A stretch of DNA of 64,000 nucleotides from positions 196 through 64,195 of the forward strand of contig CAMDDZ010000025.1 in assembly GCA_945893145.1 (NCBI GenBank), read 5' to 3'. The notes beneath the pieces were generated by a model. It made no database searches and was not told the origin of the DNA. It saw nothing but the letters and a program-made list of their open reading frames with translations. Position numbers and translations under genes: made by a program. Below, one piece after another: positions 1 through 64,000 of the stretch (its first letter is position 1; each line of letters opens with the position of its first letter). The stretch is from Rhodoplanes serenus. GTDB taxonomy: Bacteria; Pseudomonadota; Alphaproteobacteria; Rhizobiales; Xanthobacteraceae.

Positions 1-239
1 AGGATTGGCTGGAAATTCTCGGCTGCGGCATGGTGCATCCGAACGTGCTGCGTAATTGCGGGCTCGATCCCGATGAATACCAAGGTTTCGCCTGGGGCTT
101 GGGCATCGACCGCATCGCCATGCTGAAATACGGCATGCCGGATTTGCGCGCCTTCTTCGAGGCCGACGTGCGCTGGCTTTCGCACTACGGCTTCCGGCCG
201 CTCGACTTCCCGACGCTCGCGGGAGGATTGAGCACGTGA
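1..239 (+). CDS. pheS: phenylalanine--tRNA ligase alpha subunit, C-terminal fragment (5' end outside window)
   Basis: Translation ...[32 protein letters not shown] matches the conserved PheS C-terminus. It lies directly upstream of pheT. Confidence 0.9.
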
Positions 240-285
240 CTTGTTACCTCGCATCGAAAGCACACGGACGCTGCGGCTCGCTCCG

Positions 286-325
286 GACCTGTTCCCTCCC
301 CCGCTTGCGGGGGAGGGAACAGGTC
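286..325. repeat. perfect 17-bp stem / 6-nt loop hairpin (REP-like) in the pheS-pheT spacer
   Basis: GACCTGTTCCCTCCCCC-gcttgc-GGGGGAGGGAACAGGTC read directly. It sits between the pheS stop (239) and the pheT ATG (343). Confidence 0.8.
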
Positions 326-342
326 AGCGCGAGGGGTACGCT

Positions 343-2760
343 ATGAAATTCACCCTCTCCTGGCTCAAGGAACATCTCGACACCGACGCGACGCTCGCGG
401 CGATCACCGACAAGCTGACGATGATCGGGCTTGAGGTCGAGAAGGTCGAAGACAAGGGCAAAGCGCTGGCGCCCTACGTGATCGCCAAGGTGGTCGAGGC
501 CAAGCAGCATCCCAACGCCGACCGGCTGCGCGTCTGCATGGTCGATACCGGCGACGGCCAGCCCGTGCAGGTCGTCTGCGGCGCGCCGAACGCCCGCACT
601 GGCATGACCGGCGTGTTCGTGCCGCCGGGCGCATTCATTCCCGGCAAGGGCATCACGCTGCAGGTCGGCACCATTCGCGGCGTCGAGAGCCGCGGCATGC
701 TGGTGTCCGAGTTCGAGCTGCAAATTTCCGACGATCACGACGGCATCATCGACCTGCCGGCCGACGCGCCGGTCGGCAAGCCCTATGCGCAATATGCCGG
801 GCTCGACGATCCGGTGATCGAGATCAATCTGACGCCCAACCGCCCGGATTGCACCGGCGTCAACGGCATCGCGCGCGACCTCGCGGCGGCGGATGTCGGC
901 GCCTACAAAGAGAACACGCCGAAAGCCGTAAAGGGCCAGTTCCCCTGCCCGGTTTCGGTCAAGTTCGACTTCGGCCAAACGCCCTCGCTCTGTCCGGCGT
1001 TCGGGCTGCGGCTGGTGAAGGGCGTCAAGAACGGCCCGGCGCCCGAGTGGCTGCAAAAGCGGCTCAAAGCGATCGGGCTGCGCCCGATCAACGCGCTGGT
1101 CGATATCACCAACCTCATCACCTACGACCGCGGCCGGCCGCTGCACGTGTTCGACGCCAAGAAGGTGAAGGGCAATCTCGTCGTACGCCGCGCACAAAAT
1201 GGCGAGCAGGTGCTGGCGCTCGACGGCAAGACCTACACGCTCGATGCCGCCATGTGCGTGATCGCCGACGACAATGGTGTGGAATCGCTCTCCGGCATCA
1301 TGGGCGGCGAAGCCTCAGGCTGCGATGCCGGCACCACCGACGTTCTGATCGAATCGGCGCTGTGGGATCCACTCAACATCGCGCAAACCGGCCGCAAGCT
1401 CGGCATCAACTCGGACGCGCGCTACCGCTTCGAGCGCGGGGTCGACCCGAATTTTATGCTGCCGGGGCTCGAGCTCGCGACCCAGATGGTGCTCGACCTT
1501 TGCGGCGGCACGCCGTCGGAGGTCACCGTCGCCGGCAAGGCCGAAGCGCCGGAAAAGATCATCGACTTCCCGACCAGTGAGTTGAAGCGTCTCGCCGGCC
1601 TCGATCTCCCGCTCACCGAAATGCGCCGTGTGCTCGTCAAGCTCGGCTTCTTCGTCGCCGGCCAGGACAAGCGCGTGAAGGTCGCGTCGCCGTCGTGGCG
1701 GCCCGACATCGAAGGCAAAGCCGACATTGTCGAAGAAATCGTGCGCATCGTCGGCGTCGATCGCATTCCGTCCACGCCGTTCGACCGCGGCGACGCGCCG
1801 CGCAAGCCGGTGCTCACTACGGCACAGGTGCGCACCCGCAAGTCCAAGCGCGCGCTGGCGTCGCGCGGCATGGTCGAGGCTGTCACCTGGTCGTTCATCT
1901 CCAAGCCGCACGCCGAATTGTTCGGCGGCGGCAAGCCGGAGCTGGCGCTGGCCAATCCGATTGCGGCCGAATTGTCCGACATGCGGCCGAGCCTCATTCC
2001 GGGCCTCGTCGCGGCGGCACAGAAGAATGCCGACCGCGGCTTCCCCGACACCGTGCTGTTCGAGGTCGGACAAATCTTCCGCGGCGACAAGCCAGAAGAT
2101 CAGCTCATTGCCGCCAGTGGCGTTCGCCGCGGCCTGGCCAAGGCATGGGGCGTCGGCCGGCACTGGTCGCGCAAGATCACCGACGTGGACGCCTACGACG
2201 TGAAGGGCGATGCCCTCACCGTGCTGGCCGCCGCTGGCGCGCCGGCGCAAGCGTTGCAGGTGGTGCCCGGCGGACCGGCATGGCTCCATCCCGGCCGCTC
2301 CGGCACGATCCAGATCGGGCCGCAAAACGTGCTCGGCTATTTCGGCGAGCTGCATCCGCGTGCCCTCGAAGGGCTCGACGCCGAAGGTCCGCTGACCGCC
2401 TTCGAGGTGATCCTCGAACGCATCCCGGAAGGCAAAGCCAAGCCGACGCGGGCCAAGCCGCCGTTGGAGCTGTCCGCGTTCCAGCCGGTGACGCGCGACT
2501 TCGCCTTCGTGGTCGACCGCGCCGTGAAGGCCGGCGACATCATGCGCACCGCGCAGGCCGTGGACCGCAAGCTGATCGCGGGTGTGAGCGTGTTCGACGT
2601 TTATGAGGGTCAGGGCATCGAGGCCGGCAAGAAGTCAGTCGCCATCGCGGTGACGATCCAGCCGCGCGAGAAGACCATGACCGATCAGGAGATCGATACG
2701 CTGGCGAGCAAAATCGTGGCCGAGGTCAGCAAGCGCACCGGCGGCGTGTTGCGCGCATGA
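343..2760 (+). CDS. pheT: phenylalanine--tRNA ligase beta subunit
   Basis: [15 protein letters not shown]-terminus, tRNA-binding, B3/4, B5 and FDX-ACB-like regions, about 805 aa. The ATG at 343 is preferred over the track start at 241. Confidence 0.93.
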
Positions 2761-2987
2761 TGGAGCGCCTGGCCAATCCGACCACGCGGCTGATCGGCGG
2801 CTTCGCCGCCGTGGCGCTGGTCTTCCTGCTCAGCGCGTTATGGATGATCGGTTCCGGCGATCCGGAACTCTCAGGCTATGCCTTCCCGCCGATGCTGATC
2901 GGCTTGCTGATCTTGTTCATGACGCTCTCGTTGCTCGCGCTACGGGCGCTCAATCGCATTGCGGACAAGACGCCTCCGGCCGCGTGA
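2757..2987 (+). CDS. small hypothetical membrane protein (2 predicted TM helices)
   Basis: 76-aa ORF whose ATG overlaps the pheT stop (ATGA). Two hydrophobic segments; no recognisable family. Confidence 0.45.
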
Positions 2988-3043
2988 CCCTGCGCCTGCG
3001 CTTGGGCTAAGATCGCCCCAACAAGCGTTCAGGGAGTGGCGTC

Positions 3044-4603
3044 ATGGAGATGAGCGTTCCGGCAGGCAGCAAAGCCGCGACCGTCGAGCAGCCGAGCAAC
3101 CAGCACAGGGATCGCCGCAACGCCAGCGAGCTCGACGTCTGGCTGGAGAAGGCCGAGGCGATGGGCGAGCTCAAGCGCATCACCGCCGAGGTCAGCCCCG
3201 ATCTCGAGGCCGCGCACATCACTTATCTGGTCGGCCTGACCAAAAGCCCGGCGCTGCTGTTCGAGAACATCAAGGGCCATCCCGGCCACAAGGCCCTCTA
3301 CAACATGATCGGCTGCAACCTGTCGCGGTTCTGCCTGATGATCGGTGAGGAGCCGGTCGATCACCCGCTCAAGGCGGTGCAGATCCTCCAGCAGAAGTTC
3401 GGCCGCAAGATGAAGCCGATCGAGGTGCCAGCCTCGCAGGCGGTGTCGAGCCAGAACATCCTCGAAGGCGAGGCGATCGACATCCGCCAATTCCCGGCGC
3501 AGCGCATGTGGCCGCTGGACGGCGGCATGTATCTCGGCACCAACGACGCCGTCATCACCATGGACCCGGAAACCAAGCGGGTGAACGTTGGCACCTACCG
3601 GATGATGATCAAGGGTCCGCGCGAGATCGGCGTCTACACGTCGCCCGGCAAGGACGCCGGCGCCGACCGCGACAAATGGTGGAAGATGGGCAAGCCCGCG
3701 CCGATCGCCGCGGCTTACGGCATCGACCCGCTGCTCTTTCTCGTCGGCGCCACCAGCCTGCCGAAGACCGAGAGCGAGTACGAGTACTACTCCGGCATCA
3801 AAGGCTCGCCGATCGAGCTGTTCACCTCCGACCTCACCGGCCTGCCGCTGCCCGCGCACGCCGAGATCATTCTCGAAGGCCATCTGTATCCGGACGACAC
3901 CTTCGCCGAAGGCCCGTTCGGCGAGTTCACTGGGTATTACGGGCGGCCGAGCGGCGCCACGCCATTCATGCGCGTCGAGCGGCTGCGCTTCCGCAACAAC
4001 CCGACGCTGACCTGCGCGCTGATGGCCGACGGCCCTTCGAACGAGTGCGGCCTGTTCTGGGCCGCGGTGCGCTCCGCCGGTATCTGGGCCGATCTCACCA
4101 AGCTCGGCGTGCCGGGCATCCAGGGCGTCTGGTCGATCCCGGAGGCCGCCGGTTGGGGCATGACGGTCGTCTCGATCAAGCAGATGTACGCCGGTCATGC
4201 GCCACAGGTGATGGCGCTGGCCGCGCAATGCACCGCCGGCGCTTACTTCGGCAAATACGTGATCGTGGTGGACGAAGACATCGATCCGACCAACATCGGC
4301 CAGGTGCTGTGGGCGATGGCGACGCGCTCACGCCCGGCGCACTCGATCGATATCCTGCGCGAGACCTGGAGCACGTTCCTCGATCCCAGCCAGAACCCGC
4401 CCGAGATCCGGCCGTGGGGCTCCAAAGCGCTGATCAACGCCTGCATGGATTTCCGGCACATCAAGAACTTCTCGCCGCGCACCAAGCTCGACAAGAAGAC
4501 CTACGACCAGGTGGCGGCGCGCTGGAACGAGCTCGGCTTTGCCGGCAAGGCGCCGGAGATCACGGTGTTCGAGGACAAGGTGAGCGCGAAGGAAATTACT
4601 TAA
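3044..4603 (+). CDS. UbiD-family (prFMN-dependent) decarboxylase
   Basis: 519 aa with UbiD-like blocks (LLFENIKGHP, RMWPLDGG.YLGT, GPFGEFTGYYG). AGGGAG lies upstream of the ATG. No ubiX is nearby. Confidence 0.8.
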   Translation: MEMSVPAGSKAATVEQPSNQHRDRRNASELDVWLEKAEAMGELKRITAEVSPDLEAAHITYLVGLTKSPALLFENIKGHPGHKALYNMIGCNLSRFCLMIGEEPVDHPLKAVQILQQKFGRKMKPIEVPASQAVSSQNILEGEAIDIRQFPAQRMWPLDGGMYLGTNDAVITMDPETKRVNVGTYRMMIKGPREIGVYTSPGKDAGADRDKWWKMGKPAPIAAAYGIDPLLFLVGATSLPKTESEYEYYSGIKGSPIELFTSDLTGLPLPAHAEIILEGHLYPDDTFAEGPFGEFTGYYGRPSGATPFMRVERLRFRNNPTLTCALMADGPSNECGLFWAAVRSAGIWADLTKLGVPGIQGVWSIPEAAGWGMTVVSIKQMYAGHAPQVMALAAQCTAGAYFGKYVIVVDEDIDPTNIGQVLWAMATRSRPAHSIDILRETWSTFLDPSQNPPEIRPWGSKALINACMDFRHIKNFSPRTKLDKKTYDQVAARWNELGFAGKAPEITVFEDKVSAKEIT

Positions 4604-4606
4604 ACC

Positions 4607-5044
4607 TCACTGTGTCACGACGCGCGTCATGGAAAATTGGCCGGTATCCGCGCCAATGCGCCATTGGCCGGTCACCGTGTTGCCGTCGGCCGACATGACG
4701 CCGGAATAGTCCACGCCGTGCGAAACGCCGCCGGTGCCGTCGTATAGCTTGTGGAACGCAAACACACCGCCGGGACCAACGTTCAACGACTGGCAGGCGA
4801 TGTTGCCGTAGAGGTGCGTCGCGGAGCGATTGCCGAACGTATTCGGCCCCTTGGTCTGTCCGACACACCGGCCATTGCGCATGCCGAGATCGAGCGTGAA
4901 TTCCACCTTGATGCGACCGTCATTGTAATAGTAGTAGCCCTTCCAGGCACCACCGGCGTCCTGCGCCGACGCGTTCTGAATGGCAATGCAGGCGAACGAA
5001 ATAGCAAACGCTGCGATCAATCCAATGGCGCGGACGAATGTCAT
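4607..5044 (-). CDS. secreted hypothetical protein
   Basis: Signal-peptide-like N-terminus (MTFVRAIGLIAAFAISFACIAIQNASAQ). Gly/Tyr-rich mature part; no family recognised. Start chosen at the internal ATG. Confidence 0.55.
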   Translation of the reverse strand: MTFVRAIGLIAAFAISFACIAIQNASAQDAGGAWKGYYYYNDGRIKVEFTLDLGMRNGRCVGQTKGPNTFGNRSATHLYGNIACQSLNVGPGGVFAFHKLYDGTGGVSHGVDYSGVMSADGNTVTGQWRIGADTGQFSMTRVVTQ

Positions 5045-5111
5045 GGCAAGGCCTTTCACTAATTTTGCAATGCCAACTGTCTAGCTTTCGACAGCGCCGC
5101 TGGCAACGGCA

Positions 5112-5780
5112 CTAGCCGGGCAACAAATCTGCATAAGCAAAGCCGTCGCGCTCGACGGTCTCGCCGATCGCAACCGGCACGGCCCGCTTGAGCATCGGCC
5201 CAGCCGCCACGAACGAATGAAACTCGCCGTTCTCGCCACAGGGATCGACGGCGGGTGGAAAATCCGCGAGCAACGCCTCATCGAAACGGCGGCCCGCAAA
5301 CGACTTCGGCAGTTTCTTCAGATCGACGCAAACCAGCCTCGCGTCGACGCCCGCCGCAATCATCTCGCGCGCCAGCGCCGCGGTCGGCCGATGCCAGAGC
5401 GGAAACACCGGCGTCATCCCGACCCGGGCGAGATTGCGTTCGCGATAGGCGCGCACGTCTGCGAGAAACAAATCGCCAAACACGACGTGCGTGATGCCGT
5501 CCGCCTTGGCCTTCGTCATCGCGGCCGCCATCTCGCGTTCGTAAACTTCATTCGGGCACGGATAGGGAATGCGCACCACGGTGGCCGGAAGCTCCGCTGC
5601 GTCGAGCTGCGCCATCAGCAGCTGCTCGCGCAGGCCATGAATGCTGACGCGCTTGAACGAATCCGTCACCGTGGTGATTGCGCCCACCACGTCGAGCTCG
5701 GCGGCGCGGCGCACCTCATGCAGCGCCCAGGCGCTGTCCTTGCCGCTCGACCATGCAATCAGCGCCTTGGGGCGGGCCAC
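5112..5780 (-). CDS. adenine nucleotide alpha-hydrolase (DUF71 / Dph6-like ATP pyrophosphatase) family protein
   Basis: ALIAWSSGKDSAWAL PP-loop-like motif. GTG start at 5780 chosen so the gene does not overlap the upstream amine oxidase; the start is uncertain. Confidence 0.6.
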   Translation of the reverse strand: MARPKALIAWSSGKDSAWALHEVRRAAELDVVGAITTVTDSFKRVSIHGLREQLLMAQLDAAELPATVVRIPYPCPNEVYEREMAAAMTKAKADGITHVVFGDLFLADVRAYRERNLARVGMTPVFPLWHRPTAALAREMIAAGVDARLVCVDLKKLPKSFAGRRFDEALLADFPPAVDPCGENGEFHSFVAAGPMLKRAVPVAIGETVERDGFAYADLLPG

Positions 5781-5791
5781 GCTCAATGGCG

Positions 5792-7159
5792 CTACCGCGG
5801 CCGGCGCGCAGGCGCTGGCCCCAACGCCACGCCCATCTTGCGCAGGATCGCCTCCGCCGCGCGGATGCCGGAGTCCCAGGCGCCGCCGACCGTGCCCCAC
5901 AGCGTTTCGTGCACGGCCTCGCCCGCGAAGTAGATGCGGTCACGCACGGGCTCGGTCAGAATCCCGCGCGCGCTCTGGTTTCCCGGCGCCGCGGCTGCGA
6001 TTGCGCCCAAGGCCCAGGGCTCGGCATTCCATCGCGTCGCATGGCTGCGCTTCACCGCCTTGCGAATGTCAGCGCCATAAAGGTTGGCGAGCCATTCCGT
6101 CGCGAAATCGATCATCGCGCGCTCGCCCTTGGCCGAAAGCTCGCGGCCGAAGCTGCCGCCGACATCGACCACCGCGAGCGGTGTGCCCGAGACATTGGCG
6201 AGCAGGGCCGCGGTGCGTTTGCCGTCCGATTTCTCAAACACCAGCTCATCGGGCTGCAGATTGAGCGGATTGCCGGCAAGCTCCAACGCAATGTGATCGA
6301 GACTGCCAAGCTTGAGCGCCGCGATGGCGTCGAGCTGACGCTTGGGCAACTCGGGCTCGAATTTGATCTTGCCCGCCGCCAGCACGCCGGTCGAAGCCGT
6401 GACGATGGCATAGCGGGCGGTGACGACGCCCTTTGCGGTGTGCACATCGACGCGCGCGGCGGCTGGCGTGACGATTCTCGTCACCGGCGACGAAAACTGG
6501 GCCGGCATGCCCGCGGCGAGCCGGGCGAGCAGCGCGCCGTAACCCTGGCGGCAGAACACAGCGCTGTCGCGCGGCGCCGACTTGGTGACGTCCACGGCCG
6601 AAAGCTCGTTCAGGTCTTTGCCGAACGGATAGGCGCCAAGCACGAACTCGGCCACCGGCTGCCAATCGCCAAGATTGCGCGGCAGCGCTCGCGCGCAATT
6701 GACGTCGGTCTTGCCCTGCGCGGCTTCGGCGATGCCGCGATTGGAACGGACCAGCGCGTCGAGAAAATCCTCAAGTTCGTTTTCTCGCGCATTGCGTTGG
6801 CCGATGCGGACCCGTTGACCGGTCGGCGCCGGATAGACGTTGAGCTCGGTCCACGACGTCGCCTTGGTCACGGGATTGTCGGGCCCGTAGGCCCAGTGCG
6901 CGCCGAGATCGAACGGAACACCGAATATTTTGGTGTCGGTGATGCAGCGTCCGCCGAGCCGAGCCGCCGCCTCGATCACCTCAAAACGGCGGCCGGCGGC
7001 GGCAATCCGCGTTGCGGCCGCGATGCCGGCGGCGCCAGCGCCAATGATCGCCACTTCGGTCTCGGTGGCCGGCGCCGGCGCCGCAAACGCCGGCGACGCC
7101 GCAGCAGCGGCCGAGGCAGCCAGGAAGGAACGGCGAGTAATTGGCATCATGGTTGGCAA
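5792..7159 (-). CDS. Tat-exported flavin-containing amine oxidase family protein
   Basis: Twin-arginine signal ITRRSFLAASAAAAA, followed by the dinucleotide-binding motif VAIIGAGAAGIAAA and an amine-oxidase-like C-terminus. Confidence 0.8.
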   Translation of the reverse strand: MPTMMPITRRSFLAASAAAAASPAFAAPAPATETEVAIIGAGAAGIAAATRIAAAGRRFEVIEAAARLGGRCITDTKIFGVPFDLGAHWAYGPDNPVTKATSWTELNVYPAPTGQRVRIGQRNARENELEDFLDALVRSNRGIAEAAQGKTDVNCARALPRNLGDWQPVAEFVLGAYPFGKDLNELSAVDVTKSAPRDSAVFCRQGYGALLARLAAGMPAQFSSPVTRIVTPAAARVDVHTAKGVVTARYAIVTASTGVLAAGKIKFEPELPKRQLDAIAALKLGSLDHIALELAGNPLNLQPDELVFEKSDGKRTAALLANVSGTPLAVVDVGGSFGRELSAKGERAMIDFATEWLANLYGADIRKAVKRSHATRWNAEPWALGAIAAAAPGNQSARGILTEPVRDRIYFAGEAVHETLWGTVGGAWDSGIRAAEAILRKMGVALGPAPARRPR

Positions 7160-7352
7160 ACGGTTGCGGCAAAAGGCTAGCGAACAGTGAATAACGAAAG
7201 GCTGCGAGGGATGGAAGGAATGACATCACCGTTCGCTATTCGTCATTCACGCCCAGCCCGCCTCAATGAACCGAATGACAAGGAGTTTCAGCTAGATCGG
7301 AGACGCCGAGGTGACGTGCGGCGATAACGCGCGCACCTTTTCGGGGGAAAGC

Positions 7353-8165
7353 ATGGATTGGTCGCTCGACCCAATCGGGCGTACGGTTGCCCGCTACTTG
7401 GACCGGCCTGTTGCCGGCTACGAGCCGTTCACGCCGAGCGACCCCGACGCGTTGCGCGCGACACTCGAGCCCGGCGATGTGCTGCTGGTCGAGGGCAACA
7501 ACCGCATCTCCGGCGTCATCAAGTACCTCACGCAATCGACCTGGTCGCATGCCGCGCTCTACGTCGGCCCGATCGGCGAGCGCACCACCGCTGATGGCGA
7601 ACCGCTGGTGCTGGTCGAGGCCAACATCGGCGAAGGCGTGGTCGGCGTGCCGCTGTCGAAATACCAGCGGCATCACACGCGCATCTGCCGGCCGATCGGA
7701 TTGACCGCCGACGATCGCGCGCGCGTCTGCATCTACACGGCCGAGCGCATCGGCTTCGACTACGACGTGAAGAACATCTTCGATCTGCTGCGCTACCTGT
7801 TTCCGCTGCCGGTGCCGCAGCGCTGGCGGCGGCGGATGATGGCCATGGGCTCCGGGCACCCGACCCGCATCATCTGCTCGGCGCTGATCGCACAGGCGTT
7901 CGAGTCGGTGCGCTATCCGATCTTGCCCAAGGTGACACGCGTCGAGAGCGAGGCGGCACGGCGGGAGATTCTCGAAATCCGCCACTCGTCGCTCTACGCA
8001 CCGCGCGACTTCGACATATCGCCCTACTTCCGGCTGGTGAAGCCCACGGTCGAACGCGGCTTCGACTACCGCGCCATGCAATGGGCCGATGTGGCGCCGG
8101 TCAGTTCGCCACCGCTGGTGGCTCATGCCGGGCCGGTTGCGGCCGCGCCGCAGACCGCGACCTGA
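7353..8165 (+). CDS. YiiX/DUF830-like permuted papain-fold (NlpC/P60 superfamily) protein
   Basis: PGDVLLVEGNNRISGVIKYLTQSTWSHAALYVG block typical of the family. GGGGGA lies upstream of the ATG at 7353. Confidence 0.65.
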   Translation: MDWSLDPIGRTVARYLDRPVAGYEPFTPSDPDALRATLEPGDVLLVEGNNRISGVIKYLTQSTWSHAALYVGPIGERTTADGEPLVLVEANIGEGVVGVPLSKYQRHHTRICRPIGLTADDRARVCIYTAERIGFDYDVKNIFDLLRYLFPLPVPQRWRRRMMAMGSGHPTRIICSALIAQAFESVRYPILPKVTRVESEAARREILEIRHSSLYAPRDFDISPYFRLVKPTVERGFDYRAMQWADVAPVSSPPLVAHAGPVAAAPQTAT

Positions 8166-8199
8166 GATCCTTCTGATTCTGCCGCTTGCGCGTGGCGTA

Positions 8200-8620
8200 G
8201 CCTGTGTCACCGATCCTCCTTGTGCTGCGGACGTGCGCGATCGCCGGGATTTATTCGGCGCCCGGACGCCGTCTCGTTGGTCCCTCGGGAAGCCCGAGGG
8301 GATGAAGCGCCGAGAGGCGCCGGGGCCATAGGCCCCCGCCAGACCAGCGGGTCCGGCACACGCTTGCGAGGCGCGCTGCGCCCGGTTGCGACCAGGCGCT
8401 CGCCTCTCGGCGCTCCATCGCGGCGTTCATAGGCCTCGGGCCGCGCTTGCGAACCGGGGCGCACCGCGCCCTGGCCGTCCAGCAGAGCTCCCTGCGCACG
8501 GATCGTAGTGTCCGTAGGGCGGGGTCCGAGCCTCCCGGGAGCGGGGTTGCGAAACCCGCCCGCAGGCGCCGCGTCCCACCCCGCCAGCACGACGCCTCAT
8601 GATGGCGCCCTCGGATGGGT
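8200..8620. repeat. GC-rich non-coding block of nested inverted repeats (REP-like cluster or structured RNA)
   Basis: Local hairpin CCCTCGG-gaag-CCGAGGG (8282-8300). A long-range 19-nt inverted repeat joins 8301-8319 (GATGAAGCGCCGAGAGGCG) to 8401-8419 (18/19 complementary). TTGCGA-containing units recur. No credible ORF. Confidence 0.5.
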
Positions 8621-8999
8621 AGGACAATAAACCTAGTGGACTTATTTGTTCGATTTGTAAAGTGAAAAAATTCGCGGGGCACGGCGGTTTGGGGACATCC
8701 GCTTCGCCCGGAAAGCGGACCATGTGCGCAAGTCCGGAATGTGGCGATAAGAGACCCATGCAGTACAGCAATAATGATGTTGCTCTGTTACGTCAGCGCT
8801 CGACCGCGCTCCAAGTAAAGCAACGGCAGCCATTTGTGGCGATACATCCCCCAACATCTGCCGCGACGTTGCAGCTTCGCGAACGGCAGAGGTGCCAACA
8901 ACAAAATTCCGATGCCGCCCCGTAAGACTCCGCTCATGACCATCTCATGAGCGAGCATCTTCAATTGGCAATGAGCTGTATTTTTTGATCTGATAGATC

Positions 9000-9458
9000 A
9001 TGACGGTCCACACGAAGCGTCTTCATCTGAATTATACGCCGACGCAACTATTCGACCTGGTTGCAGACGTTGAACGCTATCCGCAGTTCCTGCCCGGTGT
9101 TGCTGCCGCCAGAATTTCCAGACGTAAGGACCAGACGATCTGGGTGGACATGACCATCGGGACAAGCTTTTTACGCAAGCGATTTACAACCGTGGCACTG
9201 CTGGATAGACCGCATCGAATTGATATCAGCAGTCACGACCCGTTGTTCGAGCACTTTCAGCAAAATTGAAAATTCGAGCCTGCCAGCGAGGGCGGAACAC
9301 ATATCGAGTATCAGGTTAATTTCAAATTCCAATCACGGCTGCTGCAAGTTCTGATCGGAGGATTGTTTGCGGAGCGAGCCGCCGAAATGCTGGCCGCTTT
9401 CAAACAGCGGGCACGACAGTTGTACGGCGCTCCATCACTACCAGCAAAGAATGTTTGA
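9000..9458 (+). pseudogene. ratA: RatA/COQ10-type START (SRPBCC) quinone-binding protein gene interrupted by a single in-frame TGA (9267-9269)
   Basis: Both halves align along the whole E. coli RatA length. ...FEHFQQN*KFEP corresponds to ...LIGGWKFTP, so the stop replaces the conserved Trp codon. The same frame then continues to TGA at 9456-9458 (152 codons). Confidence 0.75.
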
Positions 9459-9527
9459 TGGGGGCCAGGGATGCAATCGCGCCCAGGCAATGATCATGCA
9501 GCCGTGCCGAGCCTGAACGCAAAGGTG

Positions 9528-10100
9528 TCAAGCAGGTTCTGGATGTTGGCCCCTGACGCAAACAGACGACATCGCACACTGTGAGCAGCGCCCTGACGGC
9601 ATAGCCTCTGGTTTAAGGCGGGGTTCTGCGCCGAGCGCGTACAGCATGTTTGCCATGATGCAGTACCCTGTGGCGGCGAACCAAACCATTGCACCTCCGA
9701 CAAACACGATGAACGTGGTCCACCAAACGCTATGCGCAAGCACCAGGATGGACGCAACCGAGATATTGATTCCCACCGCAAGATAGATTCGTCGCTCAAG
9801 ATACCAGCGGTCGGTTTGCATGAAATAAAGGTTCCAGCGCGTTGGAGTGTTGGCTCCGAGCATAGGCGTAAGGCCGAATATGCGGAGCGCATTCCCCACG
9901 GGACAAAATCCGGTGAGTGCCACATTGATGGACACAAACCCCGTCGCGGTCACGCTTAGAATCCAGATCGGCTGAAGCAGCAGAGCCAATGCCGCGCCGG
10001 TCAACAGAACAGCGCCAGCGATCAGCCAAACGGTTCTTTCGATATACCAACGGTGAGTGGGAACGATGTAAACGCCTGTGCGGAGCGTCATGATGTTCAC
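9528..10100 (-). CDS. membrane protein with two tandem DUF2892 (YgaP-like) domains
   Basis: Two repeats of the pattern RWY.ER....G....(TM)....TG(F/Y)C, i.e. ...ALTGFCPVGN and ...AATGYCIMAN. Lies downstream of menA on the same strand. Confidence 0.7.
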   Translation of the reverse strand: MNIMTLRTGVYIVPTHRWYIERTVWLIAGAVLLTGAALALLLQPIWILSVTATGFVSINVALTGFCPVGNALRIFGLTPMLGANTPTRWNLYFMQTDRWYLERRIYLAVGINISVASILVLAHSVWWTTFIVFVGGAMVWFAATGYCIMANMLYALGAEPRLKPEAMPSGRCSQCAMSSVCVRGQHPEPA

Positions 10101-10233
10101 CGTCGAAGAGTTAGGACAAAACCGGGTTCAGTCGACACCGCAAAGCGAACGTATCACGGGACGGCAGTTTTCGCCAGGAGGTGACTCGCTCAGCGGTGGC
10201 GCTGGCTCACCGCTGGAACGTGATCGCTCAAGA

Positions 10234-11178
10234 TTAGAGCATCAACCCGAGAGCGAGCATGATGCTAAAAAGGAATTGCAACTGCACAGTCTGAACAAGA
10301 ATTCGATTGAAGATCGGACCGCGCGGCTCATGGGCAAATCGGTAAATGAGTGCCCCCGCCAATGGCAACGCGATAAATGTCGTCCAGACATGTCCGTGCG
10401 GCAGGGTGCGCGCAATGAGGGGCAGCAACGCGAATGGCAGCAACGTCAACCCAGCGTAAATCCAGATTGTGATACGTGGGCCAGCGACAATCGCAAGAGT
10501 CTTTCGGCCGACACGTGTGTCCACTTGGATATCACGATGGTTGTTGACCAGCAGCACCGCTGCCGTCAGCGATCCCACTGCGGCGCCGGCGACGACGGCA
10601 GCTGACGTCAAATGCCCGGTGCAAAGCAAATACGTCCCACCCACGGCACCCAAGCCAAAGAATGCCACGACGAACAGTTCTGCAAACGGAGTATAGGCAA
10701 TCGGAAAAGGACCGCCGGTATAGCCCCAGCCAGACACAATCGACATGACACCCAGTACCAGAATCGGCCAGCCACCGACGAACGCGAGATAGAGGCCCAT
10801 GATCCCCGCCAGCGCGAAGCAAATAATCGCACTGCGATTGACGACGGCGGCGCTCAACAAGCCAGAGCCGGTGGCTCTCGGTGGTCCTATGCGATCAGGG
10901 CCGTCGCCGCCACGCGTGGAATCGGCTGCGTCATTGTGCAAATTAGTCCCGAGCTGAATTAGCGCGCTAGCGACAATGGCTGCCGCAATCGCCCACCAAT
11001 GAACCTTTTTTTCTGCTGCCCAGGCAACAGCTGCGCCAACCGCCACGGGCGTCATCGAAAGACTGAGCGTGCGCGGACGCGCCGCCGTGATCCAGGACGA
11101 CAGGTTCATAACTACGCTCGTCGGCCGATCTACAAACCTTGGCACCGCATGGCGCGATTGGGAAGGCGTGACGCTCAT
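10234..11178 (-). CDS. menA: 1,4-dihydroxy-2-naphthoate polyprenyltransferase-like UbiA-superfamily enzyme
   Basis: NLHNDAADSTRGGD and NNHRDIQVDTRVGRKTLA match the MenA motifs NLANDYGDAVKGSD and NNLRDINSD...GK.TL. About 9 TM helices. The start is uncertain (11178 or 11109); the track start at 11376 is unlikely. Confidence 0.75.
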   Translation of the reverse strand: MSVTPSQSRHAVPRFVDRPTSVVMNLSSWITAARPRTLSLSMTPVAVGAAVAWAAEKKVHWWAIAAAIVASALIQLGTNLHNDAADSTRGGDGPDRIGPPRATGSGLLSAAVVNRSAIICFALAGIMGLYLAFVGGWPILVLGVMSIVSGWGYTGGPFPIAYTPFAELFVVAFFGLGAVGGTYLLCTGHLTSAAVVAGAAVGSLTAAVLLVNNHRDIQVDTRVGRKTLAIVAGPRITIWIYAGLTLLPFALLPLIARTLPHGHVWTTFIALPLAGALIYRFAHEPRGPIFNRILVQTVQLQFLFSIMLALGLML

Positions 11179-11332
11179 CAGTACCGCCGTGCAAGCCGGG
11201 GGCATTGGCCCAGGGTTGTAATAGTTCGACAGGCGATTGTGACGGGCGACGCAGTTGCCCGGCTGCGGGCTTGCCTTACCCGGGCGATTTGAGGAAACGG
11301 ATGCGATCGTTGCGGGTGCTAATTTGGGCAAG

Positions 11333-11348
11333 TGTTCAATATTGAACA
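11333..11348. promoter_or_regulatory. perfect 16-bp palindrome TGTTCAATATTGAACA in the divergent menA / cytochrome-operon control region
   Basis: Read directly. It lies about 155 bp upstream of the likely menA start and about 185 bp upstream of the 11532 ATG. Confidence 0.5.
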
Positions 11349-11531
11349 GACAGCTTGCGGCCTGTGAACGCATCATTCGTAAATGCGGTCCGGTCGCTGG
11401 ACTACAGGATTGTTAAACGCGTCTATACCGCGCTGTTCCCCTCTACCTCAGGCGCGGCGGGTGCGTCGCTCCAAATCGGCCGCGCGATCCGGCCGTCGTC
11501 TGTTAGACGTTACAGCGGGTGAGGTGCCGCG

Positions 11532-12110
11532 ATGCAACTGAACCGCTGGAAATTCATTCTTGTATTGCTTGCAGCCGGTGGCGCGGCGGGCGCCGCAGCG
11601 GTCATTACCACCGTTGAGGTCAATCGCCACACCTCGACTGAGGTCTTCTGCACCTCTTGTCACAGCATGGCCAACTTGGCGAACGATCCGCATTACTTGC
11701 GGTCGGCACATCGTAGCAATCCGCAGGGCGTCAGGCCGAGTTGCGGCGACTGCCACATTCCCAAATCGAACTGGTTTGTCGAGACATACGTGCATGTCAG
11801 TTCGGGGGCACGTGACGTCATCGCCGAGTTTACGAACAGTTTCGACGATCCGAAGATTTGGGAGGCGCGACGCGTCGCGCTCGCACATGAGGTGCGCGAC
11901 CTCATGCGCCGCCAGGACAGCGTGACCTGTCGAAGCTGTCACGCCGCCGCCGACATTCGCCCTGCGAGCGAACGCGGGCAAGCGGCCCATGCGCTGCTGC
12001 GCGAGAGCCGTATGACCTGCATCGATTGCCATTTCAATCTCGTTCATGCCCCGGTGCCGCCGACGGCAGAATTCATTCGCGGCTCGCGGCTCGGCGCAGA
12101 GACCAAGTGA
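11532..12110 (+). CDS. NapC/NirT/NrfH-family membrane-anchored tetrahaem cytochrome c (quinol dehydrogenase type)
   Basis: N-terminal TM anchor plus four CXXCH motifs (CTSCH, CGDCH, CRSCH, CIDCH) in 192 aa. Confidence 0.85.
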   Translation: MQLNRWKFILVLLAAGGAAGAAAVITTVEVNRHTSTEVFCTSCHSMANLANDPHYLRSAHRSNPQGVRPSCGDCHIPKSNWFVETYVHVSSGARDVIAEFTNSFDDPKIWEARRVALAHEVRDLMRRQDSVTCRSCHAAADIRPASERGQAAHALLRESRMTCIDCHFNLVHAPVPPTAEFIRGSRLGAETK

Positions 12111-12129
12111 TCGAATCGGGGAGGATGCA

Positions 12130-13287
12130 ATGAGCTTTCAAAGCACGATACTTAAGCTCCTCGCGGCATCCATTTTATGTGGCGGCATCACGGCCGGAGC
12201 TGCTCTGCTGGTGAGTGCGCCGCATGCGCAAGACGCCGCGCCGTCAGCTGTGTCGCCCCCAGGCATGCTGTCAACTGTCGAGGTCCCGTTCTATGCCGAA
12301 TGGATAGGCTCGCCGCATGCGAGGCGGGCTGCGGAGCCATTCAATCACTGGAACAAGGAAGGTGCCATTCCGGTGGGGTGCGCACGATGCCACTCCACTC
12401 CAGGCTTCCTCGACTATCTGGGTGCTGACGGCACTGTCCCTGGCGTGGTCGACCACCCGGCGCCGGTCGGAACCGTTATCACCTGCGTTGCGTGCCACAA
12501 CACCAAAGCTCGTGCGCTGACGAGCGTGACGTTTCCGTCCGGCCTGACGGTCCAAAATCAGGGCGCCGATGCACGCTGCATGGCCTGCCATCAGGGCGTG
12601 GAATCGACCAGCAATGTCAACAAAGCGATCGCCAACCTTGACGACGATAAGGTCGAACCCAAGCTTCAGTTCATCAATGTGCATTACGCCGCGGCCGGCG
12701 CCATGTTGTTCGGAACCATGGCGCGGGTCGGCTATGAATACCCCGGCAAGATTTACATCGGCCGGTTCCAGCACCGCGAGCCTTATAACCGCTGCACCGC
12801 TTGTCACGAGACGCATACCACGGCGATCAAATTCAACGACTGCGCCGCTTGCCACAGGGAGGTGGTTGACAAGACCTCACTGCACAAAATCCGAGTGAGC
12901 AGGGATGATCGTGACGGCAATAACGACATCAGCGAAGGTGTGGCGCAGGAGATCGATCATCTGCGCGAGCGTCTGCTTGCCGCGATTACGGCCTACGCCA
13001 AGACAGTAGCAGGCAAACCGATCGTCTATGAGATCGATGCCTATCCATATTTCTTTGTCGACACCAATGCCAACGGTGTAGCCGACAAGGACGAGGCTCG
13101 ATTCCCGAACCGCTACAACGCGTGGACGCCGCGGCTGCTCAAGGCAGCCTACAACTATCAATTCATCACCAAGGATCGCGGAGCGTTCGCGCATAACCCG
13201 ACATATGCGGTCGAGCTGCTTTACGACTCCATCAATGATCTCGGCGCAAAGGTGAGCGTTGATCTCGTCAAAGCTAAACGTCCGTGA
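12130..13287 (+). CDS. periplasmic pentahaem c-type cytochrome with helical C-terminal domain, family unassigned
   Basis: Signal peptide. Five CXXCH motifs (CARCH, CVACH, CMACH, CTACH, CAACH) at about residues 84, 119, 150, 222 and 238. GGGGAGGA RBS before the ATG at 12130, 19 nt after the previous gene. Confidence 0.8.
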   Translation: MSFQSTILKLLAASILCGGITAGAALLVSAPHAQDAAPSAVSPPGMLSTVEVPFYAEWIGSPHARRAAEPFNHWNKEGAIPVGCARCHSTPGFLDYLGADGTVPGVVDHPAPVGTVITCVACHNTKARALTSVTFPSGLTVQNQGADARCMACHQGVESTSNVNKAIANLDDDKVEPKLQFINVHYAAAGAMLFGTMARVGYEYPGKIYIGRFQHREPYNRCTACHETHTTAIKFNDCAACHREVVDKTSLHKIRVSRDDRDGNNDISEGVAQEIDHLRERLLAAITAYAKTVAGKPIVYEIDAYPYFFVDTNANGVADKDEARFPNRYNAWTPRLLKAAYNYQFITKDRGAFAHNPTYAVELLYDSINDLGAKVSVDLVKAKRP

Positions 13288-13310
13288 CGATTTGCAGGCT
13301 GGAGATCAAG

Positions 13311-14333
13311 ATGACAAAGCGTTTCGCTGGTTTGGCTGCCGTATTCGGCATGATCGCGCTTGTAGCCACCATCTCGCTTGTATCTCCGGGAGGAGCGCAG
13401 CAAAAGCAACCGGACTCGGTCAACCCGTCCGGGAGCGTTCAGACCGAACAGCAGCTTCTCGATGAGTTGCGGAAGATTCAGGGCCGCGGCACGATCCCGG
13501 ACGTGAAATCCTACGTTCTTGAGCAGCCGGCTGGCCGCGAGTGGCGCATCTTTCACCAAATCTACCTGCATTGGATTGGTGGGATCGCAATCGTCGGAAT
13601 ATTTGTCTTGCTCGCCGTCTTTTACCTCTGGCGAGGCACCTTGCGTTTCGGCGCGCGAGCGGGCCGCACGATGCTGCGCTTTAACGCCTTTGAACGCTTC
13701 GTCCACTGGATGACGGCGGTTTGCTTTATTGTGCTGTCTTTATCTGGCCTGAACATTACGTTCGGCCGGCAACTGCTGCTGCCGCTGATCGGACCGGACG
13801 CTTTCAGCGCATGGTCAATGGCCGCGAAATACGCGCACAACTATCTCAGCTTCCCGTTCACGATCGGCGTGGTGTTGATGTTCTTGATATGGATCGCCAG
13901 CAACCTGCCGACGCGCGTTGACATTGAGTGGCTCAAGCGCGGCGGCGGGATGTTGGGCGGCGAAGAACCGCCTGCCTACAAGTTCAACGCCGGGGAAAAG
14001 CTAATCTTTTGGATCGTCGTGATTGGGGGCGGACTGTCGGCTGCGACTGGTTATTTCTTGCTCTTTCCGTTCTACTTGGCTGAAATTGCCGGGATGCAAG
14101 TGGCCCAGGTCGTTCACAGCGTAGTCGGTGTGCTCTACATCGCGGCGATGCTTGTCCATATCTATATGGGCACGCTTGGAATGGAAGGCGCCTTCGAGGG
14201 CATGGCGAACGGCGAAGTCGATATCAACTGGGCCAAGTCTCACCACTCGCTGTGGTATGATGAAGTAACGGGGATGACGGGCCAAGATAGCGCCCGCATG
14301 CGAACCAGCTCCACAGCGATCAAAACGGAATAG
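13311..14333 (+). CDS. FdnI/FdoI-like (formate dehydrogenase gamma-type) dihaem cytochrome b with N-terminal signal/periplasmic extension
   Basis: Blocks FERFVHWMTA, AKYAHNYLSFP and VVHSVVGVLYIAAMLVHIYMG supply four TM histidines. C-terminal GEVDINWAKSHHSLWYDE. GGAGA RBS before the ATG at 13311. Confidence 0.8.
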   Translation: MTKRFAGLAAVFGMIALVATISLVSPGGAQQKQPDSVNPSGSVQTEQQLLDELRKIQGRGTIPDVKSYVLEQPAGREWRIFHQIYLHWIGGIAIVGIFVLLAVFYLWRGTLRFGARAGRTMLRFNAFERFVHWMTAVCFIVLSLSGLNITFGRQLLLPLIGPDAFSAWSMAAKYAHNYLSFPFTIGVVLMFLIWIASNLPTRVDIEWLKRGGGMLGGEEPPAYKFNAGEKLIFWIVVIGGGLSAATGYFLLFPFYLAEIAGMQVAQVVHSVVGVLYIAAMLVHIYMGTLGMEGAFEGMANGEVDINWAKSHHSLWYDEVTGMTGQDSARMRTSSTAIKTE

Positions 14334-14420
14334 CCGGACACGAACGCGGGCAAGCGGCTCGTTGAGCGTGGTCGCCAGCTATTGCGTACAGGCGGCGGGT
14401 TGAAATGTGATCGCCGCGTC

Positions 14421-14480
14421 ATCCAAAAAAGGGCAGCGCGGCAAGCGGGAGCGCGCAGCACCTTGCCGCTCCCGCCCCTA
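14421..14480 (-). terminator. GC-rich hairpin followed by T6 on the minus strand (orphan intrinsic-terminator-like element)
   Basis: Minus strand reads CGGGAGCGGCAAGGTGCTGCGCGCTCCCGCTTGCCGCGCTGCCCTTTTTT. No minus-strand gene lies upstream of it. Confidence 0.35.
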
Positions 14481-14514
14481 GCCCCCACCTTTGTCCGGTT
14501 ACACGGAGGGACGG

Positions 14515-15267
14515 ATGTTCGAAGCGGCCACCAAGGCCTTGGCCCAGATGACCTCGCCGCCGTTCCGGCGGGTGCTGCTGAAATCCATCGGACTTGCGCT
14601 CGTCATGATCGTGCTGATCGCGATCGGCTTGCAGCGCGTGCTGTCGTTCCTCGCCACGACCGGCGGGACCTGGGCCGAGCAGACACTCGGACCGCAGGCG
14701 CACACGCCGGCCGCTGTGCTGGTCTGGGTGCTCGCCATTCTGTCGGGCCTTGGCGTCATCACCGGCGCGCTGTTCCTGATGCCGGCGGTGACGGCCTTCG
14801 TCGGCAGCTTCTTCGTCGATGAGATCGCGGCCGAGGTCGAGCGCACGCATTATCCGGCCGATCCGCCCGGCCAGCCGCTCCCGCTCTGGCGTGCGTTGTA
14901 CGAGGGCACCAAGACCGCGCTGCTCGCGATATTGGTCTATCTGTGCGCGCTGCCGTTTTTGCTGCTAGCTGGCTTCGGCCTTGTCATCATGTTCTTCGCC
15001 ACCTCGTACCTGCTCAGCCGCGAATATTTTCTGCTCGCCGCCATGCGGTTCCATCCGCCAGAGCAAGCGAAAGCGCTCCGCTCGGCACACCGCGGCACGA
15101 TTTTCCTGTCCGGCATGCTGATCGGGATTTTCGTATCGATCCCGGGGATCAATCTCGCGACGCCGCTGTTCGCCATGGCGATGATGGTGCACATGCACAA
15201 GCGGATCGCGGGGCGGCGGATCGAGCTGCTGCCGCCGGTGAGAGGGCGAATAGCGAATAGGGAGTAG
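14515..15267 (+). CDS. CysZ/EI24-family (DUF540) membrane protein
   Basis: Multi-TM protein with a CysZ-like layout. GGAGGG RBS before the ATG at 14515. Confidence 0.6.
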   Translation: MFEAATKALAQMTSPPFRRVLLKSIGLALVMIVLIAIGLQRVLSFLATTGGTWAEQTLGPQAHTPAAVLVWVLAILSGLGVITGALFLMPAVTAFVGSFFVDEIAAEVERTHYPADPPGQPLPLWRALYEGTKTALLAILVYLCALPFLLLAGFGLVIMFFATSYLLSREYFLLAAMRFHPPEQAKALRSAHRGTIFLSGMLIGIFVSIPGINLATPLFAMAMMVHMHKRIAGRRIELLPPVRGRIANRE

Positions 15268-15320
15268 CGAATAGAGGACTGTCGCTCTTAACCATTCGCT
15301 ATTCGCTACTCACTATTCGC
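15246..15320. repeat. inverted arrays of four tandem heptamers (GCGAATA-type) forming a 21-bp stem across two convergent gene ends
   Basis: Left array GCGAATA GCGAATA GGGAGTA GCGAATA (15246-15273). Right array CATTCGC TATTCGC TACTCAC TATTCGC (15293-15320). Positions 15253-15273 pair with 15300-15320 (20/21). Both stop codons lie inside the arms. Confidence 0.8.
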
Positions 15321-16091
15321 CACTGATTTTCCCGGCCACTTGCAGATGTCGGCGATGATGCACTTCTCGCACAGCGGCTTGCGCGCCAGGCACGTATAAC
15401 GCCCGTGCAGGATCAGCCAGTGGTGGGCGTGCAGCATGTATTTTTCTGGAATGACCTCCAGGAGCTTCAACTCGACCGCGAGCGGATCCTTGCCCGGCGC
15501 GAGGCCGGTGCGGTTGCCGATGCGGAAAATGTGAGTATCGACCGCCATGGTGGGCTGGCCGAACGCCATGTTGAGCACGACGTTCGCGGTCTTTCGCCCG
15601 ACCCCGGGCAACTCCTGCAACGCCTCGCGGGTGTTGGGCACCTGGCTGCCGTGCTCAGCGATCAGCTTCTCTGACAGCGCCACCACGTTCTTCGCCTTCA
15701 TGCGAAAAAGCCCGATGGTCTTGATCAGGTCACGCACGCGCGCCTCGCCGAGCGCCGCCATCTTTTCGGGCGTGTCGGCAAGTTTGAACAGCGCGGGGGT
15801 CGCCTTGTTGACGCCGGCGTCGGTGGCCTGCGCCGATAGCACGACCGCGACAACCAGCGTGAACGGGTTGATGTGGTGAAGCTCGCCCTTGGGCTCCGGC
15901 ATGGCGGCCTGGAAGCGGCGGAAGGCTTCCTCGACCTCGGCTTTGGACCAGGGCGGCGTGTCGCCGTGCAACGCCTTCTGATCGGCCTTGGCTTGCGCCT
16001 TCGGCGGCTTCTTCCTGGCCGCCTTGCCCTTGCGCGCTTTGGTCAGCGCTTTGGCAATCCGGGCCTTCCGCTTCGTCGTTTTTGTCGCCAT
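15306..16091 (-). CDS. nth: endonuclease III with Lys/Ala-rich N-terminal extension
   Basis: HhH-GPD core and a C-terminal 4Fe-4S Cys cluster (C..C..C...C region CLARKPLCEKCIIADIC). N-terminal MATKTTKRKARIAKALTKARKGKAARKKPPKAQAKA. Confidence 0.9.
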   Translation of the reverse strand: MATKTTKRKARIAKALTKARKGKAARKKPPKAQAKADQKALHGDTPPWSKAEVEEAFRRFQAAMPEPKGELHHINPFTLVVAVVLSAQATDAGVNKATPALFKLADTPEKMAALGEARVRDLIKTIGLFRMKAKNVVALSEKLIAEHGSQVPNTREALQELPGVGRKTANVVLNMAFGQPTMAVDTHIFRIGNRTGLAPGKDPLAVELKLLEVIPEKYMLHAHHWLILHGRYTCLARKPLCEKCIIADICKWPGKSVANSE

Positions 16092-16115
16092 CTTTCCCTT
16101 ATAACGAGTGTCATC

Positions 16116-16622
16116 ATGCCCGACATCGAGACCGGCCGCGAGCCCACGCTATTCTCGGCGATCATCACGCCGCACCGCTCGCTGTCGAGCCGAGGCTTCC
16201 TGCTGGTGATGCTTCTGGTTGGCGGCTCAAGCTTCGCCGCGGGCCTGGTGTTCTATCTGATCGGCGCCTGGCCGGTGGTGGGCTTCCTCGGCCTCGACGT
16301 GCTGCTGGTGTACTGGGCGTTCCGCGCCAACTACCGCGCCGCTGCGGCGTTCGAGGAGGTGACGGTGACGGCCTCCGAACTGCGGCTGCGCAAGGTCAGC
16401 CACCGCGGCCAGACCGCGGAATGGACGCTCAATCCGGTGTGGACCACGCTCGACCGTGAGACACACGAAGACTTTGGCCTGCTCCAGCTTTACTTGGTGT
16501 CGCGCGGCAAACGCGTGCCGGTCGCGGCTTTTTTGGCGCCCAAGGAACGCGAGAGTTTTGCTACCGCGCTGTCGGCGGCACTCGGCGAGGCGAAGCGCGG
16601 GCCGACGCGCACGCTGCATTGA
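16116..16622 (+). CDS. DUF2244 family integral membrane protein
   Basis: Two TM helices followed by a conserved soluble part (TASELRLRKVSHRGQ...WTLNPVW). Start taken at the ATG at 16116. Confidence 0.65.
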   Translation: MPDIETGREPTLFSAIITPHRSLSSRGFLLVMLLVGGSSFAAGLVFYLIGAWPVVGFLGLDVLLVYWAFRANYRAAAAFEEVTVTASELRLRKVSHRGQTAEWTLNPVWTTLDRETHEDFGLLQLYLVSRGKRVPVAAFLAPKERESFATALSAALGEAKRGPTRTLH

Positions 16623-16673
16623 GGCTAAAACCGAGTCAGAAATCGGGTGGGCGCGCTGCCCTTTGCGGCCTAG

Positions 16674-17582
16674 ATGGAGAGCATGATGAAGGAGACCACC
16701 ATGCTTTCGCCCGACCGTTTTTCCGATCTCGCTCCGCTGTCCACCGCCGCCGCGGATTACGACGTCGTCCGCCGCGCCATCGCCCACATCCGCGGCAACT
16801 GGCGCACCCAGCCGGAGATCGAGCAGATCGCCGAAGCCGCCGGTGTCACCCCGGCTGAGCTGCATCACCTGTTCCGCCGCTGGGCCGGGCTGACGCCCAA
16901 GGCCTTCCTGCAAGCGCTCACGCTCGACAGCGCGCGCAATCTGTTGCGCGATTCCGCGAGCGTGCTCGATGCCTCCTATGAGGTCGGCCTGTCCGGCCCC
17001 GGCCGGCTGCATGACCTGTTCGTGACGCATGAGGCGATGTCGCCGGGCGAATGGAAGTCCGGCGGCGAAGGACTGACGATCTACTACGGCTTCCATCCCG
17101 CGGTGTTCGGCACCGCATTGGTCATGGCAAGCGATCGCGGCCTGTGCGGCCTCGCCTTCGCCGACGCCGGCAAGGAGAAGCCCGCGCTGGCCGACATGCG
17201 CCGCCGCTGGCCCAAGGCGAAATACGTCGAGGACAGCGCCCGCACCGCGCCACTCTGTGCGCGCATCTTCGACAAGAAGCTGTGGCGTCCCGACCGTCCG
17301 CTGCGCGTGGTGCTGATCGGCACCGACTTCGAGGTGCGGGTGTGGGAGACGCTGATGCGCATCCCGATGGGCCGCGCCACAACCTATTCCGACATCGCCG
17401 GCAACATCGGTTCGCCGAAGGCCGCGCGCGCGGTCGGCGCCGCGGTCGGCAAAAACCCGATCAGCTTTGTGGTGCCGTGCCACCGCGTGATCGGAAAATC
17501 CGGCGAGCTCACTGGCTACCACTGGGGCATCACGCGCAAGCGCGCCATGCTCGGCTGGGAAGCGGGAACGATCGCGGCGTAG
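16674..17582 (+). CDS. AraC-type HTH fused to methylated-DNA--protein-cysteine methyltransferase (Ada/Ogt-like)
   Basis: HTH_AraC-like N-terminal half. C-terminal MGMT domain with the PCHRV active-site motif (VVPCHRVIG). Confidence 0.85.
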   Translation: MESMMKETTMLSPDRFSDLAPLSTAAADYDVVRRAIAHIRGNWRTQPEIEQIAEAAGVTPAELHHLFRRWAGLTPKAFLQALTLDSARNLLRDSASVLDASYEVGLSGPGRLHDLFVTHEAMSPGEWKSGGEGLTIYYGFHPAVFGTALVMASDRGLCGLAFADAGKEKPALADMRRRWPKAKYVEDSARTAPLCARIFDKKLWRPDRPLRVVLIGTDFEVRVWETLMRIPMGRATTYSDIAGNIGSPKAARAVGAAVGKNPISFVVPCHRVIGKSGELTGYHWGITRKRAMLGWEAGTIAA

Positions 17583-17588
17583 CTATAA

Positions 17589-18371
17589 TCAGCGCAGCGT
17601 CGTGCAGAACCGATCGCTGAAGCGCAAGAACAACAGGTTCGAAAACGAGCCGCGGTGCGGCAAGAGCCGCAGCGAGTGGCGGCCGATCTGCGTCGTATAG
17701 TTCGTCGAGCCGGCGTTGCCCGGCTCACGCAGCCAGCCGGGGCAGACGGCCGTGATCGGCCGGCCGGAGAGATCGAAGTACTTCACCACCGGACAGATCA
17801 TCACCGACATCTTGGCATCTTCGATTGCAGGAAGTTCGAACGTCGCATCGACCTTGCTGGCAGTGCCCGCCAGCATTGCGATGGTCGCCGAGAGCGCCTT
17901 TCGGCTGGACTCGTTGAAATAGACCTCGTGCGGCGTCCGATAGGTGACGCGGCCGCCATCGCTCAGAACCCTGTCGGTAACTTCGTCGGTGTGCTGCAAC
18001 AAGGCGCGATCTTCGCAGCCGGTCGCCTCGCCTTTCGTCGCCACCTGCAGCAAGCCGATCTGTTCGATCAGCGCGCCGTTGCGTCCCATGTTGGCGAGCG
18101 AGAATGTGACGGCGAACTTGGCCTGACCGACGTCGCGGAAATTCGCCGCGCGGTAGAAGATGGTGATGTCCTCGACCGACATGACGATGGACAGATAACC
18201 GACGATCGCCGCGGTCGCGATCGCGGTGACTGCCGAAGTCAGCACCGTCCGCGTCGTGCTCTGGCTGATCTGTTTGTGGATCATGCCCGTCATCGTGCGC
18301 TGGCGGCGCAGCCGGCGCTGGCGCATCAGGAGGCGCAATTTGCGAACGGTTTGGGACTTCATCAGGTCCAT
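17589..18371 (-). CDS. hypothetical single-pass membrane protein
   Basis: Arg-rich N-terminus and one TM helix (VLTSAVTAIATAAIVGYLSIV). No family recognised; start uncertain. Confidence 0.45.
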   Translation of the reverse strand: MDLMKSQTVRKLRLLMRQRRLRRQRTMTGMIHKQISQSTTRTVLTSAVTAIATAAIVGYLSIVMSVEDITIFYRAANFRDVGQAKFAVTFSLANMGRNGALIEQIGLLQVATKGEATGCEDRALLQHTDEVTDRVLSDGGRVTYRTPHEVYFNESSRKALSATIAMLAGTASKVDATFELPAIEDAKMSVMICPVVKYFDLSGRPITAVCPGWLREPGNAGSTNYTTQIGRHSLRLLPHRGSFSNLLFLRFSDRFCTTLR

Positions 18372-18475
18372 CGTGTCGGCCCGCAACAGCTCTGCCCCCT
18401 GTCTGCCGGGGCGCAATTGACGATAGCATGACGATCGACCACATATGACCGCATAGCCCGCGAGGAAGAAAGAGC

Positions 18476-20005
18476 GTGCCGATGCAGAAGCGCCGTCCGG
18501 TGATGCTGGTTGTGCTGGACGGCTGGGGCTGGCGCGAGGAGATCGCGGACAACGCGATCCGGCAGGCCAAGACCCCGACCTTCGACCGGCTCTGGGAGGC
18601 CGGGCCGCGCGCCTTCCTGCGCACCGACGGCCGCAACGTCGGCCTGCCCGACGGCCAGATGGGCAATTCCGAAGTCGGGCATCTCAATATCGGCGCCGGC
18701 CGCGTCGTGATGCAGGACCTGCCGCGCATCGGCGAGGCCATTGCGTCGGGTGAGATCAAGAAGGCGCCCGCGCTGACCGGCCTGATCGCGGCGCTGAAAA
18801 AATCCGGCGGCACCTGTCACCTGCTCGGACTGGTCTCGCCCGGCGGCGTGCATTCGCACCAGGATCATGCCGCCGCACTCGCGCATATCCTGAGCGACGC
18901 GGGCGTCACCACAGTCGTGCATGCGCTGACCGACGGCCGCGATACGCCTCCGCAATCGGCGGGCGACGATCTCAAGCGTCTCGCCGCAGCGCTGCCAAAA
19001 TCGGTTCCGATCGCCACGGTCTGCGGGCGCTACTACGCGATGGATCGCGACAGCCGCTGGGAGCGTGTGAAAAAGGCCTACGACGCCATCGTCGAGGCCG
19101 ACGCGCCGCGCTTTGCCGACGCGCCGGCCGTGATCGCCGATGCCTATTCCAAGCAGCAGTTCGACGAATTCGTCATCCCGGCGGTGGTCGGCGACTATCG
19201 CGGCATCAAGGATGGCGACGGCGTGCTGTGCTTCAACTTCCGCGCCGACCGCGCGCGCGAGATTCTCACCGCCATGCTCGATTCGAATTTTGCCGGCTTC
19301 CCGCGCAAGCGCATGGTGCGCTTTGCCGCAGCGGTCGGCATGGCGCAATACTCCGACGAACTCGACAAGCTGATGCAGACGATTATCCCGCCGCAGACTT
19401 TCCCGCACATCCTGGGCGAAGTGGTTTCGCAAGCCGGCCGCACGCAACTGCGCATGGCCGAGACAGAGAAGTATCCGCACGTCACCTACTTCCTCAACGG
19501 CGGCCGCGAGGAGCCCTATCCGGGCGAGGATCGCATCATGGTGCCGTCGCCCAAGGTCGCGACCTACGACCTGCAACCCGAAATGTCGGCGCCGGAGCTG
19601 ACCGCGAAGGCCGTGGAGGCGATCAAGTCCGGCAAGTACGACCTGATCGTGCTCAACTTCGCCAATCCGGACATGGTCGGTCACACCGGAAGTCTCCCGG
19701 CCGCCATCAAGGCGGTCGAGACGGTCGATACCGGGCTCGGCAAGATCGCCGATGCGGTCAGCAACGCCGGCGGCGCGATGCTGGTCACCGCCGACCACGG
19801 CAATTGCGAGATGATGCGCGATCCCGACAACGGCGGTCCGCACACGTCGCACACCACCAATCCGGTGCCGCTGGTTTTGCTCGGCGCGCGCAATCGCTCG
19901 CTGGTGGCGCAGGGCCGCCTCGCCGATCTCGCGCCGACGCTGCTCGAGCTGATGGATTTGCCGAAGCCGCCGGAAATGAACGGCGTGTCGCTGCTCGCGG
20001 GCTAA
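18476..20005 (+). CDS. gpmI: 2,3-bisphosphoglycerate-independent phosphoglycerate mutase
   Basis: VLDGWGWRE, GNSEVGHLNIGAGR and NFANPDMVGHTG motifs; 509 aa. Confidence 0.93.
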   Translation: MPMQKRRPVMLVVLDGWGWREEIADNAIRQAKTPTFDRLWEAGPRAFLRTDGRNVGLPDGQMGNSEVGHLNIGAGRVVMQDLPRIGEAIASGEIKKAPALTGLIAALKKSGGTCHLLGLVSPGGVHSHQDHAAALAHILSDAGVTTVVHALTDGRDTPPQSAGDDLKRLAAALPKSVPIATVCGRYYAMDRDSRWERVKKAYDAIVEADAPRFADAPAVIADAYSKQQFDEFVIPAVVGDYRGIKDGDGVLCFNFRADRAREILTAMLDSNFAGFPRKRMVRFAAAVGMAQYSDELDKLMQTIIPPQTFPHILGEVVSQAGRTQLRMAETEKYPHVTYFLNGGREEPYPGEDRIMVPSPKVATYDLQPEMSAPELTAKAVEAIKSGKYDLIVLNFANPDMVGHTGSLPAAIKAVETVDTGLGKIADAVSNAGGAMLVTADHGNCEMMRDPDNGGPHTSHTTNPVPLVLLGARNRSLVAQGRLADLAPTLLELMDLPKPPEMNGVSLLAG

Positions 20006-20202
20006 TACTGGCGCTTCACTGCTGCGCCGGCGGCCATCACGATCAACATGAAGGCGAGCGAGCCGCCGAACGCCCACACCGGATGGGTGCCGGGCGACAG
20101 CGCGGGTACGAACACGAAGCCGAGTACCAGCGAGCCAACAAGCGCGAACGCGATCGCGATCAACAGCCGCGCATCGACCAGTCGTCTCCGATCGTCCGCC
20201 AC
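20002..20202 (-). CDS. small hypothetical membrane protein (2 TM)
   Basis: 66-aa ORF with two hydrophobic helices. Its stop overlaps the gpmI stop. Confidence 0.4.
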   Translation of the reverse strand: MADDRRRLVDARLLIAIAFALVGSLVLGFVFVPALSPGTHPVWAFGGSLAFMLIVMAAGAAVKRQY

Positions 20203-20214
20203 GGCCGTCCCGCT

Positions 20215-21024
20215 CTACATGTCGCCGAGGCCAAGCACATCGGCCATCGAATAGAGCCCGGGCTTCTGCCCGCGCGCCCAGAGCGCAGCCTTCAGCGCGC
20301 CGCGCGCAAAGATCATGCGGTCCTCCGCGCGATGCACCAGCTCGATGCGTTCGGCGGGGCCGGCGAAGATCACGCTGTGCTCGCCCACCACGGTGCCGCC
20401 GCGCAGCGACGCGAAGCCGATGTCGCCGCTTTTGCGGGCACCGGTCTCGCCGTCGCGGCCGCGCGCCGAGTGCTGCGCCAGATCGATGCCGCGGCCTTCC
20501 GCCGCCGCGCGGCCGAACATCAGCGCGGTGCCGGACGGCGCGTCGATCTTCTTGTTGTGATGCATCTCGAAAATCTCGATGTCGAAATCCTCATCGAGCG
20601 TCTTCGCCACGCGCTTGGTGAGCGCCGCGAGCAGATTGACGCCCATGCTGAAGTTGCCGGCCTTCACCACCGCGGCGCTCTTTGCCGAATCCTTGATCTT
20701 GGCCTCTTCGTCGGCCGAATGGCCCGTGGTGCCGACGATGTGCACCTTCCCGGCAGTGAGCGCGGCAAACGCCGTACTCGCCTTCGGCACCGTGAAATCG
20801 ATGATGCCGTCGGCCGCCGCGAGCGCCGCCTTGGTGTCGGCGGTGAGCGTAACGCCGTTGGCCGGCAGTCCCGACAGCACGCCGGAGTCCTGACCGAGCA
20901 GCGGCGAGCGCGCGTCCTCGATAGCGCCCGCGACCACGAGCCCCTTGGTCTCGGAAATCGCCTTGACCAGCGTACGTCCCATGCGCCCACCGGCGCCGGC
21001 GATCACGAGCCGCATGTCGGACAT
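20215..21024 (-). CDS. dapB: 4-hydroxy-tetrahydrodipicolinate reductase
   Basis: [17 protein letters not shown](P)-binding N-terminus and a DapB-like core (E.HH..K.DAPSGTA). Confidence 0.92.
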
Positions 21025-21111
21025 GAGTGAAGCTCCTCAACGGTGCGCGTCCGCGGAGATTACACGGCCGGCGCGGCTATGTCTTAGTGCGGCAGCTGCA
21101 GCCATTCGAAG

Positions 21112-21414
21112 CTAGGGCTGCGGACCGTCGTAACCGCCGATGATGAGGATGTCGGCGGTGGCGTTCGGCTGCCGCACCTTGATGTTGGCCTGGTACTCGG
21201 GCGATCGGTAACAGGCGAGCGCCTGCTCGTAGCTCGGAAACTCGATCACCACATTGCGGGCGCGGCTGGTGCCTTCGGGATTCTCGAACGGCCCGCCGCG
21301 GATCACAAAGCGTCCACCGAATTTCTTGAAGATCGCCGGATTGGCGGCGGCATAGGGCTTGTAGCCCTCCTCGTTGCTCACATCGACGCGCGCGATCCAA
21401 TAGCCCTTCGCCAT
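21112..21414 (-). CDS. DUF1330 domain protein
   Basis: 100 aa; KGYWIARVDV...VVIEFPSYEQALACYRSPEYQ is typical of DUF1330. Confidence 0.8.
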   Translation of the reverse strand: MAKGYWIARVDVSNEEGYKPYAAANPAIFKKFGGRFVIRGGPFENPEGTSRARNVVIEFPSYEQALACYRSPEYQANIKVRQPNATADILIIGGYDGPQP

Positions 21415-21435
21415 GACTGACTTACTTCTCCGTTG

Positions 21436-22068
21436 TTAGTGTCCCTGCTCGCCGACGCCCTCGATGACGACGAGATCGCATTCGGCCTTGCCTTTGCGTA
21501 ACGCGACAGCCGCCTGGTAGTCCGCCGAACGGTAGCAGGCCAGCGCCGCGTCATAGCTCGGAAATTCAATCACCACGGTGCGCGCACGCTGATGGCCTTC
21601 CATCACTTCGTAACGGCCGCCACGCACCAGGAAGCGCCCGTTGAACTTGCCGACCGGGCTGCCGATCGCGCCGCTATAGGCGCCGTAACCGGCCTGATCG
21701 ATGACATCGAGGTGGGCGATCCAGTAACCCTTGCGCACCGCCGACGGCAGCGGCATGCCGAAATGATCCGGCTGCGGGCCGTCGTAGCCCTCCACGATCA
21801 GAAAATCGCAGGCCGAGTAGGGCGCGCGCAACGGCCGGGCCTTGGAATACTCCGGCCCGCGGTAGAACGCTTGCGCCTCCTCGTAGGAGTTGAACTCGCG
21901 CAGCACATTGCGCGACCGCATCTTGCCCTCGACCAGCTCATGGCGGCCGGCGCGCGCCAGGAGTTTCGAGCCGAAGCGCTCATGCGCCGCGTCCGCCATG
22001 TCGCGATAGGCCTGGAAGCCTTGCGGGTCGCTGACATCGAGATGTGGAATCCAATAGCCCTTTGGCAT
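21436..22068 (-). CDS. protein with two tandem DUF1330 domains
   Basis: Two internal copies of the KGYWI.HLDV ... EF.SY..A...Y....Y pattern; 210 aa. Confidence 0.8.
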   Translation of the reverse strand: MPKGYWIPHLDVSDPQGFQAYRDMADAAHERFGSKLLARAGRHELVEGKMRSRNVLREFNSYEEAQAFYRGPEYSKARPLRAPYSACDFLIVEGYDGPQPDHFGMPLPSAVRKGYWIAHLDVIDQAGYGAYSGAIGSPVGKFNGRFLVRGGRYEVMEGHQRARTVVIEFPSYDAALACYRSADYQAAVALRKGKAECDLVVIEGVGEQGH

Positions 22069-22078
22069 GTCGTCCTCT

Positions 22079-22774
22079 CTACGGTCCGGCCTGCGCGATC
22101 TCGGCGACGATCGCCTCGGCGGCGGCCTTGGGGTCGGGCGCCTCCAGGATGGGCCGGCCGACCACCAGGTAATTGGCGCCAGCCGCGATCGCCGCAGCCG
22201 GTGTCATGATGCGCTTCTGGTCGCCGCTCGCGGCGCCTGCCGGACGAATGCCCGGCGTCACCAGCACCATGCCCGGCTTGATGATCTTGCGAAGGTTCGC
22301 CGCCTCCTCGGCCGAGCAGACAAGGCCGTCGATGCCGATGTCGCGGGCCTGCGCGGCGCGCTCGGCCACCAGCTCCGGCACCGTGAAGTCGTAGCCCGCG
22401 GCAGCCAAGTCTGCGTCGTCGTAGGAGGTCAGCACCGTTACGGCGAGGATGCGCAACGCCGAGTCGGCGCGCGCGTCGACCGCGGCGTGCATGGTCTGCG
22501 GATAGGCGTGGACGGTGAGAAAGCTCGCGCCGAGCTTGACCACGCTCTCCACCCCGCGCGCCACTGTGTTGCCAATGTCGTGCAGCTTGAAATCGAGAAA
22601 CACCTGTTTCTTCGCGCGCACCAGCTGCTCGGCCAATGCGAGGCCGCCGGCGAAGCCGAGCTGGTAGCCGATCTTGTAGAACGACACGGCTTCGCCAAGC
22701 CGCGCCACCATCGCGTCGGCAGCAGCCACCGAAGGCAGATCGAGCGCAACGATGAGCCGCTCGCGGGCGTCCAT
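22079..22774 (-). CDS. pyrF: orotidine 5'-phosphate decarboxylase
   Basis: LIVALD...FYKIG...[14 protein letters not shown] motifs. Confidence 0.92.
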
Positions 22775-22775
22775 G

Positions 22776-23354
22776 TTAGGCGATCTCCCGCGCCATATCG
22801 GTCAACCTCTGCGCGATGCGCTTGAGCAAAGCCGAGGCGCGCTCTTCCTTGAGGTTGTCCACTTCGTCGAACGCCTCGCTCGCGCGCATCACTGCAATCT
22901 GGTCGGGGATCACCAGCGCACCGCAGCCGAGCTCCAACACCTGGCGCAACGCCATGAGCGAACGCATCGCTCCGTAAGCGCCGTCGGATGCACCACCGAT
23001 TGCAAACACCCGGTTCCTGAACGCGGCAAGCGGCACCTCGCCGCGCTCACGCACGCGCGAGATCCAGTCGATGGTGTTCTTGAGCAGCGGCGTGATCGAA
23101 GCGTTGTATTCCGGGCTGGCGATAAATACGCCCTGGTGCGCCGCCATGAGTTGCTTGAGCTTGATCGCATTCAGCGGCGCGCCGGCGGTGTTCTCCTGGT
23201 CGCCGTCGTAGATCGGCAACGGATAGTCGCCGAGCGAGATCCGGGTGACATCGGCGCCCGCGAGCAACAGTTCCTTGCTCGCAAGCGCGGCGAGCCGCGC
23301 GTTGTGCGAGCCAGTACGGATCGAGCCGGCAAAGACCAAAACCTTGGGAAGCAT
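22776..23354 (-). CDS. NADPH-dependent FMN reductase family protein
   Basis: [14 protein letters not shown]...[14 protein letters not shown] flavodoxin-like FMN_red pattern. Confidence 0.8.
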
Positions 23355-23396
23355 GGGCGGCTCCGGGAACGTCCGCCTTGATTATCACAAAGAGCG

Positions 23397-24035
23397 TCAG
23401 CCCTTGCGATACACCCAGACGCGCGCGGGCGGCAGGTTCATCCAGATGCGGTCCGAAGCATCGGCGCGCACGCCGGCAGGCCGCGTCGGAATCGGCGGCA
23501 CCATGGCGTAGGTGAACTGCACGAACGGCGCGCCCGGCAGCATCATGCTGAACGCATCGTAGAGCAGCCGCAGCCGCGTCCGCACCGGCTTGGTGACGAG
23601 CGGCAGACCGGACACGATTGCAGCAGCCGGCTGGCTCAGGATGCCCTCCAGCGTGCGGCGCAACCCATAGGCATCGCCGCGAACCACCGTCGCCTGCGGA
23701 TAGCGCTCGCGAAGCAAGCGGCAGAAATCGGGGTCATACTCGACCAGCACGAGCCGGGACGGATCGACGCCCTGCGCCACCAGCGCTTCGGTCACTGGGC
23801 CGGTGCCGGGTCCAAGCTCGACGATCGGTCCATCGACGGTCGGATCAACATAGCTCGCCATGGTGCGAGCCAGGACCTTACCGGACGGCGTTACGGCGCC
23901 AATGGAAAGCGGCTTCTCCATCCAGGAGCGGATGAAGCGGACCTCGTCGTCGAGACGGATTCCGTTCTTTTGCTCGAACAGGCGAATTTGCCGTTCGATC
24001 TTCTTCTCGAGGATTTGAAGGGCCTGGATAGGCAT
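23397..24035 (-). CDS. pmtA: phospholipid N-methyltransferase (class I SAM-dependent)
   Basis: VELGPGTGPVTEAL SAM motif. Position immediately downstream of dnaKJ matches the described Bradyrhizobium japonicum pmtA. Start uncertain (ATG 24035 or GTG 24065). Confidence 0.75.
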   Translation of the reverse strand: MPIQALQILEKKIERQIRLFEQKNGIRLDDEVRFIRSWMEKPLSIGAVTPSGKVLARTMASYVDPTVDGPIVELGPGTGPVTEALVAQGVDPSRLVLVEYDPDFCRLLRERYPQATVVRGDAYGLRRTLEGILSQPAAAIVSGLPLVTKPVRTRLRLLYDAFSMMLPGAPFVQFTYAMVPPIPTRPAGVRADASDRIWMNLPPARVWVYRKG

Positions 24036-24110
24036 GTAAGGGAAATGCAGCCCGCGGTTATACACAGCAATCGGTAACCGGTGCCGGACCGGGGGTCAAG
24101 CCGGAATGGC

Positions 24111-25250
24111 TCAACCCTGACCCGCGCCGCTACCGAAGAACTCCTTGACTTTCGAGAAGAATCCCGCGGATTCGGGCTGTGTTTCCTTAGACGAAAGCTT
24201 TTCAAACTCGGCCAGCAGGTCGCGTTGCTTCTGGCTCAGGTTCTGCGGCGTCTCGACCACCACCTGCACATACATGTCGCCGGTCTGCTTGGAGCGGAGC
24301 ACCGGCATGCCCTTGCCCTGGAGCCGGAAGCGCCGGCCGGACTGGGTGCCGCTCGGCACCTTCACGCTGGACTTGGACCCGTCGATGGCCGGGACCTCGA
24401 ACTCGCCGCCGAGCGCTGCCGTAACCATCGAAACCGGCACCCGGCAGTGCAGGTCGGCGCCATCGCGCTGAAACAGCTCGTGGGCGCCGATCGACAGGAA
24501 GATGTAGAGGTCGCCCGCGGGACCGCCGCGCAAGCCGGCCTCGCCTTCGCCGGAGAGCCGGATGCGCGTGCCGTCCTCGACGCCCTGCGGGATGTTGACC
24601 GACAGCGTGCGCTCGCGCGTGACACGGCCGGAGCCGGAGCAGGACGGGCACGGATTGTCGATCACCTGGCCGCGGCCGTGACAGCCCACACAGGTTCGCT
24701 CGAGCGTGAAGAAGCCGCCTTGGGTGTGACGGATACGGCCGTGACCGTTGCAATGCGGACAGGTCTTTGGCTTGCTCCCGGTCTTCGCGCCCGTCCCCGA
24801 GCATGATTCGCAGGTGACCGAGGTCGGCAGCCGCACCGATGCGGCCTTGCCGGCAAACGCCTCGTCGAGGCTGATTTCCATATTGAAGCGGAGGTCTGCA
24901 CCACGCTCGCGGCCCGAGCCCCGCTGGCGGGCGCCGCCCACGCCGAAAATGCCTTCAAAAATATCGGCAAAGGCCGAGCCGAAATCCTGGCCGAAGCCGG
25001 GCGCGCCGCCACCTGGACCGCCGTGCTCGAACGCGGCGTGACCGAAGCGGTCATACGCTGCGCGTTTGTCGCCGTCTTTCAGCACCTCGTAGGCTTCGCT
25101 GATTTCCTTGAAGCGGTGCTCGGAGTCTTTGTCGCCGGCGTTGCGGTCGGGATGGAATTTCATCGCCTGCTTGCGATAGGCGACCTTGAGGTCCGCCTCG
25201 CTCGCGGTGCGCTCGATCTCCAGGACTTCGTAGTAGCAACGTTTAGCCAT
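24111..25250 (-). CDS. dnaJ: molecular chaperone DnaJ
   Basis: J-domain ([33 protein letters not shown]), G/F region and four CXXCXGXG zinc-finger repeats. ATG at 25250. Confidence 0.95.
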
Positions 25251-25402
25251 GCGCAGGCGGTCCCCGTCTCGCTTGCATGCAACACAAATCTGCAACGCAA
25301 ACGATTAACACACAAACGAGTGGCCCGGCGCTTTCGCACCGGGCCAAGGATCGTATCAGTTTCTAGACGATGCCATTTCTTGACCGTACATGGCGCCGGT
25401 GC

Positions 25403-27346
<1,944 letters not shown>

Positions 27347-27446
27347 AGTGTTAATCCTCTCTTTCGCGGCAGGCCGGCCGGACCCTGTGACGGCGTCCCA
27401 TGCGGCCCCCAAAATTTACACGTTTAGCGCCTCTGCGGCGTCTTGG

Positions 27447-27477
27447 CTCATATAGGAGAGCCCCATTTGGCCGCAAG
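27447..27477 (-). promoter_or_regulatory. sigma32 (RpoH)-type heat-shock promoter of dnaKJ
   Basis: Minus strand reads CTTG-N17-CCTATATGAG. This is an exact match to the alphaproteobacterial consensus CTTG-N17-CYTATNTNNG, about 100 nt upstream of the dnaK ATG. Confidence 0.8.
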
Positions 27478-27548
27478 GACTTGACGCCGTTGTTGGTTAC
27501 GTTCTCAGCCCCGCGGGGATAGCCCGGCGCGGGCCGGAGCGATGGCCG

Positions 27549-28268
27549 TCACTGATCATGGACCCGTGCCGGTTGGGTCTCAGTTGAAGAGTCGATGTAG
27601 AGGAACAGGTTGGAGCTAAAGCGGCCCAGCATGATGCCGGTGTAGCCGACGGCTGAATCGACCCCCTCCGGCACCAGCTCTGTCAGCTGCTTGTGCAGCA
27701 TCAGGATCAGGTTGCGCTCATCCGCCCATTCCGCCTTGCCGAGACACCGGCAGGCGAGCCGGAAGGTGCTGGTCCAGAAGTGCAGCAGCGGGATCGCAGT
27801 GTGGTGCTCGACCGGAAAATACCGATTCGGCACCGTGATAAAGACCTGGTTGGCCACCCGCACCATCTCGTTCACGAACAAGCCTTGATGCTGCTCGCTG
27901 CCGACGTGCTCAAGGACCGCGTTGGACACCGCAATGTCGAATGATTTGGCGGCGAACGGCAGCGGCCGGTTGGCCTCGATGCGATGGTAAGCGACCTTCG
28001 GGAAGGCGGCATAGAAACCATCGCCCTCGCCGATACCGACCGCGGTGATCCGCTCCTGGTGCGGATATTTCCGCTCCAGCATGTTGGCGGCTTCGTTGAT
28101 GACGTCCGACACGCCGACGTCGAGGATCCGATCGTCCGGCGACGGGTGGCAGTATTTGACGAAGTCCGCATAGATGCGTTTTCGCGCCGCAACCGTAAGC
28201 CGTTCGCCCAGCGAGCGCGGGCTTGCGACCTGGTAGTACCGGCCATCGACTGTCGTCCGAAGAGACAC
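27549..28268 (-). CDS. class I SAM-dependent methyltransferase
   Basis: ILDVGVSD motif I and FDIAVSNAVLEHV (Methyltransf_11-like). Confidence 0.7.
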   Translation of the reverse strand: MSLRTTVDGRYYQVASPRSLGERLTVAARKRIYADFVKYCHPSPDDRILDVGVSDVINEAANMLERKYPHQERITAVGIGEGDGFYAAFPKVAYHRIEANRPLPFAAKSFDIAVSNAVLEHVGSEQHQGLFVNEMVRVANQVFITVPNRYFPVEHHTAIPLLHFWTSTFRLACRCLGKAEWADERNLILMLHKQLTELVPEGVDSAVGYTGIMLGRFSSNLFLYIDSSTETQPARVHDQ

Positions 28269-28283
28269 GTTCGCCCTCTGCCT

Positions 28284-30062
28284 CTACCGTTTCACGCGAT
28301 ACACCGCGAAGGCCTGCCCGGCCTCACCGCGAACCGGCTCAAGCCACGCCGGCACCGTGCCGGCGCGCAATTGGCCCCACAGGCTGCGGCGCTGCTCAGC
28401 CGCCAATAGGCCATCCGGCGGACGCGGGCCGCAGATCATCACGTAGTTCACCCCGGCGTCGTTGAGAACCCGGCGCGCCTGCTCAGGCGGCTCAGCGAGG
28501 CTGCGGTGCGCTGCGATGATGCCCCTGGACAGATGATGATAGGGGCCGGCCAGCGCGGAATGCGGCGTCAAAGCCAATAGGAACGGCCCATAGCTGATGT
28601 CGGTCGCGACCAGGCCCGGCGGCAATTGAGCGAGCGGCTTATAGCTCGCCGTCAGCAGGCAGGCCTTGCTGGCCGGCCGGTCGAACGCGTCCTTGTCGTC
28701 GAAGCCCGCCGCCGAGGCCACCGTGATGGCGCCCGATGACAGCGCCATCGGCGTCAGCAGCAGCGCCGCGAATGTGCGGCCCACCAGCGTCGTCATTCGC
28801 AGCGCGGCGAACAGCCGGAGCGCCATGGCGGCGACCATCGGCATGCCAAACCAGATCGCATAGGAATAGCCGCGGATTGCGCCGAGCATCACCATCACCG
28901 CAATTGCGAACACCGCGGCGGCCGTCAGCACACCGGCATCGTGGCGCGACGCGCGATTGCGCAGCACCGCGAGCGTGGCAAGCACGGCGACCGCCGGGAA
29001 TGCCGCAATGGCGGCAGCCGTCAACGGATTGATCCGGAACAGCGTCAGCAGCGGCTGCATCTCGCGCACCCCGCCGAGCCACATCGGCCAGATGGCCGGA
29101 TCCACCATGGCGAACGGTCCGCGCGCGCATGCCGGTTCGATCAGCAGCAATGCCGCAGCGGAGATGCAGCCGACGCCCCCGATGGCGGCGGCGCGTGTGA
29201 CGCGATCTTGGTGCGCCAGCCGCCCGACGATCTCCAGCATGACGCCCGCGCAGGCGAGCCCAGCCAATGTGTTGATCGCGATGCTGTCGCATGAGTGGCG
29301 CAGCCAATGCTGCGGCCCGATGGTGGCAAAGAAGCCCACCAGCGAGCTTGCCGCCAGCCCCTGTCCATAGGCGCGCAAACCGGGCGCGTTGGCCCGATCG
29401 AACACATAGCGCAGTGCAAACGCCGCGCCGCAGCCCACCAGGTAGGGCACCGCTTCAAATCCGATGGTGAGTGCCGCGCCGGACAGCGCGCCGGCCGCCA
29501 GCGCGCCCAAGCGCACGCGGTCCGACCAGACGGTCGCCGCCACCGCCAGGATGGTCAGCGCGATCTGGACGTTGTGATGGTCGATGCGGCCGGGCGTGAA
29601 TTGCTGATAGCCGGGCGTGCCGATCATGGCGAGCAGGAGCGCGATCACCGCCGCCTCGCGTCCGGCAATGCGCCAGGCGATCGCCGCCATGCCGGCGATA
29701 GTCGGTAACAGCCAGAGCAGCGGCCACCACGCCCGCATCAGCCGCTCGGCCAAGGCGCCGTCGGTGAACAACCCGAACAGGAACAGCAACGCCGCAAGGC
29801 CGGCGTCGATCAGGCGGGACCAATGAGTGTCGTAGCCTTCCGGCGGCTGCATCCGCGCCTGGTGCAGATCGAACCAGCCCTGGCCGCCAAGCCAAGCGTG
29901 CAGTTGTGCAAGCCGCAGCGCATCGTCAGTGTCGAGCAGGGTCTCGGCGGTCTGCGGCCAGTGCTGGAGCAAAAGCGTAAACGACACCAGCAGCCACACC
30001 AGGATGACGAGGGCCGCGAAATTCGGCTGGCGCAGCAAGGCAGGGGGCATGAAAAGGGCCAT
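28284..30062 (-). CDS. large polytopic membrane protein (possible GT-C-fold glycosyltransferase-like), function unknown
   Basis: At least 12 predicted TM helices. An acidic DTDDALRL motif follows TM1, and there is a C-terminal soluble domain. Start uncertain (30062 or 30050; the track start at 30284 is unlikely). Confidence 0.55.
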   Translation of the reverse strand: MALFMPPALLRQPNFAALVILVWLLVSFTLLLQHWPQTAETLLDTDDALRLAQLHAWLGGQGWFDLHQARMQPPEGYDTHWSRLIDAGLAALLFLFGLFTDGALAERLMRAWWPLLWLLPTIAGMAAIAWRIAGREAAVIALLLAMIGTPGYQQFTPGRIDHHNVQIALTILAVAATVWSDRVRLGALAAGALSGAALTIGFEAVPYLVGCGAAFALRYVFDRANAPGLRAYGQGLAASSLVGFFATIGPQHWLRHSCDSIAINTLAGLACAGVMLEIVGRLAHQDRVTRAAAIGGVGCISAAALLLIEPACARGPFAMVDPAIWPMWLGGVREMQPLLTLFRINPLTAAAIAAFPAVAVLATLAVLRNRASRHDAGVLTAAAVFAIAVMVMLGAIRGYSYAIWFGMPMVAAMALRLFAALRMTTLVGRTFAALLLTPMALSSGAITVASAAGFDDKDAFDRPASKACLLTASYKPLAQLPPGLVATDISYGPFLLALTPHSALAGPYHHLSRGIIAAHRSLAEPPEQARRVLNDAGVNYVMICGPRPPDGLLAAEQRRSLWGQLRAGTVPAWLEPVRGEAGQAFAVYRVKR

Positions 30063-30139
30063 TTTGGAAGGGCGCGCCGCCCCGAACAAATGGGCCCAAC
30101 AGGGTTGAGTTTCGCTTAACAACGCCGCATATCGAGGGG

Positions 30140-31114
30140 GTGAATTTGTCAGTCGCCGCAAGAACCCTGCGTTTTGGGGCTGCCCTGGCCCTGGTGGCGG
30201 CTGCTTGGCTGCTGGCGGCGCTGCCCGCCCGGGCGGCCGACCCGCTGTTTCCACTGGGCTCCCGGCTCGGGCTCGCGCCGCCACCCGGCATCGCGCTCAG
30301 CCCGACTTTTCCGGGCTTCGAGGACCAGCTCAACCACGTCTACATCCGGATTGTTGCGATGCCGGACAAGGCGTTCGCGGAAATCGAACGGACGATGACC
30401 AACGACGCCCTGAAGAAACAGGGCATGACAGTCGAGAAGCGCGAGCCATTCCCGCTCGCAAGCGGCAGCAGGGGCCTGCTCATCGTCGCGCAGCAAGAGG
30501 CGGACGCGGTGCGCCTTCGCAAGTGGCTGCTGGTCGCACCGGTCGGCGATCTGACCGCGCTGATCTCGATTGAGATCCCAAACGAAGCCACGGACCGTTA
30601 TCCGGAGGCCGCGATCCGCACCGCGCTGGCGACCACCACCGCACGGCCGAGCATCCCGGTCGAAGAGCAGCTTCAGCTCGTGCCGTTCCGGTTCGGCGAT
30701 CTTGGCGGAATGCGGGTCTGGCGCGTGCTGCCGGGAACGGCGGTGCAGCTCACCGATGGGCCGAAGGAAGAATTCGACGCCACCACGCAGTCATATCTGG
30801 TGATCTCGATCGGGAGCGGCACACCCGATCCGCGCGACCGCGAGAATTTCGCCCGCCTCGCGCTGAGCGGTCTGCCACCGCTGAAGGACTTGCGAGTCAC
30901 CGGTTCGGAGCCGCTGCGTCTCGGCCGCCAGCAGGGCTACGAAATACGGGCCGAAGCCAAGGATCCCAAGACCGGGGTCGATATCCAGATCGTGCAATGG
31001 CTGCGCTTCGGGACGGGTGCCTATGTGCGGCTGATCGGGATCGGCCCAAAAGAGGGTTGGAGCAGCGCCTTCATGCGCTTCCGCACCGTGCGCGATGCCA
31101 TGGAAGTGCGTTAA
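30140..31114 (+). CDS. secreted hypothetical protein
   Basis: Signal peptide (FGAALALVAAAWLLAALPARA). No family recognised. Divergent from the membrane protein. Confidence 0.55.
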   Translation: MNLSVAARTLRFGAALALVAAAWLLAALPARAADPLFPLGSRLGLAPPPGIALSPTFPGFEDQLNHVYIRIVAMPDKAFAEIERTMTNDALKKQGMTVEKREPFPLASGSRGLLIVAQQEADAVRLRKWLLVAPVGDLTALISIEIPNEATDRYPEAAIRTALATTTARPSIPVEEQLQLVPFRFGDLGGMRVWRVLPGTAVQLTDGPKEEFDATTQSYLVISIGSGTPDPRDRENFARLALSGLPPLKDLRVTGSEPLRLGRQQGYEIRAEAKDPKTGVDIQIVQWLRFGTGAYVRLIGIGPKEGWSSAFMRFRTVRDAMEVR

Positions 31115-31138
31115 GCGCACCTCGGATAAAGGGCGAGC

Positions 31139-31738
31139 TTAATTCGCGCGGGAATTGTCGTTCGCGGGTGGTTCGGCTGATGCCTTCGGGCCACCCTTAG
31201 CTATCGCAACCATTGCCGGCCGCAGCACGCGCTCGCCGATCAGGTAACCCGACTGCACCACCTGCACGATCTGACCGGACGGCACCGAAGCGTCCTCCAC
31301 CTCGTACATGGCTTGGTGCCGGTTGGGATCGAACTTCTGGCCCATCGGCTCGATCCGCTTCACACCGTGCTTCTCGAGCGCGTTGATGAGCGCACGCTCG
31401 GTCAGTTCGACGCCGTCGAGCAGCGCTTTCACGCTCTCGTTGGCGTTCTCACGGAGTTCCTTGTCGAGTGCCTCGAGCGCCCGGTGCATGCCGTCGGCGA
31501 CGGTGAGGATGTCGCGCGCAAACGCCGTGATGCCGTAGGTCCGTGAATCGGCGACCGCGCGCTCGGTCCGGTTGCGCAGGTTTTCCATCTCGGCAAGCGT
31601 GCGAAGGAGCCTGTCCTTGGCTTCAGCAAGCTCGCGATCGAGTGCCGTGGACGGCGCCGGGCTAGGCGCGGGACCGGGCGCCGTGGCTGGAGCCGGCTGC
31701 GCCGCGTCCGGGATCGGCTGATTGGGTGTGTCGTTCAT
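31139..31738 (-). CDS. grpE: nucleotide exchange factor GrpE
   Basis: LRTLAEMENLRNRTER...GYLIGERVLRPAMVAI are typical GrpE blocks. Confidence 0.93.
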   Translation of the reverse strand: MNDTPNQPIPDAAQPAPATAPGPAPSPAPSTALDRELAEAKDRLLRTLAEMENLRNRTERAVADSRTYGITAFARDILTVADGMHRALEALDKELRENANESVKALLDGVELTERALINALEKHGVKRIEPMGQKFDPNRHQAMYEVEDASVPSGQIVQVVQSGYLIGERVLRPAMVAIAKGGPKASAEPPANDNSRAN

Positions 31739-31798
31739 AACGCTCGGGATATCAGGTCTGAGAGGTTAAAAATCAAGCCGGAAGTTCCGGCGAGCTGT

Positions 31799-32497
31799 TC
31801 AAGCCTGTGCCAGGCTCATCTCCAGAAAACCCATGACCTGAGGCCATGACAGGCGGGTGGCGGCGGCATTGGCCGGCACCGATTGCAGGTCCGGCCGCAT
31901 GAAGCTGTGAACCGCATCGGGATGAACCTGAGCAACGGTCGCGGCCTTGCGGGCCTCGAGCACGTCGCGCAGCTTCAGGAACACCGGATGCAGAAAGACC
32001 TGATCGCCGGTGCCGTGCACGAGGTGAACCGGACACTGGATGCCGGCCGCGAGCGCTATGGCGTCGAGCGTCTGGTTGGGCTGCATCGGAACGCGGATCG
32101 ACGGATAATACGGCACGCAAGCGGCGAGCCGCCGATCCTTCGCGGCCAGTAGCACGGCGTAGCGGCCGCCGAGGCAGAAGCCGAGCACCGCCACGCGCGG
32201 CAGCCGCAGCGTATCGAGCAGGTGGCTGACGCAATCGGACATGACGTCGAGCGCGCCGTCGTTCAGCTTGCCGGCGCGCGCCTGCGCGGCCTTGATCTCG
32301 GTTGGCGGGGTCTCGCCCGGATAGGGGTTCCAGACCATCGAGGAATATCCAGCCTCGGCCAGGATACGCGCGCGTTCGCGCATCGGCGCATCGACGCCGG
32401 TGATGGTCGGCAGGATCACGACACCACCGCGCGGCTTCTCGGCGTGGGTGACCAGGCCATCGAGGCGGCCCTGCGAAATGTCTTCGGTGCGGATCAT
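31799..32497 (-). CDS. dienelactone hydrolase family protein
   Basis: Alpha/beta-hydrolase with GFCLGG nucleophile elbow and DLH-like length (232 aa). Confidence 0.75.
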   Translation of the reverse strand: MIRTEDISQGRLDGLVTHAEKPRGGVVILPTITGVDAPMRERARILAEAGYSSMVWNPYPGETPPTEIKAAQARAGKLNDGALDVMSDCVSHLLDTLRLPRVAVLGFCLGGRYAVLLAAKDRRLAACVPYYPSIRVPMQPNQTLDAIALAAGIQCPVHLVHGTGDQVFLHPVFLKLRDVLEARKAATVAQVHPDAVHSFMRPDLQSVPANAAATRLSWPQVMGFLEMSLAQA

Positions 32498-32502
32498 GGA
32501 AT

Positions 32503-33594
32503 TCAGCCTGCGATCAGCTTGCCCACCACTTTGGCGGTGTAATCCACCATCGGGATGACGCGCGCGTAGTTGAGCCGTGTCGGTCCGATCACGCCGATGA
32601 CGCCGACGATCGAGCCTTTCGTATCGCGGTAGGGCGCGATGATGGTGGAGGAGCCCGACATCGAGAACAGCTTGTTCTCCGAGCCAATGAAGATGCGCAC
32701 GCCCTCGGCACGCTCGGCGCGGCCGAGTAGGTCCACCACCTCGCGCCGGGTTTCGAGGTCGTCGAACAGCAGCCGCACGCGCTCCAGGTCTTCGAGCGCC
32801 TTGAGATCGTCGAGCAGGTGGGCCTGGCCGCGCACGATCAGCCGGCGGTCGGCGGTCTCGCCGCCCGACCAGCTCGCGAGGCCCGCGGCCACCACCTTCT
32901 GCGTCAACGCATCGAGCTCGGCCTGGCCGGCGGTCTGCGCCTTCTCCAGTTCGGCCCTCGCCTCCGGGAGAGTACGGCCACGAATCCGGGCATTGAGGAA
33001 GTTGGTCGCCTCGGTCAGTGCCGAGGTCGGCAGGCCGATCGGCAGCGGCACCACGCGGTTTTCGACCTGCCCGTCCTCGCTCACCATCACCACCAGCGCG
33101 CGCTCGGGCTCCAGGCGGACGAATTCGATGTGCTTGAGACGGACATTGTGCTTCGACGCCAGCACCACGCCGGCGGCGCGCGTCAGCCCCGAAAGCAGGC
33201 CCGAGGCTTCGCTCAGCACGTTTTCGACCGACTTGCCGGCGCCCGCGACCTGCGCCTCGATCTGGCGGCGCTCGTTGTCGTTGAGGTCGCCGATCTGCAT
33301 CAGCGCATCGACGAAGAAACGCAGGCCCTGTTCGGTCGGCAGCCGCCCGGCCGAGGTGTGCGGCGCGTAGATCAGACCGAGGTGCTCAAGGTCCGCCATC
33401 ACGTTGCGCACCGAGGCGGGCGATAGCGGCGTCGTAATCAAGCGCGACAGGTTGCGCGAGCCGAGCGGCTCGCCGGTGGTCAGATAGCTCTCGACGATTT
33501 GACGGAAAATCTCCCGCGAGCGCTCGTTGAGCTGCGCGAGACTGACCTGCGTCCTGCCGATCGGAACGTCCTGCGACACGCCACACCGCTCCAT
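32503..33594 (-). CDS. hrcA: heat-inducible transcriptional repressor HrcA
   Basis: [27 protein letters not shown]-terminal wHTH and HrcA C-domain blocks. Confidence 0.93.
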
Positions 33595-33737
33595 TCAAAC
33601 GGTCAGCGAATCTGTCCATTCGAGCCGCAAAGCGCAAGGCAAGATGTCGTGCGGCCACGCAGCGTTATCGGCCTGTTCGGTCGCCAGAGCCGCTGTTAGC
33701 CTGTGCGGCAACGAACAAGGTTGATGGGGAGGACAAT

Positions 33738-34370
33738 ATGAAGGCTTGGCATGGGCTTTTGGCCGCTGCGATCTGCGCTCTTACGGTGGCGAGCGCCCAA
33801 GCGCAGACCGTCATCGAGGAGTGGAACACTGCCACCTTCCCGCCGCCGCCTGCGCTCAAGCCGGCGACCATCGTGCCGAACGAGACCGCGCTGCTGGTCA
33901 TGGATTTCACCAAGCAGACCTGCACGCCGGAGCGCCGCATCCGCTGCGCCAATTCGGTGCCGAAGGTGGTCAAGCTTGTCACCGAGGCTCGCGCCAAAGG
34001 CGCGCTGATCATCTACAGCGTCGCCGTGCCCAACTCAGTGCCGGCCGACATCCTGCCGGCGCTCGCGCCCGCCGCCGGCGAGCTGGTGCTGCCGCCGCTT
34101 GGGCCGGACAAGTTCATCAACAGCGATCTCGAAAAGACCCTGAAGGACAAAGGCATCAAGACCGTGGTCGCCATGGGCACGCAGGCGCAGACCTCGGTGC
34201 TGCACACCGGCGCGACTGCGGCGCTCAAGGGCTTTAAGGTGATCGTGCCGGTCGATGGCATGTCCGGCGACAACGTGTTTACCGAGCTGTACACCGCCTG
34301 GCACCTCTCGACCGCGGCGCGCATCAGCAGCAACGTGACGCTGACCAAGTTTGAAATGATCGGGTTCTAA
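33738..34370 (+). CDS. isochorismatase-family cysteine hydrolase with signal peptide
   Basis: Signal peptide, then ALLVMDF...C, K and VVAMGTQAQTSVLHT blocks typical of isochorismatase-like hydrolases. Confidence 0.7.
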   Translation: MKAWHGLLAAAICALTVASAQAQTVIEEWNTATFPPPPALKPATIVPNETALLVMDFTKQTCTPERRIRCANSVPKVVKLVTEARAKGALIIYSVAVPNSVPADILPALAPAAGELVLPPLGPDKFINSDLEKTLKDKGIKTVVAMGTQAQTSVLHTGATAALKGFKVIVPVDGMSGDNVFTELYTAWHLSTAARISSNVTLTKFEMIGF

Positions 34371-34386
34371 CGCGCGCGCCGCCGAA

Positions 34387-35568
34387 ATGATCTTCGCGGC
34401 ACGCAGCCGTCAGCTTCGGACACGAGAGGGTCACGGCCACCACCGTGTCACCTTCGTCGAATTGTTCTTCGACCTGGTGTTCGCGATCACGCAGCTATCG
34501 CACGGGCTGCTCAATCACCTGACAGTGCTCGGCGCGGTGCAGACCGGCCTGCTGATGCTCGCGGTGTGGTGGGCCTGGATCGACGCCGCGTGGTGCACCA
34601 ATTGGCTCGACCCCGAGAAACCGGCAGTGCGGATGCTGCTGTTCGCGCTGATGCTGGCCGGGCTGGTGCTGTCGTCGTCGATCCCCAAGGCGTTCGAGGA
34701 TCGCGCGCTGCCTTTCGCGCTGACCTACGTGGCCATGCTGCTGGTGCGCGACGGCTTCATGTTGTGGGCGCTGCGCCGCCACGACACCGGCAATTACCGC
34801 AACTTCACGCGGATCGGCATCTGGCATCTGGTAACCGCGCCGTTCTGGATCGCCGGGGCATTCGCAGCCGGCGAGACGCGGCTGGCGCTGTGGGGGATTG
34901 CCGTCGCCATCGAGACCGTGGGACCGATCGCCTATTTCTGGGTGCCGGGCTTCGGGCGCTCGACCACTGCCGACTGGGCCATTGAAGGCGGGCATATGGC
35001 CGAGCGCTGCGGCCTGTTCATCATCATCGCGCTCGGCGAGTCAGTCCTGATCACCGGCGCGACCTTTGCGGATCTCGCGTGGACCGGCGTAAACATCGCG
35101 GCCTTCGCCGTGGCATTCGCCGGCAGCGTCGCGATGTGGGCGGTCTATTTCAACATCGGCGCCGAGCGTTCCAGCCGCCTGGTGGCAAGCTCCGACGACC
35201 CCGGCCGGATCGCACGCAGCGGCTACACCTACATTCACATCCTGATGGTGGCTGGCATCGTCATCGCCGCGGTCGGCGATGAACTGGTGTTGCACCATCC
35301 GCAAGGCCACGACGGCCATACCGACGTCGCGACGCTTGCAGTCATTCTGGGTGGCCCGGCGCTCTATCTTCTCGGCAATTCGCTGTTCAAGCGGCTCAGC
35401 GCGACCAACTTTCCGCTGTCGCACACCGCGGGTCTGCTGCTGCTGGCGATGCTGACGCCGACCGCGACGTTTGCGTCGCCGCTGCTGCTGGCGGCTGGCG
35501 CCACTGCTGTGCTGATCGTGGTCGCGATCTGGGAATGGCTTTCGATCGGACGGCACGCCGAGGCCTGA
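34387..35568 (+). CDS. low-temperature-requirement A (LtrA) family membrane protein
   Basis: VTFVELFFDLVFAITQLSH N-terminal signature and about 10 TM helices. Confidence 0.75.
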   Translation: MIFAARSRQLRTREGHGHHRVTFVELFFDLVFAITQLSHGLLNHLTVLGAVQTGLLMLAVWWAWIDAAWCTNWLDPEKPAVRMLLFALMLAGLVLSSSIPKAFEDRALPFALTYVAMLLVRDGFMLWALRRHDTGNYRNFTRIGIWHLVTAPFWIAGAFAAGETRLALWGIAVAIETVGPIAYFWVPGFGRSTTADWAIEGGHMAERCGLFIIIALGESVLITGATFADLAWTGVNIAAFAVAFAGSVAMWAVYFNIGAERSSRLVASSDDPGRIARSGYTYIHILMVAGIVIAAVGDELVLHHPQGHDGHTDVATLAVILGGPALYLLGNSLFKRLSATNFPLSHTAGLLLLAMLTPTATFASPLLLAAGATAVLIVVAIWEWLSIGRHAEA

Positions 35569-35758
35569 GCCGGCTTCGCCGTCGCCGTCCCGGAAGAAGC
35601 GGCCGCCCGATCACCTGCGGCAACTGCGACCGATCAACACCCAAGCCGCCCTAACGCAAATCTGCTATCGTCGAAGTGGGCGATCAAGCTGGCGCGCAAC
35701 GGCTGCGGGGACCGCGACGCCGGAAATGAAAATCCTCGCCGGATCGGGAGGATCGCGT

Positions 35759-36721
35759 ATGAAACATTTGCTTCACATTTTTGTTGCCGCTGCCGCAACG
35801 GCGTTAAGCCTGCCGGCCAACGCGCAACAATTCCCCAGCAAGCCAATCACAATCATAGTGCCGTTCGGGCCGGGCAGCGCCACCGACACGATCACGCGCG
35901 TGGTCGGACAGGAGCTCAGCGATGCGCTCAAACAAAGCGTCGTGGTCGAGAACCGCGTCGGCGCGAACGGAGCGCTCGCTGGTCAGTACGTCGCGCGCGC
36001 TGCGCCAGACGGTTACACCTTGTTCATGAGCACCAACTCGCCGCATTCGGCAGTGCCCTTCCTGATGAGGAACCCCCCATACGATCCGGTGAAGGACTTC
36101 ACGCCGATCACGCGGATGGGAAGCTACACGCTGATGCTGGTTGTGCATCCCAGTATCCCGGCAACGTCCGTCAAGGAATTGATCGCCTACGCCCGAGCGA
36201 ACCCAGGCAAGCTCAGCTACGCCAGCGCCAACACCTCCGGTGTCGTCGCCGGCGCCACGCTCAAGCATTGGGCCAAGCTCGACATCCTGCATGTTCCCTA
36301 CAAAAGCGCACCGAACGCGCTCCAGGACCTGCTTCCCGGCCGAGTATCAATGATGTTCAACGACTTCACCACCAGCCTGCCGCACCTTCAGTCGAAGGCG
36401 ATCCGGGCGCTGGCATCGACGCGGTTACAGCGCAGTTCGCTGTTTCCGGAGTTGCCCACGATGGACGAAGCTGGAGTCGAAGGGTTCGACATGGACTCCT
36501 GGGCCGGCATCTTCGGCCCGCCCAACATACCGGCGCCGATCGTTACGCAACTCAACACTGAATTGCGTAAGATCATTGATCGTCCCGAGATCAAATCGAA
36601 GCTGCGTACGGCGGGTTTCGAGGCATTCTCCAGCACACCGAAGGAGCTCGACGACTTCGTCAAGCTTCAGCTGCAAAAGTGGAGCAAGATGGTCCTGGAT
36701 GCGGGCATCCAGCCCGACTGA
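35759..36721 (+). CDS. Bug/TctC-family tripartite tricarboxylate transporter substrate-binding protein
   Basis: Signal peptide plus QQFPSKPITIIVPFGPGSATD signature. GGGAGGA RBS. Confidence 0.88.
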   Translation: MKHLLHIFVAAAATALSLPANAQQFPSKPITIIVPFGPGSATDTITRVVGQELSDALKQSVVVENRVGANGALAGQYVARAAPDGYTLFMSTNSPHSAVPFLMRNPPYDPVKDFTPITRMGSYTLMLVVHPSIPATSVKELIAYARANPGKLSYASANTSGVVAGATLKHWAKLDILHVPYKSAPNALQDLLPGRVSMMFNDFTTSLPHLQSKAIRALASTRLQRSSLFPELPTMDEAGVEGFDMDSWAGIFGPPNIPAPIVTQLNTELRKIIDRPEIKSKLRTAGFEAFSSTPKELDDFVKLQLQKWSKMVLDAGIQPD

Positions 36722-36848
36722 CGTTCCTTGGTCTGCGTTTTGCCCAAACCGGAAGGGCCGGCGCAACTACGCCGGCCCTTGTCCGTTACAGCGGCGCACG
36801 AGAGAATGCGGCCGAGACTAACCCGCCAGCCGTCCGGGAAGGACCACG

Positions 36849-37811
36849 ATGAAAAAACGTCTGCAGATCCTCGCCGCCGCAAGCCTGCTCCTGCTCGGCC
36901 TACCAGCCGGCGCTCAGCAATATCCCAGCAAGCCAGTCACCATCATCACGGCCTTCGGACCGGGCACTGCGAGCGACACCATCGCACGCGTGGTCGCACA
37001 GCCCCTCGGTGCGGCGCTCAAACAGAGCGTCATTGTCGAAGCGCGTCCGGGTGCCAGCGGCGCGATTTCGGCGATGTATGTCGCGCGCCAGCCAGCCGAT
37101 GGCTACACAATGCTGCTCACCACGAACTCCCCGCAATCGGCAGCGCCGTTCCTGATGAAGAACGTCGGCTACGACGCAGTAAAGGATTTCACCTCGATAA
37201 CGCGGCTCGGCAGCTTCACGCTGCTGCTGGTGATCCATCCCAGCATTCCGGCGAACAACGTCAAGGAGCTGATCGCCTACGCGAAGGCCAATCCGGGCAA
37301 GCTGTCGTTCGCCAGCGGCAACTCGGCCGGCATCGTCGCCGGCGAGACGCTCAAGCACTGGGCCAAAGCCGACATGCTGCACGTGCCTTACAAAGGCACT
37401 CCACAAGCCCTCACCGATGTTCTCGCCGGACGCGTGTCGATGATGTTCGCCGACCTCACCACCGTGATGCCTCATGTCCAGGCCAAAACGCTCCGTGCGC
37501 TCGCGGTGACGCGCATCAAGCGTAGCTCGCTGTTCCCCGAATTGGCGACCATGGACGAGGCCGGCGTCACCGGCTTTGACATGGACGCCTGGGCCGGCCT
37601 GGTCGCACCCGCCAATACGCCGCCGGAGATCGTCAAGCTGCTCAATTCGACGCTGCGGCCGATCATCGACAGCCCTGAAATCAAAACCACGCTCGGACGC
37701 GCCGGCTTCGAGGCATTCTCCAGCTCGCCCGAAGAGCTCGACGACTTCATTAAGGTTCAGCTCGGCAAGTGGAAGAAGATGGTCTCGGACGCCGGCATCC
37801 AGCCGGAATGA
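36849..37811 (+). CDS. Bug/TctC-family substrate-binding protein (tandem paralogue)
   Basis: QQYPSKPVTIITAFGPGTASD signature. Collinear similarity to the preceding gene throughout. Confidence 0.88.
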   Translation: MKKRLQILAAASLLLLGLPAGAQQYPSKPVTIITAFGPGTASDTIARVVAQPLGAALKQSVIVEARPGASGAISAMYVARQPADGYTMLLTTNSPQSAAPFLMKNVGYDAVKDFTSITRLGSFTLLLVIHPSIPANNVKELIAYAKANPGKLSFASGNSAGIVAGETLKHWAKADMLHVPYKGTPQALTDVLAGRVSMMFADLTTVMPHVQAKTLRALAVTRIKRSSLFPELATMDEAGVTGFDMDAWAGLVAPANTPPEIVKLLNSTLRPIIDSPEIKTTLGRAGFEAFSSSPEELDDFIKVQLGKWKKMVSDAGIQPE

Positions 37812-37882
37812 TGCTTGTGGCCGGAGGCTCGGACCCCTAAAAGCTCGGCTTCCAGTAGGCGCTGGAAGCAAGAGGAGCGAGC

Positions 37883-38596
37883 TTGAGACCAAGCAAACGA
37901 CAGCCCGATGAGCTGCGCGCCGTGTCGCTTGAGCGCGGCGTGGTGAAATACGCCGAGGGCTCGTGCTTCGTGAAGTTCGGCGAAACCCACGTGCTGGTGA
38001 CCGCCACACTTGAAGAAAAGCTCCCGCCCTGGCTCAAGGGCCGCGGCCGCGGCTGGGTTACCGCCGAATACGGCATGCTGCCGCGCGCCACCTCCGAGCG
38101 AACGCGGCGCGAAGCCTCAGCCGGCAAGCAGAGCGGCCGCACGGTCGAGATCCAGCGGCTGATCGGACGCAGCCTACGCACCGTGGTCGACCTGCCAGCG
38201 CTCGGCGAGCGCCAGATCACCGTCGACTGCGATGTGATCCAGGCCGATGGCGGCACGCGCACCGCGTCGATCACCGGCGCTTGGGTCGCGCTCTACGATT
38301 GCATCGCCTGGATGAAGCGCCGCGAGATGCTGAAAAGCGATCCGCTGCGCGACCACGTTGCCGCCATCTCGGTCGGCATTGCCAGCGGCGTGCCTGTGCT
38401 CGACATCGACTACGCCGAGGATTCCGAAGCCGAAACCGACGCCAATTTCGTCATGACGGGTGACGGCCGCATCGTGGAAATCCAGGCCACGGCAGAAAAA
38501 ATACCGTTCAGCGAAGCACAATTTCTTTCGCTGCTCACGCTCGCGCGCCAAGGCATCGGCAAGCTCGTCGATCTGCAAAAGCTCGCGGTGATGTGA
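37883..38596 (+). CDS. rph: ribonuclease PH
   Basis: [12 protein letters not shown]...[13 protein letters not shown]...[10 protein letters not shown] blocks. Confidence 0.95.
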
Positions 38597-38600
38597 GGCG

Positions 38601-39239
38601 ATGCCGCACCGTCAAATCACGGGCAAGCTCGTCATCGCCACCCACAATCCGGGTAAGCTCGCCGAGATGCGTGACCTGCTCGGGGTTTACGGCATCGCGG
38701 CGACATCGGCAGGCGAGCTTGGTCTGCCCGAGCCGGACGAAACCGGCAAAAGCTTCCGCGCCAATGCGCGCATCAAGGCGGAAGCCGCCGCCAAGGCGTC
38801 CAGCGCTGCCGCCTTCGCCGACGATTCGGGGCTGGCGGTCGATGCGCTCGACGGCGAGCCCGGCATTTATTCGGCGCGCTGGGCCGGCCCCGACAAGGAC
38901 TTCCGCCTCGCCATGAACGAGGTGCAGACGCGGTTGATGAAGGTTGGCGCCAAATCGCCAGAGCGACGGCGCGCCCATTTCGTCTCGGCGCTGTGCGTGG
39001 CTTGGCCCGATGGGCACATTGAGGAGTTCGAGGCGCAGGTGAACGGTATCGTGGTTTGGCCACCCCGCGGCGCCAAGGGCTTCGGCTACGATCCGTTGTT
39101 CCTGCCCGACGGCCAGACGCAGACCTTCGGCGAGATGTCGGCGGAAGAAAAACACGGCCTGCCACCGCGCGGCAAAGGCCTGTCGCATCGCGCCCGCGCG
39201 TTTCTCAAGCTTGCGGAGGCGTGCCTTGGCAAACCCTGA
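38601..39239 (+). CDS. rdgB: dITP/XTP pyrophosphatase (RdgB/HAM1 family)
   Basis: LVIATHNPGKL.E...DDSGL.VDAL.G.PG.YSAR.. signature. Confidence 0.92.
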   Translation: MPHRQITGKLVIATHNPGKLAEMRDLLGVYGIAATSAGELGLPEPDETGKSFRANARIKAEAAAKASSAAAFADDSGLAVDALDGEPGIYSARWAGPDKDFRLAMNEVQTRLMKVGAKSPERRRAHFVSALCVAWPDGHIEEFEAQVNGIVVWPPRGAKGFGYDPLFLPDGQTQTFGEMSAEEKHGLPPRGKGLSHRARAFLKLAEACLGKP

Positions 39240-40386
39240 CTCGCAAGCGTTCGGCGTTTATGTGCATTGGCCGTTCTGCCTGTCGAAGTGCCCCTATTGC
39301 GACTTCAACAGCCATGTCCGCCATGCCGCAATCGACGAAGCACGATTTGCACGCGCGTTCGCGACCGAGATCGCGTCGACCGCGGCGCGAACGCCTGGTC
39401 GAACGGTGTCGACGATCTTTCTCGGTGGCGGCACACCGTCGTTGATGCAGCCCGCGACGGTCGGCGCGGTGCTCGACGCCATCGGCAAGCATTGGACCGT
39501 TGCGCCCGATGTCGAGGTCACGCTCGAAGCCAATCCGACCAGCGTGGAGGCGGAACGCTTCCGCGGCTACCGCGCGGCCGGAGTCAATCGCGTGTCGCTC
39601 GGCGTGCAGGCGCTCAACGACGCCGAGCTGAAGGAATTGGGCCGGCTGCACACCGTACGCGAGGCGCTCGACGCGGTCGCCATCGCACGCTCGGTGTTCG
39701 GCCGCTACTCGTTCGACCTGATCTACGCGCGCCCGCGCCAGACACCACAAGCCTGGTCGGAGGAACTCAAGCGCGCCATTGCGGAGGCGGCCGAACATTT
39801 GTCGCTCTATCAATTGACCATCGAGCCCGACACGCCGTTTCACACCCTGCACGCCACCGGCAAGCTCGTCATCCCTGACGACGACACCGGGCGCGACCTT
39901 TACGACGTCACCCAGGAGATCTGCGGGCTCGCCGGCCTGCCAGCCTACGAGGTGTCGAATCATGCGCGGCCGGGCGCCGAGTGCCGGCACAACCTGGTCT
40001 ATTGGCGCGCGCACGAATACGCCGGCATTGGCCCGGGCGCGCACGGCCGGCTCGACGTCGAGGGCGGCGGCCGCCGTGCCACCGCCACCGAGCGACGGCC
40101 CGAAAGCTGGCTGATGCGCGTCGAATCGCTGGGCCATGGCCTCGTGACCGACGACGCGCTCACCCGCGAAGAGCGCGGCGATGAATTCCTGCTGATGGGG
40201 CTGCGCCTCGCCGAAGGCATCGACCCTGTGCGCTACCAAGCCATCTCCGGGCGGCCACTCGATCCGGAGCGGATCACGACACTCACCGCGCAAGGTCTGG
40301 TTGAGAGCGGCGGCGACGGCTTCCTGCGGGTGACGCCCGCAGGCTTCCCGGTGCTCGATGCCGTGGTGGCGGATTTGGCAGCCTAG
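39211..40386 (+). CDS. hemW: radical SAM haem chaperone HemW (HemN-like, oxygen-independent coproporphyrinogen oxidase family)
   Basis: YVHWPFCLSKCPYCDFNS CX3CX2C motif, in the usual rph-rdgB-hemW order. Start uncertain (TTG at 39211 or 39226). Confidence 0.85.
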   Translation: MRRRALANPDSQAFGVYVHWPFCLSKCPYCDFNSHVRHAAIDEARFARAFATEIASTAARTPGRTVSTIFLGGGTPSLMQPATVGAVLDAIGKHWTVAPDVEVTLEANPTSVEAERFRGYRAAGVNRVSLGVQALNDAELKELGRLHTVREALDAVAIARSVFGRYSFDLIYARPRQTPQAWSEELKRAIAEAAEHLSLYQLTIEPDTPFHTLHATGKLVIPDDDTGRDLYDVTQEICGLAGLPAYEVSNHARPGAECRHNLVYWRAHEYAGIGPGAHGRLDVEGGGRRATATERRPESWLMRVESLGHGLVTDDALTREERGDEFLLMGLRLAEGIDPVRYQAISGRPLDPERITTLTAQGLVESGGDGFLRVTPAGFPVLDAVVADLAA

Positions 40387-40489
40387 TTTGATCTCATTCG
40401 ATCGAATGGGATCATGTCCAAAGCCGCTTGCGGGCCAGAATCCGAATCATTAGCCTGCGCAACGGGGGCAAACATCGGATGGCCACGCA

Positions 40490-40810
40490 ATGATTTCCCG
40501 CATTGTCTTGATCGCAGCATTGCTCTGTCTCGGAGCCGCCACCAACGTTGCACGCGCGGACTGGAGCGCCAGCCAGCGCACGCAATTCATGGAAGATTGT
40601 GTTCCCGCCTGTCAGAAAAATCCCCGAGTGGGAGATTCGTTCAAGAACCGGTGCCGCACGTATTGCCAGTGCTACATCGACGAAGCCGAGGGTGTATTTC
40701 CGGATTACGACGTCCTCGAGAAAGAAGTGACCGACAATCCGGAATCGGCGCTGGTCCGCCGCTTCAAAAACGTCGCGCCGACCTGCAATCGCCGGGTGTT
40801 CAGCAACTGA
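40490..40810 (+). CDS. small secreted Cys-rich hypothetical protein
   Basis: Signal peptide and six Cys in the mature part (C..AC, C...C.C, C). Local GC is lower. Confidence 0.55.
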   Translation: MISRIVLIAALLCLGAATNVARADWSASQRTQFMEDCVPACQKNPRVGDSFKNRCRTYCQCYIDEAEGVFPDYDVLEKEVTDNPESALVRRFKNVAPTCNRRVFSN

Positions 40811-40815
40811 TTGCG

Positions 40816-41793
40816 ATGCACACGCGGCTCGCGGTGTTGATCGCGGTGGCGGGCATTCTGACCATGCCTCCAGCGCAAGCCGCCGAGCCCGTGAATGTGG
40901 TCACGCCGTCGCGCGTGATGTTTTCCATTCCGTTCTGGATCGCCGAGCGTAACGGCTATTTCAGGGACGAGAACATCGCAGCCACGTTGGAGATCGTTCC
41001 GAACGGCCGCGAGATCACGCAGCGCCTGCTGAGCCGCACGGCGCAATTTTCCATCGTCGGCCCGGACGACGTGATGATCGACGCCAGCAAGGGCGGACCG
41101 CTGCGTATCGTTGCCGGTGTGGTGCGAAAGCCGCCGCTGTTCCTCATCGCCAAGCCGTCGATCAAGACATTCGCCGATCTGCGCGGCGCCAACATCGGCG
41201 TGTTGTCGCTGACCGAAGGATCGAGCAAGCTGCTGGCCAGGATGGCCAAGGCGGAAGGGCTCGCACCGGCGGACCTGAAGATCACCGCGGTCGGAGGCGC
41301 GCCGGCGCGCTGGACACTGCTCAAGGACGGCAAGATCGACGCCGGCATGCAGCCGCTGCCGCTCAATCTGGAGGCCGAAGCGGCAGGCTTCAGCAATCTC
41401 GGTTGGGCCGGCACCTACGAACCCGACTGGCAGTTCACCACCATCAACGCCAACGGCGACTGGGCACGCGCCAATCCGAAACTTGCGACCGGCTTCCTGC
41501 GCGCGCTTGTCCGGGCGCAGGCCTTCATCTGGTCCAATCCGGACGAAGCGGCGCAGATCGCGGCCGACGCACTAAAAACGCCTGTCGCGCTGACGGCGCG
41601 CTCGCTGCAGGAGGCCAGCCGGCTCGGCATTCTCGATCCGAAACTCGACTGGTCCGAGATCGGCCTGCAACGCATCTATGAGGGCCAGCAAGCCGACGGC
41701 GCAATCCCGAAGGATCGCGCGTTCGACCTCGGCATGGTCACGGCTGCCGATTATTTGCGCGGTGCGCAGAGTTCGCTCGCCACCACGCGCTAA
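40816..41793 (+). CDS. NMT1/THI5-like (NitT/TauT-type) ABC substrate-binding protein
   Basis: Signal peptide and periplasmic binding-protein-like fold pattern. ATG at 40816. No permease or ATPase is adjacent. Confidence 0.7.
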   Translation: MHTRLAVLIAVAGILTMPPAQAAEPVNVVTPSRVMFSIPFWIAERNGYFRDENIAATLEIVPNGREITQRLLSRTAQFSIVGPDDVMIDASKGGPLRIVAGVVRKPPLFLIAKPSIKTFADLRGANIGVLSLTEGSSKLLARMAKAEGLAPADLKITAVGGAPARWTLLKDGKIDAGMQPLPLNLEAEAAGFSNLGWAGTYEPDWQFTTINANGDWARANPKLATGFLRALVRAQAFIWSNPDEAAQIAADALKTPVALTARSLQEASRLGILDPKLDWSEIGLQRIYEGQQADGAIPKDRAFDLGMVTAADYLRGAQSSLATTR

Positions 41794-41827
41794 CCATTGC
41801 GAGGCGCTGGCGCTCGCTAAATAGAGT

Positions 41828-43045
41828 TTAGGTGCCCGAAGCGTTGAAGCTGCGCGGCGGCGGGCTGATGATCTGGCCACCAGCGGGCGCAACGCGCAAC
41901 ACCGCGAGCCCGCGCTGGTTGGTGCCGTCAGGCCGAAAGCGGAAGACACCATCGATGCCGGCAAAGCCGGACGGGTTGGTCAGCGCCTGATCGGTGAACC
42001 GCTGCTCACCCTGAGTCTTCACCAGCGCAGCCACCAGCGCGACCGAGTCGTACGCGAGCGTCGCGGTGCGCACCGGGTCCTGACCGAACCGGCTGCGATA
42101 GCGCGCCGAGAAGCTCCGGTAGCCGTTGGAGTCGGGTGCCGCATACCAGCCGCCTTGCAGCGCCGGGTCGCTGGCAATGCGCGGGTCTTCCCACAGGCCG
42201 GTGCCGAGAAGCTGCATACGCTGCACGCCGGCGGCCTTGAGCGCCTGCACCACCGAAGGAACTGCATCGGCGCCGTCCGGAATGAAAATCGCATCCGCGC
42301 TGCGTGCCGCGGCCGCGACCTGACGCGCCGGCTCCGCCATGCCGGCAGCATCAAGCGGATAGCGCTGCAGCGCCACGATGCGCGCGCCCTTTCGCGCCAC
42401 AGCCTGCTTGAACGCCGCCTCCACCACGGTGCCATAGGCATTGTCCGGCAGCAGCGCCGCGAACGAACGCTTGCCAGTCGCCACCGCGTAATCGACGATG
42501 CGATCGACATCGGACTCCGGCAGGAAGCTCAGCAGATAAACGCCGCGCGCCGCGACGTTGGCGTCGGTCGAGAACGCGATCACTGGGATATTGCGTGCTC
42601 GCGCCGCGGCGCCGACCACCCCGACCGAATGCGCGAACAGCGGCCCAAGGATGATCTCAGCGCCTTCGTTAATCGCCTGCTGGACCGCGAGCTGCGCGCC
42701 CGGCGCGCTGCCGCCGTCATCCTTCACCAAAAGCTGGATGTTCGGGCTGTTGAACTCAGCGAGCGCAAGCTCGGCGGCGTTCTTCATCGATTGCGCAGCG
42801 ACGCCGGCGTTGCCGGTCGCCGAAAGCGGCAGGATCAGGCCGACTTTGATCTGGCCGCTGCCGATCGTCGGCCCTTGCGGCTGCTCAGCCGCTGGCGGCG
42901 ACTGGTTATTGAAAGCGTCCGGTGTGGAGGAGCAAGCCGCCAGCAACGCAAAGGCGCCGCCCACCAAGGCGCCGGCCAGCAAGGCGCGACGCCAAGCGCG
43001 CGGCGCGCGCCTGGACGACAGGTCGGCGTGCTGGTGCCGGAACAT
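41828..43045 (-). CDS. LpoA-like penicillin-binding protein activator / LivK-type periplasmic binding-fold lipoprotein
   Basis: Lipobox LLAAC|SS and type-I PBP fold blocks. Divergent from rsmI and followed by yraN, as in the E. coli lpoA-rsmI-yraN neighbourhood. Confidence 0.7.
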   Translation of the reverse strand: MFRHQHADLSSRRAPRAWRRALLAGALVGGAFALLAACSSTPDAFNNQSPPAAEQPQGPTIGSGQIKVGLILPLSATGNAGVAAQSMKNAAELALAEFNSPNIQLLVKDDGGSAPGAQLAVQQAINEGAEIILGPLFAHSVGVVGAAARARNIPVIAFSTDANVAARGVYLLSFLPESDVDRIVDYAVATGKRSFAALLPDNAYGTVVEAAFKQAVARKGARIVALQRYPLDAAGMAEPARQVAAAARSADAIFIPDGADAVPSVVQALKAAGVQRMQLLGTGLWEDPRIASDPALQGGWYAAPDSNGYRSFSARYRSRFGQDPVRTATLAYDSVALVAALVKTQGEQRFTDQALTNPSGFAGIDGVFRFRPDGTNQRGLAVLRVAPAGGQIISPPPRSFNASGT

Positions 43046-43201
43046 GGACGGGGCCGGTCTCCTCGCCAACGGTGCCGATCGATGACGTCAGTTCACTGTG
43101 CCAAAAGGGCATATTGGCGACGAATGGTTAACCAAATGGAAAGGATAATGAATCCTCCCCCGCCCCATGACGACTCAACTGCCCGAAGCTAGATTAACCC
43201 G

Positions 43202-44119
43202 ATGCGGGAGGATCGTCGAAGGGTCTATGCGGTCGCCGGCCAGACGGTCGAAGCCCCCAAACTCGCGGCGGGCTTGCATTTGGTCGCGACCCCGATCGGC
43301 AACCTGCGCGACATATCGCTGCGGGCGCTCGAGACCCTCGCCGCCGCCGACCTGATCGCCTGCGAGGACACCCGCATCACCCGCCGGCTGCTGGACCACT
43401 ACGGCATTGCGACGCCCATGACGCCCTATCACGAGCATAACGCCGCGGCAGCGCGGCCAAAGCTCTTAGAGCGGCTCGCGGATGGCGCATCCGTCGCCCT
43501 CGTTTCGGACGCCGGCACGCCGCTGATTTCCGACACCGGCTTCAAGCTGGTGCGCGCCGCTCGCGACGCCGGCCGCAATGTGACGGCGCTCCCCGGCGCG
43601 TCGGCGGTGCTGGCCGCGCTGACGATTGTTGGCCTGCCGACCGACCGGTTTTTCTTTGAAGGCTTCCTGCCCGTCAAGGCGGGCCAACGGCACACGCGCA
43701 TCGGCGAAATCGCCCGTATCCCGGCAACGCTGGTCCTCTACGAGACCGGACCTCGGCTCGCCCGCACGCTGGCGGATCTGACCGAAGTGCTTGGACCCCG
43801 CGCCGCCGCGATCTGTCGCGAGCTCACCAAGCTGCACGAAGAGGTGCGCCGCGGCGACCTCGCGGCGTTGGCGCAAGTCTATGCGGAGGATAGCGCGGAG
43901 ACGCGCGGCGAGATCGTCATCGTGATCTCGCCACCGAATGCCGAGGCGGACCAACCGGACGGCAACGACATCGACGCACTTCTTCGCCGCGCGCTCGCGC
44001 GCGTTTCAGTGAAGGATGCGGTGAGCGAAGTCGCGGGCGCCACCGGCCGGCCACGCCGGGAGATTTATCAGCGCGCACTGGCGCTCGCCGAGGAGGCGCC
44101 CGATGGCGCGGCGCGCTGA
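43202..44119 (+). CDS. rsmI: 16S rRNA (cytidine1402-2'-O)-methyltransferase
   Basis: [22 protein letters not shown]...CEDTR tetrapyrrole-methylase-fold signature. Confidence 0.9.
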
Positions 44120-44492
44120 CCAGCCACCGCCACGGCCGGAGCGCGTCGCGGCGTTCCGCGTCGGGCTTTCAGCCGAAAGCCGCGCCGCCGCCTATCTGAT
44201 CGCCAAGGGCTATCGCATTGTGGCGCGGCGCTTCCGCACGCCGGTTGGCGAGATCGATATCGTGGCGCGCCGGAGAGACGTGTTGGTGTTCGCCGAGGTC
44301 AAGGCGCGGGCGCGGCTCGACGATGCGGCCGAGGCGGTCACCGAGCGCGGCAAGCGCCGGATTGTGGCCGCCGCCGAGGCGTGGCTCGCGGCGCATCCGG
44401 ATGACGTGAACAGCAACATCCGCTTCGACGCGGTGCTGGTCGCGCCCGGCCGCATTCCGCGGCACATCCCGGCGGCGTTCGAGACGAATTAG
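44103..44492 (+). CDS. yraN: YraN-family (UPF0102) endonuclease-like protein
   Basis: GEIDIVARR....VFAEVKAR motif. Overlaps the rsmI end by 17 nt. Confidence 0.85.
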
Positions 44493-44494
44493 CC

Positions 44495-44700
44495 GCCAAC
44501 TCGAAGACAATTCCGCCCTCATCCTGAGGAACGATCCAAAGGATCGCGTCTCGAAGGATGGGGCGGCCCGCCGATCTCGGGCTTGCCCGAGATCGGAAAT
44601 GTTTAGTGCGCAAATCGGGTAAACTCGACTTGCGACGTTCGAGACGCGCAGCTTCGCTGCGCTCCTCACCATGAGGCCGAGTGAGGTTCTGCTTGTGGGA
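44495..44700. repeat. cluster of GC-rich REP-like hairpins between convergent yraN and MCP genes
   Basis: CCGCCCTCATCC...GGATGGGGCGG; CCGATCTCGGGC-tt-GCCCGAGATCGG (12 bp); GCGCAGC-ttc-GCTGCGC; CCTCAC...GTGAGG. Confidence 0.7.
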
Positions 44701-44703
44701 GAT

Positions 44704-46386
44704 CTACGCCGCTTTCAGGCGCTCGAAGAACGCGTCAACCTGGGCACGAATGCGGTCCGCGACCGCACCGAGTTCATCGGCCACCGACTTCACCATGGTG
44801 ACACTCGAGCGCGTGTTGTCGGTCGCTTCGCCGACGCGGTTGACCTCCTGCGCGGTCTCGACCGTGCGCCGCGCCGCGATTTCAACGCTGCGCGCGATCT
44901 CCTGGGTGGCTGCGCCCTGCTGGGTCACGGCCGCCGCGATGGCGCCGCTGATCGAACCAATGTCGCGGATGGTGCGCTCGATTGCGCCGATCGCGTTGAT
45001 CGACTGCGCGGTGGCGTGCTGCATGCCAGCGATCTGAGCCGCGATGTCTTCGGTGGCCTTGGCGGTCTGCCCGGCCAGCGCCTTCACTTCGCCCGCCACC
45101 ACAGCAAAGCCGCGACCGGCGTCGCCCGCGCGAGCAGCCTCGATTGTGGCGTTGAGGGCGAGCAGATTGGTCTGCTCCGCGATATCGGTAATCAGACGGA
45201 CCACATCGCCGATGCGGCGCGCCGCTTCGTCGAGCTCCTTCACGGAGGCGTTGGTGCGCTCGGCCTCGCCCACCGCCTTCTCGGCAATGGAGTTGGACTG
45301 CGCAACCTGGCGGTCGATCTCCATGACCGAGGCGGCCAGCTCATCCGCCGCCGATGCGATGTCCCGCACATTGCTGGAGGCTTCGGAGGACGCCGACGTG
45401 GCGCCTGCGGTGCGGCGCGTGGCGCGATCAGCCGCTTCCGACAATTGCGACGAGGCCGTCATCATCTGCTCGCTGATCGCGCCGAGCTGGGCGATGCTGG
45501 CCTCCACGTCGGCGGAGAAGCGGGTGATCTCGGTCGAAACCTGCTCCTGCCGGCGGGAACGCGCCTCGGCGTCCTGCACGACGGTACGATTGAGGTCCTT
45601 GTTGTGATGCATGGCGTGCTGGAATACCGCGATGGAGCGCGCCAGTCCGCCGACCTCGTCGCGCCGCGACCCGTAGGGAATCATCACCGACTTGCCTTCG
45701 GCGACCTCCTCGGTCACGCGCGTGATTTCCGCCAACGGCCGCGCCACCGCGCGCCAGATCAGAAATGCACCCGCGCCTGCGAGCAGCACGACGCAGGCTC
45801 CCATCAGCGACATCACCCAAGCAGTGGTCTCGATCAGGCGATCGATCGCCTCATACGCATAGTTGGCACGATGCGCGTAGAGCTGGCCAAAGATGGCGAG
45901 CCCGTCGATCACGGTGTCACGCGCGCCGCGGTTGGCGCCGGTGTCGGCCCACTCGCGCGCGGCCTGCGGGGTCTGGTCGGGCACTCGGCGCGCCAGCTCG
46001 CGATGCAGGTCCTGATAGGCCTTGATGCGGTCGGCCAGCGGCTGAAAACGCGCTTGGTCGTCTTGTCCGACCATCGCTTGCCAGTGGCCAAAAACGAGGT
46101 TCAGCCGATCGGTGAGACGGGCAACGCCAGTCGCCGCGCCACGCGCCGCCACTGTGTCGGGCGCAAGAAAAATCCCGCGCGCTTCCGCCTCGATGGCATA
46201 GATCAGGCCATTGACCTGCTCGACATATTTCACGCCCCGGGACGCGGCCTCGAACTCGGACGTCAACGCGGCGTGCCGCCGCGCGCTGACGACCGCGACC
46301 AGCGCCAGAATCACGGCACCGGTGGCGAGCAACGCGAAGATCGCGTAAAGCTTGGCCGCAATGGAGAATTTCGGCAAATTAACCAT
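44704..46386 (-). CDS. methyl-accepting chemotaxis protein
   Basis: Two TM helices flank a periplasmic domain, followed by HAMP and the highly conserved signalling hairpin ([37 protein letters not shown]). Confidence 0.9.
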
Positions 46387-46475
46387 TCGAATCCTTGCAA
46401 CGGGCCTGGGCGGCACATTGGCGGTAAGATGTTAACCACTCGTTTTCAGTTCCCGCTCGCCCCCCGAGAAATTGC

Positions 46476-47420
46476 ATGGCTCTGAACGTCGCGGTGCAGA
46501 TGGACCCGATCGAGCGGATCAACATCCGCGGCGATTCGACCTTTGCGCTACTCCTGGAGGCGCAGCGGCGCGGCCACACGCTGAGCTATTACACGACCGA
46601 CCGGCTCGCGATGGCACAGGGCCGCGTGTTCACGACCGCACAATCGCTGTCGGTGCGCGATGAACCCGGCAATCACTTCACGCTCGGCGATGGCAAGCGC
46701 GTCGACGTCGGCTCGTTCGACGTGGTGTTGCTGCGGCAGGACCCGCCGTTCGACCTTGCCTATATTTCAAGCACGCATTTCCTGGAGCGCGTCCACCCGA
46801 AGACGCTGGTGGTCAACGATCCAGCGTCCGTGCGCAACGCACCGGAAAAGATGTTCGTCACCGAATTCCCGCAGCTGATGCCGCCGACGCTGATGACGCG
46901 CGACCTGGCTGAGATCAAAGCCTTCCGCGCCGAGCACAGCGACATCGTCATGAAGCCGCTCTACGGCCACGGCGGCGGCGCGGTGTTCCGGCTGACCAAG
47001 GACGATCTCAACTTCGGCTCGCTCTACGACATGTTCGCGGCGACATTCCGCGAGCCCTGGGTGATTCAGAAATTCCTTCCCGAGGTGAGGAACGGCGACA
47101 AGCGCATCCTGCTGGTCGAGGGCGAGTTCGCCGGCGCGGTCAACCGCATCCCAGCGCCGGACGATCTGCGCTCCAATATGGTGCGCGGCGGCTCGCCCAA
47201 GGAAACCGAGCTCACCGCGGCTGAGCGTGAGATTTGCAAAACGATCGGCCCGAGCTTGCGCGAGCGCGGGCTGATTTTCGTCGGCATCGACGTGATCGGC
47301 GGCCTGCTGACCGAGATCAACGTCACATCGCCGACCGGCATTCGCGCGGTGAAAAATCTTGGCGGCCCAGATGTGGCGGCGCTGGTGTGGGACAAGATTG
47401 AGAGCAAGCGGGCCCGCTAG
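46476..47420 (+). CDS. gshB: glutathione synthetase
   Basis: ATP-grasp GshB blocks ([10 protein letters not shown]...LLRQDPPFD...[10 protein letters not shown]). Confidence 0.93.
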
Positions 47421-48250
47421 AATCCCGCCACCTGCTCCAACGTCCTGCTGACCTGCGTCGCGGGTTTGCGCGTGCCCGCAATTTCCTTGGCGAACTCTGG
47501 CCGCGCCAAGAGCTTTTCCTTCCAGGCAAAGACACGCGGATGCAGCCGCTCCAACGGATAGCCCGCGAGCGAAAGCCGGAACGCATAGATGAACCAGGCG
47601 ATATCGAGCACGCTGAGAGCATCGCCCATCAGATAAGGCTGGGCGGCAAGCCGCTTGTCGAGCGCATCGAACTCGGAGCAGAATTTCTGCGCCGAAGCGC
47701 GCGCCCGCTCGTCGGTGAAGCCCTCCCGTGCGGCGCGCTGCCAGAACTCGATCTGAATGTCCTTGTCGCGGTCTTTGAGCCCCTGAACGGTGCCTGAGCC
47801 GCTTTCGGCGTAGCTCTTGAGCGCGGCTTGCGGCTTCGGCGGACCGGGCGGTGCGAACACAAAGCGAAAGCTCAGCGTGCGCAGATCGAGATGCAAATCG
47901 TCCTCGTGCCGCAGCAGCGCCGCGACCTCATTCTCATGCCCGGCCGGAATGAGCCGCGGCTCCGGAAATGTCTTTTCCAGATATTGGATGATGTCGTTGC
48001 TTTCGATGTGCACCGCGCCGTCGTGCACCAGAACCGGCACCAGCCCGCGCGGATTGATGCCGAGGAACCACGGCTGGAAGTTCTGATGCGCCGGCAAGTC
48101 GATGAGATGCGACTCCCAAGGAATGCCCTTGAGATTGAGGAAGATGCGGAGCTTCTGTGAGCACGACGAGCCGGCAAAGTGCAGCACGTGCACGCCCTTC
48201 CAGCCGAGCACTTCGCGGGTCTTAATGTCGCTGTCGATGAGTTGAACCAT
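47417..48250 (-). CDS. glutathione S-transferase family protein
   Basis: Thioredoxin-like N-domain with [11 protein letters not shown] and a GST C-domain. Convergent with gshB; the stops overlap. Confidence 0.75.
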
Positions 48251-48259
48251 ATTGTCCCC

Positions 48260-49204
48260 TCAACGCTGTGAGGCGCGCTCGAGCGCCACGCGATCCCACT
48301 TGCCGAGATTGGCGGCCGCCTCATATGTGCTTTGCAGGAATGCGAGCACATCCTCGTCCGGCGACGCGGATTTCTGAACCGCGTCGTAGGGCAGGATGAA
48401 TTGCCCAAGGTCCTTGTCGTAATACGCCGCCGCCGGACGTAGCGGCGCGCCGCCAAATCCGTCCGGCTCCGGATAGGCGTAAGCGTAAAACGCCGCGCGG
48501 CCGAACCCGCCATTGCCCGGCCAGAAGCCCACGCTCGACACCTCGTGCGAATAGGCCTCCTGCATCACCCAGGCACCGACGTTGGGCGCACCGCGCGTCA
48601 TTGGCGGCGCGGTGCGGCCGGAAAAGCGCGTGACGGCAAGATCGAAGCTGCCCCAGAAAAAATGCACCGGACTGTTCTTGCCAAGGAAGCGCGCGCGAAA
48701 AATGTTCATTACGCGGTCGGCCTGCACGAGCTGCCGCCAGAACCGCTGTGCCGCGCCGGCATCGTAGGAGGCATGCGTGCGATCCTGCTCGAACGGAATG
48801 GCGCCCTCGATCTCGACCGGCATGGTCCAGATGTGGACGTCAATGCCGAGATCGCGCAGCCGCGCCATCACGTCAGCGTGGAAGTTAGCGACGGTGCGAG
48901 GGGCGAGGGCTACGGTCGCCGCCGCGCCGTCGCTGCAGCGCAGCTTTAACTGGTGATCGACGAAATCGAATTCGATTTGCAGGAGCCGGTCGCCGTAGGA
49001 CATCGGCACCGTGGCGAGGCCGCGCGAGGTGACGCGCAGCGTTACGCCCCACCAGTGGTTCACCCGCGGCACCAGCGCGAGCTGGATTTTCCCGACCACC
49101 TGGGTCCACAGGTGCAAGGTCGCGCAGGTGTCCGCCCATTCCTTGTAGGCGAGCGCGGGCCAGGCGTCGCGTGCAACGGTCGCCGAAGGGCTCGCAGGCG
49201 GCAT
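48260..49204 (-). CDS. DUF5996 family protein
   Basis: YKEWADTCATLHLWTQVVGKIQLAL...NHWWGVTL conserved N-terminal signature. Confidence 0.65.
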   Translation of the reverse strand: MPPASPSATVARDAWPALAYKEWADTCATLHLWTQVVGKIQLALVPRVNHWWGVTLRVTSRGLATVPMSYGDRLLQIEFDFVDHQLKLRCSDGAAATVALAPRTVANFHADVMARLRDLGIDVHIWTMPVEIEGAIPFEQDRTHASYDAGAAQRFWRQLVQADRVMNIFRARFLGKNSPVHFFWGSFDLAVTRFSGRTAPPMTRGAPNVGAWVMQEAYSHEVSSVGFWPGNGGFGRAAFYAYAYPEPDGFGGAPLRPAAAYYDKDLGQFILPYDAVQKSASPDEDVLAFLQSTYEAAANLGKWDRVALERASQR

Positions 49205-49292
49205 GGCAGGCTCCGGTGACTAAGAGCCCAGCCTAGCAGCCTCCGCGCGACCAGCGGCACGCGACACGCTTGAGGCGGCATGTTTGGCGGCG

Positions 49293-49472
49293 TCAGTTCC
49301 CGATGCCCATCGCTTCCAGGCCATCGACAAACACACAGAGCCGCCCGCGCCCGGGCTCGAAGTGCTGCACCTGCCAGATCAGATCCTCGACGTCCTGCGT
49401 GGCTGCCTGCACCTCGATTCGGGCCAGGCGGGCGTGGTGGAGTTCGTTTTCGAGGGCCATTCGGTCGATCAT
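49293..49472 (-). CDS. small hypothetical protein (59 aa), absent from the supplied ORF track
   Basis: GGAGGCATCC-ATG start. Translation MIDRMALENELHHARLARIEVQAATQDVEDLIWQVQHFEPGRGRLCVFVDGLEAMGIGN. Strongly G/C-ending codons like the neighbouring genes. Lies upstream of DUF5996 on the same strand. Confidence 0.5.
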   Translation of the reverse strand: MIDRMALENELHHARLARIEVQAATQDVEDLIWQVQHFEPGRGRLCVFVDGLEAMGIGN

Positions 49473-49531
49473 GGATGCCTCCGGGGGTTGTTTTGCGGGA
49501 AATGGCAGCTGTACTGTATTTGAGTCGTTTT

Positions 49532-49546
49532 GTTCTGCAAATGTTC
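49532..49546. promoter_or_regulatory. alphaproteobacterial LexA (SOS) box GTTC-N7-GTTC
   Basis: GTTCTGCAAATGTTC lies 55 bp upstream of the comM ATG and 60 bp upstream of the divergent small ORF. Confidence 0.7.
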
Positions 49547-49600
49547 TTGCAGGCCAAAAACACGTTTTGCTACTGTGGCGTGCGGATTTAGGGGACGGCG

Positions 49601-51139
49601 ATGGTGCAGCGAGTCAGCACGGTGGCGTTCGAGGGCATCGAGGCCCGCGCCGTGGACGTGCAGGTGCAGGTCGCGCCCGGCCTGCCTGCCTTCAACATCG
49701 TGGGTCTGCCGGATAAAGCAGTCTCGGAGGCCAGGGAGCGCGTGCGCGCGGCGCTGGTCGCCTCTGGCCTCGCGCTGCCGGCGCGCCGCATCACCATCAA
49801 TCTTGCGCCCGCCGATCTGCCGAAAGAAGGCAGCCACTACGATCTGCCGATCGCGCTTGGCCTGATGGCGGCGATTGGCGCGGTGCCGCACGACGCGTTG
49901 TCCGGATTTACCGTGCTGGGTGAACTCGGTCTCGACGGCTCGATCGCTGCCGTCGCTGGTGTGTTACCGGCCGCGATTGGCGCGAACTCCAGGAGCGAGG
50001 GCTTGATCTGTCCGGCCGCGTGCGGATCGGAGGCCGCATGGGCGAGCCCCGAGATGGAGATCATCGCGCCGTCCTCGCTCATTCAGCTGGCCAACCATTT
50101 CAAAGGCACGCAGGTGCTGACGCGTCCCAAGCCCGGCGTGCGCAGCGAAGCCCCCGGCGCGGCGCTCGACCTCGCCGACATCAAGGGCCAGGAGAGCGGC
50201 AAGCGCGCGCTCGAAGTCGCAGCCGCTGGCGGACACAACCTGCTGATGATCGGGCCGCCCGGCTCGGGCAAGTCGATGTTGGCGGCGCGGCTGCCGACTA
50301 TTTTGCCGGCGCTCGCGCCCGCCGAATTGCTGGAAGTGTCGATGATCGCCTCGGTCGCGGGCGAGATTTCCAATGGCGCGCTCACCGACCGGCGGCCGTT
50401 CCGCGCGCCGCATCACTCCGCCTCGATGCCGGCTCTGGTCGGCGGCGGTTTGCGCGCACGGCCCGGAGAGGTGTCCCTCGCCCATCATGGCGTGCTGTTC
50501 CTCGACGAATTCGCTGAGTTCGATCCTCGCGCGCTCGATGCGCTGCGCCAGCCGCTCGAAACCGGCGAGGTCGCCATCGCGCGCGCCAACCATCGCGTCA
50601 CCTATCCGGCGCGCTTCATGCTGGTTGCCGCGATGAATCCGTGCCGCTGCGGGCGCGCCAGCGATCCGGGATTCTCCTGCCGGCGTGGGCCGACCACGCG
50701 CTGCACCGCCGATTACCAGGGGCGGCTGTCCGGGCCGCTGCTCGACCGCATCGATCTCAATATCGAAGTGCCGGCGGTGAGCGCCGCCGACCTGATCCTG
50801 CCGCCGCCAGCCGAAGGCAGCCGCGAGGTCGCGGCCCGCGTGGCGCGGGCACGCGCGTTACAGGCCGAGCGCTATGCCGCGTTTGCTGTGCCGGCGCTCA
50901 CCAACGCCGCGGTTCCGGCCGCCGTGCTGGAGGAGGTGGCGCGGCCCGACAAGGCAGGCCTCGCGCTGCTGCGCGATGCCGCCGATGCCATGCGGCTCTC
51001 GGCACGTGGCTATCATCGTGTGCTGCGCGTGGCGCGCACGCTCGCCGACCTTGACGGCGCCGACAACATCGGCCGCGTGCATCTGGCGGAAGCGCTGAGT
51101 TATCGCGCGCTGACCGATGAGGTGCGGCGCGCGGCGTGA
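49601..51139 (+). CDS. comM: YifB/ComM-family Mg-chelatase-like AAA+ ATPase
   Basis: Lon-protease-like N-domain, Walker A GPPGSGKSM, GVLFLDEF Walker B and a C-terminal domain. Confidence 0.92.
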   Translation: MVQRVSTVAFEGIEARAVDVQVQVAPGLPAFNIVGLPDKAVSEARERVRAALVASGLALPARRITINLAPADLPKEGSHYDLPIALGLMAAIGAVPHDALSGFTVLGELGLDGSIAAVAGVLPAAIGANSRSEGLICPAACGSEAAWASPEMEIIAPSSLIQLANHFKGTQVLTRPKPGVRSEAPGAALDLADIKGQESGKRALEVAAAGGHNLLMIGPPGSGKSMLAARLPTILPALAPAELLEVSMIASVAGEISNGALTDRRPFRAPHHSASMPALVGGGLRARPGEVSLAHHGVLFLDEFAEFDPRALDALRQPLETGEVAIARANHRVTYPARFMLVAAMNPCRCGRASDPGFSCRRGPTTRCTADYQGRLSGPLLDRIDLNIEVPAVSAADLILPPPAEGSREVAARVARARALQAERYAAFAVPALTNAAVPAAVLEEVARPDKAGLALLRDAADAMRLSARGYHRVLRVARTLADLDGADNIGRVHLAEALSYRALTDEVRRAA

Positions 51140-51657
51140 AGCTGCGGCAGAGCCTCAGCCGCGGGCTGGCAGACCAGGCGCGACTGCAATGCCGTGGCGC
51201 GGCCATCCTGGGTCGGCTGGTAGAACACGCTGTAACGCTCGACCGCCTCGACAAAGGCCAGCACATCACGATCCTTCTTCACCTCGAAGGCGTCGAAGCC
51301 CGCGCGCAGCAGGAACAGGAATTGATCCCGCAGCACCTGGCCGGTGGCGCGAAGCTCGCCGCGAAAGCCATAGCGCTCGCGCAGCAACCGCGCCTGGCTG
51401 TAGGCACGGCCGTCGCGGAACGTCGGGAACACCAGCGCGACCAGCGAGAGGCGGTGCAGATAGGGGACAAGCTCGGCGACCGCGCGGTCGTTCGGCCAGA
51501 TCACGCCAAGCGGCTGCTCGCGCGTCGTAAGCTCGCCGGCGTCAGCGAGCAAGCGCGCCGCCGGAACGAGGACGGCCGCGTCGTCCGGCAGTGGCGCATC
51601 GTCGAGAACAGCGATGTAGCGGTCCGGCACCAGCCGGCCATCTTTAACGAGCCGCAT
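51100..51657 (-). CDS. DUF934 protein associated with sulfite reductase
   Basis: FRDGRAYSQARLLRERYGF.GELRA.G.VL.DQ signature. Overlaps the cysI end. The 3' end overlaps the convergent comM by 40 bp. Confidence 0.8.
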   Translation of the reverse strand: MRLVKDGRLVPDRYIAVLDDAPLPDDAAVLVPAARLLADAGELTTREQPLGVIWPNDRAVAELVPYLHRLSLVALVFPTFRDGRAYSQARLLRERYGFRGELRATGQVLRDQFLFLLRAGFDAFEVKKDRDVLAFVEAVERYSVFYQPTQDGRATALQSRLVCQPAAEALPQLHAARRTSSVSAR

Positions 51658-53302
51658 AGACGCGCTCCTTGAACGGTTCGACGCCGAGCCGCTTCACCGT
51701 ATCGACGAACAGCTCCTCCGGCCGCGTGCGCAGTTCGAGATAGGCCGTGGCGATATCCTCGACCACATCGGGAACCTGATCGTAGGGCACTGCTGGACCG
51801 ATCAACGCACCGAGCTCGGCGTTCTCGTCGGCGCGACCGCCGATGGTGATTTGGTAAAACTCTTCGCCGTTCTTCTCGACGCCGAGAATGCCGATGTGGC
51901 CAACGTGATGGTGGCCGCAGGCGTTGATGCAGCCGGAAATGTTGATGTGCATGCGGCCGAGCTTGCGGGCGCGGCCGAGATCGCGGAAGCGACGGCTGAT
52001 CTCCTGCGCCACCGGGATCGAACGCGTGTTGGCGAGGCTGCAATAGTCGAGGCCCGGGCAGGCGATGATGTCGGACACCAAGCCAACGTTCGGCGTGGCG
52101 AGGCCCGCAGCATCGAGCGCGCGCCACAGCTCCGGCAGATCGCGCTGCGCGACGTGCGGCAGCACCAAGTTCTGCTCGTGCCCGACACGGATTTCGCCGA
52201 AGCCAAAGCGATCGGCCAAATCCGCAATCGTATCCATCTGCGCCGCGGTGGCGTCGCCCGGCGGCCCACCCTCGGGCTTTAGCGACAGCGTCACGATCGC
52301 GTAGCCCGCCTGCTTGTGGTTGCCGACCGAATTGTTCACCCAGGCGTCGAAACGGCGGTCGGCGGCGCGGGCGCGTGACAACGCCGGCGAGCCATCGTTG
52401 AGCTTCTCGTAATCGGGATAGCGGAACCGCGCCGCGATATCGGCCACGGCTGCGGCATCGAGCGCCAGCGCGCCATCCTTCGTCGACAACCACTCGGCTT
52501 CGACCTGGCGGCCGAATTCCTCGGCGCCAAGCTCGTGCACCAAAATTTTGATGCGCGCCTTGTAGATGTTGTCGCGCCGTCCGTATTGATTATAGACCCG
52601 CAGAATCGCCTCGATGTAGCTCAGCACATCGCGCTTGTGCAGAAACGGCTTGATGGTCTTGGCGATGAACGGCGTGCGGCCAAGCCCGCCGCCGACCATG
52701 ACTTCGAAGCCTGTCTCGCCCGCGCCGTTGCGATGCAGCCGCAGCCCTATGTCGTGGACTTTCACCGCCGCGCGGTCGTGCGTGGCCGCCGTGATCGCGA
52801 TCTTGAACTTGCGCGGCAGGAACGAGAATTCGGGATGCATCGTCGAGTGCTGGCGCAGGATTTCGGCCCAGATGCGCGGGTCCTCGATCTCATCGGTGGC
52901 GACGCCGGCCCATTGGTCGGTGGTGATGTTGCGCACGCAATTACCGCTGGTCTGCATGCCGTGCAGGCCAGTGCGCGCCAGATCGGCCAGGGCGTCGGGG
53001 AGGGCTTCGAGCTTGATCCAGTTGAACTGGATGTTCTGCCGAGTGGTGAAATGGCCGTAACCGCGGTCGTAGGTGCGTGCGACGTGCGCCAGCGTGCGCA
53101 TCTGATCGGATGACAGCGTGCCGTAGGGGATCGCAATCCGCAGCATGTAGGCGTGCAGCTGCAGATAGACGCCGTTCATCAGCCGCAGCGGCTTGAATTC
53201 TTCCTCGGTGAGTTCGCCGGAGAGTCGCCGCCGCACCTGGTCGCGGAATTCCGTGACGCGCTCGTTGATCAGCGTCCGATCGAATTCGTCATAGCGGTAC
53301 AT
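51644..53302 (-). CDS. cysI: assimilatory sulfite reductase hemoprotein (nitrite/sulfite reductase family)
   Basis: Sirohaem/4Fe-4S Cys cluster (CPGLDYCSLA ... SGCINACGHH) and NIR_SIR ferredoxin-like repeats. Confidence 0.9.
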   Translation of the reverse strand: MYRYDEFDRTLINERVTEFRDQVRRRLSGELTEEEFKPLRLMNGVYLQLHAYMLRIAIPYGTLSSDQMRTLAHVARTYDRGYGHFTTRQNIQFNWIKLEALPDALADLARTGLHGMQTSGNCVRNITTDQWAGVATDEIEDPRIWAEILRQHSTMHPEFSFLPRKFKIAITAATHDRAAVKVHDIGLRLHRNGAGETGFEVMVGGGLGRTPFIAKTIKPFLHKRDVLSYIEAILRVYNQYGRRDNIYKARIKILVHELGAEEFGRQVEAEWLSTKDGALALDAAAVADIAARFRYPDYEKLNDGSPALSRARAADRRFDAWVNNSVGNHKQAGYAIVTLSLKPEGGPPGDATAAQMDTIADLADRFGFGEIRVGHEQNLVLPHVAQRDLPELWRALDAAGLATPNVGLVSDIIACPGLDYCSLANTRSIPVAQEISRRFRDLGRARKLGRMHINISGCINACGHHHVGHIGILGVEKNGEEFYQITIGGRADENAELGALIGPAVPYDQVPDVVEDIATAYLELRTRPEELFVDTVKRLGVEPFKERVYAAR

Positions 53303-53311
53303 GCGCGGTCC

Positions 53312-53626
53312 TCAACCGATCCGATCCGACGCGACGGTCGGGCCGAAATGACGGATGCGCTCGCGCAGATTTCCCGGCAGCACGCGGCGCTGCTGCGTGA
53401 GCTCTACCGGGGCAATGTACGGGCCAACCGCACCGATATCGTCAGCGACCGCACCAGCCAGCAACTCACTCGCTGTGGGCGCGGTCGTCACCACGGCGGC
53501 AGCCGCAAGCTCCGTGGTCCAACTGCCATGGGCGGTGCGGTAGATCACCGCGCCATCGGCAAGCCGGTTCGCGGTCACCACCACCGGCCCTTTGATCTTC
53601 AGCTTTTGTTCGAGCGGGGAGGTCAT
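53312..53626 (-). CDS. DUF2849 protein
   Basis: VVTANRLADGAVIYR... pattern. Its ATG overlaps the cysG stop (ATGA). Lies between cysG and cysI. Confidence 0.7.
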   Translation of the reverse strand: MTSPLEQKLKIKGPVVVTANRLADGAVIYRTAHGSWTTELAAAAVVTTAPTASELLAGAVADDIGAVGPYIAPVELTQQRRVLPGNLRERIRHFGPTVASDRIG

Positions 53627-55047
53627 GCGGCATCCAAGACATTGACGAGCGCGCGGCCAAGATCGGCGGCGCGCCACGGTGTCGAATGCGCCACCACGTC
53701 GCCGACCACGAGCAGCGCAGGACCGTCGTCGACAGAGGCCGCGAGCGCCGGCAGATCGGCGAGGCGGCCGACCTTGGCTTGCGAATCCTGCCGGGTGCCA
53801 CAGGCGAGTACGGCCGCGGGCGTCGCCGGATCGCGTCCCGCCGCAACAAGACCGTCGCGCACCGCAGCCGCGGCCGAGAGGCCCATATAGACGACGACCG
53901 TGGTCTGCCGGTCGCCAAGGCCCGACCAGTCGATCGGCGCGGCGTCCTCGGCCTGATGCGCCGTGATGAAGGTCAGGCGCGACGCCTCGTTGCGCAGCGT
54001 CAGCGGAAGGCCAGCCTCGGCGGCACAGCCCAGCGCGGCAGTCACGCCCGGCACGACCACCACCGGCACGCCGGCCGAGCGCAGCGCTTCTATTTCCTCA
54101 CCGCCGCGCCCGAACACGAATGGATCGCCGCTCTTGAGTCGCACCACGCGCTTGCCGGCGCGAGCCGCTGCAATCAAGCGCTGGTTGAGCTCCTCCTGGC
54201 CGATGCCGGGCTTGCCGCGCCGCTTGCCCACGAACACATGCTCGCAATCGCGGCGCACGCGCTCGAGAATTTCGGCGGTCACCAGCTCGTCGTAAAACAC
54301 AATATCGGCGTCCTGCATCAGTTGCAGCGCGCGCAACGTCAGCAGATCGGGGTCGCCCGGTCCGGCGCCGACCAGCGCCACCGTTGCGGTCTTGCTTTGG
54401 CTGCGCGCGTTCCGGGCGTCGTCGATGGCGCGCTCGAGCGCCGCCTCGGCCTCCGTGAGCCGGCCCGCGAGCGCAGCGTCCGCAATCGGCCCGTCGATGA
54501 CCTGCTGCCAAAACAACCGCGGCGAAACCTTGGGCTTCGCCGCCGAAATCTTGTCGCGGTAGCGGCCAATCAGCGCTGCGAGATCGCCGAGCCGGGCCGG
54601 CAGTAACGCTTCGATGCGCTCGCGCAGACGGCGCGCCAGCACCGGCGATGCGCCGCTGGTGCCGATCGCGACCACGACATCGCCGCGATCGACGATGGCT
54701 GGAAAAATGAAAGTCGAGAGGTCGGTGCGATCGACGACGTTAATGGGCACATGCTGCGCGCGCACCCGCGCCGCGATCTTGTCGTCGAGCCCGAGACCGG
54801 CCGCACACACCACCGCGATCGATCCGGAAAAATCCGCAAGCAGCGGGTCGTCGAGCGTAACCTCGAGCTGGCCCGGACCTGAGGCCGCCATGACGATCTC
54901 TTCCGCCACGTCGGCATTGATCGGAAACCAGCGCACGCGGGCATGTGCGGCGCGCAGCAGCCTGAGCTTGTTGATCGCGGCTTCGCCGGAGCCCACCAGG
55001 GCGACCGGACCCGAACTGAGATCGAGGCAGACAGGAAGGAAGCGCAT
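53623..55047 (-). CDS. cysG: sirohaem synthase (precorrin-2 dehydrogenase/ferrochelatase + uroporphyrinogen-III C-methyltransferase)
   Basis: N-terminal VALVGSGEAA Rossmann motif. C-terminal VALVGAGPGDPDLLTLRA...VRLKSGDPFVFGRGGEE SUMT signatures. Confidence 0.92.
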   Translation of the reverse strand: MRFLPVCLDLSSGPVALVGSGEAAINKLRLLRAAHARVRWFPINADVAEEIVMAASGPGQLEVTLDDPLLADFSGSIAVVCAAGLGLDDKIAARVRAQHVPINVVDRTDLSTFIFPAIVDRGDVVVAIGTSGASPVLARRLRERIEALLPARLGDLAALIGRYRDKISAAKPKVSPRLFWQQVIDGPIADAALAGRLTEAEAALERAIDDARNARSQSKTATVALVGAGPGDPDLLTLRALQLMQDADIVFYDELVTAEILERVRRDCEHVFVGKRRGKPGIGQEELNQRLIAAARAGKRVVRLKSGDPFVFGRGGEEIEALRSAGVPVVVVPGVTAALGCAAEAGLPLTLRNEASRLTFITAHQAEDAAPIDWSGLGDRQTTVVVYMGLSAAAAVRDGLVAAGRDPATPAAVLACGTRQDSQAKVGRLADLPALAASVDDGPALLVVGDVVAHSTPWRAADLGRALVNVLDAA

Positions 55048-55064
55048 GACAAGCCCTCAGTGCC

Positions 55065-55087
55065 GGATAGAGAATTATTTTCTATCC
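55065..55087. promoter_or_regulatory. AT-rich imperfect palindrome GGATAGAgaattatttTCTATCC upstream of cysG (LysR/CysB-type T-N11-A-like candidate operator)
   Basis: Read directly. It lies 18-40 bp upstream of the cysG ATG, within an AT-rich spacer. Confidence 0.4.
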
Positions 55088-55194
55088 AGAGCATGATAGG
55101 GCCTTGCTGAGAGTATTATTTTCCGTTGTTGAATTATCTTCGCTGGCTGTTTGCTAGAAAACGGTCGCGCTGGAAAACAGCTATCCGCTTCGGA

Positions 55195-56196
55195 TCACTT
55201 CACGAACGCGTCCGTGAAAAGGCCGTCGTAGGACTTCAGCTTCTCGTCGGCCTTCATCAGCCGCGCCTCGACGTTAAAGTTCTCCGCATTGGCCAGCGCT
55301 TCATTGGTGACCGCGGGCGAAGCTGGCGTCGACTTGCGCACCACCTCGATCGCGTCGGCCAGCACCGCATCATCAAAATTCTTGAAGGTCTTTTTCAGGA
55401 TCGCGAGCGTGCCCTTGGCGTCGTTGCGGATGTAAGCCATCGCCTCAGCAAAGGCGCGGCCCATCTTGACGCACAACGACCGGCGCTTCTCGCAGGTGTC
55501 GGGCTTGCTCGCGACCACGTTGAAGGCCAGCGGCGTGAGATGCGCCGGATCGCCCTCGGCGCCGCTCGCGACCAATACGGTTGTGCCCTCGACCGTGCCC
55601 TTGCGGGTCCAGGGCAGCACCGTCGACATGCCGTCGATGGCTTTGGTCTGCATGCCCGCCAGCATGTTGTCGCCCGCCATTGGCGCGACACGGATGCTTT
55701 CGGGATCGAGCCCGCCCGCAAGCGCAACAATCCGCAGATAGGCATGCACCACCGTGTTGACGCCGCCGATCGCGAAGGTGCGATCCTTCAGGATTTGCGC
55801 GCGCTTAGCTAATGGCGCTTTCGGATCGAAGCCCGCAGCGTCGGCAATGTCCTTGCGGATGGTGATTTCGGTGATCGGCTTGTCGGTGGTGTTGACGATC
55901 GCCAGCAAGCGTTGGCCGTGCGCCGCCGCGCGTGTCAGCGAGAGTCCAGAAATCTGCGCGAACTCGGCGCTGCCGGAAATTACCGCATTGGTCGAGCCGA
56001 TGCCCGCAATCACGATGGTCTTCACGCGGAGGCCATGCTTTTCCCAAAGCCCAAGCCCATCCGCGACATAGCTTGCAACAAACGGAAAGCCGACCGCCGG
56101 CACCGCCATGGTGGCGTCTTCGAGCGGCTCCGCGCGCGCCGGCGCCGCACCAAACACAAGTGCAGCAGCTACAGCAGCGAGGGCGGCGCGGATCAT
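55195..56196 (-). CDS. NMT1-like (nitrate/sulfonate/taurine-type) ABC substrate-binding protein
   Basis: Signal peptide (AALAAVAAALVFGAAPARA) and binding-protein fold. Its start overlaps the stop of the upstream cupin gene (ATGA). Confidence 0.7.
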   Translation of the reverse strand: MIRAALAAVAAALVFGAAPARAEPLEDATMAVPAVGFPFVASYVADGLGLWEKHGLRVKTIVIAGIGSTNAVISGSAEFAQISGLSLTRAAAHGQRLLAIVNTTDKPITEITIRKDIADAAGFDPKAPLAKRAQILKDRTFAIGGVNTVVHAYLRIVALAGGLDPESIRVAPMAGDNMLAGMQTKAIDGMSTVLPWTRKGTVEGTTVLVASGAEGDPAHLTPLAFNVVASKPDTCEKRRSLCVKMGRAFAEAMAYIRNDAKGTLAILKKTFKNFDDAVLADAIEVVRKSTPASPAVTNEALANAENFNVEARLMKADEKLKSYDGLFTDAFVK

Positions 56197-57221
56197 TCGA
56201 CCTGCTCGCGCCAGTAGCCCAGCGCCTCCTGTCCGGCGCGGTCCGAATAGCTGAATAGCTCAAGCTCGCTGTCGGCGCGGAAGCTGTAGGGCGACCAAGG
56301 CGGCGCCACGAACACATCATGCGCAGCAATCTTGAACGTCTCCTCGCCGACCTGCGCCGTGCCGCTACCTTTGTGCACCGCGAACACCGCACTGCCGGTC
56401 GAGCGGTAGGTTTTGCCGTCAAAGCCGGCCGGCAGCCGCTGTATCGACACCGCCATTGTGGGGAACGGGTGCTTGCCGTTCGCCGGATTGGCGTAGCGCA
56501 AGCGGAAGCCATGCGCCGGATGCGGCTTGCCGGCCTTGGCCATGCTGTCGAGCGCCGCGCGCGTGCGCTCGTAGGGATAGATCAGCACGGGCGTCGAATG
56601 GCCATCGGAGACGAACTCGTCGGGAATCAGGTTCATGCCGTAGACCGCCATCGACTCGCCCTCCGGCCGGTCGAGCGGTTGGGTATCCTGCGGATAGGGC
56701 TCGTAGAATGCCGCGCCGAAGAAGCGAGCGAACGGCGTGTCGAGACCATCGAGCCACACCACCGGCGTGGTGCCGAGGTTGCCGTGATCGTGCCAAGCCC
56801 AGGCCGGCGTCACCACGAAGTCGCCGGGCTTCATCGGCAGCTTCTCGCCGGCGACTGCCGTGTACGCGCCCTCGCCCTCGATAATGAAGCGCAGCGCGCT
56901 CGGCGTATGCCGATGCGACGGCGCAACCTCACCCGGCAGAATGATCTGCAATCCAGCGAACAGTGAGTCGCAAATGAAGGTGGTGCCGCGCAGGCTCGGA
57001 TTTTCCAGGCACAGCACGCGGCGCGAGGCCTCCTTCTTGGTGACGAGGTCGGCAGCGCGCATGAGGTGCGGGCGCACGGTGTCGTAGCTCCAATGCGCCG
57101 GCACACACTTGGTCCCGGGCTTCAATCCGCCCACCCGTTCCCACAGTGGGAAAAGGCTCATACCGTTGATTTCATCCATGAATCGGCCGTAGTCGGAATT
57201 CGCTCGGCTGGCGACCGCCAT
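56193..57221 (-). CDS. bicupin dioxygenase, gentisate 1,2-dioxygenase-like
   Basis: Cupin metal motif in the first cupin domain (LPGEVAPSHRHTPSALRFIIEG...WHDHGN) and a C-terminal second cupin domain; 342 aa. Confidence 0.75.
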   Translation of the reverse strand: MAVASRANSDYGRFMDEINGMSLFPLWERVGGLKPGTKCVPAHWSYDTVRPHLMRAADLVTKKEASRRVLCLENPSLRGTTFICDSLFAGLQIILPGEVAPSHRHTPSALRFIIEGEGAYTAVAGEKLPMKPGDFVVTPAWAWHDHGNLGTTPVVWLDGLDTPFARFFGAAFYEPYPQDTQPLDRPEGESMAVYGMNLIPDEFVSDGHSTPVLIYPYERTRAALDSMAKAGKPHPAHGFRLRYANPANGKHPFPTMAVSIQRLPAGFDGKTYRSTGSAVFAVHKGSGTAQVGEETFKIAAHDVFVAPPWSPYSFRADSELELFSYSDRAGQEALGYWREQVE

Positions 57222-57344
57222 GACGTCTCTCCCTTCGATTGGGTGACCCAGACTGTCCCGTACCGGGCGGGCAGGCGCAACCCGGTTAAGGCCCGTTTAC
57301 CAACGTTAACAATTTGGAAACCATAACGGACTTATCCGTCTGGC

Positions 57345-57818
57345 ATGGACCGATTCCGCAAAACCATGATTCTGCTGGCGGGCCTGGCCCTGCCGGCGGC
57401 GGCCGCCCATGGCACCTTCTCGACGCCGGACCCGCTCTGCTTTGCGAGCGGCGCCGCGTCCTACCGGCTCTCGCCAAACGCCATGCTGCCCGACTATCGG
57501 GTCCGTATCGACAATGCGGCCGCCAAGCCCGATCTGCGGATGCAGATGGTGGATCGCCCCGAGATCGCGGATTTCATCATCGCCGACGACTATGGCGCCA
57601 AGGAAGGCGATGCCTGCGGTTCCTCGGTCCCGATCAGGACCGTCAAGCTCGACACCGAAACGCGCGCACCCGACGTCGTGGTGGCCCTTGCGGCCGACAC
57701 GCCCTCGCCGGACTACAAGGTCTATGTGCATTCGGTGCGCTATTCGCAGGCCGATGCCGCAGCCTTGCTGGCCGCCGTGTGGAAGGCCACACAGAAGCGC
57801 GAGATCGCGGCCCGCTAA
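57345..57818 (+). CDS. secreted hypothetical protein
   Basis: Signal peptide MILLAGLALPAAAAHG. No family recognised. Confidence 0.5.
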   Translation: MDRFRKTMILLAGLALPAAAAHGTFSTPDPLCFASGAASYRLSPNAMLPDYRVRIDNAAAKPDLRMQMVDRPEIADFIIADDYGAKEGDACGSSVPIRTVKLDTETRAPDVVVALAADTPSPDYKVYVHSVRYSQADAAALLAAVWKATQKREIAAR

Positions 57819-58029
57819 GCCGGGCTACTGCCCAGCACTTCCACGGTTTCTGTAAAACACGCGCTACAGCGTTAGCGGCGCGTAAACCCTCGACCCTGAG
57901 TCCCCGATTGGTGAAGGAGAATCGAAAGATTCTCCGGATCAAATCGCCTGCACAAAACGACAGCACGGATCACGGGCGGCATTGCGGTGCCGTTTGAATG
58001 AACCGGCGGGCTAGGGGCCAGGCGTTCGC

Positions 58030-60270
58030 ATGCAGGTTCGTCGCAGAAGCGAAAAGCGTCGGCGTTTTTATTTCGGCCGCCGACAGCTTATGTCGGTCGT
58101 GCGATGGGCCTTTATTGTGCTCGGCACGGTGACCACCGCCTTCGTTCTGTTCTCGCATCTCTATTACGTCAACGAGTCGATCTACGACCCTTCCTTGTTT
58201 GCGATCGGCGTCGGCGGGCTGTTCACCATCGCGTGTGGCATCATTTTGATGATCGCCGCAGCCAACGGAAGCAAGGATCGCGAGCTGCGCATCGCTGCCA
58301 CGCGCTGCGAGGAACTGGCCGATCACATCTGGGCGCTGCGCGAAGCCGAGCAGCGCGCCACCAGCCTGCTCGAGTCGCAGGGTGACCTGATCGTGCGCCG
58401 CGACCGCGAAGGCCGCATCACCTACGCCAACGACGCCTTCTGCACGCTGTCCGGCAAGCCGCGCGAGGCGCTGCTCGGCACCACGACAAATCTCAAGGTG
58501 ATCGAGCAAGGCAAAACCGACACGCTGGCCGACGGCACCCGGATGCACGACCAAAAGATCATGACCCGCGACGGCGAGCGTTGGCTTGCCTGGCGCGACG
58601 TGATGGTCTGGGAAGAGTCGGACGATTGCGCCGAGACGCAGAGCGTCGGCCGTGACGTCACGGCCCGTATCCAGGCCGAGCAATCGTTGGCCGACGCGCG
58701 CGATGCCGCCGAAAGCGCGAGCCTCGCCAAATCGCGCTTCCTCGCGATGGTGTCGCACGAGATCCGCACGCCGTTGAACGGCATCCTCGGCATGGCCGGC
58801 CTGCTGCTCGACACCACGCTGACCCAGGAGCAGATCGCTTACGTGAAGGCCGCCAAGACTTCGGGCGACGCACTCCTCTCGCTGATCGAGGAAATTCTCG
58901 ACTTCTCCAAGATCGAGGCGGGCAAGCTCGAGCTGGCAGCCGAGCCGTTCGCGCTCGCGGCACTGGTCGAAGAGGTCGTCGAGCTGCTCGGCCCTCGCGC
59001 CCAAGCCAAGGGCTTGGAGATCGCCTCCGATATCGACGAAAGCTTGCCGGAGCACGTCATTGGCGACGCGACGCGGCTGCGTCAGGTGTTGCTCAATCTC
59101 GCTGGCAACGCCATCAAGTTCACCGAGACGGGCGGCGTCAGCGTCGTGGTCGAGCCGGGCCCCGGCAGCGGCCAGATCGTGTTCGAGGTGCATGACACCG
59201 GCATCGGCATCGCGGCGGACGAGCAGGCGCGCATTTTCAACGAATTCGAGCAGGCCGATAGCGGCGCAGCTCGCAAGTTTGGTGGCACCGGTCTTGGCCT
59301 TGCGATCTCCAAACGCATCGTCGAACGCATGGGCGGCCGTATCGACCTCGAAAGCACGCCCGGCAACGGCGCGGCATTCCGTGTCATCGTAAAGCTTGCG
59401 GCACCTGACGGCGCACAGGCGGTGAGCTTCACGCCACCCGATCTCAAAGGCGCATCGGCGCTGATCGTGGCGCCTGGCTCAATCGCAGCCGCGATGTTGC
59501 AGCGCCGGCTGACGCGCTGGGGCGCGAACACGACGACTGTCGATACCGAGACAGCAGTCAGCGCGATTTCAAAGCAACACTGGGATATTGCGTTGATCGA
59601 TCACACGCTCGGCGATGACGCCGTGCGAAGCTTCGTTCGCCAAGCCGGTGTCTCCATTCCGCGCCGCATCGTTCTGGTGACGCCGGGCGAGCGGCATGCG
59701 CTCGCGTCGTTGAAGGATGCTGGCTGCACCGGCTATCTCGTTAAACCGGTTCGCGTCGCCTCACTCGCGGCCCGGCTCACCGACGACGATTCCTTCGATA
59801 CGCCAGCCGTCGCGGCCGCAACGCAAACCGATACCCCGGCTGTTGAATTCGGCACCGCAGAGAGCAAGCTCGCGATCCTGATCGCCGAGGACAACGAGAT
59901 CAACGCGCTGCTGGCGCGCGCCCTGCTGGCGAAGCTCGGCCATCGCCCGACCATCGCGGCGAGCGGCGAAGCCGCGCTGGCGTCCTGGAACGCGGCGCGC
60001 GACCAGGGTGCGCCCTACGACCTCGTGCTGATGGACGTTCACATGCCCGGCCTCGACGGCATCGAAGCGGCGCGCCGCATCCGCGCAGCCGAGACGGAAG
60101 CCAACGGTCACCGCACACCGATTTTCGCGCTGACCGCCAATGCCTTCGCGGAGGATCGCGATGCCTGCCTCGGCGCCGGCATGGATGGCTTTCTGGTCAA
60201 GCCATTGAACCGCGAACGGCTGGCCGCGACGCTGGCCGGCTTGCAGGACCGCGCCACACTCGCGGCCTAG
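58030..60270 (+). CDS. membrane-bound hybrid sensor histidine kinase with PAS, HisKA/HATPase, a degenerate receiver and a canonical receiver domain
   Basis: H-box SHEIRTPLNG; N and G boxes (NLAGNAIKFT, DTGIGI, GGTGLGLAI). REC with EDNEIN...DLVLMDVHMPGLDG...KP. Start may be 58090. Confidence 0.88.
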   Translation: MQVRRRSEKRRRFYFGRRQLMSVVRWAFIVLGTVTTAFVLFSHLYYVNESIYDPSLFAIGVGGLFTIACGIILMIAAANGSKDRELRIAATRCEELADHIWALREAEQRATSLLESQGDLIVRRDREGRITYANDAFCTLSGKPREALLGTTTNLKVIEQGKTDTLADGTRMHDQKIMTRDGERWLAWRDVMVWEESDDCAETQSVGRDVTARIQAEQSLADARDAAESASLAKSRFLAMVSHEIRTPLNGILGMAGLLLDTTLTQEQIAYVKAAKTSGDALLSLIEEILDFSKIEAGKLELAAEPFALAALVEEVVELLGPRAQAKGLEIASDIDESLPEHVIGDATRLRQVLLNLAGNAIKFTETGGVSVVVEPGPGSGQIVFEVHDTGIGIAADEQARIFNEFEQADSGAARKFGGTGLGLAISKRIVERMGGRIDLESTPGNGAAFRVIVKLAAPDGAQAVSFTPPDLKGASALIVAPGSIAAAMLQRRLTRWGANTTTVDTETAVSAISKQHWDIALIDHTLGDDAVRSFVRQAGVSIPRRIVLVTPGERHALASLKDAGCTGYLVKPVRVASLAARLTDDDSFDTPAVAAATQTDTPAVEFGTAESKLAILIAEDNEINALLARALLAKLGHRPTIAASGEAALASWNAARDQGAPYDLVLMDVHMPGLDGIEAARRIRAAETEANGHRTPIFALTANAFAEDRDACLGAGMDGFLVKPLNRERLAATLAGLQDRATLAA

Positions 60271-60280
60271 ACTTTTATTT

Positions 60281-60329
60281 GAGCATGATCTTTTCCGAAA
60301 ACCGGTTTCCACTTTTCGGGATCATGCTC
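60281..60329. repeat. 49-bp palindromic REP-like element, copy 1
   Basis: GAGCATGATCTTTTCCGAAAACCGGTTTCCACTTTTCGGGATCATGCTC, with a 10-bp outer and a 7-bp inner stem. Confidence 0.85.
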
Positions 60330-60372
60330 TAAACCCCCGGTGGCGCGTTGCCGCGCCCCCATTGTCATCAAA

Positions 60373-61308
60373 ATGTCGGCACTTCATGGTGAGCTATTCG
60401 GCATAGCACCGGCTGATTCCCGTGGCGGAGCCGGTGCCGATCTGGGGGCGATACCAATGCTCGATCCCACCTTGTTGCCGGCAATCGGTGACATTGATGG
60501 CAAAGCGCTCAGCCGCCTCGGCTCGCTCGAAGTCCGTCTGGCGCAGACCGCGGCCGAAATCCGCCAGGCGCAGAAGCTGCGCTACCGGGTGTTCTTCCGT
60601 GAAGGTGGCGCCACCGCCGCACTGGCGAGCCGGATCATTCGACGCGATTTCGATTCCTTCGATGCCATTTGCGATCATTTGCTGGTGATCGATCATGCCG
60701 CCGAGGGCACTGGCTTGCGCGGCACGCCAGCCGTGGTCGGCACCTATCGGTTGCTGCGCCAGGACATCGCCGAACGGCACGACGGCTTCTACAGCGCGGC
60801 CGAGTTCGACGTCGGCGCGTTGGTCGCGCGCCATCGAGACTTGCGATTTCTGGAGCTCGGCCGCTCTTGCGTGCTGGCGCCCTATCGCAACAAGCGCACG
60901 CTCGAATTGCTCTGGCATGGCATCGCGGCCTATTCGGCGCAGAACCGGCCGGACGTGATGATCGGTTGCGCCAGCCTCGAGGGCACCGATCCGGACCAGC
61001 TCGCGTTGCCGCTGTCGTTCTTGCATCATCACGCGCGCGCTCCGGAGGCGTGGCGCACGCATGCGCTGCCACATCGCACGGTCGAGATGAACCGCATGCC
61101 GAAGGAGGCGATCGATCCGAAAGCCGCGCTGCGCGGGCTGCCGCCCCTGATCAAAGGCTATCTGCGGCTCGGCGCCCATGTCGGCGAAGGCGCGGTGATC
61201 GACCGCCAGTTCGGCACCACCGACGTGCTGATCGTGTTGCAGATGTCGGCGATCAAGCAGCGCTACTACACCCATTTCGGCCCAAAACCCGAGCGCGCCG
61301 CGGCGTAA
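60373..61308 (+). CDS. olsB: GNAT-family N-acyltransferase, OlsB (ornithine lipid synthesis)-like
   Basis: LEVRLAQTAAEIRQAQKLRYRVFF...AICDHLLV...GTYRLL...ELGRSCV are typical of OlsB/hemolysin-like acyltransferases. Start uncertain. Confidence 0.7.
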   Translation: MSALHGELFGIAPADSRGGAGADLGAIPMLDPTLLPAIGDIDGKALSRLGSLEVRLAQTAAEIRQAQKLRYRVFFREGGATAALASRIIRRDFDSFDAICDHLLVIDHAAEGTGLRGTPAVVGTYRLLRQDIAERHDGFYSAAEFDVGALVARHRDLRFLELGRSCVLAPYRNKRTLELLWHGIAAYSAQNRPDVMIGCASLEGTDPDQLALPLSFLHHHARAPEAWRTHALPHRTVEMNRMPKEAIDPKAALRGLPPLIKGYLRLGAHVGEGAVIDRQFGTTDVLIVLQMSAIKQRYYTHFGPKPERAAA

Positions 61309-61402
61309 CCGCGGGTCGTTGCCGCAGCCTTCCCGCCGCCTTGGCAAGCGCCTACCTTCTGCGAATTGATCCGGCGATTTCAGCCGAGAAGGAACATTTG
61401 CC

Positions 61403-62212
61403 ATGCGCACCGCTTTTGCTCTCGCACGAACATTGCCGCTGTCTTTGCTGGTCACGCTCTGCATCGCGGCCGCGCCGCAAACTGCGACCGCGCAAAGCCG
61501 GGACTACTCCACCTACGGCGTGTTCGACGTTGTGCCTTCGGACCTCGTCGCCAAAGCATTTGCGCAACCGTATGGACGCGCGCTTGCCACGCAATTTTCG
61601 GATGCGCTTGTCGAGATCGCCGATCCGGCCTGCCTCAAGACCAAGGGCCTCACCAGCGAGAAGCTCGCGGACCGTGCCCGGGCCCTTCTACTGGAACGCG
61701 GTGTATACATGCTTCAACGCACGGAGACGTTCCTGGATCGGGCGGCATTCAAGAGTTACCTCCAGGCGCGCCTCGGACGCGACGGCGTTGCCGAGTTCGA
61801 ACGCCTTCACACCGATCCGGCTGTGAAGGCCTATCTGGCGGCCGACGAGCCGGCCAAGCTCGCCTTCTTCGCCGAATATGTTCTCGAAAACGTCCGGCGC
61901 TACGTCATGATCACCCGGGTCGCGGTCAAACGGCCGTTCACTCCGCTCGAAGCGCCGATCCCGTCGATCGAGGCTCTCAATCCCACACCGCAGGTCAACG
62001 CCAAGCTCAAGGAGATGCGCGCCAATGACATGTCGGGCGCGTTGGCGCGCTACCGGGAAATGACCGCGATGGCGCAGAAGCCGTATCGCGACGCCATGAA
62101 AATGGATGTTGCGATGAAATTCGGGCCGGGCGAGTTGCTGGCGCGCCCAGGAAAGAACAACCGCGATCTATACGACGAGCTGGTGACTCTCTGCGTCGCC
62201 AAGGCGCAGTAG
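61403..62212 (+). CDS. secreted hypothetical protein
   Basis: Signal peptide LSLLVTLCIAAAPQTATA; helical and charged. No family recognised. Confidence 0.5.
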   Translation: MRTAFALARTLPLSLLVTLCIAAAPQTATAQSRDYSTYGVFDVVPSDLVAKAFAQPYGRALATQFSDALVEIADPACLKTKGLTSEKLADRARALLLERGVYMLQRTETFLDRAAFKSYLQARLGRDGVAEFERLHTDPAVKAYLAADEPAKLAFFAEYVLENVRRYVMITRVAVKRPFTPLEAPIPSIEALNPTPQVNAKLKEMRANDMSGALARYREMTAMAQKPYRDAMKMDVAMKFGPGELLARPGKNNRDLYDELVTLCVAKAQ

Positions 62213-62226
62213 GTCCAGCTTCGAGC

Positions 62227-63180
62227 CTACAGCCGGCGCAGCGCCACCTGATCGACGCGATGGTTCTCACCCTTGGTCAGGATGAGATCGGCGCGTTGCC
62301 GCGTCGGCAAGATGTTCTCGTGCAGGTTCACGAGGTTGATGCGCGACCAGATTGAGGTCGCGGTCTCGACCGCGTCGGAATCCGACAGACGTGAGTAGCG
62401 GTGGAAGTACGACTTCGGATCGCGGAATGCGGTTTCGCGCAGCGCGAGGAAGCGGCTGACGTACCAGTTCTTCAGCACCGCCTCGTCGGCGTCGAGATAG
62501 ATCGAAAAGTCGAAGAAGTCCGACACGAACGGAATGGCCTTGCCGTCCTTGGGCAGCCGTCCGGTTTGCAGCACGTTGAGGCCTTCGACAATGAGCAGTT
62601 CCGGCCGGTCGATCTCGATCCATTGGTTCGGCATCACGTCATAGACAAGATGCGAGTAGATCGGCGCGCGGGCCGGCCGGCGGCCAGCCTTCACGTCGGA
62701 GAGGAAGTGCAGCAGCGCCGGCAGGTCATAGCTCTCCGGAAAGCCTTTCTTCTCCATCAAGCCTTCGCGCTCGAGCACGGCGTTCGGCAGCAGGAAGCCG
62801 TCGGTGGTGATGAGATCGACCTTGGGAACGTTGGTCCAGCGCGCGAGCAGTGCTTGCAGCACGCGCGCAGTGGTCGATTTTCCGACCGCGACCGAGCCGG
62901 CGACGCCGATCACGTAAGGCGTCTTGGCATCCTCGGTGCCGAGGAAGCGCTGCTGCGCGCGGTGCAGACGTTGCGTCGCCGCCACATAGAGCGACAGCAG
63001 CCGCGACAGCGGCAGGTAAATGTCCTCGACCTCCTTCATGTCGAGGCGATCGTGCAGCGACTGCAGCCGGTTCACTTCGCTCGGCAAGAGCGTCATCGGC
63101 ATGTCTTCGCGCAGCGCAGCCCATTCCGTGCGCGAATAGGTCCGGTACGGCGACAACCCGTCGTCGATACGCTGTTCCAT
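62227..63180 (-). CDS. coaA: type I pantothenate kinase
   Basis: P-loop [15 protein letters not shown] and CoaA C-terminal blocks. Confidence 0.93.
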
Positions 63181-63194
63181 CAGGATGTTCCCTG

Positions 63195-63243
63195 GCGCAT
63201 GATCTTTTCCGAAAACCGGTTCCCACTTTTCGGGATCATGCGC
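63195..63243. repeat. 49-bp palindromic REP-like element, copy 2
   Basis: GCGCATGATCTTTTCCGAAAACCGGTTCCCACTTTTCGGGATCATGCGC, in the same orientation as copy 1. Confidence 0.85.
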
Positions 63244-63572
63244 TAACGCGACGCCTTCTTGCGCGACGCCTTCTCTTGCAGGCCCGACTGCGCCTGGCGC
63301 TTGGCGAGCGCGGCCTCAACCTCGGCGAGCGTGATGTTGCGCGCCTTCAGCACCACCAGCAGGTGGTAGAGCAAGTCGCCGGTCTCCGCGATCAGCCGCT
63401 TGCGGCTCTCGCCGACCGCCGCGAGCGTGGTCTCGATCGCCTCCTCGCCAAACTTCTTGGCGCAATGGGCAACGCCCTTGTCCAAGAGCTGGCGCGTATA
63501 GGACTTATCGGCGCTGGCCTTGGCGCGCGTTTTCACGCGTCTTTCGAGGTCGGCGAGGGTGAACTGGCTCAT
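63243..63572 (-). CDS. hisE: phosphoribosyl-ATP pyrophosphatase
   Basis: [10 protein letters not shown]....KK.GEEA.E...A......[12 protein letters not shown] signature. Confidence 0.9.
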
Positions 63573-63600
63573 GGCGTTGAAGAAATAGCATCTCTACCGG

Positions 63601-64000
63601 TTGGCGGGAACCGCCGTTAAGGTAACTTGGTATACGGCCGGCGCCGCGCTCGATTTCTGGTTCGACTTTGCCTCGACCTATTCCTATCCGGCCGCTTTGC
63701 GCATCCGGCCGCTGGCGCGCGAAGCGGGTGTCACGGTTCGCTTTCGGCCGTTTTTGCTGGGGCCTATCTTCAAGGTGCAAGGCTGGAACACCTCGCCGTT
63801 TAACGTTTATCCGGCCAAGGGCCAGCACATGTGGCACGATCTCGAACGGGTGTGCGCGGACCTTGCCCTGCCGTTCCGCCGGCCCGAGCCGTTTCCACAG
63901 AACAGCCTGCTCGCCGCGCGCGTCGCGCTGATTGGGCTCGATCGGGAATGGGGCGAGGATTTCTGCGTCGAAGTCTATCGCGCGCAATTTGGCGAAGGTG
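63601..64000 (+). CDS. 2-hydroxychromene-2-carboxylate isomerase (DsbA-like) family protein, 3' end outside window
   Basis: The frame translates to LDFWFDFASTYSYPAALRIRPLA...FRPFLLGPIFK. It is not in the ORF track because it runs off the window. The TTG start at 63601 is tentative. Confidence 0.65.
   Translation, partial: MAGTAVKVTWYTAGAALDFWFDFASTYSYPAALRIRPLAREAGVTVRFRPFLLGPIFKVQGWNTSPFNVYPAKGQHMWHDLERVCADLALPFRRPEPFPQNSLLAARVALIGLDREWGEDFCVEVYRAQFGEG

Follow-up and report, generated by a model that had tools for sequence, protein, structure and literature searches.

A horizontally acquired cytochrome and prenyltransferase cassette in a soil Xanthobacteraceae bacterium, and the naphthoquinone-based respiratory branch that it may encode

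The window considered here, a stretch of DNA 64,000 nucleotides in length, belongs to an uncultured Xanthobacteraceae bacterium, a soil alphaproteobacterium whose assembly is fragmented and MAG-like, comprising 161 contigs, and 95% complete. The features of the locus are as follows.

7311-8165, forward strand: yiiX/YaeF-like permuted papain amidase (Peptidase_C92; Pfam PF05708), left host flank, GC3 0.86
8219-8745, forward strand: member of a dispersed repeat family (~0.5 kb; polar, non-coding and structured), host-like GC 0.69
9000-9458, forward strand: ratA/COQ10-like START-domain gene (PF03364, 1.7e-28 when read through), GC3 0.556
9528-10100, reverse strand: membrane protein with two YgaP-like transmembrane (DUF2892) domains (PF11127, two stretches)
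10234-11109, reverse strand: MenA-type 1,4-dihydroxy-2-naphthoate (DHNA) polyprenyltransferase (TIGR00751, 152.9 bits, cut-off 102)
11110-11531, no strand: divergent menA/napC control region, with a 16-bp palindrome at 11333-11348
11532-12110, forward strand: NapC/NirT-family membrane-anchored tetrahaem quinol dehydrogenase (four CXXCH; PF03264, 9.3e-44)
12130-13287, forward strand: periplasmic pentahaem cytochrome c (five CXXCH and no CXXCK; C-terminal ~120 residues form a domain free of haem)
13311-14333, forward strand: di-haem cytochrome b of the formate dehydrogenase gamma (Fdh3C/FdnI) type (TIGR01583, 178 bits, cut-off 116)
14334-14453, no strand: right tail of the insert (18-nt napC copy; A6 run; hairpin 5' arm)
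14454-15267, forward strand: right host flank, with a promoter-like motif and cysZ/EI24 (NF009407, 296 bits), GC3 0.85

As can be seen, the ratA-like, tandem-DUF2892 and menA genes occupy one side of the cassette, and an operon of napC/nirT, the pentahaem gene and the fdh3C-like cytochrome b gene occupies the other. Domain searches confirmed this gene content, which an earlier note had read from the DNA letters. The five open reading frames other than ratA are intact and equal in length to their orthologues. The ratA frame is halted by an in-frame TGA at 9267-9269, in place of the TGG of an invariant tryptophan, and is then clean to 9458; seven homologues and the resident paralogue have tryptophan in this column, and the TGA recurs in two other assemblies, three in total. 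The tandem-DUF2892 protein, for which gene callers place the start at 10091, is the best conserved of the module, with 81-82% identity to its counterparts in L015 and L033. The start of menA, the sole copy in the genome, was called at 11109 within a frame that is open up to 11376. The counterpart of the menA/napC control region in L015 contains a canonical FNR/FixK box, TTGATCTTAATCAA, a hint of low oxygen; the box is absent from that region of the window.

The NapC/NirT-type product does not score above the cut-off of the TorC, NapC or NrfH subfamily in NCBIfam. The pentahaem protein, single copy in the host genome and with homologues in at least 892 clusters, gave only generic c3/c7 matches in Pfam, and neither an NCBIfam family nor a PDB sequence relative was found. 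A Foldseek search with its predicted model, of moderate quality (pLDDT 67), returned no significant match. Judged from its sequence, the protein is a novel cytochrome belonging to an uncharacterized family. The cytochrome b has an N-terminal extension and displays amino acid identities of 71% with the syntenic L015 protein and 59% with the resident fdh3 gamma subunit (contig C16). No gene for an alpha or beta subunit adjoins it.

Approximately 6.3 kb of DNA has been inserted between the stop codon of the yiiX-like gene and the intact cysZ promoter. These two genes are immediate neighbors in at least 21 congeners and two metagenomic relatives, with a gap of 58-250 bp between them. The yiiX-like gene shows 81-87% nucleotide identity to congeners as far as ~8102, where homology to the relatives is lost, its C-terminal tail being variable; homology resumes at ~14454-14461. 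The insert proposed in the earlier note is thus real, but these break points set its edges wider, at ~8166 and ~14453 rather than from 8621. Within its right tail, positions 14341-14358 form an exact 18-nt duplicate of napC-internal positions 11969-11986. The 5' arm of the right-border hairpin lies inside the insert and the 3' arm is host sequence; the hairpin element previously noted at 14421-14480 was not called by the terminator scan. The cysZ gene begins with the ATG at 14515, preceded by the motif CGCAGCAC-CTTGCC, whose CTTGCC lies at 14462; in every aligned congener CTTGCC is located ~55 bp 5' of the cysZ ATG. Both flanks of the insert are found on a single contig. The whole cassette with its right junction was also recovered in two other assemblies, and one of these shows a difference of two SNPs.

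The compositional shift that had been noticed by eye was borne out in GC, GC3 and tetranucleotide usage. The GC content of positions 8621-14490 is 0.577, as compared to 0.659 and 0.652 for the flanks and 0.639 for the genome, and just 1.35% of genome-wide 5.87-kb windows (standard deviation 0.019) are this low. Its tetranucleotide distance from the genome mean is 0.0254 versus 0.0126 ± 0.0038 for 874 windows, 2.1% of which are equally far. The six island genes have GC3 values of 0.556-0.718, whereas those of the flanking genes are 0.80-0.86 and the genome mean is 0.808 ± 0.05 (3447 proxy genes), such that each island gene falls within the lowest 0.03-6%. No tRNA was found within positions 1-30000 of the window, none of the 17 tyrosine recombinase matches in the genome lies on the island's contig, and no pair of direct repeats (≥14 nt) brackets the segment. 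The reported lack of mobility features therefore stands, but not that of repeats, given that the left block belongs to a family of ~47 copies.

The pentahaem gene is present in none of the 26 congeners and in seven of 400 family genomes, scattered over seven genera. In the pentahaem tree the sister group consists of the metagenome contigs L014 and L015 (support 100/98 and 99/92), placed within a clade of soil Hyphomicrobiales MAGs. Contigs of this type are uniformly 0.57-0.61 in GC, and the orthologues that they carry have island-like GC3 values of 0.56-0.73. Moreover, the identical gene order recurs in unrelated genomic contexts. Together with the empty sites, these observations make a solid case for horizontal transfer of a coherent module, as the earlier note had proposed. 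In base composition and codon usage the cassette still reflects its donor, a lineage of ~57-61% GC among the soil Hyphomicrobiales, although no sampled donor candidate exceeds 82% protein identity. Because its GC3 equals that of the orthologues in such contigs, amelioration is not visible, and the description of the acquisition as old is unsupported.

The insert is composed of two parts, a host-type structured dispersed repeat of 0.5 kb and a 5.5-kb cassette. The GC-rich hairpin block previously noted at the left is indeed structured, but it is a copy of the repeat and not unique spacer; ~46 more copies are spread over the genome, many at contig ends. Between its L arm (8219-8312) and its R arm (8526 to ~8745), the latter ending in an AT-richer tail, lies a middle section that comes in two subtypes. 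RNAalifold predicts 101 base pairs, 16 of which show compensatory changes. Neither an Rfam family nor a plasmid match was found for it, and its sub-modules are present in 18 of the 26 congeners. Like the REP, BIME and BOX mosaic repeats it is modular, hairpin-rich and multi-copy, but it is unusually long and polar, with low-GC DNA on one side only. To our knowledge, no such one-sided polarity has been described for those families.

Across 36 copies, the DNA on the R-arm side has an average GC content of 0.59-0.60 over ~2.5-3 kb, whereas that on the L-arm side does not depart from the genome mean. The right flank is the lower in GC at 16 of 18 full copies and at 21 of 25 congener loci, and the median GC3 of the nearest genes is ~0.72 to the right versus ~0.84 to the left. 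At all three loci examined, both the repeat and the low-GC DNA are missing from the congeners' syntenic site. The repeat family marks insertion-prone sites genome-wide. Since the DNA on its 3' side is strain-specific and consistently poor in GC, and its 3' end is defined, with the copies diverging beyond, the repeat may have served either as a landing pad (3'-end integration, as at tRNA genes) or as a vehicle for the cassette, a route that we regard as somewhat unlikely. The repeat has no associated recombinase or transposase, and the genes to its right are unrelated to one another. The element's end is not repeated across the far border of the island. The donor-like contigs lack the repeat, whose GC is that of the host. 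In addition, tRNAs near the repeats are not enriched (3 observed versus ~4 expected), and one of the low-GC segments, lying 540 bp from its element, is a conventional tRNA-Thr islet that carries 23-bp att repeats of its own. The island itself resembles tRNA-linked islands in its atypical composition, sporadic distribution and absence from the relatives' syntenic site, but it lacks their integrase, tRNA and att repeats.

The cassette is a conserved, hitherto uncharacterized accessory module of soil Hyphomicrobiales. Indeed, napC and the pentahaem gene adjoin in 30 of 31 clade loci, a MenA-type gene is present at 27 of the 31, and RatA recurs. In 18 of 30 other related loci the module adjoins a periplasmic formate dehydrogenase operon, fdh3 CBA with mobA, mobB and fdhD. 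The alpha and beta subunit genes and the molybdenum cofactor (Moco) genes were not delivered to the window, and in L015, likewise, the gamma-like gene follows the pentahaem gene without alpha or beta partners. An fdh3 operon and a second RatA are resident in the host.

Within the host genome, MenB and MenD were not detected above cut-off and MqnA/D was not found; MenD and MqnA/D were likewise not found in the four other carriers searched. With the DHNA pathway thus missing in all tested carriers, MenA is an orphan. The host does possess a bona fide UbiA. NapC/NirT and FdnI-type proteins are classically paired with naphthoquinones.

The explanation that we favor, with a probability of roughly 0.7, is that the host acquired a conserved module whose genes point to a naphthoquinone-based respiratory branch. 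That the module in fact installs such a second branch in this ubiquinone organism is a tentative proposal, to which we give somewhat less than even odds. In the proposed scheme, MenA would prenylate DHNA, which is suggested to be scavenged (uptake being assumed) because no tested carrier can synthesize it, and handling of the lipid quinone would fall to the START and DUF2892 proteins. The FdnI-like cytochrome b would reduce the naphthoquinone at the cytoplasmic face with electrons from a periplasmic donor, most plausibly the alpha/beta subunits of the host's periplasmic formate dehydrogenase or else the pentahaem protein. NapC would re-oxidize the quinol at the periplasmic face and transfer the electrons to the pentahaem cytochrome, which would pass them to some periplasmic acceptor, probably under low oxygen.

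The earlier description of a complete functional module did not hold up, given the nonsense codon in ratA, a MenA lacking a DHNA supply, and the formate dehydrogenase and Moco genes left behind. The nonsense codon means that the module is not fully intact in this host, where it may be decaying. A stronger version, in which the acquired cassette is non-functional and heading for loss, seems unlikely. In its favor are the TGA at an invariant tryptophan in three assemblies, the lack of a DHNA pathway, the non-arrival of genes that most relatives have beside the module, and the absence of the FNR box of L015. The remaining five reading frames are intact, however, and a UGA in place of a tryptophan codon can be partially read through. 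Furthermore, four other carriers are also without the DHNA pathway, so its absence is a trait of the system rather than of the host, and the host supplies its own fdh3 operon and second RatA.

Still more doubtful is the suggestion that the prenyltransferase acts on another aromatic head group, yielding a lipid cofactor for the cytochromes other than menaquinone. Consistent with it are the missing MenD and MqnA/D in five of five tested carriers, the score of 249 for the window protein under NF004751, the closest NCBIfam equivalog (cut-off 264), and the linkage of two highly divergent MenA-type forms, 28-33% identical, to the module at the clade loci. Against it, both the window protein and the one type-B copy tested (L035) pass the menA model TIGR00751, matches of the former to UbiA, chlorophyll synthase and other UbiA subfamilies are negligible, and the accompanying cytochromes are of the classical naphthoquinone-using types. 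Finally, vertical descent accompanied by loss in other lineages, or a chimeric assembly, is very improbable. In its favor, the host is so remote from all sampled relatives (flanking genes at most 87% identical in nucleotide sequence) that it might be basal, the others having lost the cassette once, and the assembly is fragmented. Against it, the composition and GC3 are donor-like rather than host-like, the family distribution is patchy, the module occurs in other genomic contexts, and one contig spans both flanks with the right junction reproduced in two further assemblies.

The acquired module can be compared with several known systems. Its tetrahaem NapC/NirT gene lies directly 5' of a periplasmic multihaem cytochrome gene, as in NrfH-NrfA, CymA with its partners, and cM552-HAO. 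The partner in the island, however, is not NrfA, ONR, HAO or OTR, having no CXXCK motif, curated family or fold match, and the unit adds genes for an FdnI-like cytochrome b and MenA. With E. coli FDH-N (FdnGHI) and alphaproteobacterial FDH3 it shares the gamma-type cytochrome b, but in the window and L015 the catalytic alpha and Fe-S beta subunits are lacking. CbcL, CymA and ImcH have been described (PMC6295460), and by that description inner-membrane complexes of the Geobacter CbcL type also combine an FdnI/HydC-like cytochrome b with a multihaem cytochrome c, joined as a membrane domain and a c domain, to connect the quinone pool with the periplasm. In the island the two are encoded as separate proteins, the cytochrome c carries five haems instead of nine, and there is an extra NapC-type protein. 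When given DHNA, Lactiplantibacillus plantarum makes MK-6/7, a precedent for a prenyltransferase-only pathway (PMC10746273). Like the L. plantarum/Firmicutes FLEET locus, the island ties a MenA/DmkA-type enzyme without its upstream pathway to a dedicated electron route, but here the host is a Gram-negative, ubiquinone organism, c- and b-type cytochromes replace the Ndh2, EetA and PplA flavoproteins, and the use of DHNA is predicted. In a more distant clade, a pentahaem homologue is located beside nqrABCDEF without NapC, and thus the partners of the pentahaem protein are not fixed.

As a genomic island the segment is ordinary; its cargo is a conserved, uncharacterised respiratory module with an orphan MenA. 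The two host genes that border it, the yiiX-like Peptidase_C92 gene on the left (hereafter C92) and cysZ on the right, were found by a DNA search of 40 relatives to be immediate neighbours in at least 21 congeners, separated there by 70-250 bp, and the gaps in two additional metagenomic relatives are 77 and 58 bp. The site, whose state in relatives the earlier note had proposed to check, is accordingly empty in at least 23 of them. On the left, similarity to the relatives ends at ~8102, within the variable C-terminus of C92. On the right, it restarts at 14454-14461, where a conserved motif, CGCAGCAC-CTTGCC, is found; in all congeners this motif precedes the cysZ ATG by ~55 bp. These limits place the insert at ~8166-14453 (6.3 kb). 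The motif looks like the -35 region of cysZ, and the insertion left the promoter of that gene intact. Microhomology at the junctions amounts to only 5-7 bp (CTTGC / TGCCGCT).

No tRNA gene lies in window positions 1-30000, the segment is not flanked by any pair of direct repeats of at least 14 nt, and none of the 17 tyrosine recombinase matches in the genome falls on this contig. The earlier statement that integrase, tRNA, and direct repeats are missing is thus borne out, but the left border itself belongs to a multi-copy repeat family. The right-edge hairpin had been considered as a terminator, a reading to which a terminator scan gave no support. A chimeric join is argued against by two other independent public assemblies in which the same cassette is joined to cysZ, nth, and a DUF2244 gene. 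The ENA contig carrying the cassette shows 2 SNPs over 8264 bp and the Logan contig shows no difference over 6855 bp; each of the two contigs breaks off within the repeat at the left border. No empty-site allele was found for the same species, the exact-CysZ contigs all carrying the island, nor was any relative closer than the congeners, the best Nth relatives being no nearer. An exact 18-nt repeat, CGAACGCGGGCAAGCGGC, occurs at 11969-11986 inside napC and again at 14341-14358, in the right tail of the island immediately after the stop codon of cytochrome b; the repeat may be the scar of a rearrangement that made the cassette end. In one metagenomic relative a different insertion of ~5.5 kb is observed between nth and cysZ (L176:8494-13837), with TctC-family genes, an aldolase, and an FAD monooxygenase as cargo, so that variability of this neighbourhood extends to more than one lineage.

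The compositional break described in the earlier note is real, with GC, GC3, and tetranucleotide statistics all deviating from those of the genome. The GC content of window positions 8621-14490 is 0.577 versus 0.659 and 0.652 for the flanks and 0.639 for the 5.49-Mb genome, a value at the 1.35th percentile among genome windows of the same size. The strand-symmetrised tetranucleotide distance of the segment to the genome mean is 0.0254 versus 0.0126 ± 0.0038 (top 2.1% of 874 windows). GC3 for the six island genes ranges from 0.556 to 0.718 (lowest 0.03-6%), that of the neighbouring genes is 0.80-0.86, and the mean over 3447 proxy genes is 0.808 ± 0.05.

Horizontal acquisition, as first proposed, is supported by these data, albeit with corrected boundaries. 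The pentahaem gene was not found in any of the 26 further species in the genus; among 400 family genomes sampled, 7 have it, and these belong to seven genera, one carrier being Xanthobacteraceae bacterium SMAG_U15078. Across GTDB the protein occurs in Xanthobacteraceae, other Hyphomicrobiales, Paracoccaceae, Hoeflea, Rhodospirillales, and Chloroflexota. In a maximum-likelihood tree, the pentahaem protein of the window is sister to that of metagenome contig L014 (82% identity, support 100/98), with that of contig L015 next (78% identity, support 99/92), and both L014 and L015 fall within a clade of soil Hyphomicrobiales MAGs. The gene order of L015 is that of the window, namely two DUF2892 domains and MenA on one side, and NapC, the pentahaem cytochrome, and cytochrome b on the other. 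In L033, a Xanthobacteraceae MAG, the module also includes RatA. Such donor-like contigs are uniformly of 0.57-0.61 GC, and their orthologues display GC3 values of 0.56-0.73 that match the island, which indicates that the cassette retains the composition of a lower-GC donor lineage. Its best relatives are only 70-78% identical in nucleotide sequence, and hence a recent donor is not among the sampled sequences. The description of the acquisition as old does not follow, since the island GC3 of 0.56-0.72 equals that of the donor-like orthologues and nothing in the data points to age.

The gene content is as originally stated, as judged by profile matches.

Predicted products of the island genes
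RatA/START protein: PF03364, 1.7e-28 only with TGA read as W; frame interrupted at an invariant Trp
DUF2892 protein: two YgaP-like transmembrane domains
MenA-type UbiA prenyltransferase: TIGR00751, 152.9 versus a cut-off of 102.15; NF004751, 249.4 versus 264, slightly under the cut-off
NapC/NirT tetrahaem cytochrome: PF03264, 9.3e-44 over 168 residues; N-terminal membrane helix and four CXXCH motifs; scores fall short of the equivalog cut-offs specific to NapC, TorC, and NrfH
Pentahaem cytochrome: 385 amino acids, five CXXCH motifs, no CXXCK
Cytochrome b: TIGR01583 (formate dehydrogenase gamma), 178 versus a cut-off of 115.85

Within the clade, NapC and the pentahaem cytochrome are adjacent in 30 of 31 loci, and 27 of the 31 include a MenA-type gene. 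Two architectures are seen. In type A (the window, L015, and L033), menA is divergent from napC and a DUF2892 gene is included. In type B (~20 loci), the order is ratA-menA'-napC-pentahaem, with all genes in the same direction. The type-B MenA' proteins display only 28-33% identity to MenA of the window; the one copy tested, from locus L035, passes TIGR00751. Two divergent MenA lineages are thus tied to the same cytochrome pair, and consequently the functional coupling is well evidenced. Literature searches revealed no description of this gene combination. In L015, the contig with the closest syntenic module, the region separating menA from napC holds a canonical FNR/FixK box, TTGATCTTAATCAA, at L015:9321-9334, which suggests low-oxygen control in this relative. 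The control region of the window carries no such box; a different 16-bp palindrome is found there at 11333-11348.

The prenyltransferase stands apart from any recognisable naphthoquinone pathway. No MenB or MenD above the cut-off was found in the genome, the best matches scoring 238 versus 343 and 65 versus 244, respectively, and there is no MqnA/D. The best MenB match is a crotonase at G000:C48:29646-30416, in the genome under study, which may be BadI-like. The genome does encode a genuine UbiA. MenD and MqnA/D are likewise absent in four other carriers, such that the prenyltransferase is an orphan in every carrier tested.

The Xanthobacteraceae and their relatives among the soil alphaproteobacteria are considered to be ubiquinone organisms. 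The coupling of an orphan MenA to NapC, a pentahaem cytochrome, and a formate dehydrogenase-type cytochrome b suggests that some of them have a second, low-potential quinone branch built on a scavenged precursor. We assign a probability of about 40% to the complete mechanism, in which the module would add a naphthoquinone branch to the ubiquinone respiratory chain. MenA, by its putative activity, would prenylate scavenged DHNA, for which there is precedent in L. plantarum, an organism that has the late steps only and forms MK-6/7 when given DHNA (PMC10746273). The FdnI-like cytochrome b would reduce the quinone with electrons entering from the periplasmic side, their source being either the Fdh3AB proteins of the host or the pentahaem protein. 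The quinol would then be oxidised by NapC, and the electrons would pass to the pentahaem cytochrome and from there to a periplasmic acceptor.

With respect to formate as an electron source, the island contains no formate dehydrogenase alpha or beta gene. Of 30 other loci, 18 have the module adjoining an operon for a periplasmic formate dehydrogenase in convergent orientation. These operons encode an alpha subunit, an FDH3-type beta subunit (NF038355, 342 versus 240), and a gamma cytochrome b, with mobA, mobB, and fdhD nearby. The host has a resident periplasmic fdh3 ABC operon at G000:C16:9728-14453. The gamma subunit of that operon shares 59% identity with the cytochrome b of the island, which is 71% identical to the syntenic L015 gene; the island copy thus came with the module rather than by local duplication.

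Two alternatives to the naphthoquinone branch were considered. The prenyltransferase may act on a different prenyl acceptor. Alternatively, the cassette may be decaying in this host, as could be argued from the ratA TGA, which replaces a Trp codon conserved without exception in seven homologues and the resident paralogue, and which is present in all three assemblies. The module is to this extent not the complete one first described, but the other five open reading frames are full length, which speaks against decay. If the naphthoquinone branch does operate, soil quinone cross-feeding would be linked to anaerobic or microoxic respiration, and a transferable cassette may challenge the ubiquinone-only view of these bacteria. 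A testable role would also be provided for the pentahaem family, which comprises at least 892 homologue clusters, almost all unnamed and without known function.

The pentahaem protein belongs to no NCBIfam family. A phmmer search of the PDB gave no relative (best E-value 0.06, to ribosomal proteins), and a Foldseek search with a model of pLDDT 67 gave no significant match (best E-value 0.18). Its identity as NrfA or an octahaem reductase was rejected given the lack of CXXCK, of a family match, and of fold similarity. In a more distant clade (~50% identity; Hoeflea, Paracoccaceae; L084, L087-L091, L097, L105, L107, and other loci), the homologue has no adjoining NapC, and an nqrABCDEF-like operon adjoins it in 13-16 of 38 loci. 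The Chloroflexota homologues (L081, L086, L092, L093, L096, L100, L101, L109, and L112) are ~650-670 residues long and consist of two tandem pentahaem units.

The left border of the island, from 8219 to ~8745, belongs to a family of non-coding repeats that are 450-590 bp long and number ~47 in the genome. Many contigs are interrupted by this repeat, and contig ends often lie inside it.

Copies of the border repeat in the genome under study (G000)
Contigs C59, C19, C109, C51, C100, C10, C90, and C35
Contigs C48, C103, C50, C2, C3, C14, C13, and C125
Approximately 30 further partial copies

The fold of an alignment of 17 full copies contains 101 consensus pairs, 16 with compensatory changes, among which are three consecutive AU/UA/UA to GC/CG/GC swaps. 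Sub-modules of the repeat are present in 18 of 26 congeners. An Rfam scan of positions 7000-16500 (E ≤ 1) gave two spurious miRNA matches and none of relevance, and blastn against plasmids gave no match. An IS element was rejected, there being neither terminal inverted repeats nor a shared neighbouring open reading frame. Neither a recombinase nor a gene indicative of an autonomous element is common to the repeat neighbourhoods, which share only common paralogue families such as TctC.

The repeats show a compositional polarity. For 36 copies taken together, DNA on the side of the R arm (3') averages 0.59-0.60 GC for ~2.5-3 kb, ~4 GC points under the genome mean, a deficit also seen in congeners, whereas the side of the L arm (5') matches the genome mean. 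Of the 18 full copies, 16 have a right flank of lower GC than the left flank, as do 21 of 25 congener loci; median GC3 is ~0.72 for the genes closest on the right versus ~0.84 on the left. At all three loci examined, the repeat and the low-GC DNA are missing from the syntenic site in congeners. The low-GC 3' flanks and their absence at these sites imply that the repeats mark insertion-prone positions, be it as targets, vehicles, or bystanders. That the structured repeat is an RNA-gene-like, multi-copy, host-encoded landing pad whose 3' end recruits foreign DNA, in the manner of tRNA genes as insertion targets, is an improbable reading, albeit one that would give each genome dozens of insertion sites and account for the entry of integrase-less cassettes like the present one. 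The polar link with low-GC DNA is in any case a lead on how islands free of mobility genes are inserted.

Linkage to tRNA genes as a general rule was rejected, in that 3 of 40 repeats have a tRNA within 8 kb to the right versus ~4.4 expected. At the three tRNA-bounded loci (on C3 and C59), none of the 17 integrases of the genome is present, and att-type repeats are found at one. At one repeat locus, the low-GC DNA is a classical degenerate islet without an integrase, at G000:C3:115167-117333 (L151 5168-7334), 540 bp away from the structured element. In this islet, tRNA-Thr(CGT) is followed by ~2.1 kb of 48-53% GC, after which the 3' end of the tRNA recurs as a 23-bp direct repeat.

What the first reader, a model, noticed from the sequence alone, without database searches (positions are those of the whole stretch)
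9528..11178. menA-like naphthoate prenyltransferase with a tandem-DUF2892 partner in a lineage expected to use ubiquinone
The UbiA-superfamily protein carries the two MenA-type Asp-rich motifs (NLHNDAADSTRGGD and NNHRDIQVDTRVGRKTLA) rather than UbiA-type ones. Alphaproteobacteria of this group are generally ubiquinone organisms, and no other men or mqn genes lie in the window.

The gene is followed on the same strand by a protein made of two DUF2892 (YgaP TM-domain-like) repeats. It is divergent from an operon whose first gene belongs to the NapC/NrfH family, and NrfH-type members of that family characteristically oxidise menaquinol.

A nearby RatA/COQ10-type gene encodes a quinone-binding START fold. 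Together these suggest that the island supplies or handles its own low-potential naphthoquinone-type cofactor for the cytochrome module.
Basis: partly seen in the sequence, partly recalled or inferred. Interest (0 to 1): 0.7.

Follow-up and report, generated by a model that had tools for sequence, protein, structure and literature searches.

The report
MenA with tandem-DUF2892 quinone module
A horizontally acquired six-gene island in an uncultured alphaproteobacterium pairs a genuine menaquinone prenyltransferase (MenA) with an uncharacterised, very highly conserved four-helix membrane protein and quinone-reactive cytochromes, which suggests that the cell makes or handles a second, low-potential quinone for that electron-transfer module.

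Summary
Window 10234-11109(-) encodes a 291-aa MenA-family prenyltransferase: it passes the TIGR00751 cut-off, its only PDB relative is UBIAD1, and it is 45-57% identical to MenAs that sit in classical men operons. Window 9528-10091(-) encodes a tandem-DUF2892 protein. The pair lies opposite a NapC/NirT tetrahaem, pentahaem and FdnI-like cytochrome b operon. All six island genes have foreign codon composition (GC3 0.56-0.72, against 0.85 in the flanks).

Comparative genomics supports a functional module. In the closest MenA clade (soil, peat and lake Xanthobacteraceae-like MAGs), 29/33 loci have the tandem-DUF2892 gene next to menA. A Coq10/RatA-like gene is present in 18/33, and a quinone-reactive membrane cytochrome lies within 3.5 kb in 23/33. 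Starting from the DUF side, half of the loci have menA directly upstream. One locus has the DUF inside a complete menFDHBC-menA cluster.

Three corrections apply:
- MenA here is an alphaproteobacterial type related to that of known menaquinone-containing alphaproteobacteria, so it is less anomalous than stated.
- The NapC protein is not NrfH-type.
- The Coq10/RatA gene in this window is a pseudogene.

I could not determine whether DHNA is made or salvaged. The role of the DUF2892 protein remains inferred. This is a new variant of a known kind, of moderate interest.

The parts
10234..11109 (-). menA: 1,4-dihydroxy-2-naphthoate polyprenyltransferase family, 291 aa. An alternative upstream ATG lies at 11178.
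   Evidence: TIGR00751 scores 153.8 bits, above the 102.15 cut-off. UBIAD1 is the only PDB hit, E 2e-17. The 291-aa length is modal among homologues. 64/76 men-operon-conserved columns are kept. GC3 is 0.64.
9528..10091 (-). Tandem-DUF2892 (YgaP-like TM x2) membrane protein, 187 aa. It has 4 TM helices, invariant C66 and C147 (numbered on the 190-aa ORF from 10100), and a C-terminal R-C-x2-C-x5-C tail.
   Evidence: PF11127 matches in two stretches. Alignments A1 and A2 show the invariant residues. The AF2 model has TM pLDDT of 87-94. The gene lies next to menA in 29/33 close-clade loci.
9000..9458 (+). Coq10/RatA-type START-domain gene, a pseudogene. An in-frame TGA at 9267-9269 replaces a conserved Trp codon.
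   Evidence: PF03364 scores 60 bits on the N-terminal part. The alignment with 8 orthologues shows the lost Trp. The TGA is present in contigs of runs X1 and X2.
11110..11531 (.). Divergent intergenic (promoter) region between menA and napC. It contains a perfect 16-nt palindrome, TGTTCAATATTGAACA, at 11333-11348.
   Evidence: Sequence. The palindrome is not conserved in related loci and there is no FNR-type box. No sigma-70 consensus match was found.
11532..12110 (+). NapC/NirT-family membrane tetrahaem cytochrome c (quinol dehydrogenase type), 192 aa, with 1 TM and 4 CXXCH.
   Evidence: PF03264 scores 149.6 bits. TorC and NapC models score best and NrfH is below its cut-off. CXXCH count.
12130..13287 (+). 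Periplasmic pentahaem cytochrome c, 385 aa, with a signal peptide and 5 CXXCH.
   Evidence: Cytochrome_C7 and CIII hits. No PDB sequence relative. Motifs. Orthologues lie next to menA in L008, L030, L096, L124 and L151.
13284..14333 (+). FdnI-like dihaem cytochrome b (formate-dehydrogenase gamma family) with a roughly 130-aa N-terminal extension.
   Evidence: TIGR01583 scores 178 bits, above the 115.85 cut-off. 1kqf_C FdnI is matched at E 6e-27.
8640..14400 (.). Compositionally foreign island carrying the six genes above, inserted between core genes (C92 peptidase 7311-8165; cysZ-like 14491-15267; nth).
   Evidence: GC3 is 0.56-0.72 inside and 0.85-0.86 in the flanks. The flanks are core genes: pheT, nth, gpmI, dapB, dnaKJ, grpE.

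Best explanation
The locus is an accessory 'naphthoquinone module' carried on a horizontally acquired respiratory island.

MenA transfers a polyprenyl chain to 1,4-dihydroxy-2-naphthoate and so produces demethylmenaquinol. The cell's UbiE could methylate this to menaquinone.

The tandem-DUF2892 protein is a dedicated membrane partner of this step or of the resulting quinone pool. It is a four-helix pseudo-dimer with one invariant cysteine after each helical hairpin, probably at the cytoplasmic face. The Coq10-like START protein is a quinone chaperone in related genomes, but its gene is dead here.

The module is expressed together with membrane cytochromes that exchange electrons with quinones. 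In this window these are a NapC/NirT tetrahaem quinol dehydrogenase, a periplasmic pentahaem and an FdnI-like cytochrome b. This gives an otherwise ubiquinone-type cell a low-potential quinone for these enzymes.

Shown: family membership, conservation of the gene partnership, the link to cytochrome, hydrogenase and formate-dehydrogenase genes, and the foreign composition of the island.

Inferred: the substrate (DHNA), the product, the role of the DUF2892 protein, and the direction of electron flow.
For: MenA identity:
- TIGR00751 is above its cut-off and rival UbiA-superfamily models are about 40 orders of magnitude weaker.
- The only PDB relative is UBIAD1.
- Relatives at 45-57% identity sit in menF-menD-menB-menA-menC-thioesterase/menE operons.
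- 64 of 76 columns that are at least 95% conserved in those MenAs are retained.
- The NJ tree nests the clade in alphaproteobacterial MenAs.

Partnership:
- The DUF2892x2 gene is directly downstream of menA in 26/33 genome loci, and in 29/33 loci with at least 3 kb of flank.
- From the DUF side, 28/56 metagenome loci have menA directly upstream.
- In L132 the DUF precedes a 41%-identical MenA, opposite menF-menD-menH-menB-menC.
- In L143 and L154 it is next to a UbiE/MenG-type methyltransferase.

Coupling to quinone-reactive enzymes:
- 23/33 loci have a NapC, FdnI-like, HyaC or pentahaem-cytochrome b fusion gene within 3.5 kb.
- Some loci have the order FdhA-FdhB-FdnI-MenA-DUF-MobB-MoeA, and others have hydrogenase clusters.
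- In L124 and L131 the cytochromes and menA are co-directional, with gaps of about 15 nt.
- The cytochrome b is an FdnI homologue. From my own knowledge, E. coli FdnI carries the menaquinone site.

Other support:
- Two MAGs carry two menA-DUF copies each (L017+L019; L009+L030).
- The island has foreign GC3.
- A soil metatranscriptome holds 98%-identical fragments of the DUF gene.
Against: - No DHNA-pathway gene (menF/D/H/C/E/B) was seen in the window or within 8-10 kb of any close-clade menA. The substrate supply is therefore unproven.
- The close clade has a fixed Cys at position 163. Men-operon MenAs (35/36) and UBIAD1 have Gln there, which could signal altered specificity.
- About half of the tandem-DUF2892 genes are not next to menA. 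Examples are in Acidobacteriota, next to hyp genes or flavocytochromes, so its function is not strictly tied to MenA.
- The Coq10-like member is a pseudogene here, which may indicate decay of the module in this organism.
- No promoter, regulator site or expression data exist for this organism.
- The DUF2892x2 model has no structural relative in the PDB, so its mechanism is a guess.
Confidence: 0.6

Rival explanations
1. Ordinary housekeeping step of a complete but dispersed menaquinone pathway. The host is simply a ubiquinone-plus-menaquinone alphaproteobacterium, as some phototrophic Rhodospirillales and Hyphomicrobiales are. menA supplies the general pool, and the neighbouring genes are co-located by habit rather than forming a dedicated module.
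For: Alphaproteobacterial MenAs in general are not in men operons, including that of Phaeospirillum molischianum, which from my own knowledge contains MK-9. Catalytic and conserved residues are intact.
Against: The gene lies on a compositionally foreign island. Some MAGs have two copies, each in a different respiratory cluster. The gene is embedded inside Fdh and cytochrome operons. None of these features is expected for a single housekeeping gene.
Confidence: 0.2
2. Salvage enzyme. The host cannot make DHNA and uses MenA to convert DHNA or menadione-like naphthoquinones released by neighbours into a membrane quinone. This is what lactic acid bacteria and group B streptococci do. The tandem-DUF2892 protein could help to take up or deliver the head group.
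For: No men genes lie near any of the roughly 60 close-clade loci. [quoted passage not shown] The carriers live in soil, peat and lake communities rich in menaquinone producers such as Acidobacteriota and Myxococcota, which share a 71-77% identical DUF2892x2.
Against: Absence from 20-kb neighbourhoods is not absence from genomes. In L132 the DUF sits in a complete de novo men cluster, so it is not specific to salvage.
Confidence: 0.25
3. A MenA-derived enzyme with a changed aromatic substrate. It would make a different prenylated quinone or cofactor, not menaquinone, for the linked cytochromes.
For: Clade-specific substitutions occur at otherwise conserved positions: Q163C in 27/29, A48S in 28/29, and A183G. 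No men genes are nearby.
Against: The enzyme is about 50% identical to men-operon MenAs, with 64/76 conserved columns kept, including both Asp-rich motifs. Position 163 is already variable (Q/A/N/H) in the alphaproteobacterial sister MenAs.
Confidence: 0.1
4. A decaying, non-functional remnant of a transferred island in this particular organism.
For: The Coq10/RatA gene carries a nonsense codon and a second lost Trp. The island borders a multi-copy repeat.
Against: menA, DUF2892x2 and the three cytochrome genes are intact full-length ORFs with all family-invariant residues. The sequence is identical or nearly identical in two samples.
Confidence: 0.05

Closest known systems
MenA (1,4-dihydroxy-2-naphthoate polyprenyltransferase, EC 2.5.1.74) of the classical menaquinone pathway, and its animal orthologue UBIAD1
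   Same: Same family by curated HMM cut-off. Both Asp-rich motifs are present. It is 45-57% identical to MenAs encoded in men operons. UBIAD1 is the only solved relative.
   Different: It is not in a men operon and lies on a foreign island. It is paired with tandem-DUF2892 and Coq10-like genes and is embedded among cytochrome, hydrogenase and formate-dehydrogenase genes. It has a clade-specific Cys163.
Listeria/Lactobacillales FLEET locus with DmkA (a MenA paralogue) and DmkB, which makes a demethylmenaquinone dedicated to one electron-transfer route. L. plantarum uses the same route with salvaged DHNA.
   Same: The concept is the same: a MenA-type gene located inside the gene cluster of a specific electron-transfer module, and a possible dependence on external DHNA (PMC8837199; DmkA/DmkB details are from my own knowledge of Light et al. 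2018).
   Different: The host here is Gram-negative and the partners are multihaem and b-type cytochromes, not Ndh2/PplA flavoproteins. No polyprenyl synthase (DmkB) is present in the island. The DUF2892x2 and Coq10-like partners are absent from FLEET.
E. coli formate dehydrogenase-N gamma subunit FdnI (PDB 1kqf/1kqg), and the NapC/CymA/TorC quinol dehydrogenases
   Same: The island's cytochrome b is an FdnI homologue (E 6e-27). Its first gene is a NapC/NirT tetrahaem protein. These families exchange electrons with (mena)quinone pools (my own knowledge).
   Different: No catalytic formate-dehydrogenase, nitrate-reductase or TMAO-reductase subunit is present in this window. A pentahaem cytochrome sits between two quinone-reactive anchors, an arrangement that I could not match to a described complex.
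YgaP-like transmembrane domain (DUF2892, PF11127)
   Same: Two copies of the domain are present. Each is a helical hairpin followed by the G-x-C-P/I motif.
   Different: The domains are fused in tandem without a rhodanese domain. The proteins form one very tight family: only 297 representatives at 50% identity, mostly fragments. Identity is above 70% across phyla. In the paper library, DUF2892 occurs in only 5 papers; the two I read mention it only in gene-expression or mutant work, not in connection with quinones.
Coq10/RatA START-domain quinone-binding proteins
   Same: PF03364 domain. The gene lies next to menA in 18/33 close loci and also in Telmatospirillum and Azospirillum MAG loci.
   Different: Here it is a pseudogene. 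An association with MenA rather than with ubiquinone biosynthesis has not, to my knowledge, been described.

Membership tests
MenA (DHNA polyprenyltransferase, UbiA superfamily) | Score above the curated family cut-off, and better than other UbiA-superfamily models | tested here: met
   TIGR00751 scores 153.8 bits against 102.15. NF004751 scores 250 against 264, just below. UbiA, BchG and MqnP models reach only E 1e-5 to 1e-3.
MenA (DHNA polyprenyltransferase, UbiA superfamily) | Two Asp-rich motifs (N-x3-D-x3-G-x-D and N-N-x-R-D-x3-D) and a polytopic membrane topology | tested here: met
   N56-D60-D63-G67-D69 and N189-N190-R192-D193-D197 are conserved in both clades. A rough hydropathy count gives about 8 hydrophobic segments.
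MenA (DHNA polyprenyltransferase, UbiA superfamily) | Orthology with genes located in men operons | tested here: met
   It is 45-57% identical to MenAs flanked by MenF, MenD, MenB, MenC, MenE and a thioesterase.
MenA (DHNA polyprenyltransferase, UbiA superfamily) | A source of DHNA in the same organism (menF/D/H/C/E/B) | tested here: inconclusive
   None was found in the 64-kb window or in about 60 related 4-20-kb loci. Whole genomes could not be searched.
MenA (DHNA polyprenyltransferase, UbiA superfamily) | Catalytic activity with DHNA and formation of (demethyl)menaquinone | not testable with these tools
   Needs an enzyme assay, complementation or quinone profiling.
DUF2892 / YgaP-like TM domain (PF11127) | Pfam match above the gathering score; a helical hairpin with the conserved Cys motif | tested here: met
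   31.9 bits against 25.3, in two stretches. C66 and C147 are invariant. Helices 20-41/44-63 and 101-122/127-144 appear in the AF2 model.
NapC/NirT tetrahaem quinol dehydrogenases | PF03264 match, an N-terminal TM helix and four CXXCH | tested here: met
   149.6 bits. 1 TM and 4 CXXCH.
NrfH subfamily (menaquinol-specific small subunit of nitrite reductase) | Score above the TIGR03153 cut-off; partnered with NrfA | tested here: not met
   47.7 bits against a cut-off of 134.2. TorC and NapC models score higher. No NrfA is present in the island.
Formate dehydrogenase gamma / FdnI cytochrome b | Family HMM above its cut-off and homology to FdnI | tested here: met
   TIGR01583 scores 178 bits against 115.85. 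1kqf_C is matched at E 6e-27. No FdhA or FdhB is present in this window.
Coq10/RatA START proteins | An intact ORF with the PF03364 domain | tested here: not met
   The domain is present (60 bits), but the ORF is cut by a TGA at a conserved Trp codon.
FLEET-type dedicated DMK module (DmkA + DmkB) | A MenA paralogue together with its own polyprenyl diphosphate synthase in the electron-transfer locus | tested here: not met
   None of the six island genes is a polyprenyl synthase. This is a resemblance of concept only.

The most novel reading that the evidence does not exclude
The island encodes a two-quinone redox loop. The NapC-type tetrahaem protein would oxidise menaquinol, made through the island's MenA, at the periplasmic side. 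The pentahaem cytochrome would pass the electrons to the FdnI-like cytochrome b. That protein would reduce ubiquinone at the cytoplasmic side. The whole would be an electrogenic menaquinol:ubiquinone oxidoreductase. Two quinone-reactive anchors joined by a soluble cytochrome only make energetic sense with two different quinones.

In the same reading, the tandem-DUF2892 protein is a new quinone-linked dithiol/disulfide (or metal-binding) membrane redox protein that is needed for the naphthoquinone pool. It has spread between Alphaproteobacteria, Acidobacteriota and Myxococcota by gene transfer.
Probability: 0.1. Interest if true: 0.8.

Novelty: new variant of a known kind. Interest (0 to 1): 0.5.

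Why it matters
If correct, many uncultured soil, peat and lake alphaproteobacteria that are assumed to rely on ubiquinone alone carry transferable modules that add a low-potential naphthoquinone. These modules come together with hydrogenases, formate dehydrogenases and multihaem cytochromes. That bears on how these abundant bacteria cope with hypoxia and exchange electrons with humics or metals.

It also assigns a first functional context, menaquinone, to a tight and extremely conserved family of 'hypothetical' membrane proteins (tandem DUF2892) and to a Coq10-like paralogue. Both are easy to test genetically.

Tried and rejected
- Whole-genome search for men genes in carrier MAGs was not possible. 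The MenD search only showed that L132 is probably from Myxococcota, not an alphaproteobacterium.
- The look-up of L132 proteins returned no organism names.
- Core proteins of the window are singleton clusters without names, so the host could not be named.
- Foldseek of the DUF2892x2 model against the PDB gave only chance matches with E of 1 or more, such as TRPV channels.
- The pentahaem cytochrome has no PDB sequence relative.
- No tRNA and no Rfam family was found in the window.
- The promoter/terminator scan was uninformative.
- The search for a conserved regulatory box in the menA-napC intergenic regions found nothing shared. The 16-nt palindrome is specific to this window.
- Literature searches for DUF2892 (5 papers; the two I read do not concern quinones) and for menaquinone in Xanthobacteraceae or Rhodoblastus gave nothing usable.
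- RNA evidence is limited to two short metatranscriptome contigs on the DUF gene.
- I rejected the idea that the protein belongs to another UbiA subfamily (UbiA, haem O synthase, chlorophyll synthase, MqnP) on the HMM scores.
- I rejected the NrfH assignment of the NapC protein.
Full report
**What is there.**

The finding's coordinates cover two genes on the minus strand.
It encodes a 291-aa UbiA-superfamily protein.
- The second, 9528-10091 (or 10100 from a GTG), encodes a 187-190-aa protein.

Evidence on the two proteins:
- The first protein contains both quoted motifs. It matches Pfam UbiA at 111.8 bits.
- It matches the NCBIfam MenA equivalog TIGR00751 at 153.8 bits against a cut-off of 102.15, and NF004751 at 250 against 264.
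- Models for UbiA, chlorophyll synthase and MqnP reach only E 1e-5 to 1e-3.
- Its only sequence relative among solved structures is UBIAD1, the animal MenA orthologue (E 2e-17).
- The second protein matches the YgaP-like TM domain (DUF2892, PF11127) in two stretches.

Opposite menA, across a 420-nt intergenic region, runs an operon of three genes:
- a NapC/NirT tetrahaem cytochrome (11532-12110; one TM helix, four CXXCH);
- a secreted pentahaem cytochrome (12130-13287);
- an FdnI-like cytochrome b (13284-14333; TIGR01583 above its cut-off; E 6e-27 to E. coli FdnI, 1kqf_C).

A Coq10/RatA-type START gene lies at 9000-9458(+).

All six genes have GC3 of 0.56-0.72, whereas the flanking genes have 0.85-0.86. 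The flanks are core chromosome: pheT, nth, ada/ogt, gpmI, dapB, pmtA, dnaJ, dnaK, grpE, hrcA, rph, gshB, cysI and cysG. The six genes therefore form a small island of foreign composition, about 8640-14400.

The window comes from a lake-water metagenome. The host's DnaK, DnaJ, DapB and GrpE have no 90%-identical relative among about 15 billion proteins, so the lineage is poorly sampled.

**Is it a MenA?**

A scan of one genome per species returned 297 relatives, of which the best 80 were fetched.

Relatives at 45-57% identity come from Sedimenticola, Sulfuricella, Sulfuritalea, Chromatiales, tubeworm symbionts and similar organisms. Their MenA genes sit in classical men operons: MenF, MenD, MenB, MenA, MenC, a thioesterase and MenE, often with UbiE. 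The family is therefore bona fide MenA.

Of the 76 alignment columns that are at least 95% conserved in those men-operon MenAs, 64 keep the same residue in at least 90% of the window's clade. These include both Asp-rich motifs.

A neighbour-joining tree makes the window's clade monophyletic. It is nested among alphaproteobacterial MenAs from Rhodoblastus, Telmatospirillum, Azospirillum and Phaeospirillum molischianum. That group is in turn sister to the beta- and gammaproteobacterial men-operon MenAs.

From my own knowledge of chemotaxonomy, P. molischianum and Rhodoblastus contain menaquinone beside ubiquinone.

One clade-specific feature stands out. Position 163 is Cys in 27/29 members. Men-operon MenAs (35/36) and UBIAD1 have Gln there, while the alphaproteobacterial sisters vary between Q, A, N and H.

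**Is the DUF2892 gene a real partner?** Yes.

- In the close clade (65% or more identity; soil, peat and lake MAGs labelled Xanthobacteraceae, Pseudolabrys, Stellaceae and Roseiarcus), the tandem-DUF2892 gene lies directly downstream of menA in 26/33 genome loci.
- In loci from both collections with at least 3 kb of flank, the figure is 29/33.
- Starting from the DUF protein, a metagenome scan found more than 500 loci. Of the 56 kept loci with enough upstream DNA, 28 have menA directly upstream on the same strand.
- In L132 the order is reversed. DUF2892x2 precedes a MenA that is only 41% identical, and the pair is divergent from menF-menD-menH-menB-menC. The nearest named relatives of that MenD are from Polyangia/Myxococcales.
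- In L143 and L154 the DUF is next to a UbiE/MenG-type methyltransferase. In L094 it lies among hyp hydrogenase-maturation genes.
- A member that is 77% identical is annotated from Candidatus Angelobacter, in the Acidobacteriota.
- An exhaustive profile search of 1.84 billion representatives at 50% identity found only 297 hits, most of them fragments.

So this is one tight family, 70% or more identical across three phyla, and it is always annotated 'hypothetical'.

Structural features of the DUF2892x2 protein:
- The alignments show invariant C66 and C147. Each follows a helical hairpin and opens a short helix, in the motifs TGFCPxGN and TGYCIxAN.
- Conserved RWYIER and RWYLERR motifs precede the hairpins.
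- In most members there is a C-terminal R-C-x2-C-x5-C tail.
- The AlphaFold model has confident TM helices (pLDDT 87-94; helices 20-41, 44-63, 101-122 and 127-144). It has no structural relative in the PDB.
- By the positive-inside rule (inference), all the cysteines face the cytoplasm.

In the paper library DUF2892 occurs in five papers. The two I read mention it only in transcript or mutant work: once in an operon with trxC in Bradyrhizobium, and once as an H2S-induced gene.

**Link to quinone-reactive enzymes.**

In 23/33 close-clade loci a NapC-type, FdnI-like, HyaC-type or pentahaem-cytochrome b fusion gene lies within 3.5 kb of menA. Recurrent arrangements are:
- FdhA-FdhB-FdnI-MenA-DUF-MobB-MoeA;
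- a [NiFe] hydrogenase cluster with HyaC, RatA, DUF, MenA, a pentahaem-cytochrome b fusion and a V-type ATPase;
- the window's own NapC-pentahaem-cytochrome b set.

In L124 and L131 the pentahaem, cytochrome b, menA and DUF genes are co-directional, with gaps of about 15 nt. Two MAGs carry two menA-DUF pairs each. The Coq10-like gene accompanies the pair in 18/33 loci, and it also flanks menA in Telmatospirillum and Azospirillum MAGs.

1. The NapC-family protein is not NrfH-type. It scores 47.7 bits against a cut-off of 134.2, and TorC and NapC models score higher.
2. The Coq10/RatA gene in this window is broken. A TGA at 9267 replaces a Trp that is invariant in eight orthologues, and a second conserved Trp is also lost. 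The TGA is in the contigs of both source runs.
3. The absence of men and mqn genes from the window is confirmed. It is weak evidence, because alphaproteobacterial MenAs are generally not clustered with men genes.

**Most likely mechanism.**

MenA prenylates DHNA to demethylmenaquinol, and the cell's UbiE could then give menaquinone. The resulting low-potential quinone serves the co-encoded quinone-reactive cytochromes. In relatives it would also serve hydrogenase and formate dehydrogenase.

The tandem-DUF2892 protein acts with MenA or on the naphthoquinone pool, possibly as a cytoplasm-facing dithiol or metal site. The Coq10-like protein acts as a quinone chaperone where its gene is intact.

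The family assignments, the gene partnership and the foreign origin of the island are shown. The substrate, the product, the role of the DUF protein and the direction of electron flow are inferred.

The source of DHNA is open. It may come from a dispersed men pathway, or from salvage out of a community rich in menaquinone producers. Salvage has a precedent in lactic acid bacteria that need external DHNA for a demethylmenaquinone-dependent electron-transfer chain (PMC8837199).

A bolder reading is that the two quinone-reactive anchors, joined by a pentahaem cytochrome, form a menaquinol:ubiquinone redox loop. My evidence does not exclude this reading, but it does not show it either.

**Novelty and verdict.**

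MenA itself is known and is annotated automatically. New, as far as the searches reach, are three things:
- the conserved MenA / tandem-DUF2892 / Coq10-like trio;
- its embedding in respiratory gene clusters of uncultured alphaproteobacteria;
- the cross-phylum conservation of the DUF protein.

I rate it a new variant of a known kind, with interest 0.5.

Noticed in passing
window 9000-9458 (+): The Coq10/RatA-like gene is a pseudogene. A TGA at 9267-9269 replaces a Trp codon that is invariant in 8 orthologues, and a second conserved Trp (residue 33) is Gly. The TGA is present in contigs of both lake-metagenome runs.
   Followed up: yes
window 8220-8660: A GC-rich non-coding stretch is multi-copy in the source metagenomes (word depth 145-187, against 15 for the flanks). 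It contains an inverted repeat (8301-8319 / 8401-8419), and the assemblies break there. It borders the left edge of the low-GC3 island. No Rfam family matches.
   Followed up: partly
window 11333-11348: A perfect 16-nt palindrome, TGTTCAATATTGAACA, lies in the divergent menA-napC intergenic region. It is a possible operator, but it is not conserved in five related loci and is not an FNR-type box.
   Followed up: partly
window 11969-11986 and 14341-14358: An exact 18-nt direct repeat, CGAACGCGGGCAAGCGGC, has one copy inside napC and the other 8 nt after the cytochrome b stop codon, at the right edge of the island. This is unlikely by chance. It may be a trace of the recombination that placed the island.
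   Followed up: no
window 3044-4603 (+): A UbiD-family decarboxylase of native composition (GC3 0.90) lies 5 kb from the island. TIGR00148 is just above its cut-off, and the best similarity is to phenylphosphate carboxylase beta / VdcC-type enzymes. It scores well below the cut-off of the futalosine-pathway decarboxylase model.
   Followed up: no
window 20215-31738 (dapB, dnaJ, dnaK, grpE): The host's DnaK, DnaJ, DapB and GrpE are singleton clusters at 90% identity among about 15 billion proteins. The contig therefore comes from a poorly sampled lineage.
   Followed up: partly
L132:1-12546 (peat metagenome contig): A complete menC-menB-menH-menD-menF cluster is divergent from DUF2892x2-menA. 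It is followed by a small cytochrome c, an MtrB/PioB-like outer-membrane porin and multihaem cytochromes, which together look like a porin-cytochrome conduit. The nearest named MenD relatives are from Polyangia/Myxococcales.
   Followed up: partly
L005, L016, L029 (also L012, L024, L033, L128): V-type ATPase genes, a [NiFe] hydrogenase cluster and a pentahaem-cytochrome b fusion protein lie next to menA-DUF2892x2 in Xanthobacteraceae-like MAGs. This is an unusual anaerobic-style gene set for this family.
   Followed up: no
window 9783-10122 (DUF2892x2 gene), run X6: A soil metatranscriptome holds two 151-nt contigs that are 98% identical to the lake MAG's DUF2892x2 gene. This indicates transcription of a near-identical gene in soil and striking nucleotide-level conservation.
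   Followed up: partly
MenA residue 163 (window about 10621-10623): The close clade has Cys (27/29) at a position that is Gln in 35/36 men-operon MenAs and in UBIAD1. Alphaproteobacterial sister MenAs vary (Q/A/N/H).
   Followed up: partly
window 15245-15321: A cluster of GCGAATAG-type direct and inverted repeats lies between the convergent cysZ-like and nth genes. It is probably a bidirectional terminator hairpin.
   Followed up: no

Follow-up and report, generated by a model that had tools for sequence, protein, structure and literature searches.

Three linked cytochrome genes as a candidate module for electron transfer between quinone pool and periplasm

The gene cluster described here encodes a NapC-type tetrahaem cytochrome, a pentahaem protein of an uncharacterised family, and an FdnI-type cytochrome b. 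Our preferred reading, held with about even confidence, is that the trio forms a non-catalytic module through which electrons pass between quinone pool and periplasm. It is probably an uncharacterised variant of an already known sort of respiratory module. The cluster lies in a window of 64 kb, the whole stretch of DNA that was analysed, with the following features.

9000..9470, + strand: RatA/Coq10-like START-domain gene (Pfam Polyketide_cyc) with an in-frame stop, at the island edge
9528..10100, - strand: YgaP-like (DUF2892) double transmembrane-domain protein (Pfam PF11127)
10234..11376, - strand: MenA-type (1,4-dihydroxy-2-naphthoate) polyprenyltransferase (TIGR00751), divergent from g1
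11532..12110, + strand: g1, tetrahaem membrane cytochrome of the NapC/NirT family (Pfam PF03264), 192 aa
12130..13287, + strand: g2, exported pentahaem c-type cytochrome of an uncharacterised family, five CXXCH motifs, 385 aa
13311..14333, + strand: g3, FdnI/Fdh3C-type dihaem cytochrome b (TIGR01583), 340 aa

The co-directional, tightly spaced layout described in an earlier note on this DNA was borne out, with gaps of 19 and 23 nt. The GGAGG-like and GGAG-like sequences before the two downstream genes fit the good ribosome-binding sites that it claimed. Neither intergenic gap contains a terminator-like site, and those on the + strand all fall within coding sequence. Two other public assemblies also contain the locus, and gene callers placed the starts identically there. 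Values of dN/dS between 0.09 and 0.18 indicate that all three genes are under purifying selection. No sigma-70-like promoter match was found in 9-15.5 kb and no Rfam match in 7-16 kb; the window lacks an FNR/FixK-type box, and scans for tRNA and tmRNA came back empty. The claimed lack of a catalytic subunit holds for the 64 kb: no molybdoenzyme or Fe-S subunit is encoded, and tblastn of the whole window with formate dehydrogenase (FDH) alpha and beta queries from a related locus (L006) gave no match. The neighbourhood of the trio contains no gene for an acceptor, a donor or an outer-membrane conduit. A Tat-signal amine oxidase (5792-7159) was ruled out as the donor enzyme, as its adjacency to the cluster is absent in relatives.

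Profile matches and motif content agree with the assignments proposed for the two membrane subunits. The match of g1 to Pfam PF03264 (Cytochrom_NNT; 149.6 bits, cut-off 24.1, E = 9e-44) identifies it as a quinol/quinone-reactive tetrahaem cytochrome of the NapC/NirT family. It has a single N-terminal hydrophobic helix (residues 6-31) and four CXXCH motifs at residues 40, 71, 133 and 163, the first of which is CTSCHSM, that is, CXXCHxM. It stays below the NCBIfam equivalog cut-offs for TorC (114.6 against 478), napC_nirT (97 against 310.6) and NrfH (47.7 against 134). The third product passes the formate dehydrogenase gamma model TIGR01583 (178 bits, cut-off 115.85) and matches Pfam Ni_hydr_CYTB (E = 6e-26). 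It consists of a signal-like N-terminal segment, an extra transmembrane segment (80-114) and a four-helix core, and the N-terminal extension, noted earlier as exported, is predicted to be periplasmic. Across 18 homologues, the haem ligands H132, H176, H269 and H283 do not vary, nor does an HH motif. By these features, g3 is a transmembrane FdnI/Fdh3C-type dihaem cytochrome b with its haem ligands intact.

The pentahaem protein g2 carries a Sec-type signal peptide and, as the earlier note had it, exactly five CXXCH motifs (residues 84, 119, 150, 222 and 238). Its C-terminal domain is helical and contains two EF-hand-like loops. The reported lack of a CXXCK motif extends from g2 to all g2-type modules compared (0/129). 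These modules have 10 cysteines, with spare cysteines absent, and the five CXXCH motifs together with H63, H185, H215, H229 and H355 are kept in 97-100% of the 129. Because five CXXCH motifs are accompanied by five near-invariant histidines, and no CXXCK occurs, every haem of g2 looks bis-His, with ten conserved histidines for five haems; this bis-His assignment is read from conservation across the 129 modules and not from a haem-loaded structure. The protein is probably not an enzyme.

Database searches place g2 in a family of its own. Pfam returned generic c3/c7 families only, and PDB searches with the single sequence and with a profile returned spurious zinc-ribbon S14 matches and a weak match to nine-haem c3 only. 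Across Pfam, NCBIfam and PDB, no sequence-level match to the NrfA, HAO or MccA families was obtained. The structure search that the earlier note had proposed did return a weak likeness of fold. With an AF2 model of g2 (pLDDT 80.5), Foldseek ranked OcwA first (6i5b, prob 1.0, E = 4e-3, TM 0.39-0.42) at 14-15% identity, followed by OmhA and then NrfA (E = 0.09-1, TM 0.3-0.4), with ONR also returned and all matches weak. At E <= 1e-30, the g2 family comprises 530 clusters (50% identity), distributed over soil Alphaproteobacteria and Chloroflexi, and the g2-type module is often present as 2-4 tandem copies. Neither Pfam nor NCBIfam has an entry dedicated to this family, and no structure has been solved for any of its members. 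Literature searches on the trio combination, on FDH3 with cytochromes and on OcwA homologues gave no description of it.

OcwA of Thermincola potens and OmhA of Carboxydothermus ferrireducens are surface multihaem reductases with nine and eleven haems, in contrast to the five of g2. The distant decahaem homologues of g2 are duplicated, and many have N-terminal lipoprotein-like signals, which suggests a comparable extracytoplasmic role. OcwA reportedly possesses high-spin haems, of which g2 is predicted to have none.

These data bear on whether the pentahaem protein could be a new NrfA-like reductase or oxidase with two membrane partners, which was one of three readings offered in the earlier note. 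The order of a tetrahaem NapC/NrfH-type gene followed by a pentahaem gene does resemble nrfHA, and together with the formate dehydrogenase adjacency seen in relatives it recalls formate-dependent Nrf. The helical C-terminal domain and the appearance of NrfA, ONR and OcwA in the fold search point the same way, and OcwA is said to reduce nitrite and hydroxylamine. However, g2 is about 100 aa shorter than NrfA and lacks both the CXXCK active-site haem and a family match. The second conserved histidine for every haem and TM-scores of only 0.3-0.4 further argue against catalysis. We regard this as the least supported of the three readings and as very improbable.

The reading that fits best among the three is the one that likened the trio to Cbc and ImcH systems. 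In the preferred scheme, electrons would pass from quinol to the NapC-type subunit, then to the pentahaem protein and on to a periplasmic acceptor, with g2 as a haem wire that would reach redox partner proteins or soluble acceptors in the periplasm. Through the cytochrome b, the quinone pool would be reached by a second route that spans the membrane, much as ImcH is paired with CbcL in Geobacter. ImcH carries a NapC/NirT-related part. In CbcL, a HydC/FdnI-like cytochrome b is joined to a domain with nine haems; the protein is a quinol oxidase and works beside ImcH, a multihaem inner-membrane quinol oxidase (PMC6295460). Both resemble the trio in the absence of a catalytic subunit, and the ImcH and CbcL (also CbcBA) systems of Geobacter sulfurreducens connect multihaem carriers of the periplasm with the quinone pool (PMC6295460; bioRxiv 10.1101/2021.04.15.440034). 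Unlike ImcH and CbcL, the trio combines both module types in one operon with a dedicated pentahaem partner. Moreover, the cytochrome b and the multihaem c-type protein are separate genes here, whereas they are joined in CbcL, and g3, which has an N-terminal extension, is orthologous to Fdh3C and not to CbcL. The window also differs from the Geobacter system in lacking an outer-membrane conduit, in its soil alphaproteobacterial host and in the linked MenA-type gene.

The NapC-type gene lies directly upstream of the pentahaem gene, in the same direction, in 36 of 38 alphaproteobacterial loci. Thirty related loci extend far enough downstream to be informative. In 15 of these 30, a convergent fdh3A-fdh3B-cytb operon ends with the cytochrome b as its third gene; ten contain the NapC-pentahaem pair but lack a neighbouring cytochrome b. 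The beta subunit of these operons matches NF038355, "FDH3 subunit beta" (340 bits, cut-off 240). Such counts favour an account in which the unit is the pair and g3 is an ordinary Fdh3C, whose FdhA/B partners are encoded elsewhere or were recently lost. The likeness of g3 to FDH3 (Fdh3ABC) and E. coli FdnGHI, namely passage of the gamma model and retention of the four haem histidines, fits this account, as does a cytochrome b inside an fdh3ABC operon (L107) that is 75% identical to g3; the inspection here covers 64 kb of the genome. Half of the informative relatives have the cytochrome b gene in an FDH3 operon on the other strand, so that its product could functionally be part of FDH3 alone.

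Several observations weigh against this relocation, which we consider unlikely overall. Unlike FDH3 or FdnGHI, the window contains neither an alpha nor a beta subunit, and from its gene layout g3 would be co-transcribed with two c-type cytochromes. The co-directional trio without FDH, a minority arrangement with gaps of 9-62 nt, recurs in at least five independent contigs that have diverged to dS above 1, and g3 itself has a dN/dS of 0.11-0.17. Beyond the window, this order without a catalytic subunit was found in at least four independent contigs (L022, L024, L025 and the P0159 contig). Within the 18-sequence set, to which the L107 protein does not belong, g3 is 70-74% identical to co-directional homologues and 50-58% identical to those of FDH3 operons. 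The earlier note had considered that the trio might always be encoded beside a catalytic subunit lost here; an FDH3 neighbour in half of the informative loci agrees with that idea, and the recurring FDH-less trio does not. A single deletion event in an FDH3 locus was rejected as a full explanation of the trio, because the arrangement recurs and the three genes are under purifying selection. Other arrangements also separate the cytochrome b from FDH. In L108, it adjoins the NapC-type gene with both the pentahaem gene and FDH absent, while in L023 it is convergent and the FDH operon is absent. In Chloroflexi-type contigs, in another phylum, the decahaem homologues of g2 adjoin other quinol-oxidising modules, including an FdnI/HydC-type cytochrome b, a CbcL-like fusion and bc-type complexes. 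One distant locus (L087, 5001-6539) encodes a CbcL-like protein in which cytochrome b is fused to a domain with five CXXCH motifs.

A further argument against relocation is provided by in-frame NapC::cytochrome-b fusions, found as five distinct proteins of 506 aa in different assemblies. Their junction is exactly the signal-peptide cleavage site of the cytochrome b. As a relative has both proteins fused in one polypeptide, the NapC-type and b-type subunits of the trio may act as one membrane unit. The AF2 model of the fusion (pLDDT 51, pTM 0.41) is too poor for domain packing. Under the preferred reading, in relatives with an adjacent FDH3, formate dehydrogenase would deliver electrons to the same pool of quinone by way of a cytochrome b copy of its own.

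The opposite direction of flow deserves consideration. Periplasmic dehydrogenases or reduced shuttles might deliver electrons to the pentahaem protein, from where they would pass the NapC haems, cross the membrane in the cytochrome b and end at a cytoplasmic-side quinone site. In that case the module would work as an electrogenic donor:quinone oxidoreductase, with HAO-c554-cM552 or FdnGHI as a parallel. FdnI-type cytochromes b (TIGR01583) move electrons inward, to a cytoplasmic-side quinone site, as in E. coli Fdn-N, and this counts against the favoured direction. The NapC::cytochrome-b fusion would also put c-type haems above haem bP. Tat-exported dehydrogenases recur beside the module, namely FDH3 alpha/beta and FMN_dh enzymes with twin-arginine signals (L023 and L106), and the FMN_dh-c7-NapC layout of these two loci is repeated in L109-L112. 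The order of a dehydrogenase, a small multihaem cytochrome and a NapC-like protein mirrors hao-cycA-cycB. In that system, known as HURM, a periplasmic multihaem carrier likewise meets a membrane tetrahaem of the NapC/NrfH type, cM552, which reduces quinone and can run either way (PMC3701875). On the other hand, the window encodes no HAO-type enzyme, and g2 is unrelated to c554 by sequence. The trio clade has no conserved periplasmic dehydrogenase adjoining it, NapC/NirT proteins are mostly quinol dehydrogenases, and the distant homologues of g2 adjoin quinol-oxidising bc-type or Cbc-like complexes. The fold of g2 also weakly resembles terminal reductases. Inward flow appears doubtful to us, about as much so as the relocation of g3.

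The genomic setting adds a further element. Judged from GC3 values of 0.59-0.72 for island genes and 0.85-0.86 for flanking genes, the trio rides on a low-GC3 island of about 6 kb together with the MenA-type and YgaP-like genes, which travel with it. The earlier note is silent on both co-travellers and on the island character. The MenA-type product scores 152.9 bits against TIGR00751 menA (cut-off 102.15), and gene callers use a later start (10234-11109, 291 aa). This gene adjoins the NapC-pentahaem pair in most loci, in variable orientation. YgaP-like homologues with 71-82% identity adjoin MenA in L022, L025 and L026, and Pfam-called YgaP-like genes adjoin UbiA in L108 and the P0159 contig. 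The START-domain gene is a probable pseudogene, in which an in-frame stop replaces a Trp present in L003; a full-length copy adjoins the cluster in the P0159 contig. Because the MenA gene is linked, use of a naphthoquinone by the module is suggested. Production of menaquinone-7 under microaerobic conditions is possible in a Hyphomicrobiales member (PMC3237581). No further menaquinone-synthesis genes were evident in the 64 kb by ORF reading, with a family scan of about 20 kb.

This setting gives some substance to the third reading of the earlier note, a haem wire between two quinone sites, which the NapC::cytochrome-b fusion also makes more concrete. A periplasmic-side quinol site on the NapC-type protein would be wired to the cytoplasmic-side quinone site of the cytochrome b, with the pentahaem protein as a branch. 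Such a loop may be a menaquinol:ubiquinone redox loop, drawing on naphthoquinone from the linked MenA, or a bc1-independent analogue of the Q-cycle in which the pentahaem protein would be the high-potential branch. Two quinone-reactive modules in one operon, and in a relative in one polypeptide, are in its favour, as are the links of the cluster to a MenA-type gene and a quinone-chaperone-like START gene; the source lineage presumably relies on ubiquinone. However, the loop is purely inferential, and sequence tells no quinone specificity. The other genes of the menaquinone pathway were not seen in the 64 kb, the START gene is broken here, and we know of no electron bifurcation at NapC-type sites. 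Overall, we find this loop improbable, slightly less so than a new reductase.

The gene g2 defines a big unnamed family of multihaem cytochromes. Its module is consistently wired to quinone-reactive membrane proteins, and the alphaproteobacterial copies travel with MenA-type genes and FDH3. This pattern is indicative of a neglected branch of respiration, perhaps dependent on naphthoquinone, in soil bacteria that are abundant and uncultured. To our knowledge, no fusion of a NapC-type protein with an FdnI-type cytochrome b has been described, and this fusion offers a concrete hypothesis of a joint membrane unit. Should the pentahaem protein prove to be just a wire, better annotation would be the practical benefit: "formate dehydrogenase subunit gamma" misleads as a name for g3 here, and "cytochrome c3 family protein" says little about g2. 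A quinol:quinone wire in either version, if true, would represent new energy conservation between two quinone sites.

ORF and family analysis bore out exactly the coordinates and features that an earlier note had assigned to three open reading frames of the window, referred to here as g1, g2, and g3 and together as the trio:

11532-12110, g1, NapC/NirT-family tetrahaem cytochrome gene, 192 aa, a single hydrophobic helix at the N-terminus, four CXXCH motifs
12130-13287, g2, pentahaem cytochrome gene, 385 aa, Sec-type signal, exactly five CXXCH and zero CXXCK motifs
13311-14333, g3, FdnI/Fdh3C-type cytochrome b gene, 340 aa, signal-like segment at the N-terminus plus an additional transmembrane helix

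The intergenic gaps of 19 and 23 nt contain Shine-Dalgarno-like sequences and no terminator-like sites, and such sites on the plus strand all fall within coding sequence. Two other public assemblies hold an identical locus with identical gene calls. All three genes are under purifying selection, with dN/dS values of 0.09-0.18 overall and 0.15-0.18 in the sole pair with unsaturated dS.

The g1 product matches Pfam Cytochrom_NNT (E = 9e-44) and scores far under all cut-offs of the NCBIfam models NapC, TorC, and NrfH. It belongs to the NapC/NirT family and falls outside each of the characterised equivalogs. Family matches of g2 are limited to generic c3/c7 families. By its sequence, g3 belongs to the formate dehydrogenase (FDH) gamma family, exceeding the TIGR01583 cut-off of 116 with 178 bits, although no FDH is encoded with it here. 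The claim that FDH catalytic and Fe-S subunits are missing from the window was upheld, as tblastn with the FDH alpha and beta subunits of related loci as queries gave no match in the 64 kb.

Gene order was compared in 80 metagenome loci and in 19 loci of species-representative genomes, plus further look-ups. These genomes are without exception MAGs, most of them of soil Alphaproteobacteria, among which are Pseudolabrys, Rhodopseudomonas, and Hyphomicrobiales. The alphaproteobacterial clade comprises 44 loci, 38 with enough upstream sequence and 30 with at least 1.5 kb downstream. In 36 of the 38, the pentahaem gene directly follows a NapC-type gene on the same strand. Downstream, 15 of the 30 carry an FDH3 operon on the opposite strand that ends with the g3 homologue. 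Ahead of this cytochrome b, the operon encodes a Tat-exported molybdopterin alpha subunit of 957 aa and an Fe-S beta subunit of 198 aa, which scores 340 bits on the NF038355 model ('FDH3 subunit beta'), above the cut-off of 240. The co-directional layout without an FDH operon occurs in four of the 30 (the window, L022, L024, and L025), with the P0159 contig as a fifth case. An orphan cytochrome b in convergent orientation is found once (L023), and 10 loci have no cytochrome b nearby. Given these counts, this type of locus usually adjoins a formate dehydrogenase, and the orphan trio recurs as a minority arrangement. The earlier reading of an operon devoid of a catalytic subunit stands in part: at least five contigs lack the FDH operon, yet half of the relatives adjoin a catalytic enzyme.

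This context raises the alternative that the cytochrome b is merely a relocated gamma subunit of FDH3. Cytochromes b of the trio clade share 70-86% identity among themselves and 50-58% with the FDH-linked ones of the same set. The cytochrome b of L107, located inside an fdh3ABC operon, is 75% identical to g3, so the trio clade does not separate cleanly from genuine FDH subunits. We regard simple relocation as unlikely.

The family of g2 was recovered by a word-indexed search (892 matches among 8000 scored candidates) and by an exhaustive profile search of 50%-identity clusters, which returned 530, 1321, and 2125 at E <= 1e-30, 1e-10, and 1e-3, respectively. Many proteins from the latter contain the module in two to four copies, and members of the family are named 'hypothetical' or 'cytochrome c3 family protein' at source. 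The ~650-760-aa homologues (Anaerolineae, Caldilineaceae, KSB3) are tandem duplications and hence decahaem proteins. An alignment of 129 modules drawn from more than 100 loci shows five invariant CXXCH motifs and exactly five more histidines, H63, H185, H215, H229, and H355, retained at 97-100%. Each module has ten cysteines, and CXXCK, which defines NrfA and is absent from g2, occurs in 0 of 129. This residue pattern would be expected for five bis-His electron-transfer haems, not for an open catalytic haem. The catalytic novelty hoped for in the earlier note was not borne out, and a new enzyme now seems a highly improbable explanation.

The PDB holds no sequence-level relative of g2, profile search included. 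Its AF2 model (pLDDT 80.5, pTM 0.79) finds its best fold match in OcwA (E = 4e-3, prob 1.0, TM 0.39-0.42), followed by OmhA and then by NrfA and octahaem nitrite reductases (E = 0.09-1, TM 0.3-0.4). The predicted likeness to OcwA, OmhA, and NrfA is weak and at fold level alone. Two EF-hand- or dockerin-like loops in the C-terminal domain may be calcium sites, and 118 of the 129 modules possess at least one of this kind:

12907-12936, loop DRDGNNDISE, g2 residues 260-269
13060-13086, loop DTNANGVAD, g2 residues 311-319

A search with g3 also returned one cluster of five distinct 506-aa fusion proteins from different assemblies, in which a four-CXXCH NapC/NirT domain is followed in frame by a cytochrome b that begins at its mature N-terminus:

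L106 8001-9521, gene of the fusion; proteins P0168, P0513, P0514, P0516, and P0517
L109 606-7673, example of an unfused sibling cluster

The cytochrome b part is of the trio clade (Fdh3C-type, 74% identity to g3), and the junction coincides exactly with the predicted signal-peptide cleavage site (SAQ|Q in the fusion, GAQ|Q in g3). The predicted topology is consistent, with the N-terminus of the NapC anchor inside and both the haem domain and the cytochrome b extension periplasmic. The NapC domain represents a sibling subfamily with ~30% identity to g1. In L106, the fusion is preceded by genes for an FMN-dependent dehydrogenase with a Tat signal and for a trihaem cytochrome that is c7-like. The unfused cluster, found in L109-L112, comprises genes for UbiA, a YgaP-like protein, a luciferase-like protein, FMN_dh, a c7-like trihaem cytochrome, a NapC-like protein, and a second UbiA, which points to a broader association of MenA/UbiA-type prenyltransferases with NapC-type cytochromes.

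A MenA-type gene adjoins the NapC-pentahaem pair in most loci. Both the prenyltransferase of the window and a divergent version in FDH-type loci pass TIGR00751. In all orientations observed within the window's clade, the cytochromes come with MenA and a YgaP-like double transmembrane protein (L022, L023, L025, L026, L108, and the P0159 contig), and L108 has MenA, YgaP, cytochrome b, and NapC-type genes with the pentahaem gene absent. A frameshift after three haem motifs in the NapC-like gene 3' of fdh3ABC (L107 9702-10526) and a MenA gene split into two ORFs (L108 7023-7898) are signs of module decay in some genomes. In the window, these genes lie in a compositional island:

8600-14400, island of low GC3
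9000-9470, plus strand, RatA/Coq10-like START-domain gene at the island edge, single in-frame stop

GC3 is 0.59-0.72 for the six genes START, YgaP-like, MenA, g1, g2, and g3 (9.0-14.3 kb) against 0.85-0.86 in the flanks, which indicates a horizontally acquired unit. No tRNA or repeat border of the island at 8600-14400 was identified. At its left edge lies an 830-nt GC-rich stretch (8166-8999) with no convincing ORF, tRNA, or Rfam match. The START-gene stop occupies the position of a Trp in the homologue L003, and the frame runs ~65 codons further. This gene, called as 89 aa in two other assemblies too, is a pseudogene or else is translated by read-through. Elsewhere in the window the ORFs read as housekeeping genes, with no further menaquinone gene evident; the family scan covered up to ~20 kb. 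A separate gene at 5792-7159 (minus strand), 4.4 kb from the trio, encodes a FAD amine-oxidase-like protein with a twin-arginine signal (TRRSFLAASAAAAASPAFA), a periplasmic flavoenzyme with no conservation beside the cluster in relatives.

The decahaem homologues of Chloroflexi-type contigs have neighbours of three classes: FdnI/HydC-type cytochromes b; a fusion, resembling CbcL, of cytochrome b and a five-haem domain, with HmcB/HmcC-like genes; and a bc-type complex of Rieske protein, cytochrome b6, and a subunit IV-heptahaem fusion. The last two of these contexts are found at:

L068 5370-8638
L053
L081
L087 3886-14510

Such variety across phyla argues that several types of quinone-reactive membrane module have the pentahaem module as their partner in the periplasm or otherwise outside the cytoplasm.

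We hold with moderate confidence that the trio is a non-catalytic module for electron traffic between the quinone pool and the periplasm. A joint membrane unit would be made up of its NapC-type and b-type subunits, with the pentahaem protein as the bis-His periplasmic wire of that unit. Electrons would by default probably pass from quinol through the NapC-type subunit and the pentahaem protein to a periplasmic acceptor. For its part, the cytochrome b would offer a second, transmembrane path to the quinone pool, resembling the division of labour between ImcH and CbcL in Geobacter (PMC6295460). In FDH-linked relatives, the same pool would be reduced by FDH3. A loop running from quinone to quinone is very unlikely. 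The linked MenA suggests that the pool is naphthoquinone; a Hyphomicrobiales member accumulates menaquinone-7 under microaerobic conditions (PMC3237581).

Inward, electrogenic electron flow through the module is a serious rival, if an improbable one. Inward transfer is normal for FdnI-type cytochromes b, and the module recurs next to Tat-exported dehydrogenases. Weight is added by the ability of NapC/NrfH/cM552 proteins to operate in both directions (PMC3701875).

For the favoured non-catalytic module, the closest systems in working are the Cbc/ImcH-type quinol:periplasm modules, which differ from it in components, host, MenA linkage, and the NapC-cytochrome b partnership. The trio joins a large unnamed cytochrome family to an unusual, testable membrane partnership.
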